IMG/VR virus record: IMGVR_UViG_3300036790_000425
Coordinates: 98,436-162,435 of that record
Length of the DNA: 64,000 nt
Reading direction: 5' to 3' (one strand)
Source of the DNA: a virus
Shown: positions 1 to 64,000 of the stretch, in pieces
Numbering within the stretch: the first letter of the stretch is position 1
Layout of the letters: every line of letters starts with the position of its first letter
Translations under genes and position numbers: made by a program
The notes under the pieces: model-generated
Database searches by the model: none
What the model was told of the DNA's origin: nothing
The model's input: the letters and a program-made list of their open reading frames with translations, nothing else

Positions 1-1847
1 GCCTGCTGAGCGGTCGGCTGAGCGGCCGACGGCATGAAGGCCGCGGTGACTCCCTGCACCCTCGCGTACTCATACGGCTCGGCCTGGAGGCTGGTGAACT
101 CGAACTTCCAGGCCGAGGCCAGCACCGGGTCGAACTCCACATAGCCGCGGGCCAGCCGGTAGTCGCGCTGCACCGGGATCCAGGAGCAGGCCGCGTAGGC
201 CTGGCCCAGGCCGCCGACGAACCCCCACGGGCAGGTGCCGCCCAGCAGGTACTGCGGGCTGAACCGGATCACCGCGTTGTCGGTGGTGGCGCTCTCGGCG
301 GCCAGCGGGGGGTACACGTAGCCGGTGGCGTCCGCGGCGAAGGCCGCGAAGTCGTCCGGGATCTGCGCCGGGGTACCGGTGGTCGCGGAGATGACCTGCT
401 GCTTCAGCACGAAGGCGGTCAGCGTGTAATTGCCCGCCAGGACCTGGCCGGCAGGGTCCTGGCCCAGCAGGCCGCCGAAGCGGAACTCCGGCGCCGGGGG
501 CACCTCGCCCTGTGCCGGGGCCAGGTACATGGTGGCCTGCGGGGACCAGGCGAAGAAGCTGGCGCCGTCATAGCCGGCCACGAACTGGATCCGGTCCCCG
601 GCCGCGAAATCGAACGCCCAGCTGCCCAGCACCGCGCCGGACGGGGCGTTCGAGGGGCCGCCGGCGGGATCGGCGGCCGGGATGGTGACCTGCCAGGTGC
701 CGGACACGTAGGCGAGCTGGAGTACCCCGGCGTCGGCCACCACGTAAGTGCCGTCATCACCGGATCCGAAGCCGGGCATGATCTCGATGCCGGCCCACCA
801 CGGCTCGCCCGCGGAGGTGCCCGCGCTCTGGTTGGCCAGGGTCAGCCAGCCGGGCTGGTCGGTGAAGACGATGCCCGAGGCGCTGATCGCGGGGAACGTA
901 GTGCCGTCGGCCACGATCAGCTCGGGCAGCAGCGGGTCATCCAGGCCGGCGAAGGACGCCCCGGCGGGCGGCGGCAGCGGAGCGTAGTAGAGGCTGAACC
1001 GGACGCCGCTGGTCACCGGGTTGACGTAGAACCGGTCGATCAGCTGAGCGTTCCCGGCCGGATCCCGGCCGTCCAGGTAGAGATTCACCACGGCATCGGT
1101 GTGGGGCTGCGGGGCGCACCGCCAGACCTCGCCCCGCAGCAGGTCGCAGGCCCGGTTCTCGCGCAGCGCCACCTGGACGGGACTGCCGTTGATGTCCACC
1201 GTGGTGGTGAAGGGCTGGCGCTGGCTGAGGGTGACGGGGTCGCGCGGGGTAGCCGGGACGTCGGAGGACGACAGCATCCGCGAGCCGAAGTCCAGGTTGC
1301 GGACCCCCAGCGGGTACGGGGTGAACTTCTTCTGCGGGCTGACCGGGAACTTCTGGCTGCCGGTGGTCCGGGCCAGCCGCTTCAGCCGCAGCAGCAGCCG
1401 GGTGGTGGTGACCGGGACCACGGACTCATCATGATGCGCCCAGTGGCCGGCGCCATAGTGCCACGGATTGAGCCCGACCGAGCGGGCGGCCGGGTTGTCC
1501 ACCACCGACGGGACCGATCCGGTGGTGATCACCCGGAAGGGCGTGCCCGGGTTGGCCATCAGCGGCGACCAGGCAGCGCCGGTCCACCAGTAGGCCTGGA
1601 GGGTGTGCGGGAAGTGCGCCACGTCGAAGGAGATGTAGTTGATCAGCCGGGCCTGGCCGAGGGTGACCGTCAGCTGCTCGGCATGCGGGTCCCCGGCCTC
1701 CCGGGCGGGGGAGGACCAGAAGTCCGAGGCGCTGATCTTGGGAATCGGCGTCGGGATGATCTTCTCGGCGGGAATGCCGTCCACGTAGAGCGGGGCCACC
1801 GAGGGGATGGCAAAGGCACCCGGGAGCCGGACGGCCGGGGTGGTCAT
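1..1847 (-). CDS. Large minor tail/baseplate protein, 5' part (runs off window)
   Basis: ATG at 1847 overlaps the stop of 1844..3214 (ATGA). Reads MTTPAVRLPGAFAIPSVAPLYVDG...EQLTVTLGQARLINYISFD; lies at the end of the baseplate operon. Not in the ORF track because no stop falls within the window. Confidence 0.7.
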   Translation of the reverse strand, partial: MTTPAVRLPGAFAIPSVAPLYVDGIPAEKIIPTPIPKISASDFWSSPAREAGDPHAEQLTVTLGQARLINYISFDVAHFPHTLQAYWWTGAAWSPLMANPGTPFRVITTGSVPSVVDNPAARSVGLNPWHYGAGHWAHHDESVVPVTTTRLLLRLKRLARTTGSQKFPVSPQKKFTPYPLGVRNLDFGSRMLSSSDVPATPRDPVTLSQRQPFTTTVDINGSPVQVALRENRACDLLRGEVWRCAPQPHTDAVVNLYLDGRDPAGNAQLIDRFYVNPVTSGVRFSLYYAPLPPPAGASFAGLDDPLLPELIVADGTTFPAISASGIVFTDQPGWLTLANQSAGTSAGEPWWAGIEIMPGFGSGDDGTYVVADAGVLQLAYVSGTWQVTIPAADPAGGPSNAPSGAVLGSWAFDFAAGDRIQFVAGYDGASFFAWSPQATMYLAPAQGEVPPAPEFRFGGLLGQDPAGQVLAGNYTLTAFVLKQQVISATTGTPAQIPDDFAAFAADATGYVYPPLAAESATTDNAVIRFSPQYLLGGTCPWGFVGGLGQAYAACSWIPVQRDYRLARGYVEFDPVLASAWKFEFTSLQAEPYEYARVQGVTAAFMPSAAQPTAQQ

Positions 1848-3214
1848 GATGCCCTCATGATCGGGACGCGCGGGCCGGAGTACGGCGCGGACTTAACCGT
1901 GACCGGCGAGCTGGTGCGGGCCGAGGCGGCCTGCGGGGGCGGCATGATCGCCTGCGGCGGCAGGTAGGTGACCTTCCGGCCGACCGGGAAGACCACCGTC
2001 TGCCAGTCGGTGCCGTCGGTCACGACGGCGGTGTTGGGATCATCCCCGGTGACCGCCCGGGCCGTCACCGTGGTCACGTTGCCCGAGTAGCTGTACTGGC
2101 TGCCCTGGCTGCGGCTGAGCGGCGGCACGGGAGTCTGGATGGTGGGCCCCGGGGTCCGGCCGCGGCGCTGGTAGGCCGCCAGGGCCATGTCGTAGGCTGC
2201 GTCGTCCGAGGGCGGGGTGACCAGCTGGGTCAGCTCCCAGTACTCGCTGTCGGACCAGGCCGCCGAGACCGGCACCGGGATCACGATTCCGGGCCCCGTC
2301 ATGTCCACCGAGATGATCGAGGCGGCGGGCTTCAGCACCTCGACGACGGACAGGATGCCGTACATGTCCGAGCCCAGCTGAGCCTGGTCGGCGGCCGAGC
2401 CGGAGTAGGTCTTCCTCGGCCGGATGACCACCTCGTTCATCGCCCCGTTACCCAGCAGCCCGGAGTAAGTCACCACGCCCTCGATGCCCTGCCATGTCTC
2501 GGTAGCCGGGATCGAGTCCCAGTTGGCGTAGGTGCTCATCACCTCCGCCCAGGTGTTGAAGCCCGGCGCCGGGCTCAGCGGGTCGGTGACCAGCCGCCAC
2601 ATCTCATACACCTGGCAGGGCACCCCGGTGATCGCCTCCGCCAGGGCCTGCATGCCCGGCGCGGTCGCGCCCAGGGTGATCGCCCGGGCCAGGGCGATCA
2701 CCCGCTCCCGGAAGACCGCGTCAATGGTCTCGATCTCGTCCCAGCCGTCGGGGCTGGCCAGCTCGGTATACGGGTTGACCGGGTTGCCGGTGGACGGGTT
2801 GACCGGCAGCGAGCCGGCCGGCCCGCGGGTTGCGCCGAACAGTGCTCCGTAGAAGCTGTCCAGGTCGTAGAAGTGCGTGCTGGTGACGTCCTGCTGGAGC
2901 CGGGCGATCAGCTGCCGGTTCCGCAGCTGCCCGGTGCCGGCAGCCCCCAGCAGGGCCTGCATGAAGTGCACCAGCACCGAGGTCGGCGCCAGGTCGTAGA
3001 CCGTGGGCGGGAAGTTCCTCAGCTGGTCGGTGACCGACAGCGGCGGGTTGAGCAGGTTGACGGCCGTGCTCGTGCCGGGCGGCAGCGGCGCGGTCGGGTC
3101 AGTCTGGAGACTGATGATCGAGGCTGCCTGGGTGCTCGGGTAGGCGAACAGGTCGATGCCGCCGTTGAGGATGATCCCCGAGGTCTGGCCGGGGTCAGCG
3201 AGTACCTGGGGCAT
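1844..3214 (-). CDS. Baseplate wedge-associated structural protein
   Basis: 456 aa ORF directly after baseplate J; 'FRERVIALARAITLGAT..GMQALAEAITG' resembles the gpI/P2-I-like tail formation motif. Confidence 0.65.
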   Translation of the reverse strand: MPQVLADPGQTSGIILNGGIDLFAYPSTQAASIISLQTDPTAPLPPGTSTAVNLLNPPLSVTDQLRNFPPTVYDLAPTSVLVHFMQALLGAAGTGQLRNRQLIARLQQDVTSTHFYDLDSFYGALFGATRGPAGSLPVNPSTGNPVNPYTELASPDGWDEIETIDAVFRERVIALARAITLGATAPGMQALAEAITGVPCQVYEMWRLVTDPLSPAPGFNTWAEVMSTYANWDSIPATETWQGIEGVVTYSGLLGNGAMNEVVIRPRKTYSGSAADQAQLGSDMYGILSVVEVLKPAASIISVDMTGPGIVIPVPVSAAWSDSEYWELTQLVTPPSDDAAYDMALAAYQRRGRTPGPTIQTPVPPLSRSQGSQYSYSGNVTTVTARAVTGDDPNTAVVTDGTDWQTVVFPVGRKVTYLPPQAIMPPPQAASARTSSPVTVKSAPYSGPRVPIMRAS

Positions 3215-3233
3215 CAGGCCACCTCCTCGGTGA

Positions 3234-5054
3234 TCATGCGAATGAGCCCATCGTGTTCCCGGCCTTGGCGATGATGTTGGTGTCCCCGAAGACCGGGATG
3301 GTCATGGCGCCGAACTCGATGTCCACCGGATTGCCGGCGGAGTCCACGTAGGATGTCGTGGCCACGCCATCAAAGGTCTGCTGGATGCCCACCCCGAAGT
3401 CGCTGGCGGCGGCCGGGTTGTAGCCGGGCCAGTCGCTGCCGACCAGGAACCGGGAGGCGATCACGCCCGGTGTGTTCTCCACTACCTGGAGCACGCTGGA
3501 GGGGTACAGCCGCGAGCTGAAGCCGAGCTGACTGAGGTAGGTGGCCAGCGCCGTGTTGATCGCCTGCTGGGTCACCTGCGGCGAGATCGTCGGGTCATAC
3601 ATCACGGCCAGGTTGAATCGCAGGTCCGCGGCTACGCCCTGGTGGGCCTGCACGTCAGTGCCGGCCAGCCGCCAGGACTCCAGGCTGCCCTGGATGGCGT
3701 AGGGCACGTCGTTGTAGGTGTAGTCCTCGCTGATCACCAGCGGGCTGCCCGCACCCGGGCCGAAAGCCATGTCCCACTCCAGGCCGAAGTCGGAGTAGGG
3801 GCTCCAGCCGAAGGCGCCGGTCCGGTGCACGATCTGGTAGGCGTAGGTGACCCCGCCGGTCACGGTGCCCATCGGGTTGGTCAGGCTGGCCAGCCCGTAG
3901 GTGGTGCCGCCGGCCACCAGGGTCGGGGGCACCGTGATGATCGGCCCGTAGGGCAGCGCGATGAAGGCATTGCCGGTGGCCGGGGAGCTGCCGTCGGGCC
4001 GGACGAAGTCGCCCGCGTACCAGCTCGACCCCGGGCTGGCCTGGAACAGCACCGCGTCACTGAACTTCACCGTGGCCGCCGCGTTGACCGCCCGGGTGCC
4101 CTGGCACCAGACGTCCACCCGGGCGTAAATGCCCTGGGCCGGGTTGTTCCGGCTGGCCGTGTCAAGGTACAGGAAGCTCACGTCGATGAGCTGGCCCTCG
4201 GGGAAGTAGGTCGCGTCGATGACCTGCACCTCAGGCGGATTGGCCGCGGAGTCCCAGGTGTACTGGATGCCCGGCGCCGCCACGTCGCCGTCGTCGATGT
4301 TGTTGCCGACCACCTGGCCCGAGGGGTAGGTGTACTGGGCATCGGAGACCGTGCTCGCGGCCGAGCCCGAGCTGATCTGGAGCTGCTCGCGCCGCCGGGT
4401 AGCCGAGTCCACCACGTTGGCCGAGGTGCAGTCCGGGTCGTTCAGCGCGATGCCCAGGAACATCTGGCTGGTCCCGGCCATGTTCTTGAAGACCGTGGCC
4501 TTCCAGCGGGCCTGGAGCTGGGTGTCGGTCTCCTGGTTGGCCCCGCCGCTCAGGGGGCTGACGTTGGTCACCCCGGTCACCTCGCTGACCGGGGTCATCA
4601 GCAGGGTGAGCTGGCCGCTGGCCAGGTCGCCGTCCGGTCCGGCCACCACGGCCTGGACCGGGACGGTTACCGAGAGAGCCCCGGCGTCCATGATCCCGGT
4701 GGTCACCGTCTGCACTACGACAGTCCCGTCAGCGGAGGCGACCTGGGAGTTGACCGGGATGGTCACGGTATCGCTGGCGGCCGAGCGGGTGAAGGTGACC
4801 GTGCCGCCCGCGCGGGTGGCCGGGTAGCGGGTCATCCCGAACAGCTGCACGAAGGCATCCAGGGCGGCGCCCTGCATCGAGTTGATGTCGTACTGGTAGG
4901 CCAGCATCTGGCTGTCCAGGCTGGCGGCCGAGATGCTGGCCGCTACCGCGTCGATGATCTTGCGGGTAACCGAGCCGGTGGTGGTATCCAGGTCGGGCTC
5001 GCTGGCCGCCAGCGCCGCCACGATCTGGCTGGAGATGTCGCTCTGGCTGGCCAC
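3234..5054 (-). CDS. Baseplate J-like protein
   Basis: G(A)ALDAFVQLFGMTRYPATRAGGTVTF...VPVQAVVAGPDG...GGANQETDTQLQAR are typical gpJ/gp47 motifs. Confidence 0.9.
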   Translation of the reverse strand: MASQSDISSQIVAALAASEPDLDTTTGSVTRKIIDAVAASISAASLDSQMLAYQYDINSMQGAALDAFVQLFGMTRYPATRAGGTVTFTRSAASDTVTIPVNSQVASADGTVVVQTVTTGIMDAGALSVTVPVQAVVAGPDGDLASGQLTLLMTPVSEVTGVTNVSPLSGGANQETDTQLQARWKATVFKNMAGTSQMFLGIALNDPDCTSANVVDSATRRREQLQISSGSAASTVSDAQYTYPSGQVVGNNIDDGDVAAPGIQYTWDSAANPPEVQVIDATYFPEGQLIDVSFLYLDTASRNNPAQGIYARVDVWCQGTRAVNAAATVKFSDAVLFQASPGSSWYAGDFVRPDGSSPATGNAFIALPYGPIITVPPTLVAGGTTYGLASLTNPMGTVTGGVTYAYQIVHRTGAFGWSPYSDFGLEWDMAFGPGAGSPLVISEDYTYNDVPYAIQGSLESWRLAGTDVQAHQGVAADLRFNLAVMYDPTISPQVTQQAINTALATYLSQLGFSSRLYPSSVLQVVENTPGVIASRFLVGSDWPGYNPAAASDFGVGIQQTFDGVATTSYVDSAGNPVDIEFGAMTIPVFGDTNIIAKAGNTMGSFA

Positions 5055-5055
5055 G

Positions 5056-5493
5056 TCAGCTGCTCACCGTCCGGGTCACCGCGACCTGCTGGCCGCCCTG
5101 CGTGGTCAGGATGACCGACACCTGGACGGTGTCCGGGCGCTGGCTCACCGCGGCGCTGACCGAGTCCACCGAGCCGATCACGTCATCAGTGCCGAGCTGG
5201 CTGCGGGTGCCCGCCAGGGCCGCCGCGGTGATCTGCTGCTGCTGGGCTGCCACCAGCTGGGCCAGCACGCGCGAGACCTCCGAGCTGATCAGGGCCGGGG
5301 TCGAGTCGGCGCTCACCGGCATGCCGAGATAGCTCAGCAGTGCCGACCCCCAGTCCGGGTGATAGGGGTCGAAGCCGTAGGGCTCGGCCAGCACAGTCGC
5401 CACGCGCTGCCGGATGTAGTCGGTCCCGGTGACGGTGGCGAATCCGCGGCCGGCCGGGAGGAGATCTCCCCCGGTCAGCTGCAAGTCCTTCAT
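5056..5493 (-). CDS. Baseplate wedge gp25/gpW-like protein
   Basis: Start moved to MKDLQL (GGAGG RBS upstream); 'EPYGFDPYHPDWGSAL' gp25-like motif; precedes baseplate J. Confidence 0.8.
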   Translation of the reverse strand: MKDLQLTGGDLLPAGRGFATVTGTDYIRQRVATVLAEPYGFDPYHPDWGSALLSYLGMPVSADSTPALISSEVSRVLAQLVAAQQQQITAAALAGTRSQLGTDDVIGSVDSVSAAVSQRPDTVQVSVILTTQGGQQVAVTRTVSS

Positions 5494-5525
5494 CGGCCCT
5501 CCTCCCTTCTTCCGGGGCGGCCGAC

Positions 5526-8500
5526 TCAGGGCGTCGTGTAGTTGATCGTGAGGTAGGGCCCCTGGCCGCTGCCGGTGCCTGCGAACGAGCACTGCGCCGA
5601 TCCGGGCTCGCCCTCGCCGCCGATCACCAGGGCGACGGCCGCCCCCGACTGGAAGGCCGTGGCCACCGAGTTGGGCAGCGTGATCGTCTTGGTCTGCCCG
5701 GCGCCGATCGTGAAGGTGCCGACGTGGGTGACCCCGCTGGTCGATGAGGCCTTTTTGGCGCTCGCGCTGTAGCCGACGTACAGGGTGGCGCCGGAGCTGA
5801 ACGCCCCGCCGAAGGCCGAGACGGTGAGCTTGATCGAGTTGATCGTGGCCCCGGCCAGCACCGTGGCCAGGCTGGAGTTGGTGAAATCCAGGTAGCTGTA
5901 GCAGTTGCCCGGCGTGCCGGTCTGGACGCCGCTGCCGACCGGGACCGGGCCCTCATAGAAGACGTTGTTGTGCCGTCGCAGCGAGTTGGGGGCCGCGGCC
6001 GTGGCCTGGGCTCCGTAGTAGCTCCAGGTCGCATCCGCGAAAGTCTTGTCGGTAATGGTCTGGCCGCCGCCGGTACCCGAGGTGCCGGACCCGATGTAGA
6101 CGCCAGTGTTGGGCACTGTGTCGCCCAGGTCGTAAACGATGATCGCGTCCTGCTGGGTGAAGAAATCGCCCGTGTCAGCCGTGCCGTTGATCTGAGCAGT
6201 CGTGCTGGTGGTGGTCCCGTTGATCGTGCCGCTGACCGGCTGGAGGGTGAGCAGCATCCGCAGGGTGACCGGCGATGAGCCGGTCTGGAAGGCCCGCACG
6301 CCGCTGGGCGTGATGCTGAGGTGATTCGAGAACGCGGTATCCGTGTAGAACACCATGAAATTGTCAGAGGACGTCGTCGGAGTCGAGCCGTCGTCAGTGG
6401 CGCGAATCCGGAGCTGCGCGCGGCCGGGATTCGACAGCACGACCAGGAAGCTCGACAGCATGATCATGTAGCAGCGGTCGGGCAGGAGGTCTACGTCCAG
6501 TTCCAGGATCGCCGTCTCGGTCCCGGCCGTGATTGGCGTGGCCGGGGCAGGCAGGTGACCGTCCAGCGACCCGATCGCGATGATGCCCTGGGCCAGTCCG
6601 GGCAGGATCTCGTCCTCGAAGGACTGCCCGGCGATCAGGATGTCCTCTGCCGCCGCGATCACCTGGCCGGCGACGTTGCCGCTGGAGTCGATGGTGGCCA
6701 GGGCCTGCCCGTAGGGCGAGATGACCTGGAAGATGTTCTCCTGGAGCGGCAGCCCGATGAAGCTCGTGCCCGGCGTGTAGATGTTCCCGAACTCATCCAT
6801 CCCGCCGGCGGCGGAGTTGGAGTAGACCAGGCCGCCCGGGGCGACCACGGTGTCCGCGTTCATGATCAGGCCGGACGTGGTCGTGGTGCTGGAGACCACC
6901 ACGGCGGCCTGGGTGGCGCCGACCGGGGCGATCGCGCCGGTCACGGTGAAGATCTGCTCTGCCCCGGCGGCGATCGCCGTGGCGCCCTGGTCGCAGACCG
7001 TGGAGGACAGCAGCGTGCCGGATGAGTTGTACCAGGCCAGCGCGATCTGCGCGGTCAGCGCCGACGGGGCCTGGACGGTAGCCGACATGGTCAGCGGGGA
7101 CCCGGCGGTGACCGGGAACTTGGGCGAGGTGGTGCCCCACGGCTGGGTCGTGTTCGAGTGCGTCACGCCCAGGCTGAAGCTGCCGGTGGAGGACCAGGAC
7201 GCGGTACCCATCAGGGTGGCGTTCTGCGCCGTCCAGGCGGGCACCCCGACCCCGGGGCCCGTGAAGCCGATCATCACCGCTGACCAGGTGCAGGACGCCC
7301 CGAATGCCCCCGATCCGGTCAGCGAGGCCAGCGCCTGCGCCGAGCCGATCAGCACCGAGGTGTACTGGTTACTGCCGCTGTGCACCTGGCTCAGCAGCTC
7401 CCACTGAGCCGGGAACACCGGCACCCCGCCGGCCAGCCCGTTGGCCACGATCAGCACGATCAGGTCGTTGATGTTCGAGGGCACCGCGCTGACCGAGGCG
7501 GCGGCCGAGCTGCCGGAAGCCGGGATGGCGAAGTCCGTGCCGGTGATGCCGGGCATGACCAGGTGGACGATGTTCTTGCACTGGGCGTTGGTGGCCGCGA
7601 AGCCGACGGTGATGGTGTCGGTGCCGAGCACGGTCAGCGCCGTGGTGGTGGCCGCGCAGACCCAGACCTGGACTTCCTCGCCGGAGGTCTCCTGCGTCAG
7701 CAGGCTGTAGAGATTGCCCTTCGAGTCGGTGCAGGAGTTAGCGACCGTGGAGCCGGAGGCGTTGGCGATCACCTGGACGTAGGAGCCGGCCGGGACGTCC
7801 TGGGTAACCGCTGCGGCGTAGCTCGCCGCGCTGGTCGTGGAATTGACCGGGGCGGCGATCAGCTGCGGGATGCCGGGCGGCTCGAAGTCCCAGGACTGGG
7901 GGCCCTGCGGGGACTGGTAGACCAGGAAGTCGCCTGCCGGGGTGATCGCGGCCTGGAGCTGGCCGGTTGAGGAGAACCAGCTCGTGGTGCCATCCGGGCC
8001 GACCTTGAAGATCACCGTGCCGCCGGAGTCGGTGATCGTGATCGAGCCGTCCGGGTGGATGGCGGTGCGCGGGTCGGTGGTCGAGTTCTGGAGGGTGGCG
8101 CCGGTCACCACGGTGCCGTCGATGATCCCGGCCACGACGAGCCCGGCGGCCAGCTGGGCCACCGTGATAGTGCCGGAGGCGATCTGCGTGGCAGTGATCG
8201 TCCCGGCCGCGATCTGGGCTGCCGCGATGGTGCCGGCCTCGATGATCCCGCCGTCCATCGGGCTTAGCACGAGCACGGCCTGGGCCAGCAGGGTGGTGGT
8301 CGGCGGCGGGGTGCCGGACAGGCCGGCCCGGGGGATGCCGAAAGCCGCCCCCGCGGGCGCGGTCTGGATGGTGGACGTCACCGACCAGGTAGCCGGGGTG
8401 ACCGTCTGGGACGGGGCCGAGGTGGACAGGTATGACCCGGCCGAGTTGTACCAGTCGAAGCCGAGCGTGACGGCGCCCGCCGGGGTGTTGACGATGGCCG

Positions 8501-10097
8501 AGACCAGGTAGGGCTGGCCGGGGATGACTGGCACCCAGCCGCTGCCGCTGGTGCCCTCGATCGCCGGGGTTGAGCCGGTCCCTGACGGCGTCAGCTGGGC
8601 TGCCCAGGGGTAGGGCGCCCCGCTGGGCTGGACTGCTGCCAGCGTGCCCTGGAAGGCCGTCCAGCCGGTCAGGGCGCCGCCGGCGAAGTACGGGTTCAGG
8701 TTCGCGTTGCCGCCGATGGCGAGGTTCTTCGCCGTGATCGTCCCGGCGGCGATCTGGGAGGCGGTGATGGTCCCGGCAGCGATCTGCGCGGCCGTGATCG
8801 TGTTGGCAGCGATCAGCGCGGCCGTGATCGTGTTGGCAGCGATCTGGGTGGCCGTGATCGTCCCGGCGGCGATCTGCCCGGCCGTGATGGTGGCCGAGGC
8901 GATCTGGGTGGCGGTGATGGTGCCCGCGGCGATCTGGCTGGCAGTGATGGTGTTGGCCGCGATCAGCGCGGCGGTGACCGAGCCCGCCGCGATCGCCCCG
9001 GTGCCGTACTGGTAGGGATTCCAGGCCGCGCCGTCGAACTGGTTGAGCAGGAAGCCGTTGCTGGCGTCGTACCAGAGGTCCCCGGCCACCGGGGAGGCCG
9101 GCTGGACCGGTCCCACGGTGGTGGTGATGCCACCGATGTCGCGGGCGGTGAAGTCCACGTTCGAGGTGCCGATCGAGTCCGGTGCGATCGCCTGGCCGCC
9201 GAACTGGAAGGGGGCCCAGGCTGAGCCGGTCCACTGCTTCAGCTCGTACTCGCTGGTCCCGTCGAACCACAGGTCCCCGATGACCGGGTCCGCCGGCGGG
9301 GTATCGGAGATCGAGACGCCGACCGCGCCGATGTCGCTGGCGGTGAAGTTCACCTGGGTCGAGCCGATGGTGGGCGCGTCGGAGAGCTGGGCGCCTGTCA
9401 GGCTGCCCGGCTGGATGGCCCCGGCCCCGAACTGGTACGGCACCCAGGCGTTGCCGTTCCAGATGGACATCATGTTCCCGGCGTCCGGGTCGAACCAGAT
9501 GTCCCCGAAGTCCGGGTCACGCGGCTGGGTCGTGCCGGTGGTGACCTTGACCCCGCCGATGTCGGTCACGCTGAAGGCGACCTGCTGAGCGGTGATCCCG
9601 GCGTGCGCGGCAAGCTGGGCCGAGGTGATCGAGCCCGGCAGGATCTTGGGTGCGGTGACGGCCGAGTCCGCCAGCGCCGTGGTGCCCCACTGGGTACCGA
9701 TCCAGGACGATCCGCCCCACCTGAACAGCTCGTTGCCCGCGGCCGAGTTGATCCACAGCTGCCCCGGCACGGGGCTAGCCGGGGGAGCCGGGGCGACGAT
9801 GATCTCGGCCGGCCCGGAGGCTCCCGCGGAGCCGCCGACGAACTGGTCATCGCTGCTGGCGCTGATGGCGGCGAACGTCCAGGCTCCCAGCGCCTGGTCG
9901 ATCAGCCAGGACTCGCCCACCTGCGGCAGCGGCCCCTTCGAGCGCTGCACCAGCATCGGGACCCGGGTCTCGGTGTTCATCCGGTCGGTGGTGAGCGCGG
10001 TCTGGCCGTCCTCGGTGATGGAGCTGACAGTGACCAGCTTGGCCAGGAACCCGACCGAGTTGGTGGCCTTGTTGACGGCCTGCTTGGCGGCGGCCAC
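5526..10097 (-). CDS. Long tail fibre/spike protein with repeats and carbohydrate-binding-like modules
   Basis: 1523 aa; N-terminal OB-like spike segment, four 'G(D/Q)LW.D...W.G.AW' repeats, tandem 10-aa IAAGTITATQ repeats, two CBM-like beta domains. Confidence 0.75.
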   Translation of the reverse strand: MAAAKQAVNKATNSVGFLAKLVTVSSITEDGQTALTTDRMNTETRVPMLVQRSKGPLPQVGESWLIDQALGAWTFAAISASSDDQFVGGSAGASGPAEIIVAPAPPASPVPGQLWINSAAGNELFRWGGSSWIGTQWGTTALADSAVTAPKILPGSITSAQLAAHAGITAQQVAFSVTDIGGVKVTTGTTQPRDPDFGDIWFDPDAGNMMSIWNGNAWVPYQFGAGAIQPGSLTGAQLSDAPTIGSTQVNFTASDIGAVGVSISDTPPADPVIGDLWFDGTSEYELKQWTGSAWAPFQFGGQAIAPDSIGTSNVDFTARDIGGITTTVGPVQPASPVAGDLWYDASNGFLLNQFDGAAWNPYQYGTGAIAAGSVTAALIAANTITASQIAAGTITATQIASATITAGQIAAGTITATQIAANTITAALIAANTITAAQIAAGTITASQIAAGTITAKNLAIGGNANLNPYFAGGALTGWTAFQGTLAAVQPSGAPYPWAAQLTPSGTGSTPAIEGTSGSGWVPVIPGQPYLVSAIVNTPAGAVTLGFDWYNSAGSYLSTSAPSQTVTPATWSVTSTIQTAPAGAAFGIPRAGLSGTPPPTTTLLAQAVLVLSPMDGGIIEAGTIAAAQIAAGTITATQIASGTITVAQLAAGLVVAGIIDGTVVTGATLQNSTTDPRTAIHPDGSITITDSGGTVIFKVGPDGTTSWFSSTGQLQAAITPAGDFLVYQSPQGPQSWDFEPPGIPQLIAAPVNSTTSAASYAAAVTQDVPAGSYVQVIANASGSTVANSCTDSKGNLYSLLTQETSGEEVQVWVCAATTTALTVLGTDTITVGFAATNAQCKNIVHLVMPGITGTDFAIPASGSSAAASVSAVPSNINDLIVLIVANGLAGGVPVFPAQWELLSQVHSGSNQYTSVLIGSAQALASLTGSGAFGASCTWSAVMIGFTGPGVGVPAWTAQNATLMGTASWSSTGSFSLGVTHSNTTQPWGTTSPKFPVTAGSPLTMSATVQAPSALTAQIALAWYNSSGTLLSSTVCDQGATAIAAGAEQIFTVTGAIAPVGATQAAVVVSSTTTTSGLIMNADTVVAPGGLVYSNSAAGGMDEFGNIYTPGTSFIGLPLQENIFQVISPYGQALATIDSSGNVAGQVIAAAEDILIAGQSFEDEILPGLAQGIIAIGSLDGHLPAPATPITAGTETAILELDVDLLPDRCYMIMLSSFLVVLSNPGRAQLRIRATDDGSTPTTSSDNFMVFYTDTAFSNHLSITPSGVRAFQTGSSPVTLRMLLTLQPVSGTINGTTTSTTAQINGTADTGDFFTQQDAIIVYDLGDTVPNTGVYIGSGTSGTGGGQTITDKTFADATWSYYGAQATAAAPNSLRRHNNVFYEGPVPVGSGVQTGTPGNCYSYLDFTNSSLATVLAGATINSIKLTVSAFGGAFSSGATLYVGYSASAKKASSTSGVTHVGTFTIGAGQTKTITLPNSVATAFQSGAAVALVIGGEGEPGSAQCSFAGTGSGQGPYLTINYTTP

Positions 10098-12682
10098 TAC
10101 GACCCCCCGGTGCCCAGGCCGGGAATCGGCAGGTTAGTCCCGCTAGTCAGTCCTCCTGCTATGGGAAGGCCGATCAGCTGGCCGCCGGACTTGTTGCCCT
10201 TGCCCGGCAGCCGGGCCGGGGCCGCGATGTTGATGCTCGTGCTGAAGAAGCCGCCCGGCCCCATCTTGAAGCTGTGCGTGACCGTGGTGACGTAGGCCTG
10301 GAAGCCGAAGGCCGGGATCTGGGCCAGCATCCCGGGCCACAGCTCGGGCATGAAGGTGATCGGGATGTCCGCCGAGTACTGGTAGGCCCAGGACCGCATG
10401 AACAGGAACAGCGCGCTGAAGAACTCGCCCTGCGGGCCGATCACGCCGGGCAGCTGCTGGAGATCCGGGCGGGCGCCGAACCGGTTGTAGATGTAGCTGA
10501 TGAACTTCTGTGCCTGGGCCTTGGTCGGCTCCAGGCCGAATAGCGCGTACATGATCGCCGGGATGTCGATGCTGGCAATCCCGTCGGTGGTCATGGCGAA
10601 GATCACGTCGATCGGCAGCGTCTGGCCGGTGCCGGGGATCGAGATGCCGGAGGTCTGCCCGGTGCCCAGGTCGATCTGCTGGGCCGGCGGCGCCACGGTG
10701 TACTGATGGGTAACCAGGTTGGTGTCGTCCCAGTAGACGGTGAAGTCCTGTAGCTCGATCGGCTCGATCCGCATGATCGCGGCGGTGCCCCAGATCCCGT
10801 AGTAGTCCGGGAACCAGGCGATCAGGTCCCCGTTGGGCGCCGAGGAGTAGCTCCGCATGGTCGAGCCGAACAGGTTCTTCAGGTACGGCAGCAGCGGCTG
10901 GTCGTTGAGCAGGGCGCGCGGGCCGGTGAAGACGGCCGAGATCTGCGCGGCCTCCTCGTCGAAGATCGGGAACCAGGGGTTGTTCCCGAATAGCTTGTCG
11001 AACGGGTCATGCGGGTTGAACCAGGGCTCCTGGCTGGCCGTGGACAGCTGGAGGCCGCTGGCCGCGCCGCCCCCGCCGCCCGATGTCAGGGTGCCGCCGC
11101 CCGGCACCTTCTTGAACGGCGGGGAGTCGCCGTTGTAGCCGGAGTAGTCCACGCCCGGTACCAGGCCCGCGCAGTTCCAGTAGCTCGCGGTGTTGTCCAC
11201 CACGCCGGCGAAGGTGCCGGAGTGATGCGCGCCGACGGTCTGCTTCCCCGTGCCGCAGGAGATCTCCACGTGCGGCGCGGCTCCCGGCGGTCCCATGAAC
11301 ATCAGGGCGCCGGGGATGTTCATGCCCTTCTCGGCGGACACGATCCGGCCGCTGCCCTGGCACCAGGCGCTCTGCTCCTGGCTGGTCCGCGGGCAGCCGT
11401 TCAGCGAGCCCGTAGCGTGGTAGACGGACCACTGCACGAAGCTGGAGCAGTCCAGCAGCTTCGGGTGCGAGCTGTCGGGCGCGGAGTCGCCGCCCTCCTG
11501 GTAGGGGATCTTGAACGACTCGGTGACGCCGAGCGCGGTGCCCAGCAGGTCATTGGCCGTGGCCTTGCCGGACTTCCCGGCGGCGGCGGTCTGGCTGAAG
11601 CCAGCCGAGTTGGAGACCGAGCTGGCCCCCTGGCCGTTAGCCAGGATGTTGACGATCTGCGTGGCGAAGGTGTCGAACCTCTGGTAGTTCGAGCCGTCGG
11701 AGGTGGCGCTGCGCTGGACGGTCTGAGCCTCCATGCCCAGGGTCATCGAGTTGCGGTTCTTAATCGCCAGCAGCCGGCTGTAGAACTCCCTGAAAGCGTG
11801 CGTCGGGTTCATGATCTGGGCCAGCGTGCCCCAGCCCATCCCGGTCTCCTGCTGGAGCACGCCGTGGCTGGTGCCGGTGCCGCCCGCCAGGTTGCGCAGG
11901 CCGGACTCGTCATAGCCGGCCATGATGCCGACCACCGCGTCCCGGGCGGTGCCGCCCATCTGCATCACGATGTTGTAGGCCAGCACCGCCATGTTGGCCT
12001 GGCTCTGGTCGATCGCGAAGCCGGCGTAGGTCCCGGACTTCAGCGCGCCCGTCGGCACCGTGGTGCCGCCGCCCGTGGTGCCGCCGACAGTGCCCCCGGC
12101 ACCGAGCGTGGCGTAGAACTGCTGGGCCAGCTGGTCGGCCTTGGCCGTGTCAGCCTCGACTGCCTTGGCGATCTTGTAGGCCCAGGTCATCCAGGACTGC
12201 GGGATGCCGGCGATGTGCACCTTGCTTGCCGGCCAGCCCACCACGTTCTGGAGGATGGTCAGCACCGCGTTGGTGACCCCGCCGTCGTCGGGGTTCTTCA
12301 CCGCCGCCATCGCCTGGGCCACCAGGTTCTGGGAGGCGGCCAGGCCGGGGTCCCAGTACCACATCTGGAGCCGCTTCAGCGAGCACGAGGCGTTCAGCTT
12401 GACCGTGGATGGCCAGGCCGTGACCAGCGGCACCTGGTTCAGGTAGCCGGTGAAGCAGCGCAGCCAGCTGACCCGCTTCAGCATCACGATGATGCGGTCA
12501 TTGGGGGTGAAGATCCCGTCGTACTTGCGGCGCGGGTTCATCAGGGAGAAGTTGAAAGTCGAGATCCCGTCCGAGCGCCGGACCATGTTGCCCTCGGTCA
12601 GGTCATCGGAGATGTCGATGATCCCGTTGGACTGGGTCGAAATGTACACTTTTATGCCTGGGCTATAGAGAAACACCGCCAC
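10097..12682 (-). CDS. Baseplate hub/tail-associated lysin (hub + lysozyme-like + NlpC/P60)
   Basis: 'DESGLRNL...SHGVLQQ..GWG' lysozyme-like segment; 'DCSSFVQW..PRTSQEQ..HVEIS' NlpC/P60 Cys-His motifs; hub-like termini. Confidence 0.85.
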   Translation of the reverse strand: MAVFLYSPGIKVYISTQSNGIIDISDDLTEGNMVRRSDGISTFNFSLMNPRRKYDGIFTPNDRIIVMLKRVSWLRCFTGYLNQVPLVTAWPSTVKLNASCSLKRLQMWYWDPGLAASQNLVAQAMAAVKNPDDGGVTNAVLTILQNVVGWPASKVHIAGIPQSWMTWAYKIAKAVEADTAKADQLAQQFYATLGAGGTVGGTTGGGTTVPTGALKSGTYAGFAIDQSQANMAVLAYNIVMQMGGTARDAVVGIMAGYDESGLRNLAGGTGTSHGVLQQETGMGWGTLAQIMNPTHAFREFYSRLLAIKNRNSMTLGMEAQTVQRSATSDGSNYQRFDTFATQIVNILANGQGASSVSNSAGFSQTAAAGKSGKATANDLLGTALGVTESFKIPYQEGGDSAPDSSHPKLLDCSSFVQWSVYHATGSLNGCPRTSQEQSAWCQGSGRIVSAEKGMNIPGALMFMGPPGAAPHVEISCGTGKQTVGAHHSGTFAGVVDNTASYWNCAGLVPGVDYSGYNGDSPPFKKVPGGGTLTSGGGGGAASGLQLSTASQEPWFNPHDPFDKLFGNNPWFPIFDEEAAQISAVFTGPRALLNDQPLLPYLKNLFGSTMRSYSSAPNGDLIAWFPDYYGIWGTAAIMRIEPIELQDFTVYWDDTNLVTHQYTVAPPAQQIDLGTGQTSGISIPGTGQTLPIDVIFAMTTDGIASIDIPAIMYALFGLEPTKAQAQKFISYIYNRFGARPDLQQLPGVIGPQGEFFSALFLFMRSWAYQYSADIPITFMPELWPGMLAQIPAFGFQAYVTTVTHSFKMGPGGFFSTSINIAAPARLPGKGNKSGGQLIGLPIAGGLTSGTNLPIPGLGTGGS

Positions 12683-13344
12683 TAGAACTCACCCGCCCCG
12701 GGCGGGACCGGGCCGCCGCCGCGCAGCGGCGGGGGCGGGGTGGGCACCACCGGGGTGCCGGGGTCCGGGACCGAGCCCGCCGGCGGGATGACATGCGTGT
12801 AGCTCTGCGGCACCCTGGTGCCCTGGAGCTGGGTGCCGAACGGGTAGAAGTACTGGATCGCCTTGTCCGACCTGAACGCCGTCCACTTGTTGATCACCGT
12901 GCTGACCGGCGGAGTCGGGTCCTGCTGGCTCGGCCCGAAGGCGGCCTCAAACAGGAACACCGGGCTGAACATCATCATCCCGGTGTGGGCGCCCCACTCG
13001 TACCCCTGAAGCGGCACCCCGCGCTGGTAGAAGTCCCGCCGCGGCACGCTGACGGTCAGGTACGGGTACTGGGTACGGACGATGTTCGGATCCAGGGCCC
13101 ACTGCGCGTAGTCGCTCAGCCAGTTGGTGAGGTGCGCCCGCTCGGTCCAGTCCTTCAGCAGGATCTGCACGCTGAACTGCTGGTTCGCGGTCTTGTGCGG
13201 GTAGTAGGACCGGTGGATCCGGGCCACGTCCTCCGCGGCCACCATCTGGGTGCCGAAGGACAGGTCCCCGGCGCGGACCTTGTAGGTGTGCCGGGTGCCG
13301 CCGCGGGCGTAGCCCAGCGTGCAGTTAAGACCGGCCCGGGTCAT
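12682..13344 (-). CDS. Tail/baseplate protein
   Basis: 220 aa ORF translationally coupled to the hub gene. Confidence 0.65.
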   Translation of the reverse strand: MTRAGLNCTLGYARGGTRHTYKVRAGDLSFGTQMVAAEDVARIHRSYYPHKTANQQFSVQILLKDWTERAHLTNWLSDYAQWALDPNIVRTQYPYLTVSVPRRDFYQRGVPLQGYEWGAHTGMMMFSPVFLFEAAFGPSQQDPTPPVSTVINKWTAFRSDKAIQYFYPFGTQLQGTRVPQSYTHVIPPAGSVPDPGTPVVPTPPPPLRGGGPVPPGAGEF

Positions 13345-13585
13345 CGGTGCTCACCTGCCCGGCGTCCAGGTCGGAGTCGTCGGCCACGCTGTCTGCCGGG
13401 GCGGCCTCGGGGGCGTAGACGGGCACGCCCAGGGTCTCCAGCTCAGTCGCGGTCACGTCGTGCACGAGCCGGTACTGAGTCATGCCGAAGCCCATCATCG
13501 GCACCATCACGGCCTCGGGGGCCGCGACCGGCATCGAGATCGGCACGTCTGAGCCCCAGACGGGGCGGTCGGTGATCGCCATCAC
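13325..13585 (-). CDS. Small hypothetical protein
   Basis: 86 aa ORF in the tail operon, preceded by the CCCCGGAAG motif. Confidence 0.5.
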   Translation of the reverse strand: MMAITDRPVWGSDVPISMPVAAPEAVMVPMMGFGMTQYRLVHDVTATELETLGVPVYAPEAAPADSVADDSDLDAGQVSTDDPGRS

Positions 13586-13597
13586 TGCTTCCGGGGC

Positions 13598-14263
13598 CTA
13601 CGCATGCGGGGAGAAGTTGCCGGGCGGCGAACCCTTCACGGGATGACCGCCGCCGGTCTTCTTCTTCGGCAGCGTGCCGGTGGCCTGGCCGTTATAAGCC
13701 GTGAAGTGCCAGCCGACGCCGGCCGAGATCCGGGCCATGTACGCGCTGATCGCGTCATAGGCCTTCTGGCTGAACACGCCGTTGGAGCTGCCCGCCTTGA
13801 CCAGCGCGGTGCTGGCGTCCTGGACGATGAACAGGGTCAGCGTGTAGCGCTGGTTGAGCTTGCCCGGGGTCATGATCACCGAGTTGCCGCCGTCGGGGTC
13901 GGTGAGCGCCTTGACATAGACCTGGAAGCGCCAGTTCTTCGGCGGGTAGCTGAAGATCGCAGGCCGGTGCATGACGGCCTGGGCAGTGGCATCCCGGCTC
14001 TGGAACTCCATGATCCGGGTGACCACGTCCAGGAACTGGCTAGCCTGCTGCCAGCTCTCGCCGTGCTTCGCGTCCTGGTGGTCCTGGCCGAGGCTGCCGG
14101 TTACGGTCAGGTCATCGAGATAGGCGCCGATGACCTGGATCACCCGGCCGCCGATGGTCTCGACGACGTTGGTGATCACCTGCCAGTTCCAGCTGATGTT
14201 CTCGGGATCAAGCCGGAAGGCCACCGCGGGGCCGCCGGGGTAACCGAGAGTTGCCGTGCCCAA
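13598..14263 (-). CDS. Tail tube initiator-like baseplate protein
   Basis: Likely TTG start at 14263 after GAGGAGG; 'FRLDPENISWNWQVITNVVETIGGRVIQVIG' typical of myovirus tube-initiator proteins. Confidence 0.7.
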   Translation of the reverse strand: MGTATLGYPGGPAVAFRLDPENISWNWQVITNVVETIGGRVIQVIGAYLDDLTVTGSLGQDHQDAKHGESWQQASQFLDVVTRIMEFQSRDATAQAVMHRPAIFSYPPKNWRFQVYVKALTDPDGGNSVIMTPGKLNQRYTLTLFIVQDASTALVKAGSSNGVFSQKAYDAISAYMARISAGVGWHFTAYNGQATGTLPKKKTGGGHPVKGSPPGNFSPHA

Positions 14264-14338
14264 CCTGCCTCCTCGCCTCACGCCTTCCGGGGCCGGGACA
14301 GGTAGCACGTTAGTAAGAAACCCTGTTATGATGAGGTC

Positions 14339-14752
14339 ATGAGCAGACGAGGCACCCACCGCAGCGGTCACGAGAAGGACCTGAAGGCACTCGCCGGCGT
14401 CACCTCGTTCTGCCTGGGGGTGCCCCTGCTGATCTCCAGCGTCACCGAGCTGCTGCGGTACTCCCCCTACGAGGACCCGGGCGCCGGGACCGCCGGCCTG
14501 TGGCTGGGCATCGCCGCGGTGCTGGCCATCTGCATCCCGGTGCTCGCGCTGGTCATCCTGATCGTCCGGCTGGCCGCGGCGGACTACCTGGCCTGGAGGC
14601 GGTCGCTGTCTCCCGTGCAGCGGGCCCTGGTCGGCTGGGGCGAGTTCGCTGCCCTGCTGGGCGCGCACCTGCTCATCCGGCACCACCACCGCGAGACCAG
14701 CGCGCGGCTGACCGCCAGCGTCATGGGCGACACGCCCGAGGTGCCCTCTTGA
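14339..14752 (+). CDS. Membrane protein (about 3 TM helices), probably leaderless
   Basis: Hydrophobic segments; TGtTATGAT extended -10 lies 6 nt before the ATG. Confidence 0.7.
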   Translation: MSRRGTHRSGHEKDLKALAGVTSFCLGVPLLISSVTELLRYSPYEDPGAGTAGLWLGIAAVLAICIPVLALVILIVRLAAADYLAWRRSLSPVQRALVGWGEFAALLGAHLLIRHHHRETSARLTASVMGDTPEVPS

Positions 14753-14757
14753 CCAGC

Positions 14758-15261
14758 ATGCGGGTCCTGGTCTTCGGCTCGCCCGGCTACGACGATGAGC
14801 TGTCGCTGCGGGCTGCGCTGGACGAGCTGTTCGACAAGGCGCCGATGAACGGGGACCTGGTCGTGCTGGCCGGGCGTGAGGGGTGCGAGGGACCTGAGGC
14901 GATCGCCAGGTCCTGGGCTCAGGAGATGATCGCGGACAAGATGCCGGTACTCCTGGAGGACCGCCCGGAGATCCCGGAGGCGACCTTCGCGGAGGGCTGC
15001 CTGGTGGCAATCCGGACCGGGGACCCGATGCTGGACCCGGCCTCCCGGCGCGAGCTGACCGAGCTGGCCCGGATCCTGATGGCCCGGGGCCTCCGGGTGC
15101 GGGTCGTGGTCCAGGGACACGCCCAGGGGCTGCCGGAGGACCTGGCCGGCGGACCGGGCGGGCGCGTCCTGGGTACCGTTACCCGGCGCAGCGGGATGAA
15201 CCGCGGAAACGATGCCAGTCCCGGCCGTCCCGGCTCAAAGCCACCGCATCACGGGCGCTAG
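14758..15261 (+). CDS. SLOG/DUF2493-like nucleotide-binding protein
   Basis: Start at MRVLVFGSPGYDD...GPEAIARSWA, which resembles the SLOG family N-terminus. Confidence 0.55.
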   Translation: MRVLVFGSPGYDDELSLRAALDELFDKAPMNGDLVVLAGREGCEGPEAIARSWAQEMIADKMPVLLEDRPEIPEATFAEGCLVAIRTGDPMLDPASRRELTELARILMARGLRVRVVVQGHAQGLPEDLAGGPGGRVLGTVTRRSGMNRGNDASPGRPGSKPPHHGR

Positions 15262-15676
15262 CCGACGGGCTGCCGCTGATCAGGATCTGAGTGCCGCCGA
15301 TCGTCCTCCCGTCGTCGGCCGCCGGGATCCGCCACAGCCCGCGGGCCGGCACGTCCCGCGACTCATACCACGCGATGCACTCGGCGGTCGCCTGTGCCGC
15401 GGCGGATCCCCCGGCAGCGATCCACAGGGCGCCGATCTGAGCGGCGCTGAGAGGCACGGAGAGAGCCGGGATACCCGGCAGTGCCAGCGGAGCACGGTCA
15501 TGGCCGTGGCGCGCCGGGGAGAGCGCCACGGAGGCACTCAGGGCGGGCAGCGCTGCTGCTGCCGCGGACGGGCGGGCAGCTGGCGGGGAGCCCGGGACGA
15601 TGACCAGGATGGCGGACGCGATGGCGAGGAAGGCCAGGACGGCCGCCTTCCTGCGCCAGGTGACCTGAGGGAGCAT
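15179..15676 (-). CDS. Secreted lysozyme/transglycosylase-like protein (compact or degenerate)
   Basis: Signal peptide/TM segment, then 'LWIAAGG...AECIAWYES...GLWRI'. Confidence 0.5.
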   Translation of the reverse strand: MLPQVTWRRKAAVLAFLAIASAILVIVPGSPPAARPSAAAAALPALSASVALSPARHGHDRAPLALPGIPALSVPLSAAQIGALWIAAGGSAAAQATAECIAWYESRDVPARGLWRIPAADDGRTIGGTQILISGSPSASARDAVALSRDGRDWHRFRGSSRCAG

Positions 15677-15787
15677 GAGTCTCCAGAGCTGGCAGGAGCG
15701 CCCTCGGGCAGTACGTACAGGCCTGTGCCTAGGCGCCTGGCATCCCGGAAAGTAACACGATGGTCACGCCGGGAAGTGCGATTCACA

Positions 15788-18160
15788 TCACCTCGAAGCC
15801 TGGGCCGGGTAGGGGTTGGCCGGGGCCGAGCTGGTCGCCGCAGCCTCGTCGTTGTAGTCCGGCAGCAGCTTCAGCAGCTTCTGGGCCTCGCTGTTCAGGC
15901 CGATCGTGACGGACTTGCCGCCGCCCGCCGGGGTCGTGACCGCGCCGGGGTGCGACTTCTGGAACTGCTGGAGTGAGGTGCCGAGCTGGCCGGGGGCCTT
16001 GCGCTTCTTCTCGGCCGCGGTCTGCGCGCCGGAGTTGATCAGGCCGTGCGTGATGGCGGAGGTGTCCCCGATCGCGGTGCCCTTGGAGTTGTAGAACTCG
16101 ACCTGGCCGGCCTCCAGCTCGTTCGGGTAGTAGCGCATCGCGTCGGCCAGCGACATCACCCGCGAGCCGTTGCTGGTGGACACCTTCACCGAGTCGGCCT
16201 GGCCGGTGTTCTGGAGCAGGGCCTCCAGCACGGGGCTGCGCTGGCCGGCCGTCTTCTCGTTGCGCAGGTAAGCCGAGGCCGCCGTGCCGCCGGAGGACAT
16301 CAGGTTCTGCTGCCAGGTCCGGCCCGGGGTCATCATCCCGGTGTGAACTCCCTGACCCGAGGAGGTCGGCCCGGTCGGCAGCGCCAGGCCGTACCGCCCG
16401 GTCGGGGCGCCGCCCTGGCCGGGACGGACGTTCGCCCCGGACGGGGTGCCCAGCGCGGAGTTGTGGCTGGCCTCGTTCACGCCCGCGGACTGGCTGACGA
16501 TCCACTGGAACGCCTGGTCCGGGTTCATGCTGACGCCGGTCAGCCCGGAAATCTCCTGGGCCCACAGCTGCTCGTTGATGTTGCCCTTCAGCTGCCACTG
16601 GTTCAGGAACTGCTGGGCCACCTGGTCGCGGATGGTCGGGTTCGACATGATCGCCTTGCCGCCGCCGACGCCGGAGATCATCTGGTTCAGCGAGGACTGC
16701 ATCTGCTGGGTCATCAGCCCGCCGGCGGACAGGAACTGCATGTTCTGGCCGGCCAGCAGCTGGTTGTAGGCCTTCGGGTTGTTCCGGGCGGTGTACTGGA
16801 GCTGGGACGGGTTGATCCCGCTCATCCCGCTCAGCAGGTACTGGCGGGCGCTGGACAGCTCGCCGCTGAAGTTGACCCCGGAGAACTCCTTACCCATCGA
16901 GGCCTGCATCGAGGCGACCCCGCCGGCGATCGCGGGAGACCCGCCCCCGGCGCCCATCTGCTGGGCCCCGGCGAAGTACTGGATGAAGTTCTGCCGGGCG
17001 GCGTTGGCGTTGGTGCCCGCCTGGCCGGCCGTGTCAGACACCGACTTGAGCGCGTCAGACACGTTATTCAGGTTGGTCACCGCGTTCTGGCTGGCCACCT
17101 GGAGTGCCTGCGCCGACTGGTTCACGTCCATGCCCGTGGAGGTGTAGTTGTGGTAGATGAAGTCCAGGGCGCTCTGCCGGTTCTGCATCTGCCCGGACTC
17201 ACCCACGGCCGCCTGGTTGTAGCCCATCGAGGTGACCGCCCCGAAGGCAGCCGAGGCAGCCCCCTCGGGCATCCGGCCGAACATGGACAGCCCGTAGGCC
17301 GCCGCATGCAGCCGCTCGGTCTGGGCGCCCAGGTTCGAGCCGCCCTCGATCTCCTGGTAGGTCCGCCCGGCCTCGCGCTGGTTCAGGTAGAAGTTGGCGA
17401 TCCCGCTGCCAGCGTCGGCCGCCAGGCCGATCACCGGGAGCTGGCGCAGCTGGCTGCCCAGCCCGCTGAGGCCGCCGGACATGGCAACCCGGGCGCCGAC
17501 CTGCTGGAGCACCGCGGCACTCTGGAGTCCGCCGCGGCCGGGCGTGGCATGGCGGCCGGTACCGGAGATGAGCCCGGCCAGTCCGGTCCGGCCGGCGATC
17601 GGGTTGACGGGGGCGTTCGCGGCCGGGGCCCCGGCGGAGGCCGAGCCCGCGGCGGCGGCAGCGGCAGCACCCGAGCCAGCCGGTGCCGAGGCTGACGACG
17701 GCGTGCCAGCGGGGGTGCCGCCGGGCGGCTGCGCGGGGGTGGCCCCGGCCGAGGAGGGAGTTCCGGCCGGGGTCCCGCCGCCCCCGGAGCCGCCGCCGGG
17801 AGTCTCGTAGAGCGGCATGCCGGCTACCCACTGGCCGAGCTTCTGGGCGCCGTATGCCTGGAGGTTCTGCATGCTCGACAGCGCGCCCATCGGGGACACC
17901 TGGGTCTGCCGGGTGCCGTGCAGGCTGCCGCCCGCCCCGGCGACCTGCTGGAGCACGTCCTGGCGCAGCTGCGGCTGGCCCGCCATCTGGTAGCGCGAGT
18001 CAGCGCTGATGATGCGCTCCTGCATCGCGGTCTGGGCCTGGATGACCCGCTCCAGGCTGGCGATCGAGCGCGCCATGACCTGGAAGCCCTGAGTCATCTG
18101 CACGCCGGGATCCTGCCGGACCGACTGGTCCGGCTGGCCGTCGGGGAACGGGATCGTCAT
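15788..18160 (-). CDS. Tape measure protein
   Basis: 790 aa Ala/Gly/Gln-rich helical protein downstream of the tail assembly chaperones. Confidence 0.75.
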   Translation of the reverse strand: MTIPFPDGQPDQSVRQDPGVQMTQGFQVMARSIASLERVIQAQTAMQERIISADSRYQMAGQPQLRQDVLQQVAGAGGSLHGTRQTQVSPMGALSSMQNLQAYGAQKLGQWVAGMPLYETPGGGSGGGGTPAGTPSSAGATPAQPPGGTPAGTPSSASAPAGSGAAAAAAAGSASAGAPAANAPVNPIAGRTGLAGLISGTGRHATPGRGGLQSAAVLQQVGARVAMSGGLSGLGSQLRQLPVIGLAADAGSGIANFYLNQREAGRTYQEIEGGSNLGAQTERLHAAAYGLSMFGRMPEGAASAAFGAVTSMGYNQAAVGESGQMQNRQSALDFIYHNYTSTGMDVNQSAQALQVASQNAVTNLNNVSDALKSVSDTAGQAGTNANAARQNFIQYFAGAQQMGAGGGSPAIAGGVASMQASMGKEFSGVNFSGELSSARQYLLSGMSGINPSQLQYTARNNPKAYNQLLAGQNMQFLSAGGLMTQQMQSSLNQMISGVGGGKAIMSNPTIRDQVAQQFLNQWQLKGNINEQLWAQEISGLTGVSMNPDQAFQWIVSQSAGVNEASHNSALGTPSGANVRPGQGGAPTGRYGLALPTGPTSSGQGVHTGMMTPGRTWQQNLMSSGGTAASAYLRNEKTAGQRSPVLEALLQNTGQADSVKVSTSNGSRVMSLADAMRYYPNELEAGQVEFYNSKGTAIGDTSAITHGLINSGAQTAAEKKRKAPGQLGTSLQQFQKSHPGAVTTPAGGGKSVTIGLNSEAQKLLKLLPDYNDEAAATSSAPANPYPAQASR

Positions 18161-18425
18161 GGTGCCTCCGCATCTTCCGGGGGCCAGCCGTCGGAGTTAT
18201 CAGTGGCCAGGTCAGCCAGCGGGTCGGCGCCCTGGTCCCGGTCGCTGCGGTAGCCGAGCCGCTGGCGCAGCCACCAGGCGTCCCGGCACGAGTTATAGCC
18301 CTGGCAGCGCAGGTGATCGCAGTCCGTGTTCACTGGTCCGGGACTCCCGTCCGCGAGGGGTTCTGTTAATCCCTCATATGCGAAGAGAGTCCGGTTACCC
18401 CACGCGGCGTGAGGCCACGGTCTGG

Positions 18426-18869
18426 TTACGTCCAGTTCACGTCGGGCAGGTCCCGGTCCATGCCGGGCGGCGGCTCGGGGTCAGGCTCCTCGCGGACACT
18501 GACCCGGGCGTACGCGGCGGCCATCGCCTCCATGTCCGCCTCGAAGGAGGACGCGGTCGCCTCCTCCAGCCGGAAGCCGCTCATGTCCGCGCCGGCTGAG
18601 GGGAAGGCCGGGTCGCCCTCGTCACCGATCGCGAAGTACTCCGGCCAGGCGTCCGCCGGAGTCTGCCAGCCGGCGGCGACAGCAGCAGCCCGGGCGGCAT
18701 CGCGGCGCCGGGCGCGCTGCGCCTGGCCGTCCAGGAAGTACAGGATCTCCAGGCCCGCCTGCGCGGGCGCCGACAGTGACGGGCCGGTCAGGAGTCCCCT
18801 GCGCTCGGCAAGCCGGAGCTGGCGCTCCACCCAGGGATCGCAGGTCCCCCCGGGCCCGAGGCTTTTCCC
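18426..18869 (-). CDS. Tail assembly chaperone, -1 frameshifted C-terminal extension (gpGT-like)
   Basis: Frame entered through the GGGAAAA slippery site; reads GKSLGPGGTCDPWVERQLRLAERRGLL... Confidence 0.75.
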   Translation of the reverse strand, partial: GKSLGPGGTCDPWVERQLRLAERRGLLTGPSLSAPAQAGLEILYFLDGQAQRARRRDAARAAAVAAGWQTPADAWPEYFAIGDEGDPAFPSAGADMSGFRLEEATASSFEADMEAMAAAYARVSVREEPDPEPPPGMDRDLPDVNWT

Positions 18870-19360
18870 AGGCCGTCCATGACAGCCCGCTGCCGGACCT
18901 CCAGCTGGAAGTAGGCGTCCATGATCGCGTCGATGGTGGGCGGGTACCAGCGCTGGGCGTAGTTGAACCGCTCCAGGGCCCACTTCCACGGCCGGGCCGG
19001 GTCCTCCCCGAGCGGGACGGGCATCGGCTGGCCGTCGATGCCGGTAACAGCCAGCGCCGCAGTCGCCGTGGCATAGGCCTTCATGCCTCCCATCGAGCCC
19101 TCGTACTCCTTGATCAGGGCGGCGACCAGCAGCTCCTCATTGGTGCGCAGGGTCCTCAGCGCGACCCGGTGGCCGCACCAGCTGAACGAGGCATGCAGCT
19201 CACCGAGTTTCAGCAGGCCGATGAAGTCATCCCGCCAGGGGCCGGTGTCGGGATCCTCGATATCGAGATCAACGCTCTCCCGGCTGCCCTGGAGCGTGCT
19301 GGCAGCCGGGACAGCCTCGTCCGGGAACGGGGCCGGGGTCTCCTGTTCCGCGGTAGTCAC
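18788..19360 (-). CDS. Tail assembly chaperone (gpG-like)
   Basis: 190 aa, between tube and tape measure genes; contains CTG GGA AAA G (LGK) slippery site. Confidence 0.8.
   Translation of the reverse strand: MTTAEQETPAPFPDEAVPAASTLQGSRESVDLDIEDPDTGPWRDDFIGLLKLGELHASFSWCGHRVALRTLRTNEELLVAALIKEYEGSMGGMKAYATATAALAVTGIDGQPMPVPLGEDPARPWKWALERFNYAQRWYPPTIDAIMDAYFQLEVRQRAVMDGLGKASGPGGPAIPGWSASSGLPSAGDS
18863..18869 (-). promoter_or_regulatory. Programmed -1 frameshift slippery heptamer GGGAAAA
   Basis: XXXYYYZ heptamer near the chaperone 3' end, with an open -1 frame. Confidence 0.8.
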
Positions 19361-19533
19361 TTCTCGGGGATCTCCTCGCGCTGGCCGTCGGCGGCCTCCT
19401 CCATCACCTCGGTGATCACGTCATGACCGGTGAAGATGACGACGGCATGCTGGCCGTTGCAGCGGATCTTGCACTCAACATGGCCCCGCTGAGTGCGCCT
19501 CGCCTCAACCCTGACATTGATCTGACCGCTCAT
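19357..19533 (-). CDS. Small hypothetical protein (58 aa)
   Basis: Hand translation MSGQINVRVEARRTQRGHVECKIRCNGQHAVVIFTGHDV...; GGAGG RBS; 4-bp overlaps on both sides. Confidence 0.6.
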   Translation of the reverse strand: MSGQINVRVEARRTQRGHVECKIRCNGQHAVVIFTGHDVITEVMEEAADGQREEIPEK

Positions 19534-19724
19534 CGGGTCCTCCTGCGTGCCTGCGCTCGCTGCCGGGCACGCCGGGCGGCCAGGTCAGGTCCGGCCGCCG
19601 GAGCGGGGGCAGGAGCTGCCGCGAGGGCAGCCTGCTGCTCAGGCGGGTCGTTGACGATAACGGACACGGAGCCGGTCAGCACCTGACCCGGCCCCGTGAC
19701 CGTCACGTCGATCTGAAGGATCAC
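19530..19724 (-). CDS. Small hypothetical protein
   Basis: 64 aa, coupled overlaps with both neighbours. Confidence 0.5.
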   Translation of the reverse strand: MILQIDVTVTGPGQVLTGSVSVIVNDPPEQQAALAAAPAPAPAAGPDLAARRARQRAQARRRTR

Positions 19725-20032
19725 GCGCCCGGCGGGGTCCCGACCGTGCCGGTGAACACGGCGGTGCCGGGCTCGCTGCTGGACTGGGTGTACTGGTCAC
19801 CCAGGCCGTCGGTCACCGCGACATTGAGCGGCGCAGCCGGGGTGCCGCCGACTGTCACGTCCACCGTGCCCTCGGCGGTTGAGCCGTCGGGGTTGGTGAC
19901 CACGGCGGTCACGGTCAGGGTGGTCCCCGGGTTGTCGGGGTCCTGGTACTCCACCGTGACCGTGATCGGGTCGCCGGGGTTGTAGTTGCTCTTGTCGGTC
20001 GTGACTACGACCGGCGGAGTGGGGCTGCTCAA
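19721..20032 (-). CDS. Small Ig-like beta protein, probably virion decoration
   Basis: 'VTTDKSNYNPGDPITVTVEY' Ig/MG2-like motif. Confidence 0.6.
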   Translation of the reverse strand: MSSPTPPVVVTTDKSNYNPGDPITVTVEYQDPDNPGTTLTVTAVVTNPDGSTAEGTVDVTVGGTPAAPLNVAVTDGLGDQYTQSSSEPGTAVFTGTVGTPPGA

Positions 20033-20089
20033 GGCGGTTCCTCCCGGAAGTCAGAGTGGTCCTCTCACCTTCCGGGGGCCGCCGGGCGG

Positions 20090-20455
20090 TCAGGCAGCGA
20101 GGCCGGGCTTGCCAGCCTTCTCCCAGTCCTCCAGCGCCTGCTCCGGGATGCGGCCCCGGTCCTTGACCCGGTAGCCCTGGCTCCGGGCCCAGGCCCGGGC
20201 GGCGGCGCGCTCCTCGCGCTGCGCCTGCGGGCGCTTCCTGGCCTTCCCGGTGCGCGTGGCGGGGATGCGCCGGGCAACCTCGCTGAAGGGCTCCAGGGCA
20301 CCCCGCATGAGGTCCAGGTGCTGCTGGCTCAGGTCGATCTCGTACTCCTGGCCGTCCAGGGCGAAGGAGACGGTGGCCACGGCCCCGGTCTCCCGGGGCG
20401 GGGTGAGGCCAAGATCCAGGTCATCGAGCATCTGAATTTCCACGTGCCGGGCCAT
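20090..20455 (-). CDS. lsr2: Lsr2-like nucleoid-associated protein
   Basis: 'LDDLD..TVSFALDGQEYEIDLS' dimerisation domain and 'RAWARSQGYRVKDRGRIP' RGR AT-hook. Confidence 0.95.
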   Translation of the reverse strand: MARHVEIQMLDDLDLGLTPPRETGAVATVSFALDGQEYEIDLSQQHLDLMRGALEPFSEVARRIPATRTGKARKRPQAQREERAAARAWARSQGYRVKDRGRIPEQALEDWEKAGKPGLAA

Positions 20456-20519
20456 TATCGGTCCTTCTGATCCGGGGATTGGACGAAAGGAACGATAACA
20501 TGCTCAGTCGTTTATTGGA

Positions 20520-21047
20520 TCACTTGCTGGCCTTGTTGCTGTTCAGCGGAACGTAGTGCGTATAGGCGAAGGTAATGCCCTTGGTGACGGCCAGGGCGCC
20601 CACGGTCACGGTCTCGCCGTCGTTGATGTCCACCACGGTGACGTTCTGGTAGGCCTTCCCGCGCCACTTCGAGGGGGTGCTCTCGGTGCCCGGCGGCTTG
20701 ATCACCATGCTGGCCGTGACGTAGTTCGGGTCAGCGGCCAGGGCCTTGAAGATGTCCACCATGTTCCAGGTGCCGGTCAGCCCGGCCAGCTGCCACCACA
20801 CCGGCTGGTTCCACAGCTCCCGGATGGTGATCATCACGGTGCCGCCGCTGATCACGCGCGAGGTGGCGATCTCGGCCGGCCGGGTCCAGCCGATCGGCTG
20901 GATGAACTGGTACGGCTGGCCGATATCGGAGAACGCCCGCTGGCCGCTGTCCTCCCAGCCCTCGCAGTAGGCGATGGGCTTCTTGTTATAGCTCAGGACG
21001 GTATAACCCGAGCCAACTACCCTGGCCTTGGTGGCCGCCATGATCAT
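20520..21047 (-). CDS. Tail tube protein
   Basis: 175 aa ORF directly after the sheath gene. Confidence 0.8.
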   Translation of the reverse strand: MIMAATKARVVGSGYTVLSYNKKPIAYCEGWEDSGQRAFSDIGQPYQFIQPIGWTRPAEIATSRVISGGTVMITIRELWNQPVWWQLAGLTGTWNMVDIFKALAADPNYVTASMVIKPPGTESTPSKWRGKAYQNVTVVDINDGETVTVGALAVTKGITFAYTHYVPLNSNKASK

Positions 21048-21058
21048 TTACCTCTCGG

Positions 21059-22594
21059 TCAGGTCCCGGTCGCAGAAGCGTTCTGCTGCGACTGAGCGGC
21101 CACCAGGCCGGTGGACAGGTCCACCGACATCTGCACGGTGATGTAGTTCAGCGGCGCCGCCGGCAGGTACTGGAAGGTGACGGAGATCACCGTCGGGTTG
21201 CCAGTCGGGTAGGTCTGCTGGATCACGGACAGATTCGTGTAATCCACGATCACGTCATTGCTGATCGCGGCCTCCAGGATGCCGAGCACGGCCTCCTGAA
21301 CGGTGGTGACGGTATTGGCGGTGATCGGCTGGCCGATGAGCCCGGACCCCTGGAGGCCCTGCTTCACCGCGACCAGGAGCGTGTCCGACTGGCGGACCAG
21401 GGAGATCTCCTGGAAATTCAGCGCGCTCATATCGGTCGTGAGTCCCTGCCGGCAGGCCAGGGCCCCGGCGAAGTTGATGTAGCAGATGCTCACGCCCGAG
21501 GACGCCAGGCTGTTCATGAAGGCGTTGGTCATCCGGGCGATGTCAGCCTGGGCCAGCCCGGGGAAGCCCGACAGCGGCTGGTTGGTCAGGCCGGTGTTGA
21601 CCGGCAGCGAGGTCAGGATGGCGCCCAGGGCGACAGCCAGGTAACAGCCGGCCGCCTGGAAGGTCTGGCCGGTGACCGAGTTGAACATCGGCACGACCTC
21701 GGGGAAGGCCAGGATCGTGCGCCGGCTGGCCAGCCCGGCCGCGAACGTCGGGACCGACTCGTCAGTCTCGGAGTAGTTCCGGGGGAAGCCGAAGAAGCCC
21801 TGCCGGGGGAAGCCGTCGCTGTAGGCGCTCCACATGGCCGCGTCCAGGCCGGCCGCCAGGCTCGATGCCAGCGCGGCCACGGTGCCGGAATTGACGGTCA
21901 GGTCGTCAGTGAAGACCGGGACCACCACGGTGGCAGCGCCCTGGGTGGCAACCCGGCTATAGGCCGCGCTGAACTGCTCAGGCAGGCCCCCGTCAGCCGG
22001 GTTGAGCGCCACGCAGATCAGGGTGGTCGCCCCGTTGGTGAAAGCCACCAGCGCGGCAGCCGTCAGCGGGTTGTCGATCTGGGAGGCGTTCGCCGCGCCC
22101 GGCGCCGTGGCCAGGAAGGCCTGGCCGTAGGCGGTCACCACCGACTGGTAGTCAGTGAAGACCTGCGGCTGGTAGTAGCCCGAGTCAGCGTAGTTGTAGG
22201 TGACCGTGACCTGCTGGCCGTCGGAGACCGCCGTGGAGTCGCTGACCCGCACGATGCTCGTGGTGGCCAGGCCGGGATCGCCTGAGGGATCAGTGACCGT
22301 GGTCAGGCTGTAGTCCGTGCCGGGAGTCAGCACCGTGCCGTCCAGCAGGGTCACCACCGGGGCCGTGATCAGCGGCGGGCCGGATACCTCGGTGGTGAAC
22401 ACGCCCATGTAGGTCAGCGGCACCGAGGACGCGGCCGAGATCAGCAGGCCCTGCACGGCGGTCCGGAAGCCCAGGGCCGGGCCCACCAGGGTGAGCACCT
22501 GGGATGGCACCAGGGTCGGCACCACGATAGGCGTGCTGACGTCCTCCACAAAGACGCCCGGAGGCTGGTATGTGCTGAAAGACGGGATGGTCAC
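21059..22594 (-). CDS. Contractile tail sheath protein
   Basis: N-terminal 'YQPPGVFVEDV', C-terminal 'EISLVRQSD...FQYLPAAPLNYITV'. Confidence 0.92.
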   Translation of the reverse strand: MTIPSFSTYQPPGVFVEDVSTPIVVPTLVPSQVLTLVGPALGFRTAVQGLLISAASSVPLTYMGVFTTEVSGPPLITAPVVTLLDGTVLTPGTDYSLTTVTDPSGDPGLATTSIVRVSDSTAVSDGQQVTVTYNYADSGYYQPQVFTDYQSVVTAYGQAFLATAPGAANASQIDNPLTAAALVAFTNGATTLICVALNPADGGLPEQFSAAYSRVATQGAATVVVPVFTDDLTVNSGTVAALASSLAAGLDAAMWSAYSDGFPRQGFFGFPRNYSETDESVPTFAAGLASRRTILAFPEVVPMFNSVTGQTFQAAGCYLAVALGAILTSLPVNTGLTNQPLSGFPGLAQADIARMTNAFMNSLASSGVSICYINFAGALACRQGLTTDMSALNFQEISLVRQSDTLLVAVKQGLQGSGLIGQPITANTVTTVQEAVLGILEAAISNDVIVDYTNLSVIQQTYPTGNPTVISVTFQYLPAAPLNYITVQMSVDLSTGLVAAQSQQNASATGT

Positions 22595-22624
22595 GCTGGC
22601 TCCTCTGCCTCGTTTCTTCCGGGG

Positions 22625-23251
22625 CTAGCTGGTGATGTCGATGACCGAGGTCTCATCCGGGGCGCCGCCGTTGGTGGCGACCACCTGGATCTCGGTCAGG
22701 TTGACCAGCTCGGTGCTGTTCGGGTCGGACACGAACTCCCCGATGACCTGGATGGCGAAGCCGCGCTCGTAGATCACGTCCATCGTGGCCCAGGGCGTCC
22801 CCGGGGCGGCGGCGGACGGCCGGTCTTCCACGGTGTCAAAGGACCAGACGCTGGCGATCAGCGGCGCAGCCTCGACCACCTGGCGGAACTTCGAGGGGAA
22901 CTCCGACTGGGCCGCGTAGGCCGTCATCGCGATCAGCTGGTCATAGATCAGGTCGCGCTCGTTCGAGCTGAGCGCCACCACGGTGAAGGTCACGTGCCCG
23001 GCGAACCGCCAGCGCGCGTAGGCGTTGCCGTCGGCGTCCATCTCGGTGTAGGCGATGCCGACCGTGCGCAGCTCGCTGCCCTCGTAATCCACCCAGACGG
23101 CCGGGTAGCTGGCCTCCTCGACCGGGTACTCGATCGAGACGTAGACGGGCTTCTGGCCGCCGTCAGCATCAGGCGCGGGGTAGCGGGCCAGGAACGACTG
23201 CTGGATGGCATCGACAGCCGTCGTCTTGATCGTCCGGAGAAACCCGCTCAC
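22625..23251 (-). CDS. Tail terminator/neck protein
   Basis: GTG start at 23251; 'VSIEYP...YPAVWVDY'; precedes the sheath gene. Confidence 0.65.
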   Translation of the reverse strand: MSGFLRTIKTTAVDAIQQSFLARYPAPDADGGQKPVYVSIEYPVEEASYPAVWVDYEGSELRTVGIAYTEMDADGNAYARWRFAGHVTFTVVALSSNERDLIYDQLIAMTAYAAQSEFPSKFRQVVEAAPLIASVWSFDTVEDRPSAAAPGTPWATMDVIYERGFAIQVIGEFVSDPNSTELVNLTEIQVVATNGGAPDETSVIDITS

Positions 23252-23450
23252 ACTACTTCCGGGCCGGGCATGCAGAAGGGCCCTCGGCAGGCAGTGTCCG
23301 GATACACACCGGGCATGCAGGAGGCCCGGCACTCGCGCACCGGGCCGTCCCGTCACTGGCGGAGCAACGGCATGTGACTCCGCTGATCAGGGTAACCCGG
23401 GAGAGCGCGGCTGAGTAGTCTGTGCGATTGCGGCAGCAGAAGGGTGACTC

Positions 23451-24866
23451 TTGAGCCAGCGTTCCCGCGCGCCAGTGCACAGAGACCGCTCGGGCCCCGC
23501 TGCCTGGTGGCGGGCCCGCACGTCGGCCATCGACCTGTCTCTCCTGGAGCGCGTCCTAGGCGGCCTGCGGCGGATCCCGGAGGACCCGCCCCCGGCACAG
23601 TCCAACGGTCATGTCCCGCTGCCCCGGAGGCAGCTGTCCAGGGCAGCGCCGCGAGGGGAGCACGCCCGGCTGCCCGTGAGCACCCCGGAGCCGCCGCTCC
23701 CGCCGGAGCCCGGGCCCGCGGACCCGGCTATCGTCGCGGTGCGCGCCTCGTTCGACGCCCTGGGCGATAACGAGGACAAGGCGACCAACTACTTCTACAG
23801 CTGCCTGTTCGTCGCCCACCCCGAGCTGCGGCAGATGTTCCCGCCCGCGATGGATGAGCAGCGGGACCGGCTGTTCCGGGCCATCCGCAAGATCGTGGAC
23901 ACGATGAGCACGCCCGCCGAGCTGGCGGACTACCTGGCGCAGCTCGGCCGCGATCACCGCAAGTACGGGGTCACCCCGCAGATGTACGGCGCCCTGGGCG
24001 AGGCATTCAACCAGGCGCTGCGCAGGTACGCCGGGGCAGTGTTCACCCCGGCCGCGGAGGAGGCCTGGACGCAGGCTTACCTGGCGGCCTCCTCGATCAT
24101 GATCCGGGCAGCCGAGTCCGATCCGGGGCCGGCATCCGTGACCGGGTACGTGATCGAGCACAGCTACCGGGGCAACGGGATCGCGACCATGACCGTGGCC
24201 CCGGCCGGGCCGCTGCCCTACCTGGCCGGCCAGCACGTCACGATTGAGCACCCGCGCTGGCCGCGGGTGTGGCGGCCGTACTCGATCGCCAACCGGCCGC
24301 GCGACGACGGGATGCTGACCTTCCACGTCAGGGCGGTGTCCGGCGGCTGGGTCAGCAGCTCCCTGGTGCACTACACCAGCCCCGGCATGCAGCTGACCCT
24401 CGGGCCGGCGCTCGGCGGCATGACCCTGGGCCGGGCCGCCAGCCGGGATCTGGTGTGCATCGCCGGCGGCACCGGGCTGAGCCCGGTGAAGGCCATCGTG
24501 GAGCAAGCCGTCCGGGACTCCCTGAGCCGCGGGGAGGCCCGCTCGGTGCACCTGTACTGCGGTGCCCGGCACCGCGAGGAGCTGTACGACCTGGAGGGGC
24601 TGTGGAAGATCTCCGACGCCTATCCGGGCCTGATCGTCACCCCTGTCACCTCCGACGACGTGCTGTTCGAGGGCATGCAGGGCAACGTCGGCCGGGTGGC
24701 AGCCCGGTACCTGCCGCACGGTGACTGCGAGGTCTACGTGGCCGGCCCGGAGAAGATGGTCCGGGAGACGATCATCCTGCTGGCTGCTGCGGGAGTGCCG
24801 CCGGACCGGGTGCACTACGATGACGCGCTGCTGGCCGGGCGCGAGCGCGTCGGCTCAGGTACCTGA
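23451..24866 (+). CDS. Flavohemoprotein (globin + FAD-binding + NAD-binding domains)
   Basis: Globin 'FYSCLFVAHPELRQMFP...LGRDHRKYGV' (proximal His), FNR motifs RPYS, AGGTGLSP, YVAGP. Confidence 0.92.
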   Translation: MSQRSRAPVHRDRSGPAAWWRARTSAIDLSLLERVLGGLRRIPEDPPPAQSNGHVPLPRRQLSRAAPRGEHARLPVSTPEPPLPPEPGPADPAIVAVRASFDALGDNEDKATNYFYSCLFVAHPELRQMFPPAMDEQRDRLFRAIRKIVDTMSTPAELADYLAQLGRDHRKYGVTPQMYGALGEAFNQALRRYAGAVFTPAAEEAWTQAYLAASSIMIRAAESDPGPASVTGYVIEHSYRGNGIATMTVAPAGPLPYLAGQHVTIEHPRWPRVWRPYSIANRPRDDGMLTFHVRAVSGGWVSSSLVHYTSPGMQLTLGPALGGMTLGRAASRDLVCIAGGTGLSPVKAIVEQAVRDSLSRGEARSVHLYCGARHREELYDLEGLWKISDAYPGLIVTPVTSDDVLFEGMQGNVGRVAARYLPHGDCEVYVAGPEKMVRETIILLAAAGVPPDRVHYDDALLAGRERVGSGT

Positions 24867-25517
24867 CACCCCGAAGAAGTCGCCGCCCTTGTGCCGGGGA
24901 TTGTCGGTGCCCCAGTGCCGGACGCGAGGCCCGGGGACCAGCTTGGGGATGTGCTTGGAGCAGTGCACGTAGGCCTCCTCGACGCGCACCGCCACCCAGT
25001 GCTCGGCCCGCCGGCCGGGGCTCGTCTCATCCGGCACGCCCGGGTCCAGGAGCTGCATCTCCTGGCGGGTCAGGATGCGGGCCTCGCCGTTCACGTGCAG
25101 GCCGATCAGGTCCCGGGTGAAGTCCACCAGGAAGATTCCGATATGCGGGTTCTCCGCGATGTTCCCGAGGCTGGCCAGGACTCCGTTGCCCCGGTACTCG
25201 GGGTAGGCCAGCGTGCTGGTGCCGAGCACCCGGATGAAGCCTGGCGCTCCTGCCCGCATGCTGGAGTCGCACTCGCCCCGGGAGTCGGAGGTGGCGATGA
25301 AGGCCAGCTCCATCCGGCTGATGAACTCGATCATCCGCGGAGTCAGCGCGGTGGCGAACTGGGTCCGGTAGAAGCGCTCGGCCCGGTCCCGGGTATCGTC
25401 CCGGTCCTGGATCAGGTGCTCCCCGGCGGACCCGGGGCGGGTGTCCTGAGGCGATGCCGCGGGCGCGGCCAGGTGCTTAGGGGCACGGGTCCGCCGGAAC
25501 GGGGAGAGCAGAGACAC
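24855..25517 (-). CDS. Pyridoxamine 5'-phosphate oxidase-family FMN-binding protein
   Basis: 'FIATSD..G.CDSSMRAGAPGF..LAYPEYRGNG..SLGNI.ENPHIG..EEAYVHCSKHIP'. Confidence 0.88.
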   Translation of the reverse strand: MSLLSPFRRTRAPKHLAAPAASPQDTRPGSAGEHLIQDRDDTRDRAERFYRTQFATALTPRMIEFISRMELAFIATSDSRGECDSSMRAGAPGFIRVLGTSTLAYPEYRGNGVLASLGNIAENPHIGIFLVDFTRDLIGLHVNGEARILTRQEMQLLDPGVPDETSPGRRAEHWVAVRVEEAYVHCSKHIPKLVPGPRVRHWGTDNPRHKGGDFFGVSGT

Positions 25518-25563
25518 GGGGATACCTTCCGCTTCCGGGCAATCCGGTCAGCGTAGCCCAGTA

Positions 25564-26265
25564 TCAGAAGCGGGCTCTCCAGCTGCGGTCGGCAGCGTAG
25601 ATCCGCAGCGGGATGATCCCGGCCCGCTGGGCAGCCAGGGACATGGCATGATTCAGGAACAGCCGGGGGGCCAGCCCGGGGTGCCGCCAGCGGACCCCGA
25701 TATTGCCTCTCGCCACTGCCCCGCCTGAGCGACCCGGGGTGGTGCCCGGGCGGCCGGCCTCACGGCGCCCGACCCGGCCGGGGGCACCGGGGTAGCTCGC
25801 CGGGACGGTGTACTCCTGGTAGGTCCCGTCCGCCACCTTGCGCCGCACCGTCCGGCGGGTGCCTGGCATCGCGGCCCGCCGGAAGATCAGGATCTGGGTC
25901 TTGCCCGAGAGGGTGAGCCGGGTCCGGGCCCTCGGGTTCTTCTGGCGCTCCTCGCCGGTCGGGTCGTCGATCCACATCGGGATCGTCTTGCCGGCCAGGG
26001 CGAACATCGTGAACGGCCGGATGCCCTGCTCCTGGAACCACACGTACGAATCCTGGAACCCGACCCCGAAGAAGCCGGTGCCGTACAGCGGGAACAGCCG
26101 GGAGGCGGCCGTGCCGGACAGTTTCGGCATCACCCGCCGGGCCTCCCGGACGGCCTCGTTGGCCATCATCCGGGCCCGCTTCCCGGACAGTCCCGGGACT
26201 TTCATGATCAGCCGGTCAGGGTGCGGGCTGATCATCATCTCCTGGGTCTCCAGGAGCCCGGGCAC
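25564..26265 (-). CDS. Neck/head-tail completion protein
   Basis: Basic 233 aa protein with 'WRHPGLAPRLFL' (HK97 gp10-like C-terminal motif); position between head and tail genes. Confidence 0.65.
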   Translation of the reverse strand: MPGLLETQEMMISPHPDRLIMKVPGLSGKRARMMANEAVREARRVMPKLSGTAASRLFPLYGTGFFGVGFQDSYVWFQEQGIRPFTMFALAGKTIPMWIDDPTGEERQKNPRARTRLTLSGKTQILIFRRAAMPGTRRTVRRKVADGTYQEYTVPASYPGAPGRVGRREAGRPGTTPGRSGGAVARGNIGVRWRHPGLAPRLFLNHAMSLAAQRAGIIPLRIYAADRSWRARF

Positions 26266-26268
26266 GAG

Positions 26269-28293
26269 TCAGCTCCCGGGCGGCAGGGAAGCCGGCGGCT
26301 GGTAGCTGCCCGATGCCGCCGGGGGCGGGCTCTCCTGCGGGATCAGCGGCCCGTTCAGCTGCTCGATCCAGGCATAGCTCACCGGTACCCGGGTGTAAGT
26401 GCCGAGCGCGACGGCCAGCAGCTCTCCCGGCGGCGGGATGACGTAGGCCACCGAGGCGCGCGGATCCTCCAGGCTGGCGTTCATCAGGTTGTAGGCGATG
26501 GCCGCCGTCTGCTGCCACGGCGTGGCGAAGCCGGTCCGCAGGGTGACCCGGCCGGGCACCGCGAGCTGGTAGCGGCGGCCGTCGGAGCGGAACATGTAGT
26601 CCAGTGTGTGAGCCCGGAAGTCCGGGGTGGCCTGGATGGAGACCGTGCCGGGATTGACCACGCCCTTGCGGCTGCGCTGGAGGTTCTGCTCGGTGTCGGT
26701 CAGGATGGCCGGCCGGATGATCAGCGCCCGCACGCCGGGAACCTGGACCGTGGCCGCCGCGATGATCTGGGTGCCGAAGCACAGCGTGCACCGGTACTGG
26801 TTACCCTGCCCGTAGGCGGCAGCGATCGCTGCCTCCGGGCCGGTACCGTAATCGGGCTGGGCCGGGCTCAGCGGGATGACCCGGCCCGGCTCGAAGCACC
26901 TGGTGCAGCGCTGCGCGATGCCCGCGGCCAGGTCCTCGGGCCGCCACAGCAGGCAGAACATGACCAGCTCCCCGTACTGCCACAGGGCCTGGGCGTGCCG
27001 CTGCCGCTCCTGCTCGATCGTGAAGTGCTGGACGTCGCGCTGCCAGGCCGGCTGCTCGCGCGGCGGCGGCGCGGACCAGGGGGTGATCCGGGTCTCCGCG
27101 ACCGTGGTCATCGAGGCGCTGGCGGCCATCACGGCCTGAGTGACGACAGTATTAAGCGGCACGGCGCTGAGAGCCGCCGCAGCGCTCAGCGGGGCACGGG
27201 CCAGGGCATCACCCGTGGCCGTCGCCCGCAGCGTCATGGCGGCCCGCAGGGACGCGCGGGCGGCCCTTGAGACGCCGGCCGCGGCGGCGAGGTGCGGGCT
27301 GGCGGCCAGGTGCGCCGCCGGGTGCACCAGCGGGATGGCCTGGAGGACCGGGGAGGCACTCAGGTGGGCGGCCGTGACAGCGGTCCGGCGTGCTGCCGCC
27401 TGGACGGCCGCAGCTGCGCTCAGGTGGGCCGCGGCGGGGATGACGCGGCCTCCGGTGACGGTCAGCCGGGGCTGGGCGCTCAGGCCCGCTGAGGCCCGCT
27501 GGGACCGGAAGCCGTCAGCTGTCAGCAGGGCGTGCGCCGTGAGCGCGGCAGCGGCCCGCCCGGTGACCGAGGCAGCGCCCGCGAGGTGAGCCGAGGCGGC
27601 CAGGGCAGCGCGGGCCGCCCGGAGCGCGATCGCCGGGGCAGTCAGGACCGGGATGGCGGCCAGGTGCACCGCAGACTGGGAGGTCGCGGCCGTCAGGACA
27701 GGGACCGCGGCCAGGTGAGCCGAGACCCGGACGGTCAGCAGCGGGACGGCACCGAGGGCGGGCGCGGCGGCCAGCGGGATGACTGCGAAGTGGCTCACCA
27801 GCGCGCCGGCTTGCAGTACCGGGCTGGCGGCGAGCGCGGCGGCCCCGGCGCGGGCCGTGCTGGCCGAGGCGGTCAGCTGGCTGCCGGCTGCGAGCACCGC
27901 GCCGGCGGACTGGCCGGGGACCAGCAGGACAGGATCAGCGGCCAGGTGCACGCTGACGGCCGACACCGATGCGGTCAGGACCGGCAGGGCATGCAGCGCG
28001 GCGGCGGCCTGCGCGGTGACCAGGGCCCCGGCGGTGAGCTGCGGGTCGGCTGACAGCGTCGGGACGAAGGCGCTGGCGGTCAGCACCGGGCTGGCGGCCA
28101 GGGCGGCCCGGGCGTTCTTGATGACCCGGGCCTGGGCGGTCAGTCTCGGGGCGGCGGCCAGCGCGGTCGCGGTGCCGCCGACACCCAGGGTGAAGGCGGC
28201 GGCCAGCGGGGCCGCGCCGCGCTGGGTGAAGGACCCGGCGGCAGCCAGCCGGAATCCGGCGGAGAGCGCCGCGGCAGCGTTCACGGTGGCCAC
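26269..28293 (-). CDS. Head-tail connector domain fused to N-terminal Ala-rich repeat region
   Basis: About 390 aa of AAHLxAxPxL repeats, then a domain with CxxC motifs (RCTRCF, CTLCFGT) typical of large-myovirus head closure proteins. Confidence 0.65.
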   Translation of the reverse strand: MATVNAAAALSAGFRLAAAGSFTQRGAAPLAAAFTLGVGGTATALAAAPRLTAQARVIKNARAALAASPVLTASAFVPTLSADPQLTAGALVTAQAAAALHALPVLTASVSAVSVHLAADPVLLVPGQSAGAVLAAGSQLTASASTARAGAAALAASPVLQAGALVSHFAVIPLAAAPALGAVPLLTVRVSAHLAAVPVLTAATSQSAVHLAAIPVLTAPAIALRAARAALAASAHLAGAASVTGRAAAALTAHALLTADGFRSQRASAGLSAQPRLTVTGGRVIPAAAHLSAAAAVQAAARRTAVTAAHLSASPVLQAIPLVHPAAHLAASPHLAAAAGVSRAARASLRAAMTLRATATGDALARAPLSAAAALSAVPLNTVVTQAVMAASASMTTVAETRITPWSAPPPREQPAWQRDVQHFTIEQERQRHAQALWQYGELVMFCLLWRPEDLAAGIAQRCTRCFEPGRVIPLSPAQPDYGTGPEAAIAAAYGQGNQYRCTLCFGTQIIAAATVQVPGVRALIIRPAILTDTEQNLQRSRKGVVNPGTVSIQATPDFRAHTLDYMFRSDGRRYQLAVPGRVTLRTGFATPWQQTAAIAYNLMNASLEDPRASVAYVIPPPGELLAVALGTYTRVPVSYAWIEQLNGPLIPQESPPPAASGSYQPPASLPPGS

Positions 28294-28296
28294 TGG

Positions 28297-28551
28297 CTAC
28301 TCCCCCGCTGGCGCGTGCTCGTGCTCCCGGCCGGTGGTCTCCCGGTACAGGTCGGCCGCGATCTTGCGGGCCAGGCGGGCCTCCAGGAGCGCATCCTGGG
28401 CCGCCTTGCTGCTCTCCCGCCGCATCCAGCTGACGGCGCGCGACAAGGGCCTGCGGGCCAGGTAGGCGGCGACCACGGTGATCAGGGCCTCCAGGGGCAT
28501 CGCGCCGATGTTGCCGCCAACCCAGGTCCAGTAGCGACCGAACACCGGCAC
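28297..28551 (-). CDS. Small membrane protein
   Basis: 84 aa with one TM segment. Confidence 0.55.
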   Translation of the reverse strand: MPVFGRYWTWVGGNIGAMPLEALITVVAAYLARRPLSRAVSWMRRESSKAAQDALLEARLARKIAADLYRETTGREHEHAPAGE

Positions 28552-28752
28552 CTCCCGGGCTGCTCACATCTTCTGTGGGCAACGGCAGAGCCCCTGGCGC
28601 CGGGGGCGAGTCCAGGGGCTCTGATGCAGGAACACGGGGGCAGAACCTGCTGTGGCGGGAGGCCGGGGGTTGCATTCCCGCCGGGGTCAAGATTACCCCC
28701 GGGCGGACTGTTTACTCGGACCTGGCGATCCAGGCGATTCCGCCTGCAACCT

Positions 28753-28974
28753 CTAGCCCGTGAGCGGCCCCAGCACCAGGGGAGCCGGGTGGCGCACCTG
28801 CATGCCGAGCATCTCATCAAGAAGCAGCTGCCGGCGGAACCGGCTCAGGTCCTCCTGCTCGGTGAAGTAGACCATCAGCTCGCGCCGCAGGACACGGCCC
28901 TGGCGACTCCGCCGGCTCCGGGCAGCGCGATCGGGGCTGCGGAGGGAATGCCGGAGACGCTGATGCCGGCTCAT
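28753..28974 (-). CDS. Hypothetical protein
   Basis: 73 aa, ATGA overlap with the upstream gene. Confidence 0.45.
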   Translation of the reverse strand: MSRHQRLRHSLRSPDRAARSRRSRQGRVLRRELMVYFTEQEDLSRFRRQLLLDEMLGMQVRHPAPLVLGPLTG

Positions 28975-29312
28975 CCCGGCAGGAACTCCAGCATCAGCTT
29001 CCCGTCGGTGATCCTGGCGCGATACCGGCCCGTCTGATCATCTGGCGGCCCCGGCAGGGCATGGACCAGCAGGTGCACCGGGCAGGAGAACAGGTCACCC
29101 AGCCGGTCGCGCAGCGGGTGCCGGACGGTGTAGCTGTCGGCTCCGAAGACCACGACGTGCTCGGTCTCCCGGTCGGACAGGATCTTCTGGGCTGCGCCCT
29201 GGTCAGGGCAGTCCGGGCCCAGGCAGGAGATCATCCCGCCGGCCATCAGGTGCAGGGTCTCTCCGCAGCCCATCGGGCAGCAGGCGCCGGCAATATCACG
29301 GATCGGTGGCAT
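28971..29312 (-). CDS. Cys-rich (zinc-binding) phage protein
   Basis: 'CPMGCGETL...C...CP..HPLRDRL..LFSCPVH', a pattern seen in actinophage proteins. Confidence 0.7.
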   Translation of the reverse strand: MPPIRDIAGACCPMGCGETLHLMAGGMISCLGPDCPDQGAAQKILSDRETEHVVVFGADSYTVRHPLRDRLGDLFSCPVHLLVHALPGPPDDQTGRYRARITDGKLMLEFLPG

Positions 29313-29331
29313 GCGGGAATCCTAGCTAAGG

Positions 29332-29529
29332 CTAGATGTTGTTGTCCCAGCCGTGATTGATCTGGTCCGCCGGGCGCGGGGTCCCGGCGGCGAGAACATC
29401 CCACAGCATGCCGGGGTCCTCGCTGTTCTTCAGGGTCACCCTGTCACCGATCCTTACCCGCGCCTCAATCCAGCAGGTCCGGACGGTGGTGCCCGAGCGC
29501 AGGAACGCCTGGGTCAGCAGCTTCGCCAT
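29332..29529 (-). CDS. Small hypothetical protein
   Basis: 65 aa ORF with phage-like composition. Confidence 0.6.
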   Translation of the reverse strand: MAKLLTQAFLRSGTTVRTCWIEARVRIGDRVTLKNSEDPGMLWDVLAAGTPRPADQINHGWDNNI

Positions 29530-29613
29530 GCGCCGATACTAGCTGGGCGTTCTCTCCCGGCTCGATCACCAGGGCGATGTCGCCGGGTGACCTCCAGGCG
29601 CAGCGCGTTATCC

Positions 29614-30513
29614 CTAATACCACCTTGCCCACATCCGGGGGCGGGCGGCAACCGAGCCCGCCACACGGGTGGGGGCGTACCGGCCGTAGGTGCCGCCGGA
29701 GACCAGGACCCGGGGGCTGCCCGTCATGATGTGGCGGATCTTGAACACGTCCAGCATCGACTTCAGCTCGGCCTGCTCGTCCTGGAGGACCTGGCGCCAC
29801 CGGTCGGTGTAGTCGCGGCGGTCCTGGCGGGCGATGCCGGGTCCCTGGAAGGCCGGCTGCTCGGTGTAGGCCCGGATCAGCTGCTTGACGCCCTCGACAT
29901 AGGTGTAGCTGGCCAGCAGGCCGCCCCAGAACTCGACCGGGTAGAGCGACCCGCCCGCGCCGTCCAGGGTGTAGCTGGACCACGGCTGGGCCGCCGCGTT
30001 GATCTTGCCCAGGGCGATGGCCATCAGCTGGGCGACCCGGCCGCGCGACCAGTGCGCCTGGAAGTAGCTCTGGAGGTTGGGGCCGCCGCCCGCCGAGTCG
30101 AACAGGTCAGCGAACCGGACCCACACCTGGTCGTTCAGGAAGTCCTGCATGGGCAGCGACAGCGCGTCGTAGTGCGGGTTGGCCGGGCCGATCACCAGGT
30201 AGGCCGCGTACTGCTGCGGCTGGGAGCTGATCTCGTAGCTCCAGTCCAGCTCAGCCTGGCAGGGCTGCCGGGTGTCGGCGCTGGACGGGGTCACCTGGTA
30301 GGTCCCGGCACTCAGCCGCTCGGCCGCGTAGGACTGGATCACCGCGGTGGTGCCGTCCGGGTTCTGGGCCAGCAGCCGGGCCGCCACTGACTGGCCGTCC
30401 GGGTCAGCCAGCTGCCCGCCGATGTAGACCGTGAAGCCGAGCGGCGGCTGGCTGAACTGGCTGATGTACTGCCGCTCGCGCCAGTCCACCAGGTCCGCAT
30501 CGACGATGGTCAT
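29614..30513 (-). CDS. Head-to-tail adaptor protein
   Basis: 299 aa; position and helical C-terminus ('DRRDYTDRWRQVL') consistent with Bxz1-type adaptors. Confidence 0.65.
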   Translation of the reverse strand: MTIVDADLVDWRERQYISQFSQPPLGFTVYIGGQLADPDGQSVAARLLAQNPDGTTAVIQSYAAERLSAGTYQVTPSSADTRQPCQAELDWSYEISSQPQQYAAYLVIGPANPHYDALSLPMQDFLNDQVWVRFADLFDSAGGGPNLQSYFQAHWSRGRVAQLMAIALGKINAAAQPWSSYTLDGAGGSLYPVEFWGGLLASYTYVEGVKQLIRAYTEQPAFQGPGIARQDRRDYTDRWRQVLQDEQAELKSMLDVFKIRHIMTGSPRVLVSGGTYGRYAPTRVAGSVAARPRMWARWY

Positions 30514-30522
30514 GCAGCCTCC

Positions 30523-31182
30523 CTACAGAACATTGCCCGAGCTGTAGGTCGATACCAGCGCGATCGCCTTGGCGCCCTTCACCTGGATGGCCGTGGAGTA
30601 GTCGCTGGTGACGTTGATCCGCAGGCCGATCTTGTGCTGGCCGGCCGCGACGTTCGGCACCACGGCGATCGAGGTGGCATTCTCCCCGGCCGTGTGAGCC
30701 GCGTCCGAGGCGTTGCCGGAGAACCGGATCTGCTCGGCGTAGCCGCCGATCAGCTGCTCCACGCCGTCGAAGACGATCGACTGGTAGGCGTCCTGGCTCT
30801 GCTTGTTGGGGTACTGGTAGGTAGCACTCAGGATGACCGTCAGCGCGCACGGCCGGGGCGTGGTGAAGGTCAGGATATTGAAGTTGGGCTGCGCGCCCGG
30901 ATTCACCGCCGTGTTGACGAAGTTCCCGCCTGCGAAGACCGGCACCGAGTCCCGCAGGTCGGCCCAGGCCGTCCCGGTCCAGTAGCTCAGCTGCTTCAGG
31001 TCCGTCATGAAGATCATGCGGCCCTTCTGCGCCGTGCCCCAGTTCGGCCGGGACGTGCTGGTGCAGATGAAGGTGCCGGGACTGGCGTCCAGGATCTCGA
31101 AATTCGAGACGAAGTCACTCAGCTGGAACGGGTCCGACGGGTCGTTCAGCTTGAGATTCTGGACGGACGAGAACGTCGCCAA
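30523..31182 (-). CDS. Virion structural protein
   Basis: TTG start at 31182 after GGAGG; beta-rich, in the head operon. Confidence 0.6.
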   Translation of the reverse strand: MATFSSVQNLKLNDPSDPFQLSDFVSNFEILDASPGTFICTSTSRPNWGTAQKGRMIFMTDLKQLSYWTGTAWADLRDSVPVFAGGNFVNTAVNPGAQPNFNILTFTTPRPCALTVILSATYQYPNKQSQDAYQSIVFDGVEQLIGGYAEQIRFSGNASDAAHTAGENATSIAVVPNVAAGQHKIGLRINVTSDYSTAIQVKGAKAIALVSTYSSGNVL

Positions 31183-31186
31183 GAGG

Positions 31187-33493
31187 TCAGCCTCCCAGTC
31201 CCGTGCCGGCCTTGACCGTGCCGTCCGGGAGGTAGATCGGGTTGATCGAGTTGGCGGGGTCAAGCGATCCGGTGCCAGACCCGGTCGAGCCCTCATGACC
31301 CGGCTGCGGCGCGTTATAGTTCAGCGGCACCGCGTAGGAGCTGTAGGCCGAGAAGGGACCCAGGCCGGCCTTGTTCCCGGCCGCGGCCCGGAACCGGTAG
31401 CCCTGGCTGTAGGGAGTCGTGCCGTCCGGCTTGTAGATCACCGGGGTGTTCGGGGTCAGGCCCTGAGTGAACACCGCGGTGACCGAGGACGGGTCGGCGC
31501 CGTACCAGTACTCGACGATGATGGTGTCCCCGGCCTTGACGTTCTGCGAGGTGCCCGCGATCGCGATCTGGTACTGGGTCCAGGGACCGGTGCCCACCTG
31601 GGTCACGGTGTAGTCGTAGCCCAGCTCCAGGACCGTGCCGTCCGGCTGCATCGGGTCGTTCTCGGTGCCGCTGATGTTCCGGACGATGACCTGGCCGGGC
31701 GGGGTCACCACGCCGGCCCTGGTGGTCACCGGCAGCGAGGTGTTGGCCGCGGGGGCCTGCGGTCCGGTGCTGGACGGCGGGGCGGTGATGATCAGGGACG
31801 TGCCGACCGGGGTCGGGTGCCCGGCCGCCTGCTGGCGGGTCAGGGTGGAGCCGCCGACCTGGCTGACGTAGGCGTACCAGCCGGTGGCGCCCACGGCGGC
31901 GGCCGGGCTCGGCACCGTGATGGTGGAAGCCGCGCCGGTCGTGGTGACGGAGCCCTGGGAGCTGGCCACGGTCTCGCCGCTGCCGTTGACGTAGGTCCTG
32001 GTCACCTTGTAGACGCCCGCCGCCACGGTGCCGCCCGAGGTAGCCGTGGTCGGCGTCGGCGCTGACGGCGCTGCCAGGGCCGTGGCCAGCGCCCTGAAGG
32101 TGTCAGCCTGGTAGGCCGGCTCGCCCGCTGACGCGCCGCCGGAGGGCGCCGGCTGGCCGTCCAGGACCGGCTGGCCCGAGGCCGGCACGTACAGGGTGCC
32201 CCGGTCCTCGGCCTCCAGCAGGTAGTAGTCCACCGGGATGATGCCCGACGGCACGTCCCAGGTGCAGGACACGCCCCGGTTGACGGCCGTCACTGCCGGG
32301 GTGCCCGGCGCCGCCGGGACCGATGCCGGGATGTTCGAGCCGTAGTAGGTCGCATCGCCGTAGCTGTAGGCCACCGAGATGTCATCGCCGGCCGTGAAGG
32401 CGCCGCCCTCAGCCGGGGTGATGAAGGCCGTGGTCTCCTCGCCGTTCCCGGCGGTGGTCAGCGAGTAGTCGGTGTCCAGCACCATCGCGGCCGGGACGGT
32501 GGTGTCGGTCACCACGATGGTGGACGGGACCAGGCCCTTCTGGCTCAGGTACAGCGGCACGTCCGCGGCAGCCGCGCTGAAGGCGTCGGCCTGGCTGCCC
32601 AGGGCAGTCGGCGCGGCCGGGGCGCCGGAGTACTCGGTGTCAATGTTGCCTGCCGCGTAGGAAGTGTCCACCGGCAGCGGGTTGGCGTTCACCTGGTTGC
32701 CCAGGATGTCGGTCAGCGTGGTGTCCTTGGTGCTGCCCGCCACGCCCGAGGACGGCGCCCGGTACCCGTTCAGGGAGCTGTAGCTGGCCGGCTGGAGGTT
32801 CTCGCCGCCGCCCGTGGTGGTGTCCAGGGTTCCGGACAGGCCGGTGCTCACCGGGGTGAAGTCTTCCGGGGTGCCGCCGCCGTAGACGCCCTCAGTGTCC
32901 GGCGAGCCGAGCGGGGAGCCGAAGGTACCCGGGGAGGTCCCGGTGACCGCGTACTCGGAGCCGGGGGCGCCGGTCTCGGAGCTGGACTGGCTGCCCGCCG
33001 CGGGGTCGGTCAGCGACCCGTACCCGGCCGCTGAGCCCAGGCCGCCCGCGGACGCGCCCTCGGTGTCGGCGTTGGCGGCCTGGCCCTGGGTCCCGGCCGG
33101 GGCCGCGCCGGGCTCGCCCTGGAACTCCCCGAAGTTCCGGGCCTGGTCCTGCTGCATGCCGTACCGGTAGGTGACCCGCGCGGAGTCGCTGTCGGACGAC
33201 GCGGACGAGGAGTTCACCCGGGTTACCGAGTAGGTCAGCGACTCCGGCCCGGCGCCCGAGGGCGTCAGCACGTAGTCGGTGCCCTGGACCAGCGCGGTGG
33301 AGGTGGTCACGTCGAAGACGGTGATCACGTCGGCCGTCGGCGCGTTCCCGGCGGTCTCCTTCGCGGGCACTGAGACGATGCCTGCCTTGCTGAGCGCGGC
33401 CGGGGCGGTGTGGCTCAGCGTGATGGTGTCTACCTGCTCGACGACGCCCTGGGCCGGGACGCCGTAGAAGTCGGGAACGCTGCTGGCGGTCAT
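31187..33493 (-). CDS. FN3/Ig-like virion decoration protein
   Basis: 768 aa Gly/Ser/Thr-rich; 'PAAPGTP...YRFRAAAGNKAGLGPFS' FN3 signature; repeated 'L..G.DY' motif. Confidence 0.7.
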   Translation of the reverse strand: MTASSVPDFYGVPAQGVVEQVDTITLSHTAPAALSKAGIVSVPAKETAGNAPTADVITVFDVTTSTALVQGTDYVLTPSGAGPESLTYSVTRVNSSSASSDSDSARVTYRYGMQQDQARNFGEFQGEPGAAPAGTQGQAANADTEGASAGGLGSAAGYGSLTDPAAGSQSSSETGAPGSEYAVTGTSPGTFGSPLGSPDTEGVYGGGTPEDFTPVSTGLSGTLDTTTGGGENLQPASYSSLNGYRAPSSGVAGSTKDTTLTDILGNQVNANPLPVDTSYAAGNIDTEYSGAPAAPTALGSQADAFSAAAADVPLYLSQKGLVPSTIVVTDTTVPAAMVLDTDYSLTTAGNGEETTAFITPAEGGAFTAGDDISVAYSYGDATYYGSNIPASVPAAPGTPAVTAVNRGVSCTWDVPSGIIPVDYYLLEAEDRGTLYVPASGQPVLDGQPAPSGGASAGEPAYQADTFRALATALAAPSAPTPTTATSGGTVAAGVYKVTRTYVNGSGETVASSQGSVTTTGAASTITVPSPAAAVGATGWYAYVSQVGGSTLTRQQAAGHPTPVGTSLIITAPPSSTGPQAPAANTSLPVTTRAGVVTPPGQVIVRNISGTENDPMQPDGTVLELGYDYTVTQVGTGPWTQYQIAIAGTSQNVKAGDTIIVEYWYGADPSSVTAVFTQGLTPNTPVIYKPDGTTPYSQGYRFRAAAGNKAGLGPFSAYSSYAVPLNYNAPQPGHEGSTGSGTGSLDPANSINPIYLPDGTVKAGTGLGG

Positions 33494-33909
33494 CCTGCAC
33501 TCCGGTCTGTGTCGTCTTCCACGGTCGTCATCGGGCCCAGGCTGGCAGCCTGGTTAGACCAGGGCTGGCTGTGGTCCCGGGTGCGCACCGCCCCGGTCTG
33601 CGCATCCACTTCCATGCCCTGGGCCTCCAGGCGCTCGCGCGCCCGCCGGGCCGCCGCCGTGACCCGCTCCTTATCGCCGTCCGGGTCACCCCGGTTGACG
33701 GTCAGGCCGGGCGAGGTCTGCACCACGTTGGGCGAGACAGCCTCGTCATCGGGGTCCATCGCCCGCAGCGCCCACGCGAGATCCCCGGCCGCGGCCACGT
33801 CGAACGCCTCGGTGACGCCCCGCAGTTCGGTGTGAGCGGCCTGCGGGCCGGCGGTGTCCGAGGTGTCGTAGGTGCCGGTCATGGCGGAGGTATCGCGCGG
33901 GCGCTGCAC
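33490..33909 (-). CDS. Hypothetical virion protein
   Basis: 139 aa, coupled to the next gene. Confidence 0.55.
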   Translation of the reverse strand: MQRPRDTSAMTGTYDTSDTAGPQAAHTELRGVTEAFDVAAAGDLAWALRAMDPDDEAVSPNVVQTSPGLTVNRGDPDGDKERVTAAARRARERLEAQGMEVDAQTGAVRTRDHSQPWSNQAASLGPMTTVEDDTDRSAG

Positions 33910-33913
33910 CGGC

Positions 33914-34432
33914 CTAGTCCTCCAGCGTCCAGGGTCCGCTGCCGCGCCGCACGCAGCGCTCAGCCAGGCCGGCGTGCCGCGCGCACAGCGGGGGTCCGTT
34001 GTCCTTCTCCCTTGCCCGGACCGGGATCTGCTCGCCGCAGGGCGCCTCCGGGCGGGTGCCCGGGCCGATGCAGGTGACCACGATCATGTCGTTGTCGGAG
34101 GCCTCGTCGATGCTCTCCCGGACGGTCAGCTCCTCAGCCGCCATCCGGTCGCGGAAGTTACTGGTCTGCCTGGCTAGCGCGGACTGCACGAGCGGGTCTT
34201 CCTCGCCCTCGATCACCTTCAGGACGCCCTGCCGCAGCGAGCGGGCGAAGGCCGGCGCGGCCAGCATCTCGCGCGGGATGGGCTGCACGTCGTCACCGCT
34301 GCGGTCGCCCCGGCCGGCGAAGGTGACCGCGTAGGTCTCCTTCGGGTCCGAGGCGATCACCGTCGGCCCGGACATCATGTTCTGGCACATCACGGGCGCC
34401 TGAACGCCGTAGCTGGCGAGGTCGGCAGTCAT
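33914..34432 (-). CDS. Hypothetical head-associated protein with C-terminal Cys cluster
   Basis: 172 aa, AGGAGG RBS. Confidence 0.65.
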   Translation of the reverse strand: MTADLASYGVQAPVMCQNMMSGPTVIASDPKETYAVTFAGRGDRSGDDVQPIPREMLAAPAFARSLRQGVLKVIEGEEDPLVQSALARQTSNFRDRMAAEELTVRESIDEASDNDMIVVTCIGPGTRPEAPCGEQIPVRAREKDNGPPLCARHAGLAERCVRRGSGPWTLED

Positions 34433-34469
34433 GGGTCCTCCTGATCCTTCTGGGCTCCGGGGATAGGTA

Positions 34470-34799
34470 CTAGCCGAGGATGAGGTAGGCGACCACCGAG
34501 GCGTCCGAGGACGAGCTGGAGGAGATCGTGAAGCCGCTCCCCGGGCTCTGCGACGGCACCGACAGATGGCCGGCCGTACCGGAGAGTGCCATGCGGCTCA
34601 CCAGGATGACGGAATCAGCCGTGACCGCCCCGGCCGATACGTTCACCGTGCCGGCAGTCAGGGTCACGGTACCCCAGGACATCGCCGGCAGGCCGCCCAG
34701 CTGCTCATCGTGAGCGGTCAGGGCGTCGGAGATCTGGCCGTGAGCCAGGATGTGCCCGGGCTGCCCGGCAGCAGGATCGTCAGGCGGGATTGTCGTCAT
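34470..34799 (-). CDS. Small structural protein (gp53/H-type lectin-like C-terminus)
   Basis: 'GTVTLTAGTVNV...GSGFTISSSSSSDASVVAYLI' fibre-tip-like motif. Confidence 0.6.
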   Translation of the reverse strand: MTTIPPDDPAAGQPGHILAHGQISDALTAHDEQLGGLPAMSWGTVTLTAGTVNVSAGAVTADSVILVSRMALSGTAGHLSVPSQSPGSGFTISSSSSSDASVVAYLILG

Positions 34800-34860
34800 G
34801 CGCACCTCCCTCACTTCTTCCGTGGCGGGAGGCCGGCTCGATAGCGGTGAACACGCATGC

Positions 34861-34935
34861 TGGAGGCCCCTCCGGGAGTTGAACCCGGCTGCGCGGTTTT
34901 GCGGACCGCTACCTTGGCCGCTCGGTCAAGGGACC
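34861..34935 (-). tRNA. tRNA-Cys(GCA), C33
   Basis: Cloverleaf; anticodon loop CCGCAAA; CCA encoded. Confidence 0.85.
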
Positions 34936-34936
34936 C

Positions 34937-35012
34937 TGGTGAGCCTGGACGGACTCGAACCGCCGACCTTCTCCTTAGGAGGGAGTAGCTCTGTCCGCTG
35001 AGCTACAGGCTC
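34937..35012 (-). tRNA. tRNA-Arg(CCT)
   Basis: Loop CTCCTAA; CCA encoded. Confidence 0.9.
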
Positions 35013-35018
35013 ACGGTG

Positions 35019-35092
35019 CACCTCCGGTCCGACTCGAACGGACGACCTCTTGGTTCGGAACCAAGTGCGCTATCCACCTGCGCTACGGAGGC
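35019..35092 (-). tRNA. tRNA-Arg(CCG)
   Basis: CTTGG-TTCCGAA-CCAAG. Confidence 0.9.
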
Positions 35093-35170
35093 TAGACGGC
35101 AAATGCCGCGTATTTCTCATCTAGGACTACCTGGCATACAGCGCCCAAAATGCTACATGCTACCTCCAGA

Positions 35171-35207
35171 CCGGAGGCGGTCGCTCTATCCGCTGAGCTA
35201 CGGGTGC
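35171..35207 (-). pseudogene. 5' half of a tRNA-Arg(CCG), truncated just after the anticodon
   Basis: GCACCCG TA GCTC AGCGGATA GAGC G ACCGC CT CCG G, then unrelated lower-GC sequence. Confidence 0.75.
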
Positions 35208-35218
35208 TTGATGGTGCG

Positions 35219-35300
35219 TGGCGGAACCAGGTGCCGACCCTGGCCTGTCCGAAGACGACGGTTTTACAGACCGCTGAGCGCGCCGGCGCTCACTTCCGCC
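35219..35300 (-). tRNA. tRNA-Tyr(GTA), atypical T-loop
   Basis: Loop CTGTAAA, long variable arm, T-loop GTCGGCA. Confidence 0.8.
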
Positions 35301-35376
35301 TGGGGAGGATGACGGGACTCGAACCCGCTCCTACTGGGTCCACAACCCAGCCCTTCGACGCTTCGGGCTCATCCTC
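35301..35376 (-). tRNA. tRNA-His(GTG)
   Basis: CTGGG-TTGTGGA-CCCAG; C73; no encoded G-1. Confidence 0.85.
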
Positions 35377-35378
35377 AG

Positions 35379-35450
35379 TAGCCGCTGGAGGTACCGATCC
35401 TCCGGCCCCCGCCGTGTGAAAGCGGTGCTCTGCCATTGAGCTAAGCGGCC
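35379..35450 (-). tRNA. tRNA-Val(CAC)
   Basis: Loop TTCACAC; T-loop ATCGGTA. Confidence 0.8.
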
Positions 35451-35517
35451 ATGCTGGCGAGTGGGGATTCGAACCACCGGGGGCCGTCGCCCTTCCGCTC
35501 CGTGCTCTCGCCAGTCG

Positions 35518-35589
35518 TGCGCCCGAGAGGACTCGAACCTCCATCGCCAGCTCCGCAAGCTGGTGTCCTGTCCGTTGAACGACAGGCGC
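35518..35589 (-). tRNA. tRNA-Arg(GCG)
   Basis: CCAGC-TTGCGGA-GCTGG; intact cloverleaf. Confidence 0.85.
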
Positions 35590-35590
35590 G

Positions 35591-35662
35591 TGGTCGCTCC
35601 AGGTGCTGACCCTGGGGCCTCCGCCGTGTCAGGACGGCGCTCTCCCGCTGAGCTAAGCGACC
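35591..35662 (-). tRNA. tRNA-Val(GAC)
   Basis: Loop CTGACAC; T-loop GTCAGCA. Confidence 0.8.
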
Positions 35663-35765
35663 CTGCCCGGAGTCTTCCGCATCCCCGCCCGGTCACCCGG
35701 GCTCTCCGAATCAGCCGGGGCGCCGCGGACGCCCGGTGACTGCCACCCTGTGATGGGGGGACTCG

Positions 35766-35840
35766 CGGTCCAGACGGGATTCGAACCCGCGGTCTCCAGC
35801 TTGACGGGCTGGCGGGGACGGCCGGCTCCCCTACAGGACC
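35766..35840 (-). tRNA. tRNA-Asp(GTC), C33
   Basis: CCAGC-CCGTCAA-GCTGG. Confidence 0.85.
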
Positions 35841-35899
35841 TTGGTGACCCTTGCGGGCCGGTGTTACCTTGAAAACTCACTAACGGGAAGGACCGGGCA

Positions 35900-36013
35900 A
35901 TGCGCGACAAGCTTCGCATGACTCTCTACGCCCTGGCCGGAGGCGGCGGCTTCTTCGCCATCGGCGGCATCTTCTACCACACGGTCAAGCCGCTGATCTT
36001 CTATCACACCTGA
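35900..36013 (+). CDS. 37-aa hydrophobic peptide with duplicated IFYHT motif
   Basis: MRDKLRMTLYALAGGGGFFAIGGIFYHTVKPLIFYHT*; GGAAGGA RBS; GC3-rich codons. Confidence 0.65.
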   Translation: MRDKLRMTLYALAGGGGFFAIGGIFYHTVKPLIFYHT

Positions 36014-36065
36014 TCTGTGCTCCCGAGGGCGCAGGCCAGTGCTGACCGAGGCCTGCTGGCCTGTG

Positions 36066-36139
36066 CTCCCGAGGAGGGACTCGAACCCCCAACCATCGCC
36101 TTAACAGGGCGCCGCTGCTGCCAATTGAGCTACCCGGGA
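36066..36139 (-). tRNA. tRNA-Asn(GTT)
   Basis: Loop CTGTTAA. Confidence 0.85.
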
Positions 36140-36178
36140 CCGGGGGCCGGCCACCTGCCAGGCGGCCGGCCTCTTGCG

Positions 36179-36252
36179 TAGCGGGGGCGGGATTCGAACC
36201 CGCGGTCTCCGGATTATGAGCCCGGCGTGCTTCCTAGCTGCACTACCCCGCA
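36179..36252 (-). tRNA. tRNA-fMet(CAT), initiator-like
   Basis: Loop CTCATAA; 1:72 mismatch; GGG in the anticodon stem. Confidence 0.8.
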
Positions 36253-36253
36253 G

Positions 36254-36326
36254 TAGCCCCAGCCGGTGCTGACCCGGCGCCTCCGGATTGAAAGTCCGGC
36301 CACCTGACCGTTAGTGAGATGGGGCC
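36254..36326 (-). tRNA. tRNA-Glu(TTC)
   Basis: Loop CTTTCAA; T-loop GTCAGCA. Confidence 0.75.
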
Positions 36327-36331
36327 TTGCG

Positions 36332-36403
36332 TAGCCTCACGGAGAGTTGAACTCCGCCCTGCTGACTGAGAACCAGCTGTCCTTGCCGCTAGACGATGAG
36401 GCC
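36332..36403 (-). tRNA. tRNA-Glu(CTC)
   Basis: Loop TTCTCAG. Confidence 0.88.
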
Positions 36404-36485
36404 ATGAGCCCGGCTTGACCGACCAGGCAGAGACCCTGCTGCATGCCGCAGGGTCACGGGGCCCGTCTGAAGTGGGCCGGTCTCG

Positions 36486-36558
36486 CGCGCCATCAGGGTC
36501 TCGAACCCCGGGCCTGCTGCTTAGAAGGCAGCCGCTCTATCCGCTGAGCTAATGGCGC
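36486..36558 (-). tRNA. tRNA-Arg(TCT)
   Basis: GCTGC-CTTCTAA-GCAGC. Confidence 0.9.
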
Positions 36559-36562
36559 AGAG

Positions 36563-36637
36563 TGCCCCCGCCAGGATTTGAACCCGGGACCCTCGCATTA
36601 AAAGTGCGCAACTCTGACCAGGCTGAGTTACAGAGGC
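36563..36637 (-). tRNA. tRNA-Lys(TTT)
   Basis: Loop CTTTTAA. Confidence 0.88.
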
Positions 36638-36638
36638 G

Positions 36639-36713
36639 TGGCGGGGGTGGGACTTGAACCCACGTCCTGCTGCTTATGAGGCAGCCGCTTGTACTCAGCT
36701 CAGCTACCCCGCC
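36639..36713 (-). tRNA. tRNA-Met(CAT), elongator
   Basis: GCTGC-CTCATAA-GCAGC; paired G1-C72. Confidence 0.85.
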
Positions 36714-36783
36714 GGGGAGGCATCGCGGCCCGGTACAGCCGTGTCCCCGGGTGTGACCTGGCTAGGCTGCTCCGCGATGCCAG

Positions 36784-36857
36784 TGGGCCGAGGAGGACTT
36801 GAACCTCCGACCGTTTCCTTATCAGGGAACCGCACCAACCTGCTGTGCTACCGGCCC
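36784..36857 (-). tRNA. tRNA-Ile(GAT)
   Basis: Loop CTGATAA. Confidence 0.88.
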
Positions 36858-36893
36858 GTGGTTGAACTGATGCGCCCGGGGAAGCTGGGGCGC

Positions 36894-37055
36894 ATGGTTA
36901 TCATCATTGCCCTTCTTGCCTTCGCGATCGCCGCGCTGATCGCGTTCACCTCGCTGAACGGGATCTCGGTCATCGGCCTCGGCATGGTCGGGCTGTTCTT
37001 CCTCACGCTGCACTTCGTCGTGCCGGAGCGCTATGGCGTGCCCTGGAGGCGGTGA
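36894..37055 (+). CDS. Small two-TM membrane protein antisense to the tRNA operon
   Basis: MVIIIALLAFAIAALIAF...FFLTLHFVVPERYGVPWRR. Confidence 0.65.
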   Translation: MVIIIALLAFAIAALIAFTSLNGISVIGLGMVGLFFLTLHFVVPERYGVPWRR

Positions 37056-37061
37056 CCTGAG

Positions 37062-37148
37062 AGGCGGGAGTGGGATTCGAACCCACGAGACCGTGAGGCC
37101 TGGCTGTTTTCGAGACAGCTGCACTAATCCGGACTATGCGACCCCGCC
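37062..37148 (-). tRNA. tRNA-Ser(CGA)
   Basis: Loop CTCGAAA; long variable arm. Confidence 0.9.
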
Positions 37149-37162
37149 GGAGTTGGATCTTG

Positions 37163-37251
37163 CGGAGGAACCGGGATTCGAACCCGGGAGGGGATCTCTC
37201 CCCTACTGCCTTAGCAGGACAGCGCCATCAGCCAGACTCGGCCATCCCTCC
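37163..37251 (-). tRNA. tRNA-Ser(GCT)
   Basis: Loop CTGCTAA; long variable arm. Confidence 0.9.
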
Positions 37252-37336
37252 AGGTGGCGCCGCGGATTGCCGTCTCCCGCGCCTCTGCACCCGCGTGTCC
37301 TCCTAACGGACTTGGATTCGTATCCAGTGCAGCTTG

Positions 37337-37420
37337 TGTCCCAGGAGGGAGTCGAACCCTCACGCCCTCTCGGGCGCCGCGCTCTGAACGCGGTGCGTCT
37401 ACCTGTTTCACCACCGGGAC
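37337..37420 (-). tRNA. tRNA-Leu(CAG)
   Basis: CCGCG-TTCAGAG-CGCGG; long variable arm. Confidence 0.9.
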
Positions 37421-37454
37421 AGGTCCCGGCCTGAGCAGGCAGGCCGGGGTCTTG

Positions 37455-38639
37455 CTAGCCCTTGACGCACACCACCTGCTTGATGTGGTGACGGACCTCG
37501 ACCAGGTCCGTCTGCGCCGCGATCACCTCACCGATGTCCTTGTAGGCACCCGGGATCTCATCCAGCACGCCCCGGTCCTTCCGGCACTCGACCCCGTCGG
37601 TCTGGGCCGCCAGGTCGGCCTCGGTGAAGGCCCGCTTCGCCGCGCCGCGCGACATCCGCCGCCCGGCGCCGTGCGAGGCCGAGCACATCGAGTCCCGGCT
37701 GCCGAGCCCGGCCACGATGAAACTGCCGGTGCCCATCGAACCCGGGATGATGCCCAGCTCGCCCAGGCCGGCCCGGATGGCGCCCTTGCGGGTGACCATC
37801 ACCTCAGTGCCGCCCCAGTTCTCCTCCGCCACGTAATTGTGGTGGCAGGAGATCGGCTCGTCCCAGCTGACCGGCCGGCTAAGCGCGGTGTCCAGGGCGC
37901 CCATCGCCAGGCCGAGCATCACCTGGCGGTTGCGCCGGGCGTAGTCCTGGGCCCAGTACAGGTCCCGCCGGTAGGCGTCCATCTCGGGGGTCCCGGTCAG
38001 GAACACCGCCAGGTCCCGGTCCGGCAAGCCGGCATTGTGCGGCAGCGCCCGGGCCGCCTCCATGTGCCGCTCGGCCAGCTCCTTGCCGATGTTTCGCGAG
38101 CCCGAGTGCAGCATCAGCCACACGCGGCCAGCGTCATCGCCACCCTGCTCGGTGCACAGCTCGATGAAGTGGTTCCCTCCGCCGAGCGTGCCCATCTGGC
38201 TGCGGGCCCGGCCGTGCCGGTACTGGACTCCCTCGTGCAGAGCGGCGAAGCCGCCCCAGAACGACTTCCAGGTACCGCCGGTCATCCGGATCGCATGCTC
38301 GTGCGAGCTGAAGCCAACCGGGATGGCCATCTCCAGCTCGATCCGGACCTCGTGCAGGTCATCCGGCAGGTCGCTGGCTGTGAGGTGACTGCGGACTGCT
38401 GTCATCCCGCAGCCGATGTCCACGCCGACCGCCGCCGGGCAGACCGCCTGACGCATCGCGATAACCGAGCCGACGGTGGCGCCCTTGCCGTAGTGAACGT
38501 CCGCCATGACGGCGACCTCGGTGGTCCAGGGGAGGCTCGCCACGTTCCGAAGCTGCTGCTGCGCGGAGGGCTCGATCGTCCAGGGGTCAATCCACACGCG
38601 CACTGGTGCCCGGGTGCCGGGCAGCATCTGGTAAGCCAT
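37455..38639 (-). CDS. rtcB: RtcB RNA ligase
   Basis: MADVHYGKG, VGVDIGCG, GTLGGGNHFIE, HSGSR, SHGAGR, DEIPGAYKDI motifs. Confidence 0.97.
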   Translation of the reverse strand: MAYQMLPGTRAPVRVWIDPWTIEPSAQQQLRNVASLPWTTEVAVMADVHYGKGATVGSVIAMRQAVCPAAVGVDIGCGMTAVRSHLTASDLPDDLHEVRIELEMAIPVGFSSHEHAIRMTGGTWKSFWGGFAALHEGVQYRHGRARSQMGTLGGGNHFIELCTEQGGDDAGRVWLMLHSGSRNIGKELAERHMEAARALPHNAGLPDRDLAVFLTGTPEMDAYRRDLYWAQDYARRNRQVMLGLAMGALDTALSRPVSWDEPISCHHNYVAEENWGGTEVMVTRKGAIRAGLGELGIIPGSMGTGSFIVAGLGSRDSMCSASHGAGRRMSRGAAKRAFTEADLAAQTDGVECRKDRGVLDEIPGAYKDIGEVIAAQTDLVEVRHHIKQVVCVKG

Positions 38640-38675
38640 CAGGGTTTCCTCCTTTGATGGTCTGAATCAATGACG

Positions 38676-38749
38676 AGCGGATGACCGGGATCGAACCGGC
38701 GACCTCGACGTTGGCAACGTAGCGCTCTAGCCAGCTGAGCTACATCCGC
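38676..38749 (-). tRNA. tRNA-Gly(GCC)
   Basis: Loop TTGCCAA. Confidence 0.9.
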
Positions 38750-38753
38750 ATGT

Positions 38754-39097
38754 GAGCCGGCCTGTAAGCCGGGTTCTGTACCCGCCAGGGGCGGGCGACG
38801 GCCATCCATCTGGGACCGCCATCGCTGACGGCCTCGTGCGGCCTACCAGCCGGCACCGGGCGGGCCGCCCGCCAGCTTCTGGCCTTGCTCCGGGTGGGGC
38901 TTGCCGAGCCGCCCCGGTCACCCGGGACGCTGGTGGTCTCTTACACCACCGTTTCACCCTTACCCCCGAGGGGGCGGTCTGTTCTCTGCGGCGCTTTCCC
39001 GTGGGTCACCCCAGGTTGCCGTTAGCAACCACCCTGCCCTGCGGAGCCCGGACTTTCCTCGGCACCCCGGAAGGTGACGCGGCCGTCCAGCCGGCTC
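38754..39097 (-). ncRNA. rnpB: RNase P RNA (bacterial type A)
   Basis: P1 GAGCCGG/CCGGCTC; conserved GAGGAAAGTCCGGGC, GGTAAGGGTGAAACGGTGGTGTAAGAG, GGAGCAAGGCC, ACAGAACCCGGCTTAC. Confidence 0.95.
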
Positions 39098-39099
39098 AG

Positions 39100-39173
39100 A
39101 GCCCCGAATCGGATTCGAACCGATGACCTTCTCCGTACCGAGGAGATGCTCTGCCGGGCTGAGCCATCGGGGC
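39100..39173 (-). tRNA. tRNA-Thr(GGT), C33
   Basis: TCTCC-TCGGTAC-GGAGA. Confidence 0.85.
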
Positions 39174-39192
39174 AGGCCCGGCCGGAGCCGGG

Positions 39193-39408
39193 TCAGGCAG
39201 CGCCGAACCGGTCGAACTCGCCGTTCCGGACGCCGCCGATGAAGGCCTCCCACTCGGAGGCCGTGAAGACCAGGTGCGGCCTGGCCGGGTGCTTGCTGTC
39301 GCGCACGCCGACCTCGCCGCGCGGCAGGCTGGCTACCTCGACGCAGTTGCCGTTGGCGAAGCTGAGTGATGACTTGACCCACTTAACCGGCAGCTCTTTC
39401 ATGGTCAT
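39193..39408 (-). CDS. DUF397 family protein
   Basis: 'WVKSSLS..GNCVEVA...VGVRDSK.P..PHLVF...EWEAFI.GVR.GEFD'; TATCAT -10 lies 6 nt before the ATG (leaderless). Confidence 0.92.
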   Translation of the reverse strand: MTMKELPVKWVKSSLSFANGNCVEVASLPRGEVGVRDSKHPARPHLVFTASEWEAFIGGVRNGEFDRFGAA

Positions 39409-39428
39409 ACCGGGATGATATCCGTAAG

Positions 39429-39500
39429 CTGAGGGAGCGGGCTTCGATCCCGCGTTGCCCGGGCCAAAACCGAGTGTCCTGCCAGCTAGACGATCCCCCA
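39429..39500 (-). tRNA. tRNA-Gln(TTG)
   Basis: Loop TTTTGGC; U1-A72. Confidence 0.82.
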
Positions 39501-39505
39501 CCGCG

Positions 39506-39578
39506 AGCCCCCGGCCGGAACCGAGCCGGCGACCTCCTGATTACAAGTCAGGCGCTCTGCCAGCTGAGCTACGGAGGC
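39506..39578 (-). tRNA. tRNA-Thr(TGT)
   Basis: CCTGA-CTTGTAA-TCAGG; T-loop CTCGGTT. Confidence 0.85.
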
Positions 39579-39635
39579 AGGCCCCGGGCCGGGGCACCGC
39601 GCAGGGCGCCCTGGGGTGCCGCGGCACCGGGGGTT

Positions 39636-39712
39636 GCAGGTGCCCTCGCCTCCGGGCTGCGCGCCTCCCTCGCGGGCTGCGCGGCGGGACTCGAACCCGC
39701 GATCTGTCCTGC
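39636..39712 (-). ncRNA. Circularly permuted tRNA-like module D
   Basis: GCAGG..GCGGG TTCGAGT CCCGC, CGCGC..GCGCG, CA GCCC GGAGGCGA GGGC A CCTGC. Confidence 0.7.
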
Positions 39713-39715
39713 TCG

Positions 39716-39801
39716 TGTCCGGGGCGGGACTCGGACCCGCACGCCCTTGGTAGGGCACAGCCACCTCAAGGCTGCGCGTCTGCCATTTCCGCCACCCGGA
39801 C
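39716..39801 (-). tRNA. tRNA-Leu(GAG)
   Basis: CAGCC-TTGAGGT-GGCTG; long variable arm. Confidence 0.88.
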
Positions 39802-39802
39802 G

Positions 39803-39876
39803 AGCCCCGACCCAGAATCGAACTGGGGACCTGCTCATTACGAGTGAGCCGCTCTATCCGCCTGAGCTATCGGGGC
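39803..39876 (-). tRNA. tRNA-Thr(CGT)
   Basis: GCTCA-CTCGTAA-TGAGC. Confidence 0.9.
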
Positions 39877-39979
39877 AAGATGTGCCAGGCCTCCGCCGTT
39901 GGCGGGCTTCGCATCCTGGCTTGACGGTGGCTGGCCGCCAGGCCGGGACACTCGGAGGGAGCCACCCTCACCTGGGCTG

Positions 39980-40054
39980 CTGACCACCCTGGACTCGAAC
40001 CAGGAAGTGTCCCGGACCAGAACCGGGCGGGTCTGCCATTTCCCCTAGTGGTCA
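39980..40054 (-). tRNA. tRNA-Gln(CTG)
   Basis: CCCGG-TTCTGGT-CCGGG. Confidence 0.85.
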
Positions 40055-40087
40055 TTGTCGGCGGATTGACGCGCTCCGGCCGGGCGC

Positions 40088-40164
40088 TGGTGGGCGAGGC
40101 GGGAATCGAACCCGCGCCTGTGGCGTTTTTGACGCGCTGCCTCTGCCTGCTGGGCTACTCGCCC
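40088..40164 (-). tRNA. Leu-type tRNA body with ambiguous anticodon (CAA or AAA)
   Basis: Good acceptor, D and T arms plus CCA; anticodon arm GCGCGTCAAAAACGCCA pairs irregularly. Confidence 0.6.
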
Positions 40165-40489
40165 CAGATGATCTGTGACCGGCCGCGAGGGGGATACGGC
40201 GCACCCGGTAGCCCGGTAGCCCTATCCGCGCGATGCCCTTCGCGCGAGCCGCTGACTTTCGTACTGACCCCTCGCGGCCGGTCAGGCTGAAGGTGCGGGT
40301 GCCCGGACCGGCTACCCCTTGTCAGGGTCGGAGGACACGAGCCTCCTGGCCGTCAGCCGGGCGCCTTCCGGAGCTTTCAGGCCGCCCGCTAGCCCGGGAC
40401 TGAGAATCCCGTTCCGCTGCTTCCCGAGGGCCCCGGGATTCTCAGTCCCGGGCTCCGAGGCCAGCACCCTGGCCTGCCCTGCACTCAGT

Positions 40490-40518
40490 ACATTACAGGG
40501 TTTCCAGCTAACGGTCAA
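40490..40518 (-). promoter_or_regulatory. Sigma-A/HrdB-type promoter inside the RNA operon
   Basis: TTGACC-17 bp-TAATGT, overlapped by the 20-bp operator-like motif. Confidence 0.7.
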
Positions 40519-40519
40519 G

Positions 40520-40597
40520 TGGTACGCCGCCACGGGCTCGAACCGTGCACCCCCGGATTAAGAGTCCGGTGCTCTACCAGCGATGAGCTAGCGGCGC
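40520..40597 (-). tRNA. tRNA-Lys(CTT)
   Basis: CCGGA-CTCTTAA-TCCGG; CCA encoded. Confidence 0.9.
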
Positions 40598-40601
40598 TCA
40601 G

Positions 40602-40674
40602 AGCGGACGACGGGAGTCGAACCCGCAACAACCAGCTTGGAGGGCTGGTACCCGGCCAGTTGGGACTCGTCCGC
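40602..40674 (-). tRNA. tRNA-Gly(TCC), C33
   Basis: CCAGC-CCTCCAA-GCTGG. Confidence 0.82.
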
Positions 40675-41137
40675 ATGATGCCCCGCCACCGTGACGCCGT
40701 GGCCGGCAACCCGTTCACGCGCCGGCCCGGAATGCACTTGCGGGCCGGCAGGCATGAGACCAGAGTCGTGCACGACCCTGGCTGGCCCGGGGAGCGTCCT
40801 CCCCGGGGCGGGCTACCGGCTGGTTACGGCCTGCCCGTCATGCCATCGCACAACCCCGGGAATCGAACCCGGCCTACCGGTGCTCCCGGCAGGGCAACCC
40901 ATGCTGCTGCTTTACCCGGGGCGCAGGGCCCGGCGGCCGATCGCGTCCGCCAGGATGCGTGATCCCGGGTGCCCGGGCCCGTCGATCGTCAGGCCCAGCG
41001 GAGCACCGGGAGTCGAACCCGGGCCATCCCGGCTGGACCGCGCCGTAGCGCGCCAGTCCCGGTCTGCTGACCAGCTCAGTTACTCCTGCACGCGAGGTGC
41101 CCCTCGCGCTCCAGCATGCTGGTGCGCACCAGCATCG

Positions 41138-41211
41138 TGGTCCCGCCTGGTTTCGGGCCAGGGGCCTCCGGGTCTTCACTCCGGCGCTCTTACCTACTGA
41201 GCTACAGGACC
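41138..41211 (-). tRNA. tRNA-Phe(GAA), atypical T-loop
   Basis: Loop GTGAAGA; T-loop CCCGAAA. Confidence 0.75.
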
Positions 41212-41292
41212 TCGTTCCTGGGGAGGCGGCCGGGCTCGGACCCCTCCGTGTGGTTCCCCGCCGGGGGTTCCTCCCCGTGATCTTCAAGTCTG

Positions 41293-41576
41293 AGGGGCGC
41301 TCTGCCATTGAGCTACCCGGACGGCTAAGCCCAGGCCGGGACTCGAACCCGGATCTCCCCGCGGGCTGCTCTGCCGCCTGAGCTACCCGCCAGGAGCGAC
41401 CTGGCGGGGCGGGACTCGAACCCGCGACCTGCCCTGCTGACGGTGGCGTCCTGCCGATTGGACGACTGGCCACCAGGGAGTACTCCCCGGCTCCGGGTCT
41501 CCGGCATCAGGGAGCGCTCCCCTCGGCCGTCCTCCCGGACATAAGACCAGGCGGGACTCGAACCCGCATTACCACC
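41293..41576 (-). ncRNA. Tandem array of three circularly permuted tRNA-like modules (A 41442-41576, B 41362-41435, C 41293-41361)
   Basis: Each has a T-arm (TTCGAGT loop), then a self-closed acceptor hairpin, then a D-arm, all bracketed by a 4-5 bp stem. Confidence 0.8.
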
Positions 41577-41579
41577 AGG

Positions 41580-41654
41580 TCGGGATGGCCAGATTCGAAC
41601 TGGCGACCCCCTGCTCCCGAAGCAGGTGCTCTAGCCAAGCTGAGCCACATCCCG
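41580..41654 (-). tRNA. tRNA-Pro(CGG)
   Basis: CCTGC-TTCGGGA-GCAGG. Confidence 0.92.
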
Positions 41655-42119
41655 TTTAGCGCCGGTACTTCCCCGGTGGTGATAAAGATCCTCCTCCGGT
41701 TCACTCTCAGCCAGCTATCCCGCCCCGGGCGCGGGCGGCCGGTCCCGGGGCGCGTGGCCATCACGCTCGGGTGCCTGCACGATTCTGTCCCTTCCGGGAT
41801 TTTCGGCGGCCTCGTGCTATGGCCACGCCGGTCACTGACATCCCTGGCGATACGGATTTGAACCGCGAGGTCCCTCTTGCGGAGGTCCTGGTCGCCAGCC
41901 CTACCCAGGGCCGTGTGCCGGAACTCGGTGATGCTGTCACATCGGGGCACAGAGCATCGTCCTCGGTGAGCTGCTCCGTGGTCTCGACCACACAGGACTG
42001 GCTCGTGCCTGTGCCCCTCCGCCGGGCGGCCAAGCCCGGTCTCCCTGCCCTTCCCGGAAACGACCGGGGTGGCTGGGGCCTGCCGTCGGGAGGATCTCCC
42101 GGTGTGACGGCACCATCGG

Positions 42120-42193
42120 TCGGGGTGGCGGGATTCGAACCCGCGTCCTCCTGATCCCAAATCAGGCGCGCTGCCAGGCTGCGCTACACCCTG
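42120..42193 (-). tRNA. tRNA-Pro(TGG)
   Basis: CCTGA-TTTGGGA-TCAGG. Confidence 0.92.
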
Positions 42194-42244
42194 TGAATCC
42201 GGGGACGGCAAGGTTACCCGCCTTGAGGCTTCCGAGCCCCGGAG

Positions 42245-42319
42245 TGGACCACCCGGGGATCGAACCCGGTGCCTTCCGCTTGCGAGGCGGACGCTCTACC
42301 TACCATGAGCTAGCAGCCC
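42245..42319 (-). tRNA. tRNA-Ala(CGC)
   Basis: Loop CTCGCAA; G3:U70. Confidence 0.9.
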
Positions 42320-42486
42320 TTGCGGCGGGATTCCGGTGACGCGAGCGTTTCCCGCCTGGCTCCCGGCTGGCTCAGCCGGTCAGTTACGGCACTACTCGCG
42401 GCCGGGAGAGGGCAACCCTTCCCTTAGCCTGATCTCTCATTTACTCCAGGCGGCTGCCGCTGCCACGCGGCTGCCGGACTGTCCTG

Positions 42487-42560
42487 TGGAGCTGAAGGGG
42501 CTCGAACCCCCGGCCTCCTGCGTGCCACGCAGGCGCTCTACCAAGCTGAGCTACAGCCCC
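42487..42560 (-). tRNA. tRNA-Ala(GGC)
   Basis: Loop GTGGCAC; G3:U70. Confidence 0.9.
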
Positions 42561-42830
42561 TCGGCACCTGTGTACTGCCGCCACCCTGGCCGAGGCCAGG
42601 GCCGCCACCCCTGCGGTGCGATGCGAGTCCCGCTCTCGTGGGGGACCGGCAGCAGCACGGTGCTTGCCACGGACGCGGCAGAACCGCGCACTGGGCGTCT
42701 TGCTCCCTCCCCGGCCCGCCGGGCTCGGTCCCCGCTGACACGGGGAGCTGGCCACCTGGACCAGGGAGGGAAGAACTGGCGGCCGGGCCTGAATGGACGC
42801 TGGCAACGTCCGGCCAGGCCGCCTCGTGTT

Positions 42831-42851
42831 CACACGCTATTGAGCTGTCAA
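42831..42851 (-). promoter_or_regulatory. rrn boxA-like antitermination element
   Basis: TTGACAGCTCAATAGCGTGTG resembles the actinobacterial rrn-leader TTGAGAACTCAATAGTGTGT; related GACAACTGAAT at 42974-42984. Confidence 0.5.
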
Positions 42852-42902
42852 TTTACGAGCCGGTTGCCCCGCCGTTGCTCTCGCTCGGGCCGGGTGGCTG
42901 CG

Positions 42903-42970
42903 CACGAGTACTAGGTTCCGATCCCAGCCCACCGGTTTTGGAGACCGGTGGCCGCCCAGCGGCTACTCGC
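42903..42970 (-). tRNA. tRNA-Trp(CCA), compact D-arm
   Basis: CCGGT-CTCCAAA-ACCGG; 68 nt; T-loop ATCGGAA. Confidence 0.7.
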
Positions 42971-43163
42971 TAGATTCAGTTGTCCCCGGGTAACACGAGA
43001 GCCGCCGGCAGGTCTTCCTGCGGGCGGCTCCTGGGCTCAGGTCCGGGTTGTCCCCTTACCCAGGGCGCCGCTGCTTCCCCTGCTCCGGCAGGCAGCTGAC
43101 ATCATGCGATGCCAGCCAGCCCGCGGGCTGGTTCCTGGTGAAGCTGTGGTGCGTCATGTCTCC

Positions 43164-43193
43164 ATCTTAGCTCGCTGCCCTCGCCGAGGGCAA
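43164..43193 (-). promoter_or_regulatory. Probable main promoter of the tRNA operon
   Basis: TTGCCC-18 bp-TAAGAT with an AT-rich upstream tract. Confidence 0.6.
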
Positions 43194-43267
43194 CGGTTTT
43201 CTACAACTTTTATTGCTAGCGCTCTGACCAGGTCCGGAGCCCCCTCAGCAAGCCCCCGGCCTGGCCT

Positions 43268-43477
43268 TCAGGGTCCGTACTGCTCGGGCAGCCCGTTGTT
43301 GAGCAGCCTGCGCACCTCGTCCTCCCGGTACCGGCGGTGGCCGCCCATCGTCCGGATCGAGCGCAGCTTGCCGGACTTGGCCCAGCGGGTCACCGTCTTG
43401 GGGTCTACCCGGAACAGCGCGGCCACCTCCCGGGGGGTGAGCAGGGCGGGTGCCTCGGGGTGAGCTGTCATGGGCAT
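43268..43477 (-). CDS. bldC: BldC-like MerR-family winged-HTH regulator
   Basis: LLTPREVAALFRVDPKTVTRWAKSGKLRSIRTMGGHRRYREDEVR closely matches the BldC signature. Confidence 0.9.
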   Translation of the reverse strand: MPMTAHPEAPALLTPREVAALFRVDPKTVTRWAKSGKLRSIRTMGGHRRYREDEVRRLLNNGLPEQYGP

Positions 43478-44056
43478 GGCCTCTCTCGGTGGTTCGGGGA
43501 CGGAAGGCCCTCTACCTTGTGGTTAGCGCGCATGCGCCGGGTTCCGTCACCCCGGGCCAGGGTCCGGGGGGCGGCGGGGGCGATGCAGAAGACGCCTGAA
43601 GTGGCAGGTGATCACAAACTATAGCAAGGAAAGCCATACCAACAACCTCGCGACCCGCGCATCCCAGGCATCAGTACTGAGACGTCACGCAGGCCGCAGG
43701 GGTTTACCTATGTACCGGTACCTGCCGGGCCGCCGCGAAAGCGCTCCGGGCGCCGCACCTCGGGCGGGACGGAACGCCGGGGGGCGAAGCCGGCGCCGCC
43801 GGGCTCGTTGAGCCAGGACGGGTCCTCGGCCGCGGGGTAATCAGCGGGGAAGCCGGGCACCTGGACGACCTCGACGGCCACCACCCCCGCCGGCGGCGTG
43901 AATCCCGGCTGCACCACATACCAGGCCGATACCGTTCCGTCGTCCCGGGTGAACCTCGCCACCGGGACCCTGGGGGCTGGCCCCAGGTGCACCTCCCCCA
44001 TGCGGACTCCCCTCCTGAAGGTGCCGCTGAGCCTAGCAAGAGAGGCCGCAGCGAGG

Positions 44057-44520
44057 GGTCCGTGCACAACAGGACGGGTTCCGTGCACTAGCCGTGCACA
44101 AAAAGTGCGGAACGAGTGTTCGATATATCTTGCTGACCTTGTGTTGTGCACTACGTGCACAAAAAACAGCGATTTTGGCGATCTGGATTCACGGCGGGGT
44201 CTCGTAGATCATTCCGGCCCGGCCGCGTAGGGCTCTGGCCGTGTGTCCGCGTTGTCGCGTTTGTCTCCCTCGCGTGACCAGAACCTCGATTTTGGCGATT
44301 TCTTGTGCACGTAGTGCACAACCCCAGGTCAGAGGCCCTTTTCCTGCGTCCCGTTGTGCACTTCCTTGTGCACGGCTAGTGCACGGGGCCCCGCCGTTGT
44401 GCACGGACCGGCCGCGAGGCGGCCTCTGAACCAACCCTTACTAGTCCTTAGTAGATTTAACTTCTTTAATTATTATTATTAGCTCTAAAAAGAATTAAGT
44501 ATTAGTAGTTATCAGTTACA
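44057..44520. repeat. About 110-bp imperfect inverted repeat with 11 GTGCAC palindromes plus AT-rich tract (candidate replication origin)
   Basis: 44057-44167 mirrors 44298-44409; 44430-44520 is strongly AT-rich in ~70% GC DNA. Confidence 0.75.
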
Positions 44521-44614
44521 GGCAGGAACCAGGACATACATGATCCGCACTGTTCACGAAGTTACCGGTCAGTAATCTGCACAGCGCACTCATGGCCAGC
44601 CCTACCCTGGCGTC

Positions 44615-44980
44615 ATGGGCAGCACCCGCTTCACGTTCCGGATGACGCTGGCCGCCTTCGAGTCCCTGGATCCGGCCGCCGGCCGCGCCCTGGTCGGCCA
44701 GCAGGTTCCGGTCCGCTGGGGCGATGCCGAGGCCGGCGCGCTGATCGAGGAGGCCCAGGCCGACGGCAGCGGCGATGTCGTCATCACGATGCTGATCGAC
44801 GAGGAGATGCCCGGCCCGGACGAGATGATCGTGCCGTGCTGCGCCGAGGGAGCCTGCTGCTGCCTGGCCGGCCCGACCGGTGAGCCGTGCGGCTGCACGC
44901 ACCTCAGCCGAGAACTGTCCGGAGTGCCTGCTGCCGCCGCTGGTCGGCCCGGCGCCGGTCAGCATCCCGGTACTCCCTGA
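44615..44980 (+). CDS. Hypothetical protein with Cys cluster
   Basis: 121 aa, GC3-biased codons. Confidence 0.5.
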   Translation: MGSTRFTFRMTLAAFESLDPAAGRALVGQQVPVRWGDAEAGALIEEAQADGSGDVVITMLIDEEMPGPDEMIVPCCAEGACCCLAGPTGEPCGCTHLSRELSGVPAAAAGRPGAGQHPGTP

Positions 44981-45260
44981 TCTGCTGCACGCCCAGCCGG
45001 GTCTCGGACCGCACCTGGTCCTCTCGTAGCGGCCAGCGCGGGACGAACTCGCGAGCCGCCCGCAGGCAGCCGCCGCCCATCGTCTGATAGGCCCGCTCGA
45101 CCAGCAGGATGAGGATCTCGAAGTACTCCATGTCCGCGGTCCCGGTCACCTGGCGCAGCTCGACCCAGTAGCCGATGTCCAGGCCGTCACCGGGACGCTC
45201 ACCCGCCTCCAGCGCGACCCAGGTGCTTACCTGCTCGCGCATGTCGTGGGTGATCCCCAT
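44904..45260 (-). CDS. Hypothetical protein
   Basis: MGITHDMREQ..., GC3-biased codons. Confidence 0.55.
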   Translation of the reverse strand: MGITHDMREQVSTWVALEAGERPGDGLDIGYWVELRQVTGTADMEYFEILILLVERAYQTMGGGCLRAAREFVPRWPLREDQVRSETRLGVQQIREYRDADRRRADQRRQQALRTVLG

Positions 45261-45330
45261 GCTGCGCACCCTACGTCTCTCCTCCGGTCTTGTCCCGGTC
45301 CCTGCACATTGATGTCCTGCCGTCCGGTGA

Positions 45331-45645
45331 CTACGAGGACCGGCTCCCGGCCTGGTCCAGGCAGACCCGATCGACCTCGATCAGGCCGTCCGCCTCCCTG
45401 GCCAGCAGCGCGTCCATGAAGCCGATCACGAACGGGGTGATGGACATGATCAGCACCACCTGGCCGCGCAGGCCGTTCAGGTGCCGGGTCTCCCAGATCC
45501 AGGGCGCCTGCCTGCTGTCCAGGCCGTGCCGGGCGCAGTAGATGTCCAGCTCCCGCCACGTCGGGCAGGCGATGTGAGGAGCCGTCCTGATGGACAGCTC
45601 CCCCTGGCCCCCCAGTGGTCCGCTGCTCAACGGGCCTCCCGGCAC
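45331..45645 (-). CDS. Hypothetical protein
   Basis: Plausible codon usage; start uncertain. Confidence 0.45.
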   Translation of the reverse strand: MPGGPLSSGPLGGQGELSIRTAPHIACPTWRELDIYCARHGLDSRQAPWIWETRHLNGLRGQVVLIMSITPFVIGFMDALLAREADGLIEVDRVCLDQAGSRSS

Positions 45646-45808
45646 GACGGGCTCACCCCGTGATCGTCATCTTCTGGTCGGCTGCGGAGGGCATACCCGC
45701 CAAATTACCCAACAGTAACCAATAGGGCTACATCACCCGATGGCTAAAGGCCGGCTGACTGCCCCCGCACGGTCTTGCCCCGGACCCGGGAGTCTACCGA
45801 ACAGTCAG

Positions 45809-46078
45809 TCAGCGGCGGCGATGATCCATGCTCTCGGTATGCTCCCCGCTGCGCAGGGCCGCCCGGTACTGCCGCTCCAGCGGCTCCGGGAGGGGCCGCG
45901 GGGCCAGCAGGAGGATGTCGTCCTCAGTGTGCCACCGGAAGTGCTCCAGGGCCTTCCAGTCGCGCTCAGAGACGCGCTCGTCCAGCCACCTCTCCCGGGC
46001 TCTCCGGTCGTGCACCCGGGCCAGCACGTAGAGGACGGCGCAGACGACCAGGATGACCGTCAGGAGGGTCCAGCGCAC
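45809..46078 (-). CDS. Small membrane-anchored protein
   Basis: N-terminal TM segment, GGAGG RBS. Confidence 0.6.
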   Translation of the reverse strand: MRWTLLTVILVVCAVLYVLARVHDRRARERWLDERVSERDWKALEHFRWHTEDDILLLAPRPLPEPLERQYRAALRSGEHTESMDHRRR

Positions 46079-46154
46079 CCCTCCAGGCTATACGGGGGAA
46101 GCCAGAGGGCCCGTCGCCGGTATGAGCGGCGGCGGGCCCTCCTGAGGGAGACGG

Positions 46155-47207
46155 CTACTTCAGGATCAGCGCCGTGGTGCCGCCGATCATCTTGCGGTTC
46201 ATCGAGGTGGACTGGATGAAGATCACGGTGCCGGGCTGGGTCGCCGGGGCGATCTTCACGTCGAACTCGGGCAGGCCCAGGAGCTGGCGGGCGGCCGGGC
46301 CGGTGTAGACCTTGCTGGTGCCCCGGGCCAGCACCATCACGTCCTTGTAGCTCTGGACGGTGACCGGCCTGGTGAGCTGGTAGAAGACCTTGCCCTTGCG
46401 GTACGGCCGGCCGGTGACCATCGCGGCGAACTCGCTGACCGGCATATCGCAGGGCACGTCAGCCAGGATGTAGGAGCTGGCCGGCAGCGGGTCCAGGACG
46501 GCGGCGGCGGCCTGCGGCGAGACCTGGGCGGCCTGGAACAGGTTCCGGGTGCCCCGGACGCCCGTGGCGGCCCGGGCCTCCATGAAGTCCGTGGTGGCAG
46601 TCCGGATGCGGTCGCCCATCTCCGCGAAGCCGCGCGAGGAGGTGGTGTTCCACTTCTCGATGTTCCCGGCCGGGAAGCCAGCCTGCTTGGCGTGAGAGAC
46701 GCCCATCGCGTTCGGGACCAGGGCAGCCACCGTCCAGTTGCCCGGCAGGCCCGCGATGCGGCTGGCCAGCTGGTGCGGGCGGGCGGCGGACTCGTTCTCG
46801 ATGCCGTCGGTGATGACGAACACCAGGATGGAGTGCTCGCCGTAGCGCTCGGAGGTGTCCTCGGACACCTCGCTGATGACCTGGAGCGCGGAGTCGATGA
46901 GCGGAGTGCGGGCGGCCGGGTGGAACATGCTCTTGATCGAGGGCCGCCGGAGCACGTCCATGTCGCAGACCAGGCAGCGGGTGCCGGTCGCGGAGTTGAA
47001 CAGGTAGATGGTGATCCGGGTCTCCTGCTCCAGCCGCTGGGAGCTGGCGATCAGGTCCTCGATCAGGGCGTCTACGACCCTGGGGACGGACTCTGCGTGA
47101 TCCCACATCGAGCTGGTCTCGTCGATGTCGAGCACGATGTGATTAATGCGGTTGGCGGGGCGGGTCTGGGTGTGCTGCACGTCTGCCTCCGGGTAGCTGT
47201 TTGGCAA
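46155..47207 (-). CDS. von Willebrand factor A domain protein
   Basis: MIDAS motif 'DETSSM', 'TPLID', 'VITDGIENES'; hairpin terminator at 46105-46141. Confidence 0.85.
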   Translation of the reverse strand: MPNSYPEADVQHTQTRPANRINHIVLDIDETSSMWDHAESVPRVVDALIEDLIASSQRLEQETRITIYLFNSATGTRCLVCDMDVLRRPSIKSMFHPAARTPLIDSALQVISEVSEDTSERYGEHSILVFVITDGIENESAARPHQLASRIAGLPGNWTVAALVPNAMGVSHAKQAGFPAGNIEKWNTTSSRGFAEMGDRIRTATTDFMEARAATGVRGTRNLFQAAQVSPQAAAAVLDPLPASSYILADVPCDMPVSEFAAMVTGRPYRKGKVFYQLTRPVTVQSYKDVMVLARGTSKVYTGPAARQLLGLPEFDVKIAPATQPGTVIFIQSTSMNRKMIGGTTALILK

Positions 47208-47533
47208 GCTACCTTGTATTCTACCGAGAGGGTCTGACAGTTCAGCCCCGGTGCGCCGGTCCCCTGCGCTCGAAGTCGCGGGCCTCGGAGGCCAGGTACT
47301 CGCTGGTCCGGGCGAGGCCTGTTTCCCAGCGCACCCAGAACCGCGTCAGCCGGCCCAGGTGCGGGGTGCGCTCGGTCCTGACGATCGTGCCGGCATTAGG
47401 TCCCAGGCGCACCCTGATCCGGACGCCGATCTCGGACCGCTTCACGGGCTGAAGATAGCAGAGTGACGGCCGTCCCTGGTTAGCAAGGAAACTGTGTAAT
47501 CTAAAGGCCGAAGATCTACGAGGAGGAGCCTGC

Positions 47534-47836
47534 ATGGGCTACGACGGCAAGTACGGACTAATTACCACCCAGTACGGCGATATCCCCCCTGATGAGCCGG
47601 TAATCGTGTTCCGGGGCCGGGATGCGCTGGTGCCGAAGCTGCTGCGGCTCTACGCAGGCCTGTGCGAGCAGGCAGGTTCCCCGCAGCGGCACATCGAGCT
47701 GGTCGAGGGAACCGGCGGCGAGATGCTGGGGTGGCAGGCACGCAACCCGGACCAGGTCCGGAAGCCGGACAGCGAGCGGTCGCGCAAGTGGCTGGGCGAG
47801 GCAGGCCGGGTCGGCGCCGACGGTCAGGTCCGCTAG
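47534..47836 (+). CDS. Hypothetical phage protein
   Basis: AGGAGGA RBS; 'IPPDEPVIVFRGRDAL' motif recurs in phage proteins. Confidence 0.75.
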   Translation: MGYDGKYGLITTQYGDIPPDEPVIVFRGRDALVPKLLRLYAGLCEQAGSPQRHIELVEGTGGEMLGWQARNPDQVRKPDSERSRKWLGEAGRVGADGQVR

Positions 47837-47898
47837 ATAGCAGGGAGCCCCGCCGCTATCCCCGGATGCGGCAGGGCTCCCTGTGCGACTGTGAGCCG

Positions 47899-48594
47899 CT
47901 AGTCCTTCTGGGGCGAGTCCCCGTCCCCGGAGTCCCCGTCGCCAGACTCATCCGCGTCCCGGGCTCGCTCGCCCTCGGCCTGCGCCGCCGCCTCGGCCTC
48001 CGGGTCCCGGTCAGCCGGGTGCACCCAGCCGGCGCCCTCGTCACCCTGGACATGGCTGACCTGGCTGCCGTCACCCTCCAGGAGCTGGACGGTAGCACCG
48101 ATCTCCTCGCACTGGGCCAGGAAGTTGACGCGGTCGGCATAGCCCACCGTCACCAGCCAGGTGGTCCCGTTCGGGCCCTCGCGGGACTCCAGCCAGCTGG
48201 CGTAGGGCGTGGCCCCGGTCAGGTCCGCGGAGGCATCTGCGTTCTCGCCCGGGGAGGTAACCAGCAGCCGGTGGCTGGCAGCGCGCTCAGCCACCGGGGG
48301 CCAGGCTGCCATCGGGGCCTCCCCGGTAATCGCAGCCGAGCCCGGCAGGCCCTCCAGCGGCGCGGCCTGCCCCGGCTCGCCCTCGGCCCCGTCGGGGTAC
48401 CGGGGGCCGGTGACAGCCTCGCCCTCGCGCTCGCCCGCGGCCCGCCGGGAGGGCCGGCCCTCCAGGTCACCCGCCGGGTCGGTGTCCTCCCCGGCCGGGT
48501 GGACCGACATCGAGCCGCTGACCTCGTACTCGCGCTCGCGCTCGGTGTCAGCGCGGCGCTGAGCTGCACCCTTGCCGTTCTTCTTCGCCGTCAT
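47899..48594 (-). CDS. Acidic low-complexity hypothetical protein
   Basis: 231 aa ORF; convergent hairpin at 47841-47883. Confidence 0.6.
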   Translation of the reverse strand: MTAKKNGKGAAQRRADTEREREYEVSGSMSVHPAGEDTDPAGDLEGRPSRRAAGEREGEAVTGPRYPDGAEGEPGQAAPLEGLPGSAAITGEAPMAAWPPVAERAASHRLLVTSPGENADASADLTGATPYASWLESREGPNGTTWLVTVGYADRVNFLAQCEEIGATVQLLEGDGSQVSHVQGDEGAGWVHPADRDPEAEAAAQAEGERARDADESGDGDSGDGDSPQKD

Positions 48595-48719
48595 GTCTGG
48601 CCTTCCGTCGGTGACCTGGGTCCAGGGTCCTCGCTACCCCTTCCGGGGGCACCGGAACACGCAGAGGCCCGCTCCGCGGGGGCGGGAGCGGGCCTCTGGG
48701 TCTGTGCCGGGAGCGATGC

Positions 48720-49430
48720 CTACCGGGCGCCCAGGCTTACCGGGCCGCAGAAGTCGGCCGTCCAGGTCTGCGCGTCAGCCAGGTTGCCCAGCCCGCCCTG
48801 CTGCTGGGCGCCCTCGGCGTACAGGCGCCAGCGGCCCTTATTCGGGCCCGAGGTGTACTTGTTGTCCGCGATGGTCAGCAGCGTCGGGGCCAGCGGGTTG
48901 GCGGAGGCACCGTTGATCATGGCGCCGCTGCCGTCGATGATCCACAGCGCGTGCGGGTCCAGCGGGTTGCCCTCCAGGTGGATGCCGTGATTCGGCACCC
49001 AGGTCACGTAGAGCGGGTAGACGTGGCCCAGCGGGGCGAAGGCGTCCGTCAGCACGAAGTCGAACTTGTACTTGCCGACCATCGCGGCCGACAGCACGCC
49101 CGGGTTGTCCAGGCTGAACTGGTACACCGACTCGTACGGCTGGCCGGCCAGGCCCAGGTTCTGGTTGACCTCGTCCTCGTTGGCGTAGTTGACCGAGTAG
49201 GTCCGGCCGTCCGCCAGGCTGCCCGGGACGTGGCTGCCGAAGACGTTGACGGCACGGGTGCCGTCGCCCAGGGCGAAGTTCTGGAGCGACAGCGCCGCGC
49301 GGCCGTTGACCGCGCAGTTCTGCGTGGTCACCGCCGGGCGGACGCTGGCGCTCGCGGCGGCAGCTGGCAGCGCCAGCGTGCACACGGCGGCAGCGGCGGT
49401 GACCGCTGCGAGGATGCGGGTTCTGCGCAT
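48720..49430 (-). CDS. Secreted protein
   Basis: Signal peptide MRRTRILAAVTAAAAVCTLALPAAAASA; AGGAG RBS. Confidence 0.75.
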   Translation of the reverse strand: MRRTRILAAVTAAAAVCTLALPAAAASASVRPAVTTQNCAVNGRAALSLQNFALGDGTRAVNVFGSHVPGSLADGRTYSVNYANEDEVNQNLGLAGQPYESVYQFSLDNPGVLSAAMVGKYKFDFVLTDAFAPLGHVYPLYVTWVPNHGIHLEGNPLDPHALWIIDGSGAMINGASANPLAPTLLTIADNKYTSGPNKGRWRLYAEGAQQQGGLGNLADAQTWTADFCGPVSLGAR

Positions 49431-49619
49431 GCTGGTGTGGCTCCTTCTCAGGATGATCTGGTGCCCCGGCCGCCTCAGGGCCCCCGGCGGGTCAAGACTG
49501 CGCAGCCGAATGGCCGCTAACCCTTCCCGGCTCCGGGAGGGTAAGGGGGCATCGTAGCGGGACGGGAGGGTCCGGGGGAGGTCAATGAGGGAGGAGCGGT
49601 CTCCTATGCATTCGCGGGA

Positions 49620-49979
49620 CTAGGCCTCCGGGCGGAGCACGACCTCCGAATGCCGCGCTCCCACGGTCTCTCCGCTGAAGTCGCTGCCGTCCCGCAGCTC
49701 GTAGCTCACGGAGTAGGAGACGATCTTGTTCTCCCAGCCCTCCCCGGACCTCAGGTGGCCTGAGCTGTAGCGCAGGTGCACGGCCCTGATGAGCGCAGGC
49801 CACATCCGGGTCTTGCCGAACAGCATCCTGGGGACCAGCACGACCGTGCCCTCCGGGTAGCGCGGCACGCCCCGGAACCGCTCCTCCAGCAGCTCCTCGC
49901 GAGCGGCCTCCAGCCGGGCGCTCAGGGCAGCGATCTCGGACATGAGTTCCTCGATGCGCCTGGTCTGTGATGTCGTCAT
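49620..49979 (-). CDS. Hypothetical protein (leaderless)
   Basis: TGcTATGAT lies 6 nt before the ATG; N-terminal coiled coil. Confidence 0.7.
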   Translation of the reverse strand: MTTSQTRRIEELMSEIAALSARLEAAREELLEERFRGVPRYPEGTVVLVPRMLFGKTRMWPALIRAVHLRYSSGHLRSGEGWENKIVSYSVSYELRDGSDFSGETVGARHSEVVLRPEA

Positions 49980-50084
49980 GAGAGCATCATAGCAAGAAAG
50001 GCTGTAATGCGAAAGGTTGCGGGAAGCAGTGGAACGGGGGCGTCTGCCCGCATCAGCAGCAGGTGAATGAATTGCTTTCGAAAT

Positions 50085-50125
50085 AATCGAACACCCGTCC
50101 AGGTTGCCCGGACGGGTGTTCGATT
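50085..50125. terminator. 16-bp hairpin, probable terminator
   Basis: AATCGAACACCCGTCC / GGACGGGTGTTCGATT. Confidence 0.6.
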
Positions 50126-50155
50126 TGAGCCCCTGACCTGTGTTAACTACTGATC

Positions 50156-50377
50156 TTATCCCGGGCTTTCACGCCATGTCGGGTCACAGAACCTCCTCGC
50201 GACCGGGGTGCTGCACCAGGTGCAGGTGCTCTCCCGGTTGCCGCGATTCCAGTCCTCAGCCTCCGGCCGGTGCCACCCGGTCGGGCCGGAGCACCTCTCG
50301 GACGGCTCGGCGCTCGGCGGGGGGTACGGGGGCCGCTCCTGCGCCAGTCGGTCGGCCTGATCGACGGTGAGGATCAT
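50156..50377 (-). CDS. Small hypothetical protein
   Basis: 73 aa, ATGA overlap with the upstream nuclease gene. Confidence 0.45.
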   Translation of the reverse strand: MILTVDQADRLAQERPPYPPPSAEPSERCSGPTGWHRPEAEDWNRGNRESTCTWCSTPVARRFCDPTWRESPG

Positions 50378-51618
50378 GGCCGCGCGGCCTTATATGCCAG
50401 GTCCTCCAGGTAGGCGACCGCCTGGGTACCCTGGGCTAGCACCCGCAGCACGTCCAGGTGCTCGCGGCGGAGCACCGCGAGCGTCCGCCCGGCCGCACGC
50501 CAGGAGGCATACCGGCCGCGATCGTCCTCGTCCTCGTAGCCCTTGACCTCGACCCAGAGCTGCGGGCCGGTCAGGTAGAAGTCGGGGCAGTACCAGCCGT
50601 CACCGCTGACCTGGACGGCCATCTCCCGGTCGGCGCGCTCGACCGGGATCTTCCACATCCGCAGCAGGCCCCAGATCAGGGCCTCCCAGGGCGAGTCGAG
50701 CACGATGGCGTCATCGACCACGATGTGCTGCTTGGTCCGGTTGTGCTTAGCCGAGCACTCGTTCGAGCAGTACTTCTTGGCCGAGGCGTAGCTCCTGGGC
50801 ACTGTCATCACCTTGCCGCAGGCTGGCCTGGCACAGATGAAGGTGATCTGGTTATCCGGATCGGCCTGGCGCTTCACCCCGTACTCCCTGCGGTGCTCGG
50901 GCGAACAGTAGGCACGGCCGGGGTGGCCGGTCTTCTTGCCGCACGTGCACCAGACATCCGGCTTTTCGTCGTCCGGGTAAGGCAGTGCCCCGGCCTCGTC
51001 CAAGGCCATCCGAACCTGGTAGAAGTCCAGGCGAGACCCGCTCTCGCGCGATGCCGCGATGATCGCCGCGATGCCCTCGCCTGCTCGGTACCTGCGGACC
51101 GCCTCGACCGAGGCCTCCTGCTGGCGCTTACGGATGCCCCCCTGGCCCCAGACGCCGTCCTGCTTGGCCCAGTACTCCACGGTGCGCTCGGACAGTTCGA
51201 GGGACTTAGACACAGCGGGCCCGGTCTCGCCGTCCAGGTAACGCCTGATGGCCTGCTTGCGCATTGGGTGATCCTCGACCCGAGCCGGGACGCGCATGTC
51301 TCCGTCGTACCTCGGTGTGCGGCCGGATTCCCTGAGCCACTCGCCCGCTGTGCTGGAGTGGATGTCTCCGACCTCATCGACGATCTGACCGACCGTGCTG
51401 CCGCCGTCATGCAACTCCAGCACCCGGGTCAGGTACTGCGGCTTCTTGCCGATCTTCTTGCCGCCGGGGATCTTCACCCTGGCCCCGCCTGCCTTTACGA
51501 GACGGCCGGCGGTCTGCGTGGACACCTGGAACTCTGCGGCGATATCAGCGCGCGAGGCGCCCGCTCGCGCCATCGCTGCGGCCCTGGGCGTGCGGGGGTC
51601 CTGGGTATAGTCCGTCAT
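50374..51618 (-). CDS. HTH-repeat/zinc-finger PD-(D/E)XK endonuclease (homing-type)
   Basis: Several HTH repeats, CxxC/YCS zinc motifs, 'SPWEA...YCPDFYL...WVEVKG'. Confidence 0.8.
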   Translation of the reverse strand: MTDYTQDPRTPRAAAMARAGASRADIAAEFQVSTQTAGRLVKAGGARVKIPGGKKIGKKPQYLTRVLELHDGGSTVGQIVDEVGDIHSSTAGEWLRESGRTPRYDGDMRVPARVEDHPMRKQAIRRYLDGETGPAVSKSLELSERTVEYWAKQDGVWGQGGIRKRQQEASVEAVRRYRAGEGIAAIIAASRESGSRLDFYQVRMALDEAGALPYPDDEKPDVWCTCGKKTGHPGRAYCSPEHRREYGVKRQADPDNQITFICARPACGKVMTVPRSYASAKKYCSNECSAKHNRTKQHIVVDDAIVLDSPWEALIWGLLRMWKIPVERADREMAVQVSGDGWYCPDFYLTGPQLWVEVKGYEDEDDRGRYASWRAAGRTLAVLRREHLDVLRVLAQGTQAVAYLEDLAYKAARP

Positions 51619-51734
51619 GGAAGCTCCTTGCCTGGGTGACGTGAGATATCACCACGGTAAGGGGCTTCCTTACTATTTGCAAATCGTAGTCAGAGCACTT
51701 ATGGAAGGGCTGGGTTTTCTGCGACATGAGAAAG

Positions 51735-51770
51735 TCGAACACGCCCCCGCCGAAGCGAGAGCGTGTTCGA
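51735..51770 (-). terminator. Terminator after the major capsid gene
   Basis: TCGAACACGC/GCGTGTTCGA stem followed by CTTTCT on the - strand. Confidence 0.6.
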
Positions 51771-51789
51771 AAACTGCTTCTGACCTGCG

Positions 51790-52818
51790 TTAACTCTTGG
51801 TGATACTTGCGAGTCCGCGCGGGTTCAGGATGTTCATGGCCACCATCTCGTCGAAGACCCATCCCTTCCAGAAGGCCTCGACGGTGTGGTTCTCCTCTAC
51901 GTCAAGTGAATAGAGGATGGGGAACACGCCCAGGAAGTTGGGCTCCGGGGCCAGGAAGATCTTCGCCTGCGGGACGATGATCGAGCGCTGGATCTGGAAC
52001 TCGCCGAAGCTGGTGATGGTCTCGCCCGCGACCACCCGGTCCTTGAAGGCCCAGCCGGTCTGGTTGATGTCCCACCGGAACATGTCCCGGTAGTCGAACG
52101 GGTTGATCAGGATGCGCGAGCTGGGCAGCTCGTGCAGGTCGGTCATGGCCACGGCCGAGTACAGCGAGCCGGGGGTCAGGTAGCCCGACGCCTCGGTGAT
52201 GTTGTGGTTCGGGGTGACCACGTGGTCGGGCCGCGTTGCGTAGTCGGTGATCGCCGCCTGGATCAGCACCAGCAGCCGGGCGTCCTCCTGCTTCAGGATC
52301 GCCTGCTTGGTCTCGTCCTGGGCCTGCTCGACCGCGTTGATCCGGAGGTAGAACAGGTCCTCCTTGCGGATCGCCGGGCGGCTCGCGATCCGGAAGAACC
52401 GGACCGGGATGCGCTTGCCCTCGAACGGGGTCACGCGGACCTCGCCCTCGGTGCCGCTCAGGATGTAGGCCTGGCCCAGGTCATCCCAGACGTCGTACTC
52501 GACCGGGGTGCCGGGCGTGACCGGGTCCTCGACCAGGACGTTCCGGACGATCCCCTGGTAGCGCAGCTTCAGCTGGATCGGCCCGACCATGCCGACGCCC
52601 AGCCGGCGGAAGCCGTGCATCTCATCGCTGAGGATGAGGGCCATCTTGCGGACCTTGGCCTCGCGCGTGAGCCCTACGCCGCCGGTCCTGGCCCGGCGGG
52701 CCTCGATCTGCGAGACGTAGTCGTCGCTCTTGCGGGAGGCCACTCGCGGACGCAGGCCGCCGCCTTGCGGCGCCAGCGCCAGCTGCCCGCCAGCCGAAAC
52801 GGTGGCCAGCTCGTTCAT
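51790..52818 (-). CDS. Major capsid protein (HK97 fold, Bxz1-like)
   Basis: 342 aa; 'GPIQLKLRYQGIVRNVL', 'AILKQEDARL', C-terminal 'GWVFDEMVAMNILNPRGLA'; GAAAGGAA RBS. Confidence 0.88.
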   Translation of the reverse strand: MNELATVSAGGQLALAPQGGGLRPRVASRKSDDYVSQIEARRARTGGVGLTREAKVRKMALILSDEMHGFRRLGVGMVGPIQLKLRYQGIVRNVLVEDPVTPGTPVEYDVWDDLGQAYILSGTEGEVRVTPFEGKRIPVRFFRIASRPAIRKEDLFYLRINAVEQAQDETKQAILKQEDARLLVLIQAAITDYATRPDHVVTPNHNITEASGYLTPGSLYSAVAMTDLHELPSSRILINPFDYRDMFRWDINQTGWAFKDRVVAGETITSFGEFQIQRSIIVPQAKIFLAPEPNFLGVFPILYSLDVEENHTVEAFWKGWVFDEMVAMNILNPRGLASITKS

Positions 52819-52857
52819 CTGGGTTCCTTTCCTGCGTACCGCGTTTGGTGGTCGTGG

Positions 52858-53493
52858 CTAGTTCTTGAGGGACGCCGGGGAGGCGTTGTACCAGGCCGGG
52901 GACAGGCCGCCGATGGTGAGCTTGGTGGCGCTGTTCACCTTGAGCAGCCGGGCCACCGGCTGGCTGATGGCCGTGTCCGTGCCTCCGGACTGGGCATAAG
53001 GCACGAGCATCCCCTGGTTGGCGCCGGCCGTGGAGACCGCGACCAGGGCCGACCCCGAGCCATCCGACGGGTCCGTCCAGGTGGCGGTGGCGTCGAACGC
53101 GGGAGCCAGGATCTCGAACTCGCTGTCGGGGCCGAGCACCCACACCGCGAAGGCGTTGATGCCGGCGTAGAGCAGCTCGTCGATGCCGTCGCCGCCGACG
53201 TACAGCGCGCCCAGGCCGTAGATCGGCGGGCCCTCGTTGGCGGTGAAGTCTGACCCGGCGTTCCCCGAGTGGGCGGATCCGGTCATCGTCTTGGTGCCCA
53301 TCTGGGTCGAGTTGGCGCCGGCCAGGCTCACCAGGTCGCCACCCGTGCGGACGAAGCCCATGCCGGGCCAGATCGGGACGGCGCGGGTCCAGGCCGGGTC
53401 CAGGAAGCAGGGCTTCGGGGTGGCCTGGGTCCAGGCGTACAGCGGCCGGATCGTCCGCTTGACGTAGTCATTGGAAAGGTAAGTACGGATCAT
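52858..53493 (-). CDS. Capsid decoration/cement protein
   Basis: Start MIRTYLSNDY after GGAGGAG; immediately upstream of the major capsid gene. Confidence 0.7.
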   Translation of the reverse strand: MIRTYLSNDYVKRTIRPLYAWTQATPKPCFLDPAWTRAVPIWPGMGFVRTGGDLVSLAGANSTQMGTKTMTGSAHSGNAGSDFTANEGPPIYGLGALYVGGDGIDELLYAGINAFAVWVLGPDSEFEILAPAFDATATWTDPSDGSGSALVAVSTAGANQGMLVPYAQSGGTDTAISQPVARLLKVNSATKLTIGGLSPAWYNASPASLKN

Positions 53494-53636
53494 GGCCTTT
53501 AATCTCCTCCATTTTCGCTGGTCATAGCGCCGACCATGCATAGAGCGGCCGGATGATCCGTTTGAGATCCGCCGCGCGTAAAAAGGACTTTCCGTCCGCT
53601 GTATGCGTTTAGAACGCATCTGCTAGACTCGTCCTC

Positions 53637-54434
53637 ATGGATGAACCACGACTCTGCGCATGCGAGCCCGGCTGCCAGATTTTCCGCGGGCTCTGTCACT
53701 GCGGCTGCGGGACGAAGACCTCGATCGTCACTCACACCGTCAGGGCCCGCGGCCAGATCGCCGGTGAGCCCATGAGGTACATCCGCGGGCACGCCAGGGG
53801 CGCTCATCACGACCTCACCGAGATCAATGAGGAGCACCGCACCGCGCGGTGCTCCCGCTGCGGCGAGATCACCGTCAAGCGCGACGGCGACCGCTGGAAG
53901 TGCACGACCAGGCTCCAGGCCCGGCACCGGATCAGCAGCATTGACCCGGATGCGCGCACCGCGTGGTGCGGAGCCTGCGGTCAGGTCGTTGACATCGTGC
54001 GGCACAAGCGCGGCGGAGAGCGCCAGGGCAAGGACTGGCTGTGCGGCCCGGAGAGTCGCCGGCGCGCTCAGGAATACAAGGACGCCAACCGGGAGAGAAT
54101 CCGCGAGGGACATAAGACCTGGCGCGCTCAGAACCGCCGCCAGCTCCAGAATGCTCATCTGGTCCGGACCTACGGCATCACCATCCAGGACTACGAGCGC
54201 ATGCTCGTCCTCCAGGGCGGCCACTGCGCCCTGTGCCCGGCCACCCGGGGCAACGCCCGCAGCGAGCTGCTCTTTGTCGATCACGACAAGGAGACAGGCC
54301 TGATCCGGGACTGGCTGCTGTGCGGCAGCTGCAACATCGGGATCGGCTGCCTCGGCCACGATCCTGTGCGCCTGCGCCTGGCAGCTGACTACCTGGAGGA
54401 CGTGCAGCAGCGAGCCGTGCATGCGCTCGTATAG
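53637..54434 (+). CDS. Endonuclease VII-like HNH homing endonuclease
   Basis: CxCGCG N-terminus; 'YGIT..DYERML..QGGHCALC...LFVDHD...IR..LCGSCNIGIG'; TGcTAGACT -10 lies 7 nt before the ATG. Confidence 0.9.
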   Translation: MDEPRLCACEPGCQIFRGLCHCGCGTKTSIVTHTVRARGQIAGEPMRYIRGHARGAHHDLTEINEEHRTARCSRCGEITVKRDGDRWKCTTRLQARHRISSIDPDARTAWCGACGQVVDIVRHKRGGERQGKDWLCGPESRRRAQEYKDANRERIREGHKTWRAQNRRQLQNAHLVRTYGITIQDYERMLVLQGGHCALCPATRGNARSELLFVDHDKETGLIRDWLLCGSCNIGIGCLGHDPVRLRLAADYLEDVQQRAVHALV

Positions 54435-54539
54435 CGGGCTGCTCACTGGCTGCACCTCCTCTCGGGGCTCATCGGGGTCCTGCTACTCCTTCTGGGGCGG
54501 GGAGGCCGGAAAGCTGCATCGCAGTCGTCTTGTCTGGGG

Positions 54540-57500
54540 CTAGTCGATGAACAGGTCAGAGTCGTCGGACCCGCCGAGCGAGGCCGAGGCCGCGCTCGCG
54601 TAGTGCGCCGCGCCCACCGAGGCGAGCGAGGGGGCCGACCGGGTGGCCGTCCGCTGCTGCGGCCGGGGGGCCGGCTGACGGGGCGCCACCGCGGACAGGG
54701 TCCGGATCTCGTGCTCGATCAGCGCGTCCGGCAGCGCGGCGTCCCGCTCGATCGAGGCGGCAACCGCCAGCTCGTCACCCTGGGCCAGCCCGGCGGTGAC
54801 CCGCAGCTTGGCCAGGCGGATCGAGGCGAACGTCCGGGTAGCCGCCTGGTCCTGGAGGGAGGCCGCCTTCTGCTGGCCGCCCTGGCCCTGGCCCAGCAGC
54901 CACGGGAAGGCGGCGCCGTTGTCGCCCTGGCCGCCGATGCCGGGGCCGTGGGCCTTCAGCGGGTCCGGGTCGATACGGACGTCAGTCTCGATGCGGCGCT
55001 GCTCCAGCGGGACCCCGCCGTCCTGTGACGGGTTGGTGCCCTGCACGGGCGCCGTCACGTCGATCAGGTTGGTGGCCGGGGGCGTCTGGATCTCCACGCC
55101 CGGGGTGATCGCCGTGGTGGTCTGCGCGGCCGGCACGCCGCCTACCGAGCCGGGCGTGGTGCCCGGCCGCGACGGGTCATCCATCGTCTCCGGGTTCAGC
55201 GCCTGCTCGGTGGTCTCGGTCGCCGGGGCCTCCGGCGGGTCCGGGACCGGGCTGGCCGGGTTGAGCACGTCCGCGTGCCGCTGCATGACCTGCGCCCGGA
55301 TCGCCGCCAGGTGCTGGTCAGCGCCGGCGGCCCTGGCCAGGAAGGCCAGCTGGGCGGTCAGCACCTCGTTGTCGGCCGTCAGGGCCGCGATGTGGCGCGC
55401 CTGCGCCTGAGCCACGGCTGCGGCCGTCTTGCCTCCAGGCATGTCATCCCTCTCAGACGGGTCGTCCTGTACCTTCTGGGGGCCGCCGGCAGGTTCGAGC
55501 GATCCCTGGCGGCAGGCCGGGCACGGCACGCCCGGCTGCGCGGCCACGTCGGGGGCGAATGTCTGGCCGCAGGCAGGGCAGGCGAGCTGTCCCTGGGGCG
55601 CCGGCGCGAGCTGGTCCTCGTTGCCCTGGTTCTCCAGCTCCTGCCCCTCGCCCTGCTCCTCCTGGCCGGCCTCGGCATCCTCGGCGCCCTGGTCCTGCTC
55701 CTCCTCGCCCGCGGCCTGCTCCTCCTGGCCGGGGAGCTGCGCCGGGGGCTGGCCGGGGACGCCCTGGGCGACAGGCACGCCGTCGGGGGTGAGCTGGTCG
55801 GGGTGCTGGAGCTGGGCGTCGGCGTCCGGGTCGGAGCCCATCGCGTTATCCGGGCCGGTGGTGACCTCGCCGGTCTGGTCCAGCTGGTCGCGGACCTCCT
55901 GGGCCTTGCCGGTGTCCGGGTCCCGGAACAGGCTCGGCGGCACGGTGAATCCGCATACCGGGCAGCGGTCGCCGGACCACACGTCGTGCTCGCCGCAGAC
56001 GGGGCACTCCTCCATCCGCAGGGTGTCCACCTGGGGCGGCACCCGCTCCTCGCCGTAGGCGGTCACGCGGCGGCCGTGGTAGTGCATGTTCTGCTCGTCG
56101 ATGCCGCCGGGGTGGTGCTCCCGGTGGTGCTGCTGCCAGCGCTCCTGGCCGTTGGTGAAGGTCTTCACCCGGCCCTTGCTGGCCCCGGCGCCGCCGCCGC
56201 CCGCGCCGGCCGAGTCCTCCGCCTGGTTCATGCGCTGCTGGCGCAGCCAGGTGGCGGCCTGGACCTCGTGCGGCTTGATCTCGCGGCCGTAGTGCGTGCT
56301 CAGGGTCTTCGCCGCGTCCCGGTACATGTGCGAGACGTGCTCATAGTGCTGCGACTGGCTGGCGGGGAACTTCCCGCCCTCGTCCTTGCTCAGCCGGCGG
56401 CCCGCGGCCACGGACAGGGCGTGCCGGTCCACCACCACCTGGTGATTGCCGCTGGCCTTGTCCTCGGGCGTGTCGTCGCCGTGCTCGATCAGCTTGGCGA
56501 ACGCCCGGGTCTTGGGGCCGTTGAGCACCTTGGAGTGGTGCTCCCCGGCCAGCATCCGCAGGGCGGGCTTCTGCTGACTGCCCATCGCGCCGGAGCCGGG
56601 GCCTGGCGGCTCGCCCCGGGCGGCACTGGAGGCGTTGAACATGTTGATCGGCCAGGCGGTCTGCGGGCTGTAGGCGCTCAGCAGGCCGGCGCCCAGGGCG
56701 TGATTACCCCCGGCGATCGCCCCGGCCACGTGGTGGGCATCGGAGTACCAGCGGCTGCCCAGGTGCTTCTCGTCGTCGTTGGTCTGGTGGTAGGCGTCCA
56801 CGATCTTGTCGGCGTGCAGCGCGTGATCCCGGAAGAACGGGTGATCTCCGGCTTCCTTCTTGCGGGACGGCTTGGCTGCCGGAGCCCCGCCGCCTTCCCC
56901 GGCGGCCGTCCTGGGCAGGAAATGCTCGTCCTGGATCTCCAGCTCGGGCATGTAGTAGACCGGGGTGCTGGCCTGGCTGCGGCCGGCGGTCATCTTCATG
57001 CCGCGGTCATCCACCAATCCGAGGACGCTAGAATGTAGGGCATGGTCAGCAGGTCCGAACTGGACGGACGCTTCATCCGAATAGCTACTGAAGTCGAGCG
57101 CTACATCGCCTCGATCGACATCACTGCCGGACCCACGGCGTGCAACCCGTGGACGGGCGGAACGTTCGATAGCGGGTACCCCCGCTTCTCCCTGGCGGAC
57201 GCGAAGCGATCGAGTGTCCGGGCTCATCGCTGGGGGTGGAAACTGCTGCGAGGCCCGATTGCGCCCGGTCTGGCGGTCTGCCACTCGTGTGACTTCCTGA
57301 TCTGCATGAACCCGATGCACTGGTTCCTGGGCACCAGCGCGGTCAACTCCGCCGACATGGTGGCCAGGGGGCGCAGCCTGCCGGGGGTCAGGAACCCGGT
57401 CGCCAAGCTCACCGAGGCGGACGTTCGGGTCATCAAGTCCGTACTTCTCCCTCAGGTCGCGACCGGCCGGGGCAGTACGCGCAGAGGTCAGCTCACCCTG

Positions 57501-58262
57501 GGAGGCATCGCCGGGCGATACGGCGTCAGCGAAGCGGCCATTGCCTCGATTCGCGCTAGCCGAACGTGGGGACACGTGTAGCCCCCTGCCGTCTGGCTGA
57601 CCGAGCACATAGCACGTCGGGTCGGCCGGGTCCTCGACCAGCAGGCTGTTCTCGAAGAACGACAGCCCGGCGCAGATCTCGTGGATCAGGGTCTCCTCGA
57701 CCCGGCCGGTGCTCTTGTTGCGCTGCCGGATCTTCTTGCCCTTCAGGGCGGGCAGGTGCTTGCAGTACTCGGCCGGGTTGGTGGCCCTGTTGCCGCAGGC
57801 CGAGCACTTCGACCACTCGACATCGACACCCATCGAGGTCCGGTTGACCTTGCCTGCCAGCAGCGCGCCGGCCAGCTTCGGGAAGCGGAGCGCGTCCACT
57901 TCCATCAGGCCCTCGGCCCAGGTGTCCGGGGTGCCGTCCGGGTTGCGGTCCCGGTGCAGGGCGACCGCCACGATCACGCCGCGCGCCCGGCGGTGGCTGG
58001 CGTTGTGGTGGTTGACGAAGACCGGCTTGCCCAGGAAGGTCCGGTAGCCCTTCTCGATCTCGTCCGCCGGGAAGGTGTCGTGGTTGTCGTTGGTCCGGGA
58101 AGAGATCATCCTCGACCGGACGTAGATGAAGCCGGGCCGGGGCTCGTAGTCGAAGGCCACCCGGTGAGCTGACTTGCGCAGGCCCTGATCCTGGCTGCCG
58201 GACCAGGCCTCCAGCACGTTCAGGCTGGCGTACTTACGAATCACCTGAGCCCTCCGTCTCAT
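54540..58262 (-). CDS. Capsid maturation protease/scaffold polyprotein with inserted domains
   Basis: N-terminal 'NDNHDTF..KPVFVNH...TSMG...FFENSLLVEDPAD' prohead-protease-like domain; Zn ribbons; acidic scaffold-like C-terminus; precedes the capsid genes. Confidence 0.75.
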   Translation of the reverse strand: MRRRAQVIRKYASLNVLEAWSGSQDQGLRKSAHRVAFDYEPRPGFIYVRSRMISSRTNDNHDTFPADEIEKGYRTFLGKPVFVNHHNASHRRARGVIVAVALHRDRNPDGTPDTWAEGLMEVDALRFPKLAGALLAGKVNRTSMGVDVEWSKCSACGNRATNPAEYCKHLPALKGKKIRQRNKSTGRVEETLIHEICAGLSFFENSLLVEDPADPTCYVLGQPDGRGLHVSPRSASANRGNGRFADAVSPGDASQGELTSARTAPAGRDLREKYGLDDPNVRLGELGDRVPDPRQAAPPGHHVGGVDRAGAQEPVHRVHADQEVTRVADRQTGRNRASQQFPPPAMSPDTRSLRVRQGEAGVPAIERSARPRVARRGSGSDVDRGDVALDFSSYSDEASVQFGPADHALHSSVLGLVDDRGMKMTAGRSQASTPVYYMPELEIQDEHFLPRTAAGEGGGAPAAKPSRKKEAGDHPFFRDHALHADKIVDAYHQTNDDEKHLGSRWYSDAHHVAGAIAGGNHALGAGLLSAYSPQTAWPINMFNASSAARGEPPGPGSGAMGSQQKPALRMLAGEHHSKVLNGPKTRAFAKLIEHGDDTPEDKASGNHQVVVDRHALSVAAGRRLSKDEGGKFPASQSQHYEHVSHMYRDAAKTLSTHYGREIKPHEVQAATWLRQQRMNQAEDSAGAGGGGAGASKGRVKTFTNGQERWQQHHREHHPGGIDEQNMHYHGRRVTAYGEERVPPQVDTLRMEECPVCGEHDVWSGDRCPVCGFTVPPSLFRDPDTGKAQEVRDQLDQTGEVTTGPDNAMGSDPDADAQLQHPDQLTPDGVPVAQGVPGQPPAQLPGQEEQAAGEEEQDQGAEDAEAGQEEQGEGQELENQGNEDQLAPAPQGQLACPACGQTFAPDVAAQPGVPCPACRQGSLEPAGGPQKVQDDPSERDDMPGGKTAAAVAQAQARHIAALTADNEVLTAQLAFLARAAGADQHLAAIRAQVMQRHADVLNPASPVPDPPEAPATETTEQALNPETMDDPSRPGTTPGSVGGVPAAQTTTAITPGVEIQTPPATNLIDVTAPVQGTNPSQDGGVPLEQRRIETDVRIDPDPLKAHGPGIGGQGDNGAAFPWLLGQGQGGQQKAASLQDQAATRTFASIRLAKLRVTAGLAQGDELAVAASIERDAALPDALIEHEIRTLSAVAPRQPAPRPQQRTATRSAPSLASVGAAHYASAASASLGGSDDSDLFID
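57042..57581 (+). CDS. HNH homing endonuclease nested antisense in the protease gene
   Basis: 'CNPWTG..SGYPRF..RAHRWGW..GPI..VCHSCD..CMNPMHW.LGT..N..DM..RGR' plus C-terminal HTH; TAGAAT -10 lies 7 nt before the ATG. Confidence 0.9.
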   Translation: MVSRSELDGRFIRIATEVERYIASIDITAGPTACNPWTGGTFDSGYPRFSLADAKRSSVRAHRWGWKLLRGPIAPGLAVCHSCDFLICMNPMHWFLGTSAVNSADMVARGRSLPGVRNPVAKLTEADVRVIKSVLLPQVATGRGSTRRGQLTLGGIAGRYGVSEAAIASIRASRTWGHV

Positions 58263-58384
58263 CTCCCCTTCTGCGGGGAGGAGGCGGAGGGCTCAGTGCG
58301 TCAGGTCAGATGCCGGCGTTGCACCGGTCGATCTCCTCGTTGCAGGCGTCGATCCTGCCCGGGTCGCGGATGCGCCCGGTCATC

Positions 58385-58993
58385 TCACTCCTCGTCGAAT
58401 CCGGGCAGCGGGGGCTTCCTGGCCATCACCGCGCGCAGCCCGCGGATCACGGTGGGCGGATCGTCGTCCGGGGGCGGGACGGGCTCCGGCTCGTGGTCCG
58501 GGCCGTGCGTGACCGGGCCCTCGTAGCGCGTCTCCCAGCCGAACCCGGGCGGCGGCGCGGACTCAGTCGCCAGCGGCAGGGCGGGCACGCCCTCATAAGT
58601 CAGCCAGACGGTCTCTGCCGGGCGCGGCGCGTACTGGCCGGCCCAGGCCTCGACCTCCCGGAGCTGAGCCTCCTCATCCTGCGCCGGCACGAAATGCGGG
58701 TCCGGGGGCGGCGGGCGGCGGGGCGGCGCGGGGACGTCCCTCGGGCGGCGGTGCGCGCCCCTGCCCCGGGCGGGCGTGGCCGCCACCGAGCCCGGGACCA
58801 GACCGCGCGACTGGCGGAGCGTGTTCACCCAGCCGTCCGGGTCAGTGTTGTGGTCTCCCAGGCCGTCATGGGCCAGCCGCCAGCGGCGGAGGCCGCGCCA
58901 GCCGGGATCAGGGGCCAGGAGGAGCGGCTCTGCCGGCCACAGCACGACACACAGCGCTATGGCCAGAGCGACCGCCCAGGCAGCGTCTTGCAT
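58385..58993 (-). CDS. Membrane-anchored Pro-rich hypothetical protein
   Basis: N-terminal TM segment; 202 aa. Confidence 0.55.
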   Translation of the reverse strand: MQDAAWAVALAIALCVVLWPAEPLLLAPDPGWRGLRRWRLAHDGLGDHNTDPDGWVNTLRQSRGLVPGSVAATPARGRGAHRRPRDVPAPPRRPPPPDPHFVPAQDEEAQLREVEAWAGQYAPRPAETVWLTYEGVPALPLATESAPPPGFGWETRYEGPVTHGPDHEPEPVPPPDDDPPTVIRGLRAVMARKPPLPGFDEE

Positions 58994-59004
58994 AAGGACC
59001 CTCT

Positions 59005-59556
59005 CTACTTGTTGGCGCAGACCGGGCCCTTGCGGCGGGCCCGGGACTCGTCGGTCTCCAGCGGGAGGCCGCAGTCGATGCAGATCGCGACGTCATACAG
59101 CCGCTCGAACCTGACGCTGTCCTCGGCCGTCATCCGGTCCTCGGCCCTCAGGAATCCCAGCGCCGCCGGGAGCTGAGACCACACGCCCCGCCGCCCGGTG
59201 CGCGGGTTGACGGCGACCGGGTCGAGCACCTTGGCCCTCAGTGAATGGTTGTTGTACTGCGATCGGTAGACGAGGATCGCCCGGTCACCGTTGAAGTACA
59301 TGCCCGCCTCGGTGATCCGGGGGCCGGGCCGGTAGCCGCGCGGCCGGGCCGGGCGCTCAGCCGCGGCCGGGCCCCGGGCAGGAGCCGGGCGGGAGGCCTC
59401 GCCCCCGATCACCGGACAGCTGCGCAGCTTGCGCAGGATGGCCTCCTGCTGGGCGGGGGCCAGCGGCCTGCCGTCGAGCTGCCGGGGGTCCAGCGGGTGC
59501 CTGCGCTCGCGGGCCAGCCGGCGGATCTCGTCCATCGGGGTCTCGGTGCTGCTCAT
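59005..59556 (-). CDS. Zinc-finger protein (DUF6011-like C-terminus)
   Basis: 'CIDCGLPLETDESRARRKGPVCA' motif. Confidence 0.75.
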   Translation of the reverse strand: MSSTETPMDEIRRLARERRHPLDPRQLDGRPLAPAQQEAILRKLRSCPVIGGEASRPAPARGPAAAERPARPRGYRPGPRITEAGMYFNGDRAILVYRSQYNNHSLRAKVLDPVAVNPRTGRRGVWSQLPAALGFLRAEDRMTAEDSVRFERLYDVAICIDCGLPLETDESRARRKGPVCANK

Positions 59557-59621
59557 CTCGTCCCGGCTCTCTGCTCGTCGTCTGCTAAGGCAACGATAGC
59601 AAGAAACCTTGTAACGAGCAA

Positions 59622-59945
59622 CTAGCGGCCGATGGTGATGCCCGTGGCCTGCTGGAGCAGGTCCCGCGAGGTCGGCGGGATCAGCCGGTCGTCGATGTTC
59701 TCCATGACCTTGACCGGCTTACCGCCCGGGCCGCACCGGCAGTAGTTCTCCTGGCCGGGCCGGTCGTGCTCGATGTCCCAGGCGAAGTCCAGCCGGACCA
59801 GCAGCCCCTCCGGGTCACCGTTCCCCTCCGGCAGCCCCTCGTTGGACTCGATCTCGGCCTCGAAGCTGGGCCGCCATCCGTGCAGGAAATGCTCCGGCGA
59901 CAGCAGCCGCGCGACCCTCTCCGACACTTCACTTGCAAGCGCCAT
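59622..59945 (-). CDS. Hypothetical protein
   Basis: 107 aa, GGGAGG RBS. Confidence 0.6.
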   Translation of the reverse strand: MALASEVSERVARLLSPEHFLHGWRPSFEAEIESNEGLPEGNGDPEGLLVRLDFAWDIEHDRPGQENYCRCGPGGKPVKVMENIDDRLIPPTSRDLLQQATGITIGR

Positions 59946-60069
59946 GTTTCCCTCCCTTCACCCACAGTAGGCGAGTTTGCACGGGCCTACTACCTTCCTT
60001 GCCAACTCAGGGTCCGGCGCAGGAGGCCGGCACGGAAGGAGTGCAGGTCCGGCAGCGGGAGGTGATCGG

Positions 60070-62454
60070 GTGACCACGGTCACCAACAGCGCAGAGGGCG
60101 GCACTAACGGCACCAGCGCATCCACCGGCAACAGCGGCGGGGCCAGCGGGAATGCCTGGAACACCGTCACCGGGTCGGGCGGCGGAACGGTCCCGTTCTA
60201 CTCAGCCTCAGCCGCCTACCACGGCAGCCTCGGCTACCGGCTGGAGACCGCTGCCGTCGGCACCTGCGTCCTGGTGTGGAACACGGCGATCGGGACCAGC
60301 TTCACCGACGTCTACCTGCGGGCCTACGTCAATCTCGACCAGTTCCCGCAGGGTAACGCCCGCCTGTTCCGGCTGCTGCTGTCCAGTACCTTCGCCGGGG
60401 CCCTGGATATCACCAACGCCGGCAAGATCCAGATGATCAGCTCCACCGGGGCCACGACTGGCAGCGCCAGCACTAACGCCGTCACGCCCGGCAGCTGGTT
60501 CCGCCTGGAGTGCCACTTCCATGCCAGCGCATCAGCCGGTACGGCCAACTGGCAGCTGTACCTCACCAACCCGGACGGCACGACCCCGGACGAGACCGGG
60601 TCGCTCACCGGGATCAACTTCCTGAGCAGCAACTTCACCCAGATCAGCTTCGGCAACCCCAGCTCGTCTGCCAGCTGGGAGATGAGCCTGGATGACCTGG
60701 GCGCCTCGACCACCGGCTTCCTGGGCCCGGCGATCAGCACGCAGTCCGGGGCGGCAGCGCTGTCGGCCTCGCCCGGCCTGACAGTGGCCGGCATCCGGGG
60801 ACTAAGCGGGGTCGCAGCCCTGGCGGCCGTCCCGGCGCTGACCACGGCGGGCGTCGTGTCCCGGCGGGGAGCCTCCGCCCTGAGCGCCGTCCCTGCGCTG
60901 GCGGTCACGGGCACCGTATCCCGGCGGGGTGCCGCAGCGCTGAGCACCGTGCCGGTCCTGACGGCCGGGGCTGCCATCACCGAGAAGGCAGCGGGGGCGC
61001 TGTCCGCCAGCCCGGTACTGTCAGCCGCTGCCACGCTGGCCCGGCACGGCGCCGCCGCCCTGAGCACGATCCCGCACCTGACCGCAGGCGCGCTGGTCAC
61101 CGAGAAGGCCGCTGGTGCCCTGTCCGCGCTGCCGGTCCTGCACGCCGCAGCGCTGGTCACCGAGAAGGCCGCAGACGCGCTCACGGCAGCCCCGGTGCTG
61201 TCGGCCGCTGCGGTCCTGACCCGTACCGGAGCGGCGCACCTGGCCGCTGGCCCGGTCCTGGCCGCCAGCGGGCGCGCCACCGCGCTCGCCTCATCCCACC
61301 TGGCTGCTGGCACAGCGCTCTCCGCTGCTGGCACGCGAGAGGTGCCAGGGGCGGCGCACCTGAGCACCGCGCCAGCCCTGTCCGCGGCCGGGACCCGGGG
61401 CGTGCCAGGAGCGGCGCACCTCAGTGCCAGCCCGGCTCTGACTGCTGCTGGCACGGTGGCGCGCCCTGGCGCAGCGCACCTGAGCACCGTCCCGGCACTG
61501 ACCGCCGGGGCCCTGGTCACCGAGCGCGCGAGCGCGGCCCTGAGCGCCCCCGGGCAGCTCACCGCCGCCGCGGTCATCTCCCGTGCTGGGACTGCCGCGC
61601 TCAGCGCCGCCTGCGTGCTCTCCGCCCCGGCCAGCGTCACTGAGCTGGCCTCGGCTCACCTGAGCACGACTCCGGCCCTGGGCGCGGCCGGGAGCATCAT
61701 CGGCAGCACCGGGGCCATCCTGACGGCCGCGCCGGCGCTGTCCGCCACGGCCGGGGTGGCGCGCGCCGGGGCAGCGCACCTGGCGGCGCAGCCATCACTG
61801 GGAGCTGGCGCAGTCGTGACCGCGCGTGCCAGCGCGGCCCTGGCGGCGGTGGCGCAGCTGACCGCGTCAGGGGCACCCGCCCGGGCGGGGGTGGCGCACC
61901 TCGCGGCCGTGCCAGCACTCGGTGCCACGGCGCTGCGGGGGCAGTTCTCCGGGGCCGCGCTCAGCGCCGCCATGACCCTGGCCGCGGCCGGGAGCACCGA
62001 GCCGCCGGCGGGCTCGGGCCTGTCGGCATCGCCCGTGCTGACGGCGGGCGCCGTAGTAGCCAGGGCGGGCGCGGCGAGCCTGGCTGCGGTGCCCGCGCTC
62101 GGCACGGTGCCAGCGATCGGGAAGCCTGGCTCGGCCGCCCTCAGCGCAGAGGCCCTGCTGACCGCAGCGGGCGATGTCGCGGTAACCCGCCAGGGGACGG
62201 CGCTCCTGACGGCATCCGCCCGGATGACGGTCGCAGCCGGGACCCAGGCCGGCCGCCAGGAGCAGCTGTGGCTGGCCTACACCGCCGCCGACGCGATCGC
62301 CAGCAATGCCGAGCGGCTGTGGGACGAGGCGATCCTGGCGGGCGGCCGGTCACTGGTGGCCGGCCTGTACTACACCCGGGCCTACGAGAGCCGGATGCAG
62401 GCCAGCGCGGCCTACGACGCCTGGCTGGCCTACTACGACACCGTCAGTAGGTGA
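60070..62454 (+). CDS. Virion-like protein: lectin/LamG-like N-domain plus Ala-rich repeat stalk
   Basis: GTG start after GGAGGTGA; 'VYLRAYV..WFRLECH..LDDL' beta-sandwich; about 20 AAxLSAxPxL repeats. Confidence 0.7.
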   Translation: MTTVTNSAEGGTNGTSASTGNSGGASGNAWNTVTGSGGGTVPFYSASAAYHGSLGYRLETAAVGTCVLVWNTAIGTSFTDVYLRAYVNLDQFPQGNARLFRLLLSSTFAGALDITNAGKIQMISSTGATTGSASTNAVTPGSWFRLECHFHASASAGTANWQLYLTNPDGTTPDETGSLTGINFLSSNFTQISFGNPSSSASWEMSLDDLGASTTGFLGPAISTQSGAAALSASPGLTVAGIRGLSGVAALAAVPALTTAGVVSRRGASALSAVPALAVTGTVSRRGAAALSTVPVLTAGAAITEKAAGALSASPVLSAAATLARHGAAALSTIPHLTAGALVTEKAAGALSALPVLHAAALVTEKAADALTAAPVLSAAAVLTRTGAAHLAAGPVLAASGRATALASSHLAAGTALSAAGTREVPGAAHLSTAPALSAAGTRGVPGAAHLSASPALTAAGTVARPGAAHLSTVPALTAGALVTERASAALSAPGQLTAAAVISRAGTAALSAACVLSAPASVTELASAHLSTTPALGAAGSIIGSTGAILTAAPALSATAGVARAGAAHLAAQPSLGAGAVVTARASAALAAVAQLTASGAPARAGVAHLAAVPALGATALRGQFSGAALSAAMTLAAAGSTEPPAGSGLSASPVLTAGAVVARAGAASLAAVPALGTVPAIGKPGSAALSAEALLTAAGDVAVTRQGTALLTASARMTVAAGTQAGRQEQLWLAYTAADAIASNAERLWDEAILAGGRSLVAGLYYTRAYESRMQASAAYDAWLAYYDTVSR

Positions 62455-62836
62455 TCCTCACGCCGTACTTGGCGCCGAGCCGGACCAGCGCCGGGCCCGG
62501 TGGCGGCAGCTGCCTGCGGCAGCCCAGGTCGTGCACGATGATCCGGGAGTTCTCGACCAGGGTCACGCCCAGCTTGCTGGTGGTCTTCGGGTCCGGCGGG
62601 ATCGAGCCCAGCAGCGAGTAGAACGAGCACTGGCTGGACTCGAACTGAGCCACGACGTGCTCGATCCGGGTCCGCTCGTCCAGCTGCCGCAGGCCCAGGT
62701 ATCCCGACAGCGTGGCCACCAGGACCAGCAGGATGCCCTGGATGATGACGATGGACCAGATCGTCCTTCTGCTGGTGCCCAGGAATCCTGAGAGATCAGC
62801 ATCCAGGTCGGAAGTCGGGGCCGGGTCCTCGGCCAT
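62444..62836 (-). CDS. Single-TM membrane protein (lysis-cassette-like)
   Basis: TM segment and two Cys in the external domain. Confidence 0.6.
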   Translation of the reverse strand: MAEDPAPTSDLDADLSGFLGTSRRTIWSIVIIQGILLVLVATLSGYLGLRQLDERTRIEHVVAQFESSQCSFYSLLGSIPPDPKTTSKLGVTLVENSRIIVHDLGCRRQLPPPGPALVRLGAKYGVRITY

Positions 62837-63229
62837 TTAGCCGCCCTCAATCTTCTTGGCGATGTTGTCGAATGACGTGCGCATCTCAGCGGCCAGCCTC
62901 TCGATCGCCGGATGACCGCTGGCCATGTCCATCAGGGCCGCATTCTTGGCATGCAGCTCGGTGATGCTCGCGGTCATCGTCTGGATCTGCTCGTCCTTAG
63001 TGTTCTTCTCGGCTTCCAGGGCGCGGGCGCGGGCTTCCCAGGAGTCGGCCGCGGTCTTGTAGTTGGACAGCACCTGGGTGTTCTTGCTGACCCGCAGCGC
63101 AGCCCAGGTGCCGATGCCGCCGGCGATGACGATGAGCACGGCGATCAGCCCGCCCAGGATGGACAGGATGCCGAAGGGGTCTGACCCCGATGCGGCGGTC
63201 AGGCCCGCGAGGTCCGGGGGGATCATCAT
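62837..63229 (-). CDS. Holin-like membrane protein with coiled coil
   Basis: N-terminal TM segment followed by a coiled coil. Confidence 0.55.
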   Translation of the reverse strand: MMIPPDLAGLTAASGSDPFGILSILGGLIAVLIVIAGGIGTWAALRVSKNTQVLSNYKTAADSWEARARALEAEKNTKDEQIQTMTASITELHAKNAALMDMASGHPAIERLAAEMRTSFDNIAKKIEGG

Positions 63230-63237
63230 GGAGGCGC

Positions 63238-63621
63238 CTACTCACGTCCCGGCGCGGGCGGCAGGTCACCCGGCGAGCCGGAGTAAATGATCCGGATCTG
63301 CTCCAGCATGAAATTCATCTGCTTCTGCTGGCTCAGCCGGGACCGGGCCATCAGGATGAACACCAGGCCCTGGAATGCGCAGAAAAGTCCGGTGAACAAG
63401 ATCATGAAAGTGATCCGGCTCTCATTGCTGACCGCGTAAAGCCGGAGCAGGAAAAAGGCGATGAAGATGCCGGCGAATGAAATAGTCCCGGCTGCGTAGA
63501 GAATGATCCCGATGATCAGCGCCGACCGGTGCAGCACGCGGTCGGGATCAAGGGGAGCGCGGGCGCGGGAGCGCGGCGGAGCGGAGATGGGCGGGATCAC
63601 CTCCGGGACAGGCCCGGGCAC
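63238..63621 (-). CDS. Two-TM membrane protein (holin candidate)
   Basis: Two long hydrophobic segments; lower GC than its neighbours. Confidence 0.55.
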   Translation of the reverse strand: MPGPVPEVIPPISAPPRSRARAPLDPDRVLHRSALIIGIILYAAGTISFAGIFIAFFLLRLYAVSNESRITFMILFTGLFCAFQGLVFILMARSRLSQQKQMNFMLEQIRIIYSGSPGDLPPAPGRE

Positions 63622-64000
63622 GGGGATGCCAGGACAGCGGGGGCCGGCAGCATGCAGCTGGCCGCGGGGGACGCCTGCGGCCCGGCCGTGATGACCAGGA
63701 ACGGCAGGACGGGCAGGCTTGCTGACACTGAGATATGCAGCGGCAGTGGCACCGGGATGGTGATGCGCAGTCCCGGCGGGGGCTGCGGTGACGGTGTCGG
63801 CGTGACTGGCAGTGAGACTGGCGGCGTCGGGTGCACGGGCGTGGTGACGGGCGGCGGCGACGGGTGGCCGCCTCCGCCTCCGCCTCCGCCTCCGCCTCCG
63901 CCTCCGCCTCCGCCTCCGCCTCCGCCTCCGGAGCCGCCGGAACCCCCCGGAGTGCCTCCGGAAGCACTGCCACCCTGACCCGGGGAAACGCTGATACCCG
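63597..64000 (-). CDS. 3' end of a Gly/Pro-rich protein entering from beyond the window
   Basis: Frame reads ...SPGQGGSASGGTPGGSGGS(G)n HPSPPPVTTPVHPTPP... Confidence 0.45.
   Translation of the reverse strand, partial: GISVSPGQGGSASGGTPGGSGGSGGGGGGGGGGGGGGGGGGGGGHPSPPPVTTPVHPTPPVSLPVTPTPSPQPPPGLRITIPVPLPLHISVSASLPVLPFLVITAGPQASPAASCMLPAPAVLASPCPGLSRR
63871..63930. repeat. (CCTCCG)x10 tandem repeat (poly-Gly on the - strand)
   Basis: Perfect hexamer repeat. Confidence 0.95.

What the first reader, a model, noticed from the sequence alone, without database searches (positions are those of the whole stretch)
38754..39097. Phage-encoded RNase P ribozyme beside RtcB in a complete tRNA set
Seen: all hallmark RNase P RNA motifs, flanked tightly by tRNA-Thr and tRNA-Gly, about 115 nt from rtcB. 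Established: rnpB is a core cellular gene and is rarely reported in phages. Inference: 36 tRNAs, a 5'-processing ribozyme and a repair ligase form a self-contained tRNA supply, maturation and repair module. It may be tuned to this phage's non-canonical tRNAs and would use host RnpA.
Basis: partly seen in the sequence, partly recalled or inferred. Interest (0 to 1): 0.82.

Follow-up and report, generated by a model that had tools for sequence, protein, structure and literature searches.

The report
Phage-borne RNase P ribozyme gene
A complete 162-kb soil phage of high-GC actinobacteria carries an intact, full-size copy of the RNase P ribozyme (the RNA enzyme that trims new tRNAs) between two of its 36 tRNA genes; its five closest relatives lack it, and I found no published report of a phage RNase P RNA.

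Summary
Window 38749-39098 (minus strand) is a full-length bacterial class A RNase P RNA: Rfam 280 bits against a cut-off of 100, 98 of 102 model pairs present, P4 intact. It lies 1 nt after tRNA-Thr(GGU), 3 nt before tRNA-Gly(GCC) and 114 nt from rtcB. The record is a CheckV-complete 162-kb myovirus-like phage with 36 tRNAs for all 20 amino acids.

It is not a host chimera. Contigs from four soil studies bridge both junctions. The best of 802 sampled actinobacterial genomes is only 78% identical. The nearest relatives are two other viral-collection contigs (81-85%) that carry the gene in the same Thr|Gly slot of a syntenic array.

The "self-contained module" reading is overstated:
- The genome has no rnpA and no CCA-adding enzyme.
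- Five related phages, two of them complete, lack both the ribozyme and rtcB.
- Those relatives keep the same array, including the same odd-T-loop tRNAs.
- One carrier has no rtcB.

The gene is best read as an accessory cassette, probably expressed by tRNA punctuation and using host RnpA. This scan has noted phage RNase P RNAs before, in at least 30 other genomes. I found no published report.

The parts
38749..39098 (-). RNase P RNA gene (bacterial class A, 350 nt). Helix P1 runs from 39098 (5' U) to 38753 (3' A). Positions 38752-38750 (CAU) link it to tRNA-Gly.
   Evidence: RF00010: 280 bits, E 2e-90, model 1-367. 98 of 102 model pairs are present, one is non-canonical, and P4 is 8/8 canonical. 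The L15 GGU motif is visible in the alignment.
39099..39173 (-). tRNA-Thr(GGU), immediately upstream. Its discriminator is at 39100; one C (39099) separates it from the ribozyme's first base.
   Evidence: ARAGORN; Rfam tRNA 61.2 bits. The same tRNA precedes the ribozyme in L018 and L019.
38675..38749 (-). tRNA-Gly(GCC), immediately downstream. RNase P cleavage at its 5' end would create the ribozyme's 3' end.
   Evidence: ARAGORN; Rfam tRNA 59.4 bits. It directly follows tRNA-Thr(GGU), with a 0-71 nt spacer, in five related phages that lack the ribozyme.
37455..38639 (-). rtcB (RNA 3'-phosphate/5'-OH ligase), 36 nt after tRNA-Gly and 34 nt before tRNA-Leu(CAG), preceded by AGGAGG.
   Evidence: PF01139 391 bits; phrog_1075 E 7e-126. 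No match in the five relatives.
37336..37420 (-). tRNA-Leu(CAG), the downstream edge of the segment (rtcB + tRNA-Gly + ribozyme) that has no counterpart in the closest relative G411.
   Evidence: ARAGORN. In the G411 comparison there is no match for window 37421-39097; gene order.
34861..42970 (-). tRNA array of 36 genes, all on the minus strand, covering 20 amino acids. It includes His 35304-35376, Tyr 35218-35300 and Glu(UUC) 36254-36326, which default ARAGORN misses.
39193..39501 (-). Small DUF397 gene inside the array, just upstream of tRNA-Thr. The listed ORF overlaps tRNA-Gln, so the true start is probably internal.
   Evidence: PF04149 78.7 bits, E 4e-22. On my own knowledge, DUF397 is an actinomycete-typical domain.

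Best explanation
SHOWN. The phage genome encodes a full-size, structurally intact class A RNase P RNA. It occupies one slot of the phage's tRNA array, exactly between tRNA-Thr(GGU) and tRNA-Gly(GCC). It belongs to a small clade of RNase P RNAs found on viral-collection contigs, nested within actinobacterial sequences. It is present or absent among otherwise syntenic arrays.

INFERRED. It has no promoter of its own and is transcribed as part of the long minus-strand tRNA/rtcB polycistron. It is released by the same enzymes that release tRNAs. 3' processing of tRNA-Thr, which has no encoded CCA, would leave at most one extra 5' base. RNase P cleavage at the 5' end of tRNA-Gly would leave a 3-nt 3' tail. 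The freed RNA then binds the host's RnpA protein, since the phage has none, and adds RNase P capacity for the more than 36 cleavages needed per array transcript during infection.

It is an accessory, exchangeable cassette rather than a core gene. It possibly moves between arrays by recombination through the flanking tRNA genes. Its adjacency to rtcB in this phage is a consequence of both being inserted into the array, not of a fixed module.
For: Identity and integrity:
- RF00010 280 bits, full length.
- 98 of 102 model pairs present, one non-canonical; the P4 pseudoknot with its bulged U is 8/8 canonical.
- The GGU of L15 and the conserved P4/J18-2 strings are present.

Structure-preserving evolution:
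- Against L018 (81% identical), 27 pairs differ. 19 of them still pair, 11 through changes on both sides.
- P7 shows GGGUG/CACCC in the window against GGACG/CGUCC in L018 and L019.

Phage context and continuity:
- Tail sheath and virion proteins, CheckV 100%, uniform GC of about 0.69.
- Logan contigs from four soil studies cover the region. X1 covers 36522-38942 and 39020-39365 with 0-2 differences. X2 covers 38410-38720 and 39032-39243. A diverged strain in X3 covers 37336-38950. X4 covers 38691-38878.

Not a recent host copy:
- The best full-length identity is 78% in 401 evenly drawn Actinomycetota genomes.
- It is 77-78% in 401 genomes of the order of the Jatrophihabitantaceae MAG.
- The tree puts window + L018 + L019 together (SH-aLRT 99) inside an actinobacterial clade (SH-aLRT 98).

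Same slot elsewhere:
- L018 has Leu(gag)-Thr(tgt)-Gln(ttg)-Thr(ggt)-[ribozyme]-Gly(gcc)-Leu(cag)-Ser(gct); L019 has the same upstream order.
- A tRNA lies within 10 nt of at least one end of the ribozyme in L005, L010 and L012.

Dependence on the host: no PF00825 (rnpA) match in the complete genome.

Punctuation geometry:
- Read directly from the sequence.
- Several tRNA pairs in the array are separated by the same single C.
- Directly linked tRNAs can be resolved by RNase P in vitro (abstract of PMC12381190).
Against: - There is no RNA evidence.
- No promoter or terminator consensus was found in the array, so the transcription unit is assumed.
- Five related phages (tail sheath 68-83% identical, two of them complete genomes) lack the gene. 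It is therefore dispensable for this phage type, and any benefit is conditional.
- The window has G at 38989 where 97 of 101 aligned RNase P RNAs have A (J11/12). From memory, this region contacts the tRNA elbow, so activity could be altered.
- That base lies in 38942-39020, the conserved core that no unique contig among those listed spans. Single bases there are unverified.
- Compatibility with any RnpA is untested.
Confidence: 0.6

Rival explanations
1. Neutral passenger. The ribozyme gene hitch-hiked into the array by recombination between tRNA arrays. It is transcribed or not, but contributes nothing, and is on its way to loss.
For: It is absent from the five closest relatives, whose Thr|Gly spacers are only 0-71 nt. 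There is no RNA evidence. It has a rare G at a 96%-A position.
Against: It shows almost perfect pairing and has no truncation. Compensatory changes occur within the viral clade. The same slot is occupied in three elements whose ribozymes are 15-19% diverged and which share very few proteins, which implies long retention. It is also kept in a diverged strain from another study (X3).
Confidence: 0.17
2. Specialised enzyme. The phage ribozyme is adapted to the roughly nine phage tRNAs with aberrant T-loops that host RNase P handles poorly.
For: About 9 of 36 tRNAs have non-canonical T-loops. There is an unusual G in J11/12 of the specificity domain.
Against: G411, the closest relative, has no ribozyme yet keeps tRNA-Glu(UUC) and tRNA-Gln(UUG) with the same aberrant loops at 97% identity. 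G413-G415 also carry odd-T-loop Val or Tyr tRNAs. L018 and L019 have the usual A at that J11/12 position.
Confidence: 0.1
3. Take-over or decoy. The RNA competes for host RnpA, or soaks up a host factor or nuclease. This would redirect or shut down host tRNA maturation, or counter a defence, rather than simply adding capacity.
For: The phage has no rnpA, so it must share the host protein. The gene has an accessory, patchy distribution typical of host-interaction genes. It lies next to rtcB, which on my own knowledge is associated with repair of nuclease-cut tRNAs.
Against: There is no direct evidence. The catalytic core is fully conserved, which a pure decoy would not need. rtcB linkage is not conserved.
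Confidence: 0.1
4. Assembly artefact. A host rnpB was stitched into a phage contig through shared tRNA sequence.
For: The conserved core 38942-39020 is shared with many soil bacteria (depth 400-1600), and the unitigs break there.
Against: Phage-depth contigs run from rtcB through tRNA-Gly into the ribozyme, and from the ribozyme through tRNA-Thr into the DUF397 gene, in several independent studies. No sampled bacterium exceeds 78% identity. The same architecture is found in L018 and L019.
Confidence: 0.02

Closest known systems
Bacterial class A RNase P RNA (rnpB; E. coli M1 RNA; Rfam RF00010)
   Same: It has the full set of class A helices, the P4 pseudoknot and the L15 GGU, and its score is far above the family cut-off. 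Its sequence nests among actinobacterial rnpB genes.
   Different: It is encoded by a virus. It is embedded without spacers in a tRNA array instead of standing alone. No partner rnpA lies in the same genome. At 350 nt it is 12-62 nt shorter than 14 actinobacterial neighbours of 362-412 nt, with short P3 and P12 and no extension in the P15-P17 region. It belongs to a clade known only from viral-collection contigs.
Other RNase P RNAs on IMG/VR contigs, and earlier notes of this scan
   Same: 15 of 19 IMG/VR loci that carry the P4 motif contain RF00010 above cut-off. About nine of them sit next to or inside tRNA arrays on contigs of 31-497 kb. The scan's notebook lists 36 such notes in at least 30 genomes.
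   Different: Many of those are described as miniature or remodelled. This one is full-size and canonical. Viral copies need at least four separate origins on the tree, so this is one lineage among several.
tRNA array units of Mycobacterium chromosomes, prophages, plasmids and mycobacteriophages (Morgado & Vicente 2018, PMC5966550)
   Same: These are dense tRNA arrays on mobile DNA of actinobacteria that also hold other non-coding RNAs (tmRNA and a structured RNA of about 430 nt) and translation-related genes.
   Different: That paper does not mention RNase P RNA or RtcB. This phage's tail sheath is at most 29% identical to those of Mycobacterium, Rhodococcus and Gordonia myophages.
Theta (HDV-like) ribozymes next to tRNAs in gut phages (PMC10879173)
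   Same: They are phage-encoded ribozymes placed beside phage tRNA genes and proposed to act in tRNA end maturation.
   Different: Theta ribozymes are small, self-cleaving and act on 3' trailers in cis. This one is a trans-acting 5'-end enzyme that needs a protein cofactor.
Yeast mitochondrial RPM1 (RNase P RNA gene flanked by tRNA genes and co-transcribed with them); recalled from memory, not checked here
   Same: The RNase P RNA is released from a tRNA-containing precursor by tRNA-processing cuts.
   Different: It is an organelle gene, strongly reduced and AT-rich. It is not a mobile accessory gene.

Membership tests
Bacterial RNase P RNA class A (RF00010) | Covariance-model score above the curated gathering score over the whole model | tested here: met
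   280 bits against 100, model 1-367, no truncation.
Bacterial RNase P RNA class A (RF00010) | Catalytic core: P4 pseudoknot with bulged U, formed by GAGGAAAGUCCGGGC and ACAGAACCCGGCUUA | tested here: met
   Both strings are present and 8 of 8 P4 pairs are canonical. RNAalifold recovers P4 across 15 sequences.
Bacterial RNase P RNA class A (RF00010) | Class A architecture: P1-P5, P7-P12, P13/P14, P15-P18 | tested here: met
   98 of 102 consensus pairs are present; the 4 missing lie in shortened hairpins; one pair is non-canonical.
Bacterial RNase P RNA class A (RF00010) | L15 GGU motif that pairs with the tRNA 3' CCA | tested here: met
   The window has UGGUAG at the L15 position of the alignment; L018 and L019 also keep GGU. 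The function of the motif is from established knowledge.
Bacterial RNase P RNA class A (RF00010) | Endonucleolytic 5' maturation of pre-tRNA (ribozyme activity) | not testable with these tools
   Needs in vitro cleavage or complementation.
Bacterial RNase P RNA class A (RF00010) | Works as a holoenzyme with the RnpA (C5) protein | not testable with these tools
   No PF00825 match in the complete phage genome, so a host protein would be required. Binding was not tested.
Phage or mobile tRNA array unit | Many tRNA genes in one orientation at high density on a mobile element | tested here: met
   36 tRNAs within 8.1 kb, all on the minus strand, many 1-6 nt apart. The array is syntenic in six further viral records.
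RtcB RNA ligase (PF01139) | Full-length match to the family profile | tested here: met
   391 bits, profile 1-426 of 426.
   Five relatives have the array but neither the ribozyme nor rtcB. G406 has the ribozyme but no rtcB. An RtcB relative (L183) has no tRNA or ribozyme within 3 kb.

The most novel reading that the evidence does not exclude
RNase P RNA circulates as a mobile cassette among the tRNA arrays of actinobacterial phages and other mobile elements. It forms virus-specific lineages of an otherwise strictly cellular, essential ribozyme. In infection the viral RNA captures the host's RnpA protein and so gives the phage control over tRNA 5' maturation. That would be a viral take-over of a universal ribozyme, not merely a spare copy.
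Probability: 0.3. Interest if true: 0.82.

Novelty: new variant of a known kind. Interest (0 to 1): 0.66.

Why it matters
RNase P RNA is treated as a universal housekeeping gene of cells. I found no paper describing one in a virus, although large phages are known to carry tRNAs, tmRNA and translation factors.

This example suits experiments for three reasons:
- The RNA is full-size and canonical, so standard ribozyme assays and rnpB complementation should work.
- The phage genome is complete.
- Nature provides controls: five related phages have the same tRNA array with an empty Thr|Gly slot, and two unrelated elements have the slot filled.

This material allows direct tests of several questions:
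- Is RNase P capacity limiting when a phage floods the cell with a 36-tRNA precursor?
- Can a foreign RNA subunit use a host protein subunit?
- Do tRNA genes act as recombination arms that shuttle non-coding RNA cassettes between phages?

The work also corrects the tempting reading of a fixed "tRNA factory" module.

Tried and rejected
1. Expression data: no RNA holder was listed for the stretch, so nothing can be said on expression.
2. The promoter/terminator consensus scan of 33500-46500 found 0 promoters and 3 terminator-like sites, all on the wrong strand and at or below the shuffled expectation. It is uninformative.
3. Deletion scar: the 57-nt and 71-nt Thr|Gly spacers of G411 and G415 match the ribozyme no better than shuffles do (score 33 against 26 +/- 4). 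Gain versus loss stays unresolved.
4. Donor inference from the flanking tRNAs: Thr(ggt) and Gly(gcc) are 69-83% identical to all comparators alike, so there is no signal.
5. I considered that a C at position 74 in all 36 tRNA genes might be a special adaptation to the L15 GGU. It is also seen in L018, L019 and L012, but 7 of 8 non-CCA tRNAs in a small bacterial control also have C74. I do not claim it as special.
6. A permissive ARAGORN run with introns gave 222 mostly spurious calls and was discarded.
7. Relatives found through RtcB: only one distant hit, L183 (51% identical, GC 0.56), with no array nearby.
8. Viral nature of G406 (the L018 record): PHROG hits are only to primase-polymerase and helicase-type proteins among 10 long ORFs. 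I rely on IMG/VR's classification ('provirus', 90% complete) and call it a viral-collection contig, not a proven phage.
It was useful only for handles and tree rows.
10. GenBank phages: blastn found ribozyme-like matches only in uncultured 'Bacteriophage sp.' gut contigs, two Acinetobacter phage MD-2021a contigs and a mislabelled Salmonella record. No clearly cultured isolate stood out.
12. Complex prediction was not used, because there is no protein-protein claim.

Full report
OBSERVATION

cmscan against Rfam 15 places a complete bacterial class A RNase P RNA (RF00010) on the minus strand at window 38749-39098. It scores 280 bits against a gathering score of 100, with E 2e-90, model positions 1-367 and no truncation (repeated). 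ARAGORN and Rfam put tRNA-Thr(ggt) at 39099/39100-39173 and tRNA-Gly(gcc) at 38675/38676-38749, on the same strand.

Read on the minus strand, the order is as follows:
- the tRNA-Thr discriminator U at 39100;
- one C at 39099;
- the 5' strand of helix P1, starting at 39098;
- the 3' strand of P1, ending at 38753;
- a three-base linker, CAU;
- position +1 of tRNA-Gly at 38749.

The rtcB ORF (37455-38639; PF01139 391 bits; phrog_1075 E 7e-126) starts 36 nt after tRNA-Gly, behind an AGGAGG.

THE GENOME IS A PHAGE AND THE JOIN IS REAL

The window is bases 98436-162435 of a 162,435-bp IMG/VR record that CheckV rates 100% complete. It encodes a tail sheath, tail fibre and virion proteins. The sheath is at most 29% identical to those of Mycobacterium, Rhodococcus and Gordonia myophages. 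GC is a uniform 0.65-0.74 across the window.

Four soil metagenome runs from four studies hold the stretch. Their Logan contigs were laid on 36000-42000:
- In X1, phage-depth pieces run without differences from 36522 to 38942, that is, tRNAs, rtcB, tRNA-Gly and 190 nt into the ribozyme.
- Also in X1, pieces run from 39020 to 39365 (ribozyme 5' part, tRNA-Thr, next gene) and onward from 39336.
- X2 gives 38410-38720 and 39032-39243.
- X3 carries a diverged strain, 37336-38950 with 33 differences.
- X4 gives 38691-38878.

Only 38942-39020 is not spanned by a unique contig. This is the universally conserved core, where depth jumps to 400-1600 because many soil bacteria share the k-mers. A chimera with host DNA is therefore very unlikely, but single bases in that 78-nt stretch are unverified.

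INTEGRITY OF THE RNA

I mapped the Rfam consensus structure onto the sequence:
- 98 of 102 model pairs are present. The four missing lie in shortened hairpins.
- Only one present pair is non-canonical (U22-C37 in P3).
- The P4 pseudoknot, which Rfam's structure line omits, is 8/8 canonical with the bulged U.
- The conserved strings of P4, J18/2 and the GGU of L15 are present.

At 350 nt it is shorter than 14 actinobacterial neighbours of 362-412 nt. The difference comes from short P3 and P12 hairpins and the lack of an extension in the P15-P17 region.

There is one oddity. Position 110 of the RNA (window 38989), in J11/12, is G where 97 of 101 aligned RNase P RNAs have A, including the two closest viral ones. 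From memory, this junction contacts the tRNA elbow. The base lies in the unverified core stretch.

WHERE IT COMES FROM

- An even sample of 401 Actinomycetota genomes gave matches in 335. The best full-length identity was 78% and most were 70-76%.
- A second sample of 401 genomes came from the order that holds the Jatrophihabitantaceae MAG (L042/G001). It gave 51 genomes at E <= 1e-68, against two in the phylum-wide sample, but again none above 77-78% over the full length.
- The tool flags five genomes as unpublished (G053, G006, G093, G125, G341). They enter only the 335/401 tally. No named claim or tree row rests on them.
- The best match of all is another IMG/VR contig, L018 (190 kb, 81% over the whole RNA).
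- In a maximum-likelihood tree of 101 RNase P RNAs, the window groups with L018 and L019 (31-kb IMG/VR contig) at SH-aLRT 99. That trio sits inside an actinobacterial clade (SH-aLRT 98) beside Jatrophihabitantaceae and Nakamurella.

The gene is therefore of actinobacterial ancestry, probably from that order. This fits the sheath relatives and a DUF397 gene inside the array. It is not a recent copy of any sampled host gene.

Across IMG/VR, 15 of 19 loci holding the exact P4 18-mer carry RF00010 above cut-off. About nine of them lie next to or inside tRNA arrays on contigs of 31-497 kb. On the tree the viral copies need at least four origins.

Within the window's clade the fold is maintained by compensation. 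Against L018, 27 pairs differ; 19 of them still pair, 11 by changes on both sides. For example, P7 is GGGUG/CACCC in the window and GGACG/CGUCC in L018 and L019.

THE DECISIVE COMPARISON

Five IMG/VR phages have tail sheaths 68-83% identical to this one (records G411-G415). Two of them are complete: G414 has terminal repeats, and G415 is rated 100%.
- None has an RF00010 match.
- None has an RtcB match. The same query did find a distant RtcB in another record.
- All five nevertheless carry the same tRNA array in the same order...Gln(ttg)-Thr(ggt)-Gly(gcc)-[Gly(ccc)]-Leu(cag)-Ser(gct)....
- In them tRNA-Thr(ggt) and tRNA-Gly(gcc) are neighbours, 57, 11, 0, 12 and 71 nt apart. In the window the gap is 349 nt and is the ribozyme.
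- In the closest relative, G411 (array DNA 68-92% identical), the whole of window 37421-39097 (rtcB, tRNA-Gly, ribozyme) has no collinear counterpart.

Conversely, L018 and L019 have the ribozyme in the very same slot of the same gene order. Yet the L018 record shares only about three proteins with this phage and has no rtcB.

The ribozyme is thus a presence/absence cassette at a fixed position of a widely shared array, and rtcB is a separate insertion in the next slot. Whether this phage gained the cassette or the relatives lost it cannot be decided. The empty-site spacers show no scar above chance, and the flanking tRNAs are equally diverged from all comparators. The flanking tRNA genes are obvious candidates for recombination arms; this is inference.

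THE tRNA SET AND THE 'TUNING' IDEA

ARAGORN finds 33 tRNAs in the whole genome, all in the array, and no tmRNA. Rfam at E-value threshold, low-threshold ARAGORN and my reading of the loops add His(GUG), Glu(UUC) and Tyr(GUA).

About nine have non-canonical T-loops, for example GTCAGCA in Glu(UUC) and Val(GAC). But G411, which lacks the ribozyme, keeps Glu(UUC) and Gln(UUG) with the same odd loops at 97% identity. G413-G415 also have odd-loop Val or Tyr genes. Host RNase P evidently copes with them, so a requirement for a tuned phage enzyme is not supported.

The array is also not self-sufficient:
- only 5 of 36 genes encode CCA;
- the genome has no CCA-adding enzyme (PF01743);
- it has no rnpA (PF00825).

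MECHANISM

Shown: gene content, geometry, conservation and distribution.

Inferred:
- The RNA is made as part of the minus-strand tRNA/rtcB polycistron. No promoter-like site was found in the array.
- Its 3' end is produced by RNase P cleavage at tRNA-Gly +1, leaving CAU.
- Its 5' end is produced by 3' processing of the CCA-less tRNA-Thr. Several tRNA pairs in the array are separated by the same single C.
- RNase P can resolve directly linked tRNAs in vitro (abstract of PMC12381190).
- It then joins host RnpA and adds RNase P capacity while a transcript that needs more than 36 cleavages is being made.

I give this 0.6. The rivals are a neutral passenger (0.17), an enzyme specialised for aberrant tRNAs (0.10), an RnpA-capturing or decoy role (0.10) and an artefact (0.02).

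WHAT IS KNOWN

Full-text searches for phage-encoded RNase P or rnpB phrases returned nothing. The following papers do not mention a phage RNase P RNA:
- the Rfam-name search results;
- two RNase P gene-finder papers;
- the huge-phage survey;
- the Mycobacterium tRNA-array survey;
- the theta-ribozyme paper.

GenBank phage records gave blastn matches only in uncultured gut 'Bacteriophage sp.' contigs, two Acinetobacter phage MD-2021a contigs and a mislabelled Salmonella record. This scan's own notebook, however, holds 36 notes of phage RNase P RNAs in at least 30 genomes, also without a paper. The phenomenon is therefore recurrent in metagenomic phages, and this is one more lineage of it.

VERDICT

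The RNA itself is an ordinary, intact member of RF00010. What is unusual is its context:
- it is virus-encoded;
- it is tRNA-punctuated;
- it has no partner protein in the same genome;
- it belongs to a clade seen only on viral-collection contigs;
- it is polymorphic at a fixed array slot.

I rate it a new variant of a known kind, with interest 0.66.

Noticed in passing
window 41295-41360, 41364-41433, 40564-40634 (minus strand): There are sub-threshold matches to the Y RNA-like family YrlA (RF02553): 32, 40.4 and 27 bits against a gathering score of 69 (E 1e-3, 4e-6 and 0.03). They lie inside the tRNA array, at the place another first-reader note calls 'permuted tRNA-like RNAs'. On my own knowledge, bacterial YrlA genes often sit in rsr-yrlA-rtcB operons. 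The phage has rtcB but no TROVE/Rsr match.
   Followed up: partly
window 39193-39501 (minus strand): A DUF397 gene (PF04149, E 4e-22) lies inside the tRNA array between tRNA-Gln and tRNA-Thr. The region has a counterpart in relative G411. It is a hint of an actinomycete host.
   Followed up: no
window 34861-42970: Every tRNA gene is followed by C at position 74, yet only 5 of 36 encode CCA. Several neighbours are separated by that single C. One RNase P cut would then leave the upstream tRNA ending in N73-C74. The same pattern occurs in L018, L019 and L012. A small bacterial control (7 of 8) suggests C74 is common anyway.
   Followed up: partly
window 35304-35376 (minus strand): The probable tRNA-His(GUG) is missed by ARAGORN. 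It has U rather than G at -1 and an encoded CCA, which is unusual for a bacterial-type tRNA-His.
   Followed up: no
window 38989: There is a G in J11/12 of the ribozyme where 97 of 101 aligned RNase P RNAs have A. It lies in the 38942-39020 core that no unique contig listed spans.
   Followed up: partly
L075 (9.9-kb contig binned in a 'Streptomycetaceae' MAG): Its RNase P RNA sits on a long branch with the viral contigs L005 and L010 (SH-aLRT 97), not with actinobacteria. The contig may be a mis-binned mobile element or phage.
   Followed up: no
L019:65-392: The closest-clade relative is a more reduced ribozyme (328 nt). It lacks P18 and most of P3 but keeps the core.
   Followed up: no
window 37252-37336 and 40290-40514: The diverged strain in run X3 replaces 83 nt between tRNA-Ser and tRNA-Leu with 9 other letters, and replaces 223 nt near 40290-40514 with 114 letters. 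The array spacers are indel hot spots.
   Followed up: no
window 34470-34814 (minus strand): A small ORF with a K1 capsule lyase C-terminal domain (PF24146, E 2e-19) lies just downstream of the array, at the end of the tail/structural block.
   Followed up: no
GenBank MT836823.1 and MT835553.1 (uncultured 'Bacteriophage sp.', human faecal samples): Unannotated records with 76% and 73% blastn matches to about half of the query, within the ribozyme. They are possible further phage-borne RNase P RNAs in public phage records.
   Followed up: no

Follow-up and report, generated by a model that had tools for sequence, protein, structure and literature searches.

Between the genes for tRNA-Leu(GAG) and tRNA-Thr(UGU) in a viral tRNA array lie 77 nt that have the arms of a tRNA in permuted order, and the question they raise is whether this is a gene in its own right and, if so, of what kind. 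The window analyzed here is the final 64 kb of a 162,435-bp IMG/VR virus record (70% G+C; CheckV completeness of 100%), and its minus strand carries a tRNA array at 34.8-43.0 kb in which 33 tRNA genes were called by ARAGORN and one more by Rfam. This additional tRNA, at window 35304-35376 (minus strand, 44 bits), was missed by ARAGORN. An encoded CCA is missing from most tRNAs of the array. Among its other genes are those for an RtcB ligase and for an RNase P RNA of the bacterial class A type (280 bits); when the array was compared with GenBank phages by blastn, matches were confined to RtcB and the tRNAs. A gap of 66 nt between tRNA-Arg(GCG) and tRNA-Val(CAC) (window 35451-35516, minus strand) holds an acceptor-like stem of 8 bp (CUGGCGAG/CUCGCCAG) and a T-arm-like hairpin, with D and anticodon arms absent, and may be a non-permuted, anticodon-free tRNA-like element. 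The locus under study, hereafter module D, and its immediate surroundings are arranged as follows in window coordinates, read 5' to 3' on the minus strand.

39716..39801, minus strand: tRNA-Leu(GAG), CCA not encoded (tRNA calls).
39713..39715, minus strand: 3-nt spacer CGA from the tRNA-Leu discriminator to module D (sequence; 2-3 nt across all five phages).
39636..39712, minus strand: module D, an RNA domain of 77 nt with tRNA-like elements in permuted order and no anticodon (MFE fold, descriptor scan, weak YrlA match of 16.8 bits).
39708..39712, minus strand: 5' strand of the closing stem, GCAGG, which pairs with 39636-39640 and occupies the position of the anticodon-stem 3' strand.
39701..39707, minus strand: 7-nt linker ACAGAUC, equivalent to the variable region, with its final C at the C48 position.
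39684..39700, minus strand: T arm GCGGG-UUCGAGU-CCCGC with a canonical T loop (fold and Rfam alignment).
39660..39683, minus strand: sealed acceptor helix, CGCGC-AG-CCC-GCGA-GGG-AG-GCGCG, in which CGCGC/GCGCG is followed by tandem A-G/A-G, CCC/GGG and a GCGA tetraloop (sequence and fold).
39658..39659, minus strand: CA at the U8-A9 position (sequence; UA in the orthologs of relatives G001, G002 and G004).
39642..39657, minus strand: D arm GCCC-GGAGGCGA-GGGC, whose loop has GG and a terminal A (sequence and fold).
39636..39641, minus strand: A26 equivalent and 3' strand of the closing stem, CCUGC (fold).
39582..39632, minus strand: GC-rich hairpin between module D and tRNA-Thr(UGU), common only to the nearest relative, G001.
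39505..39578, minus strand: tRNA-Thr(UGU) (tRNA calls).

An earlier, sequence-only reading of this locus had written out the element and drawn a fold for it; the minus strand from 39712 to 39636 matches that sequence exactly, and the proposed structure, rather than any alternative, is both the minimum free energy (MFE) and the centroid structure in ViennaRNA (−40.0 kcal/mol, 84% of the ensemble, z = −1.88 against shuffles). The fold was retained when the entire 136-nt gap between the two tRNAs was folded. When folded within 372 nt of precursor, the module lost its closing and D stems, a result that is uninformative because genuine tRNAs in the same stretch were misfolded too. The position given for the element, directly downstream of tRNA-Leu(GAG), was likewise correct: it starts 3 nt past discriminator A39716. 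The hairpin that follows it is not a terminator, as a U tract is absent. At tRNA positions, module D has T54-A58, G53-C61, G18G19, A21 and G15:C48 (a matter of sequence compatibility only), with C8 and G14 replacing U8 and A14; the Levitt pair G15:C48, as read from the sequence, is possible between the C of the linker and the D loop. Neither ARAGORN nor Rfam called a tRNA at 39636-39712, where the acceptor is capped by GCGA and the anticodon loop is absent. Among tmRNA-type features, only the T arm matched RF00023 (12.8 bits) and ARAGORN made no tmRNA call, and the Rfam mascRNA match was also limited to the T arm (11.3 bits). No other match to the exact module D pattern was found in IMG/VR. 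Comparison of its halves with the tRNAs of the phage identified no parent tRNA, and there is no room for one at the locus, since tRNA-Leu ends 3 nt upstream.

The module is one of several. A descriptor was composed of a 5-bp T stem with a NUCRANN loop, an abutting acceptor hairpin, 2 nt, a GG-bearing D arm and 1 nt, and also demanded a closing stem 4-7 nt upstream of the T arm. A scan of both strands of the 162-kb genome with this descriptor returned exactly four modules, A-D, the other three of which form a cluster.

41294..41577, minus strand: three paralogs of D, namely module A (41441-41577), module B (41363-41434) and module C (41294-41360), which follow tRNA-Pro(CGG) directly (descriptor scan).

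The topology given in the earlier reading was right. The same reading had called D independent and different in sequence, which was overstated: about 33 of the first 36-37 nt are identical between D and B (about 89%), and a model for which D was the sole input recovered module B at 47.3 bits. This sharing argues for D as a paralog and not an independent invention; by their sequences, D and B look like paralogs of one family, of which this copy is the divergent fourth member in the genome. Chance expectation was estimated from a null in which 41 T-arm-like sites were retained and their flanks shuffled. Under strict rules (at least 5 bp in the closing stem, 4 bp in the D stem and no more than 20 nt in the acceptor hairpin), a match of D quality arose in 0.9% of 1000 trials; under the loosest rules there were 0.57 matches per shuffled set, and ≥4 matches in 0.7% of trials. 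A tRNA-free gap of 462 nt at window 40675-41136 (minus strand) has orphan T-arm motifs at 40859-40869 and 41009-41019 and folds with z = −4.86 against shuffles; it is unaccounted for by the four-module descriptor.

The fold does not represent a new type of permuted tRNA; its architecture is the one known from the tRNA-like effector domain in YrlA RNAs (RF02553). In Chen et al. 2014 (PMC4201824), YrlA is an RNA bound by Ro60, with an effector domain that mimics a tRNA in permuted and sealed form, and it was recorded beside Ro60 in 254 bacteria and 22 phages. The structure of YrlA's tRNA-like domain has since been solved by Wang et al. 2018 (bioRxiv 10.1101/312249), with D- and T-stem sequences found to be conserved among YrlAs and the effector left unidentified. 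In published work, the fold of such domains mimics tRNA, and tRNA enzymes act on them (PMC4201824; bioRxiv 10.1101/312249). With the Rfam YrlA model run in E-value mode, modules B and C scored 40.4 and 32.0 bits (both at model positions 23-85) and module D 16.8 bits (positions 29-81), all three under the gathering threshold of 69 bits for RF02553. The matched region of YrlA is its tRNA-like domain (stem, linker, T arm, closed acceptor, D arm, stem), and the order in D is the same. The YrlA consensus T stem GCGGG/CCCGC is present in modules A, B and D. UA-GCUC...GAGC is found in B, in C and in the orthologs of D, whereas D itself departs from it with CA and GCCC/GGGC. The Levitt pair 15:48 is canonical in seven of eight canonical family members (four G:C and three A:U).

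Module D and its family have in common with YrlA RNAs the order of elements, the T-stem sequence, a Levitt pair that covaries among members, and variable lengths of acceptor and stem. Module D differs from YrlA RNAs at its ends and in its setting: YrlA RNAs have a Ro60-binding handle, whereas module D has no long 5'/3' helix and no GNCGAAN0-1G motif, and YrlA genes adjoin rsr, whereas module D sits in a tRNA slot. With a closing stem of only 5 bp and the end of tRNA-Leu 3 nt upstream, no room is left here for a handle. No TROVE/Ro60 gene was found in this genome (G000) or in four related phage records (G001-G004), either with Pfam or with the Myrna Ro60 protein as query. Judged by its sequence, module D is a YrlA "head" without the handle, in a phage lineage without Ro60, and we found no description in the literature of handle-less YrlA-type modules in Ro60-less phages. 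The survey in PMC4201824 retained only matches on the same strand within ≤4 kb of Ro60, and dropped those that overlapped tandem tRNAs.

The four related records were retrieved from IMG/VR through their baseplate J protein (G001 with 86% identity; G002-G004 with 68-70%), and their tRNA arrays are syntenic with that of this phage. An element is present in the same slot in all four, 2-3 nt past the tRNA-Leu(GAG) discriminator, so the absence from related phages that would have counted against the module was not what we found. In the relatives it is anchored by AG(A/G)UC (4/4) and UAGCUC...GAGC (3/4). MAFFT alignments of paralogs and orthologs were structurally incorrect, and a model-fitted alignment with element-wise parsing was used instead. 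The D-only model scored 34.7 bits for G001, 15.1 for G002 and 11.5 for G004; the copy in G003 is degenerate and does not align with D. Across the four rows of the model-fitted alignment (D, G001, G002 and G004), 98.8% of cells were paired, against 41-49% in slid controls. In the same alignment, both sides had changed in 12 of the 22 pairs, with all four helices involved, and none of 500 shuffles was as good. Closing stems differ yet pair (GCAGG/CCUGC in the window, GCGGGG/CCCUGC in G001, GUGAGG/CCUCAC in G002 and GGUGGG/CCCACC in G004), three of the five pairs of the module D stem being changed on both sides among orthologs. The D stem is GCUC/GAGC in the orthologs as against GCCC/GGGC in module D, a compensatory change from U-A to C-G, and the acceptor helix has a different sequence in every ortholog with its pairing kept and its length ranging over 6-9 bp. 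These stems stand at fixed offsets from conserved sequence anchors; by our own estimate, a 6-bp stem at a fixed place would arise by chance at ∼0.004 per phage at ∼0.4 per pair. For the G004 ortholog, the unconstrained MFE structure is the same junction. The occupation of one slot in four relatives, with helices kept by compensatory change in the three copies that align, also upholds the earlier argument that the module is not an accident of duplication.

What the slot conserves is narrower than a tRNA. The GG of the D loop is absent in G001, and G002 and G004 have hairpins that are not T loops and D loops of 20-25 nt. A canonical T loop in this slot is found only in this phage and its nearest relative, and the D-loop GG only in this phage. 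The conserved feature is therefore the four-way junction and not clearly the tRNA elbow. Module D is 71% identical to its G001 ortholog, no higher than some neighboring spacers, so constraint on primary sequence gives no argument. The spacers at window 39174-39427 and 39877-39978 (minus strand) have 69-77% identity to their G001 counterparts, on par with some tRNAs, and from this likeness may hold additional conserved RNA elements. For module D itself, we conclude that it is very probably a real and selected tRNA mimic of YrlA type that lacks the handle.

One alternative is that the module works only in cis, as a structured spacer derived from a tRNA or Y RNA that shields the adjacent pre-tRNAs against misfolding or guides their processing by RNase Z, RNase P or an exonuclease, with no life after cleavage. 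Its constant distance of 2-3 nt from the tRNA-Leu discriminator in five phages would suit such a role, and so would the conservation of helices in orthologs without that of the T loop and the D-loop GG; moreover, no promoter of its own (nor any other promoter or terminator) was found within window 39300-40300. The wider kin of the phage point the other way. A scan anchored on tRNA-Leu(GAG) yielded 11 IMG/VR contigs, two of which duplicate G001 and G003, and in five of the contigs (four distinct sequences) the module is absent and tRNA-Thr(UGU) follows tRNA-Leu(GAG) after 2-5 nt. Kin with the same array order thus have this junction free of any spacer, which shows a spacer to be unneeded and weakens the purely cis-acting reading. 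Canonical handle-less modules also occur elsewhere: one fits exactly between tRNA-Ala(GGC) and tRNA-Ala(CGC) (contig L129, 2839-2974, minus strand), and another lies ∼2.5 kb outside the array (contig L133, 781-850, minus strand). These differing slots and copy numbers suggest that the family moves among tRNA slots, like accessory genes. The family further retains the Levitt pair and features of the T and D loops for which a mere spacer would have no need, and we regard a role confined to cis as improbable.

The same low probability attaches to a second alternative, that the module is a functionless, drifting relic, either a Y RNA that shed its handle after loss of Ro60 or a tandem tRNA duplication trimmed on both sides. 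Some mycobacteriophages encode Ro60 and have YrlA genes, namely Myrna and ScoobyDoobyDoo (and ET08 in PMC4201824). The Myrna-type phages are remote relatives of this phage, with 27-30% identity in baseplate J, and their tRNA arrays also contain tRNA-like Y RNA genes, with one YrlA adjoining Ro60 and the others within the tRNA array ∼36 kb away. Two of these were located in Myrna itself.

92689-92827 and 95150-95290 of Myrna record NC_011273.1 (L040), in the tRNA array: two full YrlA-type Y RNAs with Ro60-binding ends.

The Y RNA at 95150-95290 overlaps gene 166, annotated as "tRNA-Asp", which by its sequence is probably a mis-annotated Y RNA. Myrna-type YrlAs keep the handle (5' GGGUCGA..., 3' ...AUAUCC and a long terminal helix), whereas module D is closed by 5 bp. 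In favor of a relic are the full, handled YrlAs inside the tRNA arrays of relatives with Ro60, the stepwise loss of tRNA features in the slot (G000, then G001, then G002/G004, and last G003) and the lack of a module in the slot of further kin. Against a relic stands the manner of divergence: loop and acceptor sequences have diverged fully, yet the four helices remain paired through changes on both sides, where neutral decay would break pairing, and several copies are retained per genome.

Far less probable is a true circularly permuted tRNA gene, in which RtcB would circularize the transcript and the phage RNase P would open the acceptor end to give a working tRNA. In Cyanidioschyzon merolae, circularly permuted tRNA genes reportedly start with the 3' half of the tRNA and end with the 5' half, a linker connecting the two acceptor strands; they are said to possess a full anticodon loop, a 7-bp acceptor and a discriminator and to mature into working tRNAs through a circular intermediate. 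Module D resembles them in the order of its halves, and lacks the anticodon loop, the 7-bp acceptor and the discriminator. The idea draws further on two genes that lie ∼0.5-2.2 kb downstream in the same array.

38749-39098, minus strand: full-length class A RNase P RNA (280 bits, model positions 1-367), between tRNA-Thr(GGU) and tRNA-Gly(GCC).
37455-38639, minus strand: RtcB RNA ligase gene (Pfam E = 1e-116), within the tRNA array.

The flanks of the module (CGA and AACCCCC) would give no anticodon loop, with neither U33 nor a purine at 37, and the acceptor consists of 5 bp, tandem G.A and 3 bp, with 6-9 bp in the orthologs. Neither RtcB nor RNase P RNA was found in the four relatives G001-G004, all of which have the slot element; the module therefore needs neither, and a functional link to them was rejected on the same ground. 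The class A RNase P RNA itself, being missing from all four relatives, looks like a recent acquisition. The closest RtcB homologs (61-68% identity) are from Pseudonocardiaceae and other Actinomycetota, which hints, on protein similarity, at a host range within these groups; used as a query for kin, RtcB led to one non-syntenic contig that is free of tRNAs. Finally, a fold arisen by chance, or a false element pieced together from one tRNA's T arm and the D arm of the tRNA after it, is next to inconceivable: PMC4201824 cautions about false positives of this type, sub-threshold YrlA matches are common at tandem tRNA junctions (9 of 14 control genomes) and loose descriptor rules do yield 0.57 matches per shuffled set, yet both arms lie outside the called tRNAs (of which 39716-39801 and 39505-39578 are the closest), the strict null stands at 0.009 and the orthologs covary.

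The best overall explanation, and probably the right one, is that module D is a gene for a stand-alone, tRNA-shaped RNA that is released from a tRNA precursor and acts by binding a protein. Since neither a promoter nor a terminator was found nearby, we infer that it is transcribed with the array, within a polycistronic tRNA precursor. The module would gain its 5' end when the CCA-less tRNA-Leu(GAG) is processed at its own 3' end, and the 3' limit of the RNA would be set by RNase P cutting before tRNA-Thr(UGU). The expected product would be ∼135 nt, made up of the module and a protective 3' hairpin, with possible trimming to ∼80 nt. It would form a four-way junction whose parts are a canonical T arm, a GG-bearing D arm, an acceptor sealed by a GNRA-capped extension and, in place of the anticodon arm, a 5-bp stem; G15 and C48 could make a Levitt pair. 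Such an RNA could be neither charged nor used in decoding, and its most likely role would be that of a decoy or tether for a host or phage protein that recognizes tRNA shape, at the core or the elbow. That it acts in trans by binding protein is a plausible reading, which we hold tentatively.

Other non-decoding RNAs offer comparisons. The stable RNAs C and D (species 1 and 2) of phage T4 are non-decoding, are co-transcribed with the phage tRNAs and are cut from the same precursor; they have free tRNA-like termini and are neither permuted nor sealed, whereas module D is both. mascRNA and the t-elements of plant mitochondria are also tRNA-shaped, non-decoding and recognized by tRNA-processing enzymes. 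Their acceptor ends are open and cut by RNase P and RNase Z, whereas the acceptor of module D is capped and its termini lie at the position of the anticodon stem. As to the protein bound, only one of five genomes in the lineages that hold the closest RtcB homologs has a TROVE protein, which counts neither for nor against a decoy that competes with a host Ro60 particle.

These results bear on how such genes are recorded. They escape tRNA finders and score under Rfam thresholds, and the survey in PMC4201824 was deliberately limited to 4 kb around Ro60; in at least one cultured phage, Myrna, the gene annotated as a tRNA (gene 166) appears to be a Y RNA. They also bear on the Y RNAs as a family. 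It may be, although we think it unlikely, that the tRNA-like "head" of Y RNAs is an autonomous unit, and that phages without Ro60 deploy the head alone as a tRNA-shaped decoy or tether, which would make it a class of phage anti-host RNA; candidate partners of an autonomous head would include the YrlA effector, a tRNA-targeting defense nuclease, PNPase, or a processing or modification enzyme. A module of ∼77 nt offers a minimal bait for the effector of YrlA's tRNA-like domain. In soil actinophages that lack Ro60, the handle-less domain has been kept in tRNA slots by compensatory evolution, and the conservation of a domain that has no handle for Ro60 argues for a job that is independent of Ro60.

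Follow-up and report, generated by a model that had tools for sequence, protein, structure and literature searches.

Homing endonuclease genes (HEGs) are, to our knowledge, thought to persist in essential genes only via self-splicing introns or inteins, or via gene splitting followed by reassembly of the products. Intein- and group I intron-type systems, of which I-PfoP3I (PMC3428280) and the HEG-bearing capsid intron of LittleE (as cited in PMC11855218) are examples, carry the endonuclease on the sense strand and are removed by RNA or protein splicing. As for the free-standing HEGs that split phage genes, namely mobE in Aeh1 nrdA, mobA in the T4 topoisomerase gene and seg43 in phage 25 (PMC2988022), the host is divided into two separately translated polypeptides that reassemble. 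A precedent for splicing-free HNH insertion is provided by the ShiLan domain (Arsenault, Gosselin & Gogarten 2025, PMC11855218; Gosselin et al. 2023, PMC9957025), a 'hidden' out-of-frame HNH in actinophage DNA methylase genes: it shares the strand of its host, in a shifted frame, depends on the host transcript for its translation and occupies a non-essential methylase. Finally, Barth et al. 2023 (PMC10448857) place nuclease genes, in the form of intergenic HEGs, at phage genetic-exchange boundaries. No account of a phage homing endonuclease gene nested antisense in another gene was found in the literature searched, the closest case being that of ShiLan, which is on the same strand.

A 162-kb soil actinophage (IMG/VR record IMGVR_UViG_3300036790_000425, of which a stretch of 64,000 nucleotides, hereafter the window, was analysed) carries an antisense HNH homing endonuclease gene nested, codon for codon, in a head-protease polyprotein gene. 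The host gene, P0001 (54540..58262, minus strand), codes for a head-protease, cargo and scaffold-like polyprotein of 1240 aa and stays open across the HNH_3-type gene P0002 (57042..57581, plus strand), whose product of 179 aa has a C-terminal HTH-like region. Both ORFs are thus present as the preliminary description had them, an intact plus-strand HNH gene inside a minus-strand frame that is open throughout. Their codon boundaries coincide (58260-57042 = 1218 = 3x406), and therefore only TTA, CTA or TCA codons in the HNH gene can close the host frame; a scan of the window's HNH gene found none of the three. The host ORF contains a prohead protease domain (residues 35-219; 57606..58160, minus strand) ending in the highly conserved FFENSLLVEDPADPT, followed by the upstream copy of a duplicated target peptide, VLGQPDGRG (residues 219-227; 57582..57608, minus strand), which abuts the HNH stop codon. 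The antisense-coded segment (residues 228-412; 57027..57581, minus strand) comes next, then the downstream, native copy of the peptide, VLGLVDDRG (residues 413-421; 57000..57026, minus strand), which runs on into MKMTAG, and a DUF7178 cargo domain (residues 484-673; 56244..56813, minus strand) in the same frame as the protease domain. A -10 box, TAGAAT (57029..57034, plus strand), stands 7 nt before the HNH ATG and is a probable leaderless promoter.

The locus resembles ShiLan in several respects: an HNH gene sits in a coding gene of an actinophage, the host frame is stop-free across the insert, insertion-free homologues exist, intron and intein signatures are absent, the element has a patchy, homing-like distribution, initiation is proposed to be leaderless, and the host protein is predicted to tolerate the added peptide (as a loop in ShiLan). 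Unlike ShiLan, the gene described here is on the opposite strand, is codon-aligned, has its own conserved -10 box and occupies a head-protease polyprotein of the structural module. It shares with mobE, mobA and seg43 a free-standing-type gene inside an important phage gene, with neither intron nor intein and with host function retained, but the host has one continuous frame in all 14 lineages that bear the element instead of two polypeptides. Like inteins and group I introns, it places a homing endonuclease at a conserved site of an essential gene, from which it would spread to empty alleles; in contrast to them, it has neither a ribozyme nor a Hint domain. In keeping with Barth et al. 2023, it sits where sequence identity breaks and cargo modules swap, although the HEGs considered there are intergenic and the present one is intragenic and antisense.

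Concerning the host gene, its protease domain matches phrog_2774 (E 1e-54) and phrog_18299 'head maturation protease' (E 1e-19) and shares 43-45% identity with Cali gp93 and Phrappuccino gp53. The gene is syntenic with these two and is followed directly downstream by a gp94-like gene and by the gene for the major head protein, which has 58% identity with that of Cali; by sequence family and by position in the head module, it belongs to the prohead proteases. A fold search, made with a query model of pLDDT 50-80, retrieved the VZV protease (Z 4.9; 102 residues, rmsd 4.1) and T4 gp21 (Z 4.7; 101 residues, rmsd 4.2), which is weakly suggestive of an assemblin-like fold, as all matches had Z < 6 and unrelated MCE-domain matches tied at Z 5.0-5.7. 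No PDB match was found by sequence for either the protease domain or the HNH profile. The DUF7178 domain is recognised by PF23802 (E 1e-33) and phrog_3842 (E 8e-31), and no mention of it was found in the literature searched. PHROG searches of the upstream neighbour ORFs gave almost no matches. Relatives of the host gene that are free of HNH are single ORFs of 1041-1505 aa, and related phages carry different cargo modules in the hypervariable linker that starts at the HNH insertion site.

The product of the HNH gene matches PHROG endonuclease and HNH families (E 1e-20 to 1e-7). PF13392 (HNH_3) is matched by 12 of the 17 family members, with a best E of 5e-10, the window's own copy remaining under the cut-off (15.2 vs. 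24.8 bits, E 0.017). Residues H81, C83, D84, C88, H93 and N102, checked as catalytic or zinc-binding positions, are invariant among the 17 homologues, and an AlphaFold model of low quality (pLDDT 60) shows a beta-beta-alpha pattern at 78-108. Values of dN/dS are 0.18-0.34 in the HNH frame and above 1 in the antisense frame, a substitution pattern which indicates that selection acts on the HNH frame and not on the antisense peptide. The antisense-coded segment has no Pfam match, shows no GC3 signature (GC by codon position of 0.80/0.57/0.59; 0.62-0.75/0.47-0.51/0.93-0.94 in the flanking host sequence), and is predicted as coil with pLDDT <50 and no secondary structure (weak evidence, from a shallow 16-sequence alignment). 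The leaderless promoter first proposed from the TAGAAT box gains from comparison: in 15 of the 16 related loci, a TANNNT box precedes the start codon by exactly 7 nt, while the surrounding sequence differs, and this fixed spacing supports a promoter function. A scan for E. coli-type promoters and terminators returned neither a -35/-10 pair nor a terminator, and the promoter argument is that of the conserved TANNNT box alone.

That the segment was inserted is seen in the alignment with an HNH-free orthologue, L010 (1041 aa), which is without it and passes from ...DTRGL to the downstream linker in about 10 codons. The element is found in 14 HNH lineages of this phage group that have diverged to 42-85% identity, and its site, orientation and codon register are identical in all of them. 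It is absent from about half of the close relatives, near-identical sisters included; three pairs of sisters, with and without HNH respectively, are the window and L004, L039 and L011, and L012 and L013. On the protease tree, alleles with and without HNH are interspersed, requiring at least eight changes, of which at least four are forced by well-supported branches. Between L039 and L011, DNA identity is 96% up to the junction (PADPTA) and 77% beyond the element. With its dN/dS values, this presence/absence polymorphism at a single site among close relatives and the break in identity, the element behaves as a mobile, functional gene of the homing type. Locus L056 has an N-terminally truncated HNH copy, and its protease gene also carries a true intein with a second HNH-like gene, again antisense, inside. 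Streptomyces sp. NBC_01242, a cultured strain, has the same layout in its assembly, on a contig of 152.5 kb. A megablast search of 50,697 phage records with the gene gave no match, and tblastn with the HNH protein gave only matches below 60% identity, mostly to annotated free-standing HNH genes; no isolated phage among these records therefore carries the element.

The two flanking peptides, VLGQPDGRG and VLGLVDDRG, had been read in the preliminary description as a diverged duplication 582 nt apart, and the duplication is real: in the window their similarity exceeds that of shuffled sequences (p ~0.002), and it is much clearer in L012 (p < 0.0002), where it is visible in the DNA over about 38-50 nt. 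In the window, the downstream copy corresponds by alignment to native sequence of L004, the HNH-free sister (PAD..VLGDVDARGLKM, p 0.0002), and in L012 it matches the HNH-free sister L013 (p < 0.0002), which identifies the downstream copy as the native target. The equivalent of the upstream copy in L012 and L039 is a distinct variant, VLD instead of L/VLG, which occurs in several HNH-bearing alleles but not in the window's own copy; the upstream copy would seem to have arrived with the element. As the duplication is absent in L039, L031, L036 and L037, a general role in processing or cleavage was rejected.

The most probable explanation is that an HNH homing gene invaded the protease polyprotein and that the host is read straight through the resulting antisense linker without splicing. 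According to this scenario, a free-standing-type HNH_3 gene with its own -10 box has entered the head-protease polyprotein gene on the opposite strand, directly after the conserved end of the protease domain, where the hypervariable linker starts. Having arrived as whole codons in codon-aligned antisense register, the insert leaves the host ORF open, and the polyprotein would most likely be translated through it, with no need for RNA or protein splicing. About 185 unselected, probably disordered residues would then lie between the protease domain and the DUF7178/scaffold part. In co-infected cells, HNH-free alleles are presumably cleaved by the nuclease close to the sequence that codes for the conserved FFENSLLVEDPADPTAY, and repair of the cut allele would copy the HNH element in. 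In the window and L012, the recipient's own target copy would have been kept beside a second copy that appears to have been brought by the element, hence the flanking duplication. The insertion-free L010, the patchy tree and the lack of any known splicing signature all agree with the early proposal of a homing element that parasitises a host gene without splicing. Sequence comparison establishes the layout, the insertion, the selection on the HNH frame, the conserved -10 box, the patchy occurrence and the upkeep of the host frame, while translation through the insert, tolerance of the linker, cleavage and homing are inferred.

It had been cautioned from the start that antisense frames often stay open in GC-rich DNA, and this caveat is well founded, an open frame being expected by chance for 55-79% of single genes. 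Among 180-codon stretches of confident genes in the window, 79% have an open codon-aligned antisense frame, and the codon usage of the window's HNH gene predicts a probability of about 0.55. The host ORF stays open because the codons that would close it (TTA, CTA and TCA) are so rare in this GC-rich DNA, about 0.3% of all codons. A neighbouring control, the endonuclease VII gene at 53637-54434 (plus strand), is likewise spanned by an open, aligned antisense ORF of 318 aa without matches. Such chance openness would favour a gene in pieces, i.e. a protease with an irrelevant antisense tail and a DUF7178/scaffold part translated from an internal start (M421 or M423), the open frame being a by-product of GC richness. 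In line with this reading, 11 of 19 free-standing relatives of similar GC3 are open (nine stops in the 19 genes), the window's ATGs M421 and M423 just past the insert could start a downstream protein, gene callers begin a separate gene after the insert in L034 and L035, and splitting by HEGs is documented for mobE in Aeh1 nrdA and mobA in T4 (PMC2988022). A Met follows soon after the insert in three of the seven loci (window, L031 and L034) but not in L012, L035, L036 and L037, which have none near the junction; an internal start is thus not conserved.

Since an open antisense frame is cheap for a single gene, the case for read-through rests on the 14 open frames in 14 lineages and on spacer indels in multiples of three. 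The host frame is kept through the element in every lineage despite saturated synonymous change and unequal spacers. From the PAD motif to the conserved HNH end, six distances of 11-20 codons were found, all of whole codons, and the other two frames of the spacer close within 24-51 codons. A split gene would not need a frame kept over spacers of at least six lengths. Antisense stops were also counted in about 2450 HNH codons of the 14 lineages, with none seen vs. about seven expected, either from the phage's own rate (26 in about 8900 codons) or from the free-standing relatives of similar GC3. The Poisson probability of this avoidance is about 6e-4 if the lineages are independent; as they are not fully so, and as chance-open frames are common, the statistic is only moderate. 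The HNH-free relatives, which are single ORFs, also speak against separate genes. In other phages, entry of the prohead protease into the procapsid generally depends on its being physically joined to the scaffold part, which by analogy speaks against a split here. On balance, translation in pieces is considered unlikely.

Removal of the insert, whether through a self-splicing RNA that went unrecognised, through translational bypassing or through excision by proteolysis, would leave mature products without the antisense peptide, but appears quite improbable. Phage introns can escape models, the peptides flanking the segment in the window and L012 could in principle serve as a pair of processing sites, the host product is a maturation protease in its own right, and the antisense HNH-like gene of L056 does lie in a true intein of the same protease gene. 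However, an Rfam search of 54000-59000 on both strands, covering the known families at E up to 1, found no intron and only sub-threshold miRNA/sRNA noise near 58240, and group I and group II introns were rejected as no ribozyme core was detected by covariance model. Neither for P0001 nor for residues 228-420 did Pfam report a Hint or Intein_splicing domain, the same search detecting the true intein in L056, and the host junctions (RG/LHV and DRG/MKM), set against the Cys/Ser/Thr first residue, terminal His-Asn and +1 nucleophile of inteins, are not intein-like, so that an intein was rejected as well; the absence of intein and group I intron signatures noted at the outset is borne out by these checks. 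Moreover, an intron would need no open frame, yet the frame is conserved, and the four loci without flanking duplication would lack the processing sites. The bypass of T4 gene 60 spans about 50 nt, which makes bypassing over 555 nt implausible.

A domesticated HNH, whose gene or antisense transcript would serve the phage (e.g. by excluding competitors or tuning late protease expression), fits the strong purifying selection and conserved promoter over deep divergence, the single site across the whole phage group, the anatomy and even read-through, but is hardly to be expected given that about half of the close relatives do without HNH and that the truncated L056 copy is what a gain-decay-loss cycle would leave.

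Returning to splicing-free invasion with read-through, three further points can be raised. Codon-aligned antisense nesting could conceivably be a distinct, selected lifestyle of HEGs in GC-rich phages, with an own leaderless promoter, a disposable host linker and the purging of TTA, CTA and TCA only, a suggestion made tentatively and which we would not favour at present. The 5' end of the HNH gene (MVSRSELDG; antisense ..QFGPADH), which is subfamily-specific, may have been built, together with the promoter, on the reverse strand of the duplicated host LVEDPAD target. As for L056, its intein-borne antisense HNH suggests a continuum between splicing-free and intein-borne nesting.

An essential virion-assembly gene appears to accommodate an entire nuclease gene by having that gene's reverse strand translated as a linker, a tolerance that GC-rich codon usage makes nearly free. 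If this is confirmed, the presence of the same layout in the assembly of the cultured Streptomyces sp. NBC_01242 would provide a testable system. The arrangement would then extend the known ways in which selfish genes colonise coding sequence, would alert annotators that long 'hypothetical' stretches in proteins of actinophages could be the reverse of a second gene, and would mark a permissive insertion site in the head-protease/cargo polyprotein.

A complete IMG/VR virus record of 162,435 bp ends with the 64 kb of the window, whose GC content is ~70%. On its + strand, at 57042-57581, an intact gene for a 179-aa HNH protein (P0002) lies inside an open 1240-aa ORF of the - strand (P0001, 54540-58262), as claimed in the preliminary description and confirmed here by the ORFs, their coincident codon boundaries and the PHROG matches of P0002 (endonuclease/HNH families, E-values of 1e-20 and below). 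In this shared register, a stop in the host frame can arise within the nested gene only where the HNH has a TTA, CTA or TCA codon, and the window copy contains none. PF13392 (HNH_3) is matched by 12 of the 17 P0002 family members, with a best E-value of 5e-10, the window's own copy remaining below threshold; H81, C83, D84, C88, H93 and N102 are invariant in the family. The first ~35 nt of the gene (57042-57077, + strand) are 100% identical to those of the HNH-bearing allele L012, while the whole genes differ by ~20%, and their antisense reads ..QFGPADH, an echo of the host's ..VEDPAD target motif. L036, L037 and L043, whose nested HNHs are more distant, lack the N-terminal extension MVSRSELDGRF.

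As for expression of the nested gene, the proposed leaderless TAGAAT promoter finds support among the related loci: in 15 of 16, a TANNNT box (TAGAAT, TAGTAT, TAGCAT, TACCTT, TACGCT, TATCTT, TACAGT or TAATGT) is located exactly 7 nt upstream of the HNH start codon, with differing surrounding bases. This arrangement is compatible with a leaderless promoter of the actinobacterial type; the scan detected neither a -35 element nor a terminator.

Concerning the host gene, P0001 comprises a head-protease domain (residues 35-219; phrog_2774, E 1e-54; phrog_18299 'head maturation protease', E 1e-19), a DUF7178 domain (residues 484-673) and, from residue 734, an AYGE..VDTLR motif. The latter, TAYGEERVPPQVDTLR in P0001 (residues 734-749, window ~56015-56062, - strand), is kept as far as gp93 of the cluster C mycobacteriophage Cali and gp53 of Phrappuccino, where it comes directly after the protease domain, and may serve in polyprotein processing or docking. 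Together with these domains, the gp94-like gene and then the major head protein gene found 3' of P0001 on the same strand identify it as the predicted protease-cargo-scaffold polyprotein of the head module. The HNH-bearing allele L036 (JGI 3300065511 contig) has an in-frame TGA at 4685-4687 (- strand) in place of the Cys of the protease-domain motif EYC.H (C167 in window numbering), a residue invariant in a 16-sequence alignment; sequencing error, a dead allele and recoding of the codon are all conceivable.

All IMG/VR relatives possess one long polyprotein ORF (1041-1505 aa). Alignment with insertion-free orthologues, suggested as a check, showed that the shortest relative, L010, lacks the HNH segment, its protease end (...PADPTAYVLGQVDTRGL) joining the downstream linker within ~10 codons; the HNH gene thus reads as an insertion, positioned at the exact start of a variable linker. 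In other relatives, the interval between the protease domain and DUF7178 is variable and holds differing sense-coded modules. The region (window 56950-57600 and its equivalent in L004-L021) is a module-swapping hot spot, whose units include zinc-ribbon-like CxxC...GWHH.DGMKRDH, DPRFDGVGLK..GFYVH, or a larger domain in L004 and L016, which suggests exchangeable capsid-targeted cargo.

The reported lack of intein and group I intron signatures also held: the Rfam search gave no intron and the Pfam search no intein in P0001, the same search detecting the true intein of the related locus L056. This intein (WBZM01001154.1, ~3400-4100; HEI/C...VVHN/C; PF14890 Intein_splicing, E 3e-9) lies within the protease domain, and a 220-aa HNH_3-like ORF (3436-4098, E 5e-5), codon-aligned on the opposite strand, occupies the usual place of the in-frame endonuclease domain.

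Taken alone, the open host frame across one HNH gene is no more than chance. TTA, CTA and TCA make up 0.29% of codons here (26 of ~8900), the aligned antisense frame is open in 79% of 180-codon stretches, and an open frame is predicted from codon usage with P ~0.55 for the window HNH, which bears out the earlier caveat that antisense frames are often open in GC-rich DNA. So does a neighbour: an endonuclease VII family gene (53637-54434, + strand; PF02945, E 2e-16; phrog_2633, E 1e-22), lying where GC content drops locally, past the polyprotein stop (54540) and before the gp94-like gene, is spanned by an open, codon-aligned antisense ORF of 318 aa (53499-54455) without any family match, which can serve as an internal control for antisense ORFs that arise by chance. 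This gene is probably another free-standing mobile nuclease, the second opposite-strand nuclease gene in the head module.

At the family level, 14 distinct full-length HNH lineages (pairwise identity 42-85%) were recovered from protein clusters and from viral, metagenome and genome collections, with no antisense stop in ~2450 codons vs. ~7 expected; free-standing relatives of similar GC3 have nine in 19 genes. Assuming independent lineages, the deficit has P ~6e-4; with only half of them independent, P would be roughly 0.02-0.03. Moreover, the distance from the PAD motif to the conserved HNH end takes six different values (11-20 codons), all whole codons, the two other frames closing within 24-51 codons. 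Both features point to selection for host-frame continuity across the HNH family and, since no conserved internal start follows the insert among the loci compared, they favour read-through translation of the host gene over a split gene. The HNH frame has a dN/dS of 0.18-0.34 between lineages, changes being concentrated at its third codon positions. In the antisense frame, dN/dS exceeds 1, only 38-55% of residues are identical, and host-frame GC3 is 0.59 vs. 0.93-0.94 in the flanking host sequence. The dN/dS and the missing GC3 signature indicate that the antisense-coded peptide is apparently under no sequence constraint beyond staying open; AlphaFold, on a shallow alignment, gave it a pLDDT below 50 and no secondary structure.

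Gain and loss of the element are apparent in the protease-domain tree of 25 alleles, where the HNH label needs at least eight changes, at least four being forced by well-supported branches. The window is sister to the HNH-free L004 (branch support 99/93), L039 to L011 (98/89) and L012 to L013 (93/88, just under the starred support threshold). Between L039 and L011, DNA identity is 96% as far as the PADPTA codons, where the element sets the two apart, and 77% beyond it. Several HNH-bearing alleles share the adjacent peptide A[H/Y/F]VLD... vs. AY[L/V]LG... in empty alleles, as would be expected of a co-converted, cleavage-resistant target. L056 carries an N-terminally truncated version of the canonical HNH in its usual place, in keeping with a cycle of gain, decay and loss.

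The diverged peptide duplication described around the insert withstood testing: the two window peptides are alike beyond shuffles (p ~0.002), and of the two, the downstream one matches native L004 sequence (p 0.0002). In L012, the copies match each other and the downstream one matches L013 (both p < 0.0002), the duplication being visible in DNA over 38-50 nt. Our reading is that the downstream copy is the target originally present in the recipient, the upstream one having presumably come with the element. L039 shows clean replacement without duplication, so the repeat would be a scar of particular insertion events; a functional requirement for it is rejected.

The closest precedent is the 'hidden HNH' of ShiLan, a same-strand, out-of-frame gene in mycobacteriophage methylase genes, likewise with a stop-free host frame and no detectable splicing (PMC11855218), whereas the window HNH is codon-aligned on the opposite strand. 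The gene-splitting homing endonuclease genes mobE and mobA differ by yielding two polypeptides (PMC2988022). The literature searches gave no account of an HNH in a structural gene that is codon-aligned on the opposite strand and has its own promoter. The interpretation as a homing element residing in a host gene without splicing is supported by the comparative evidence as a whole; read-through translation, linker tolerance and nuclease activity are inferences.

Wherever flanking DNA is available, homologues at least 54% identical to P0002 are all antisense, codon-aligned, just after the protease domain and free of antisense stops, while those at most 47% identical do not adjoin this protease; members of the wider family in isolated phages carry the annotation of free-standing HNH endonucleases. 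Both the polyprotein gene and its nested HNH recur in the Streptomyces sp. NBC_01242 assembly GCA_026340885.1 (contig JAPEOV010000003.1, 152,561 bp; L037), in whose public annotation the 1376-aa ORF and the HNH gene both figure already. This phage-sized contig in the assembly of a cultured strain hints at a host and offers experimental access to an uncultured phage group.
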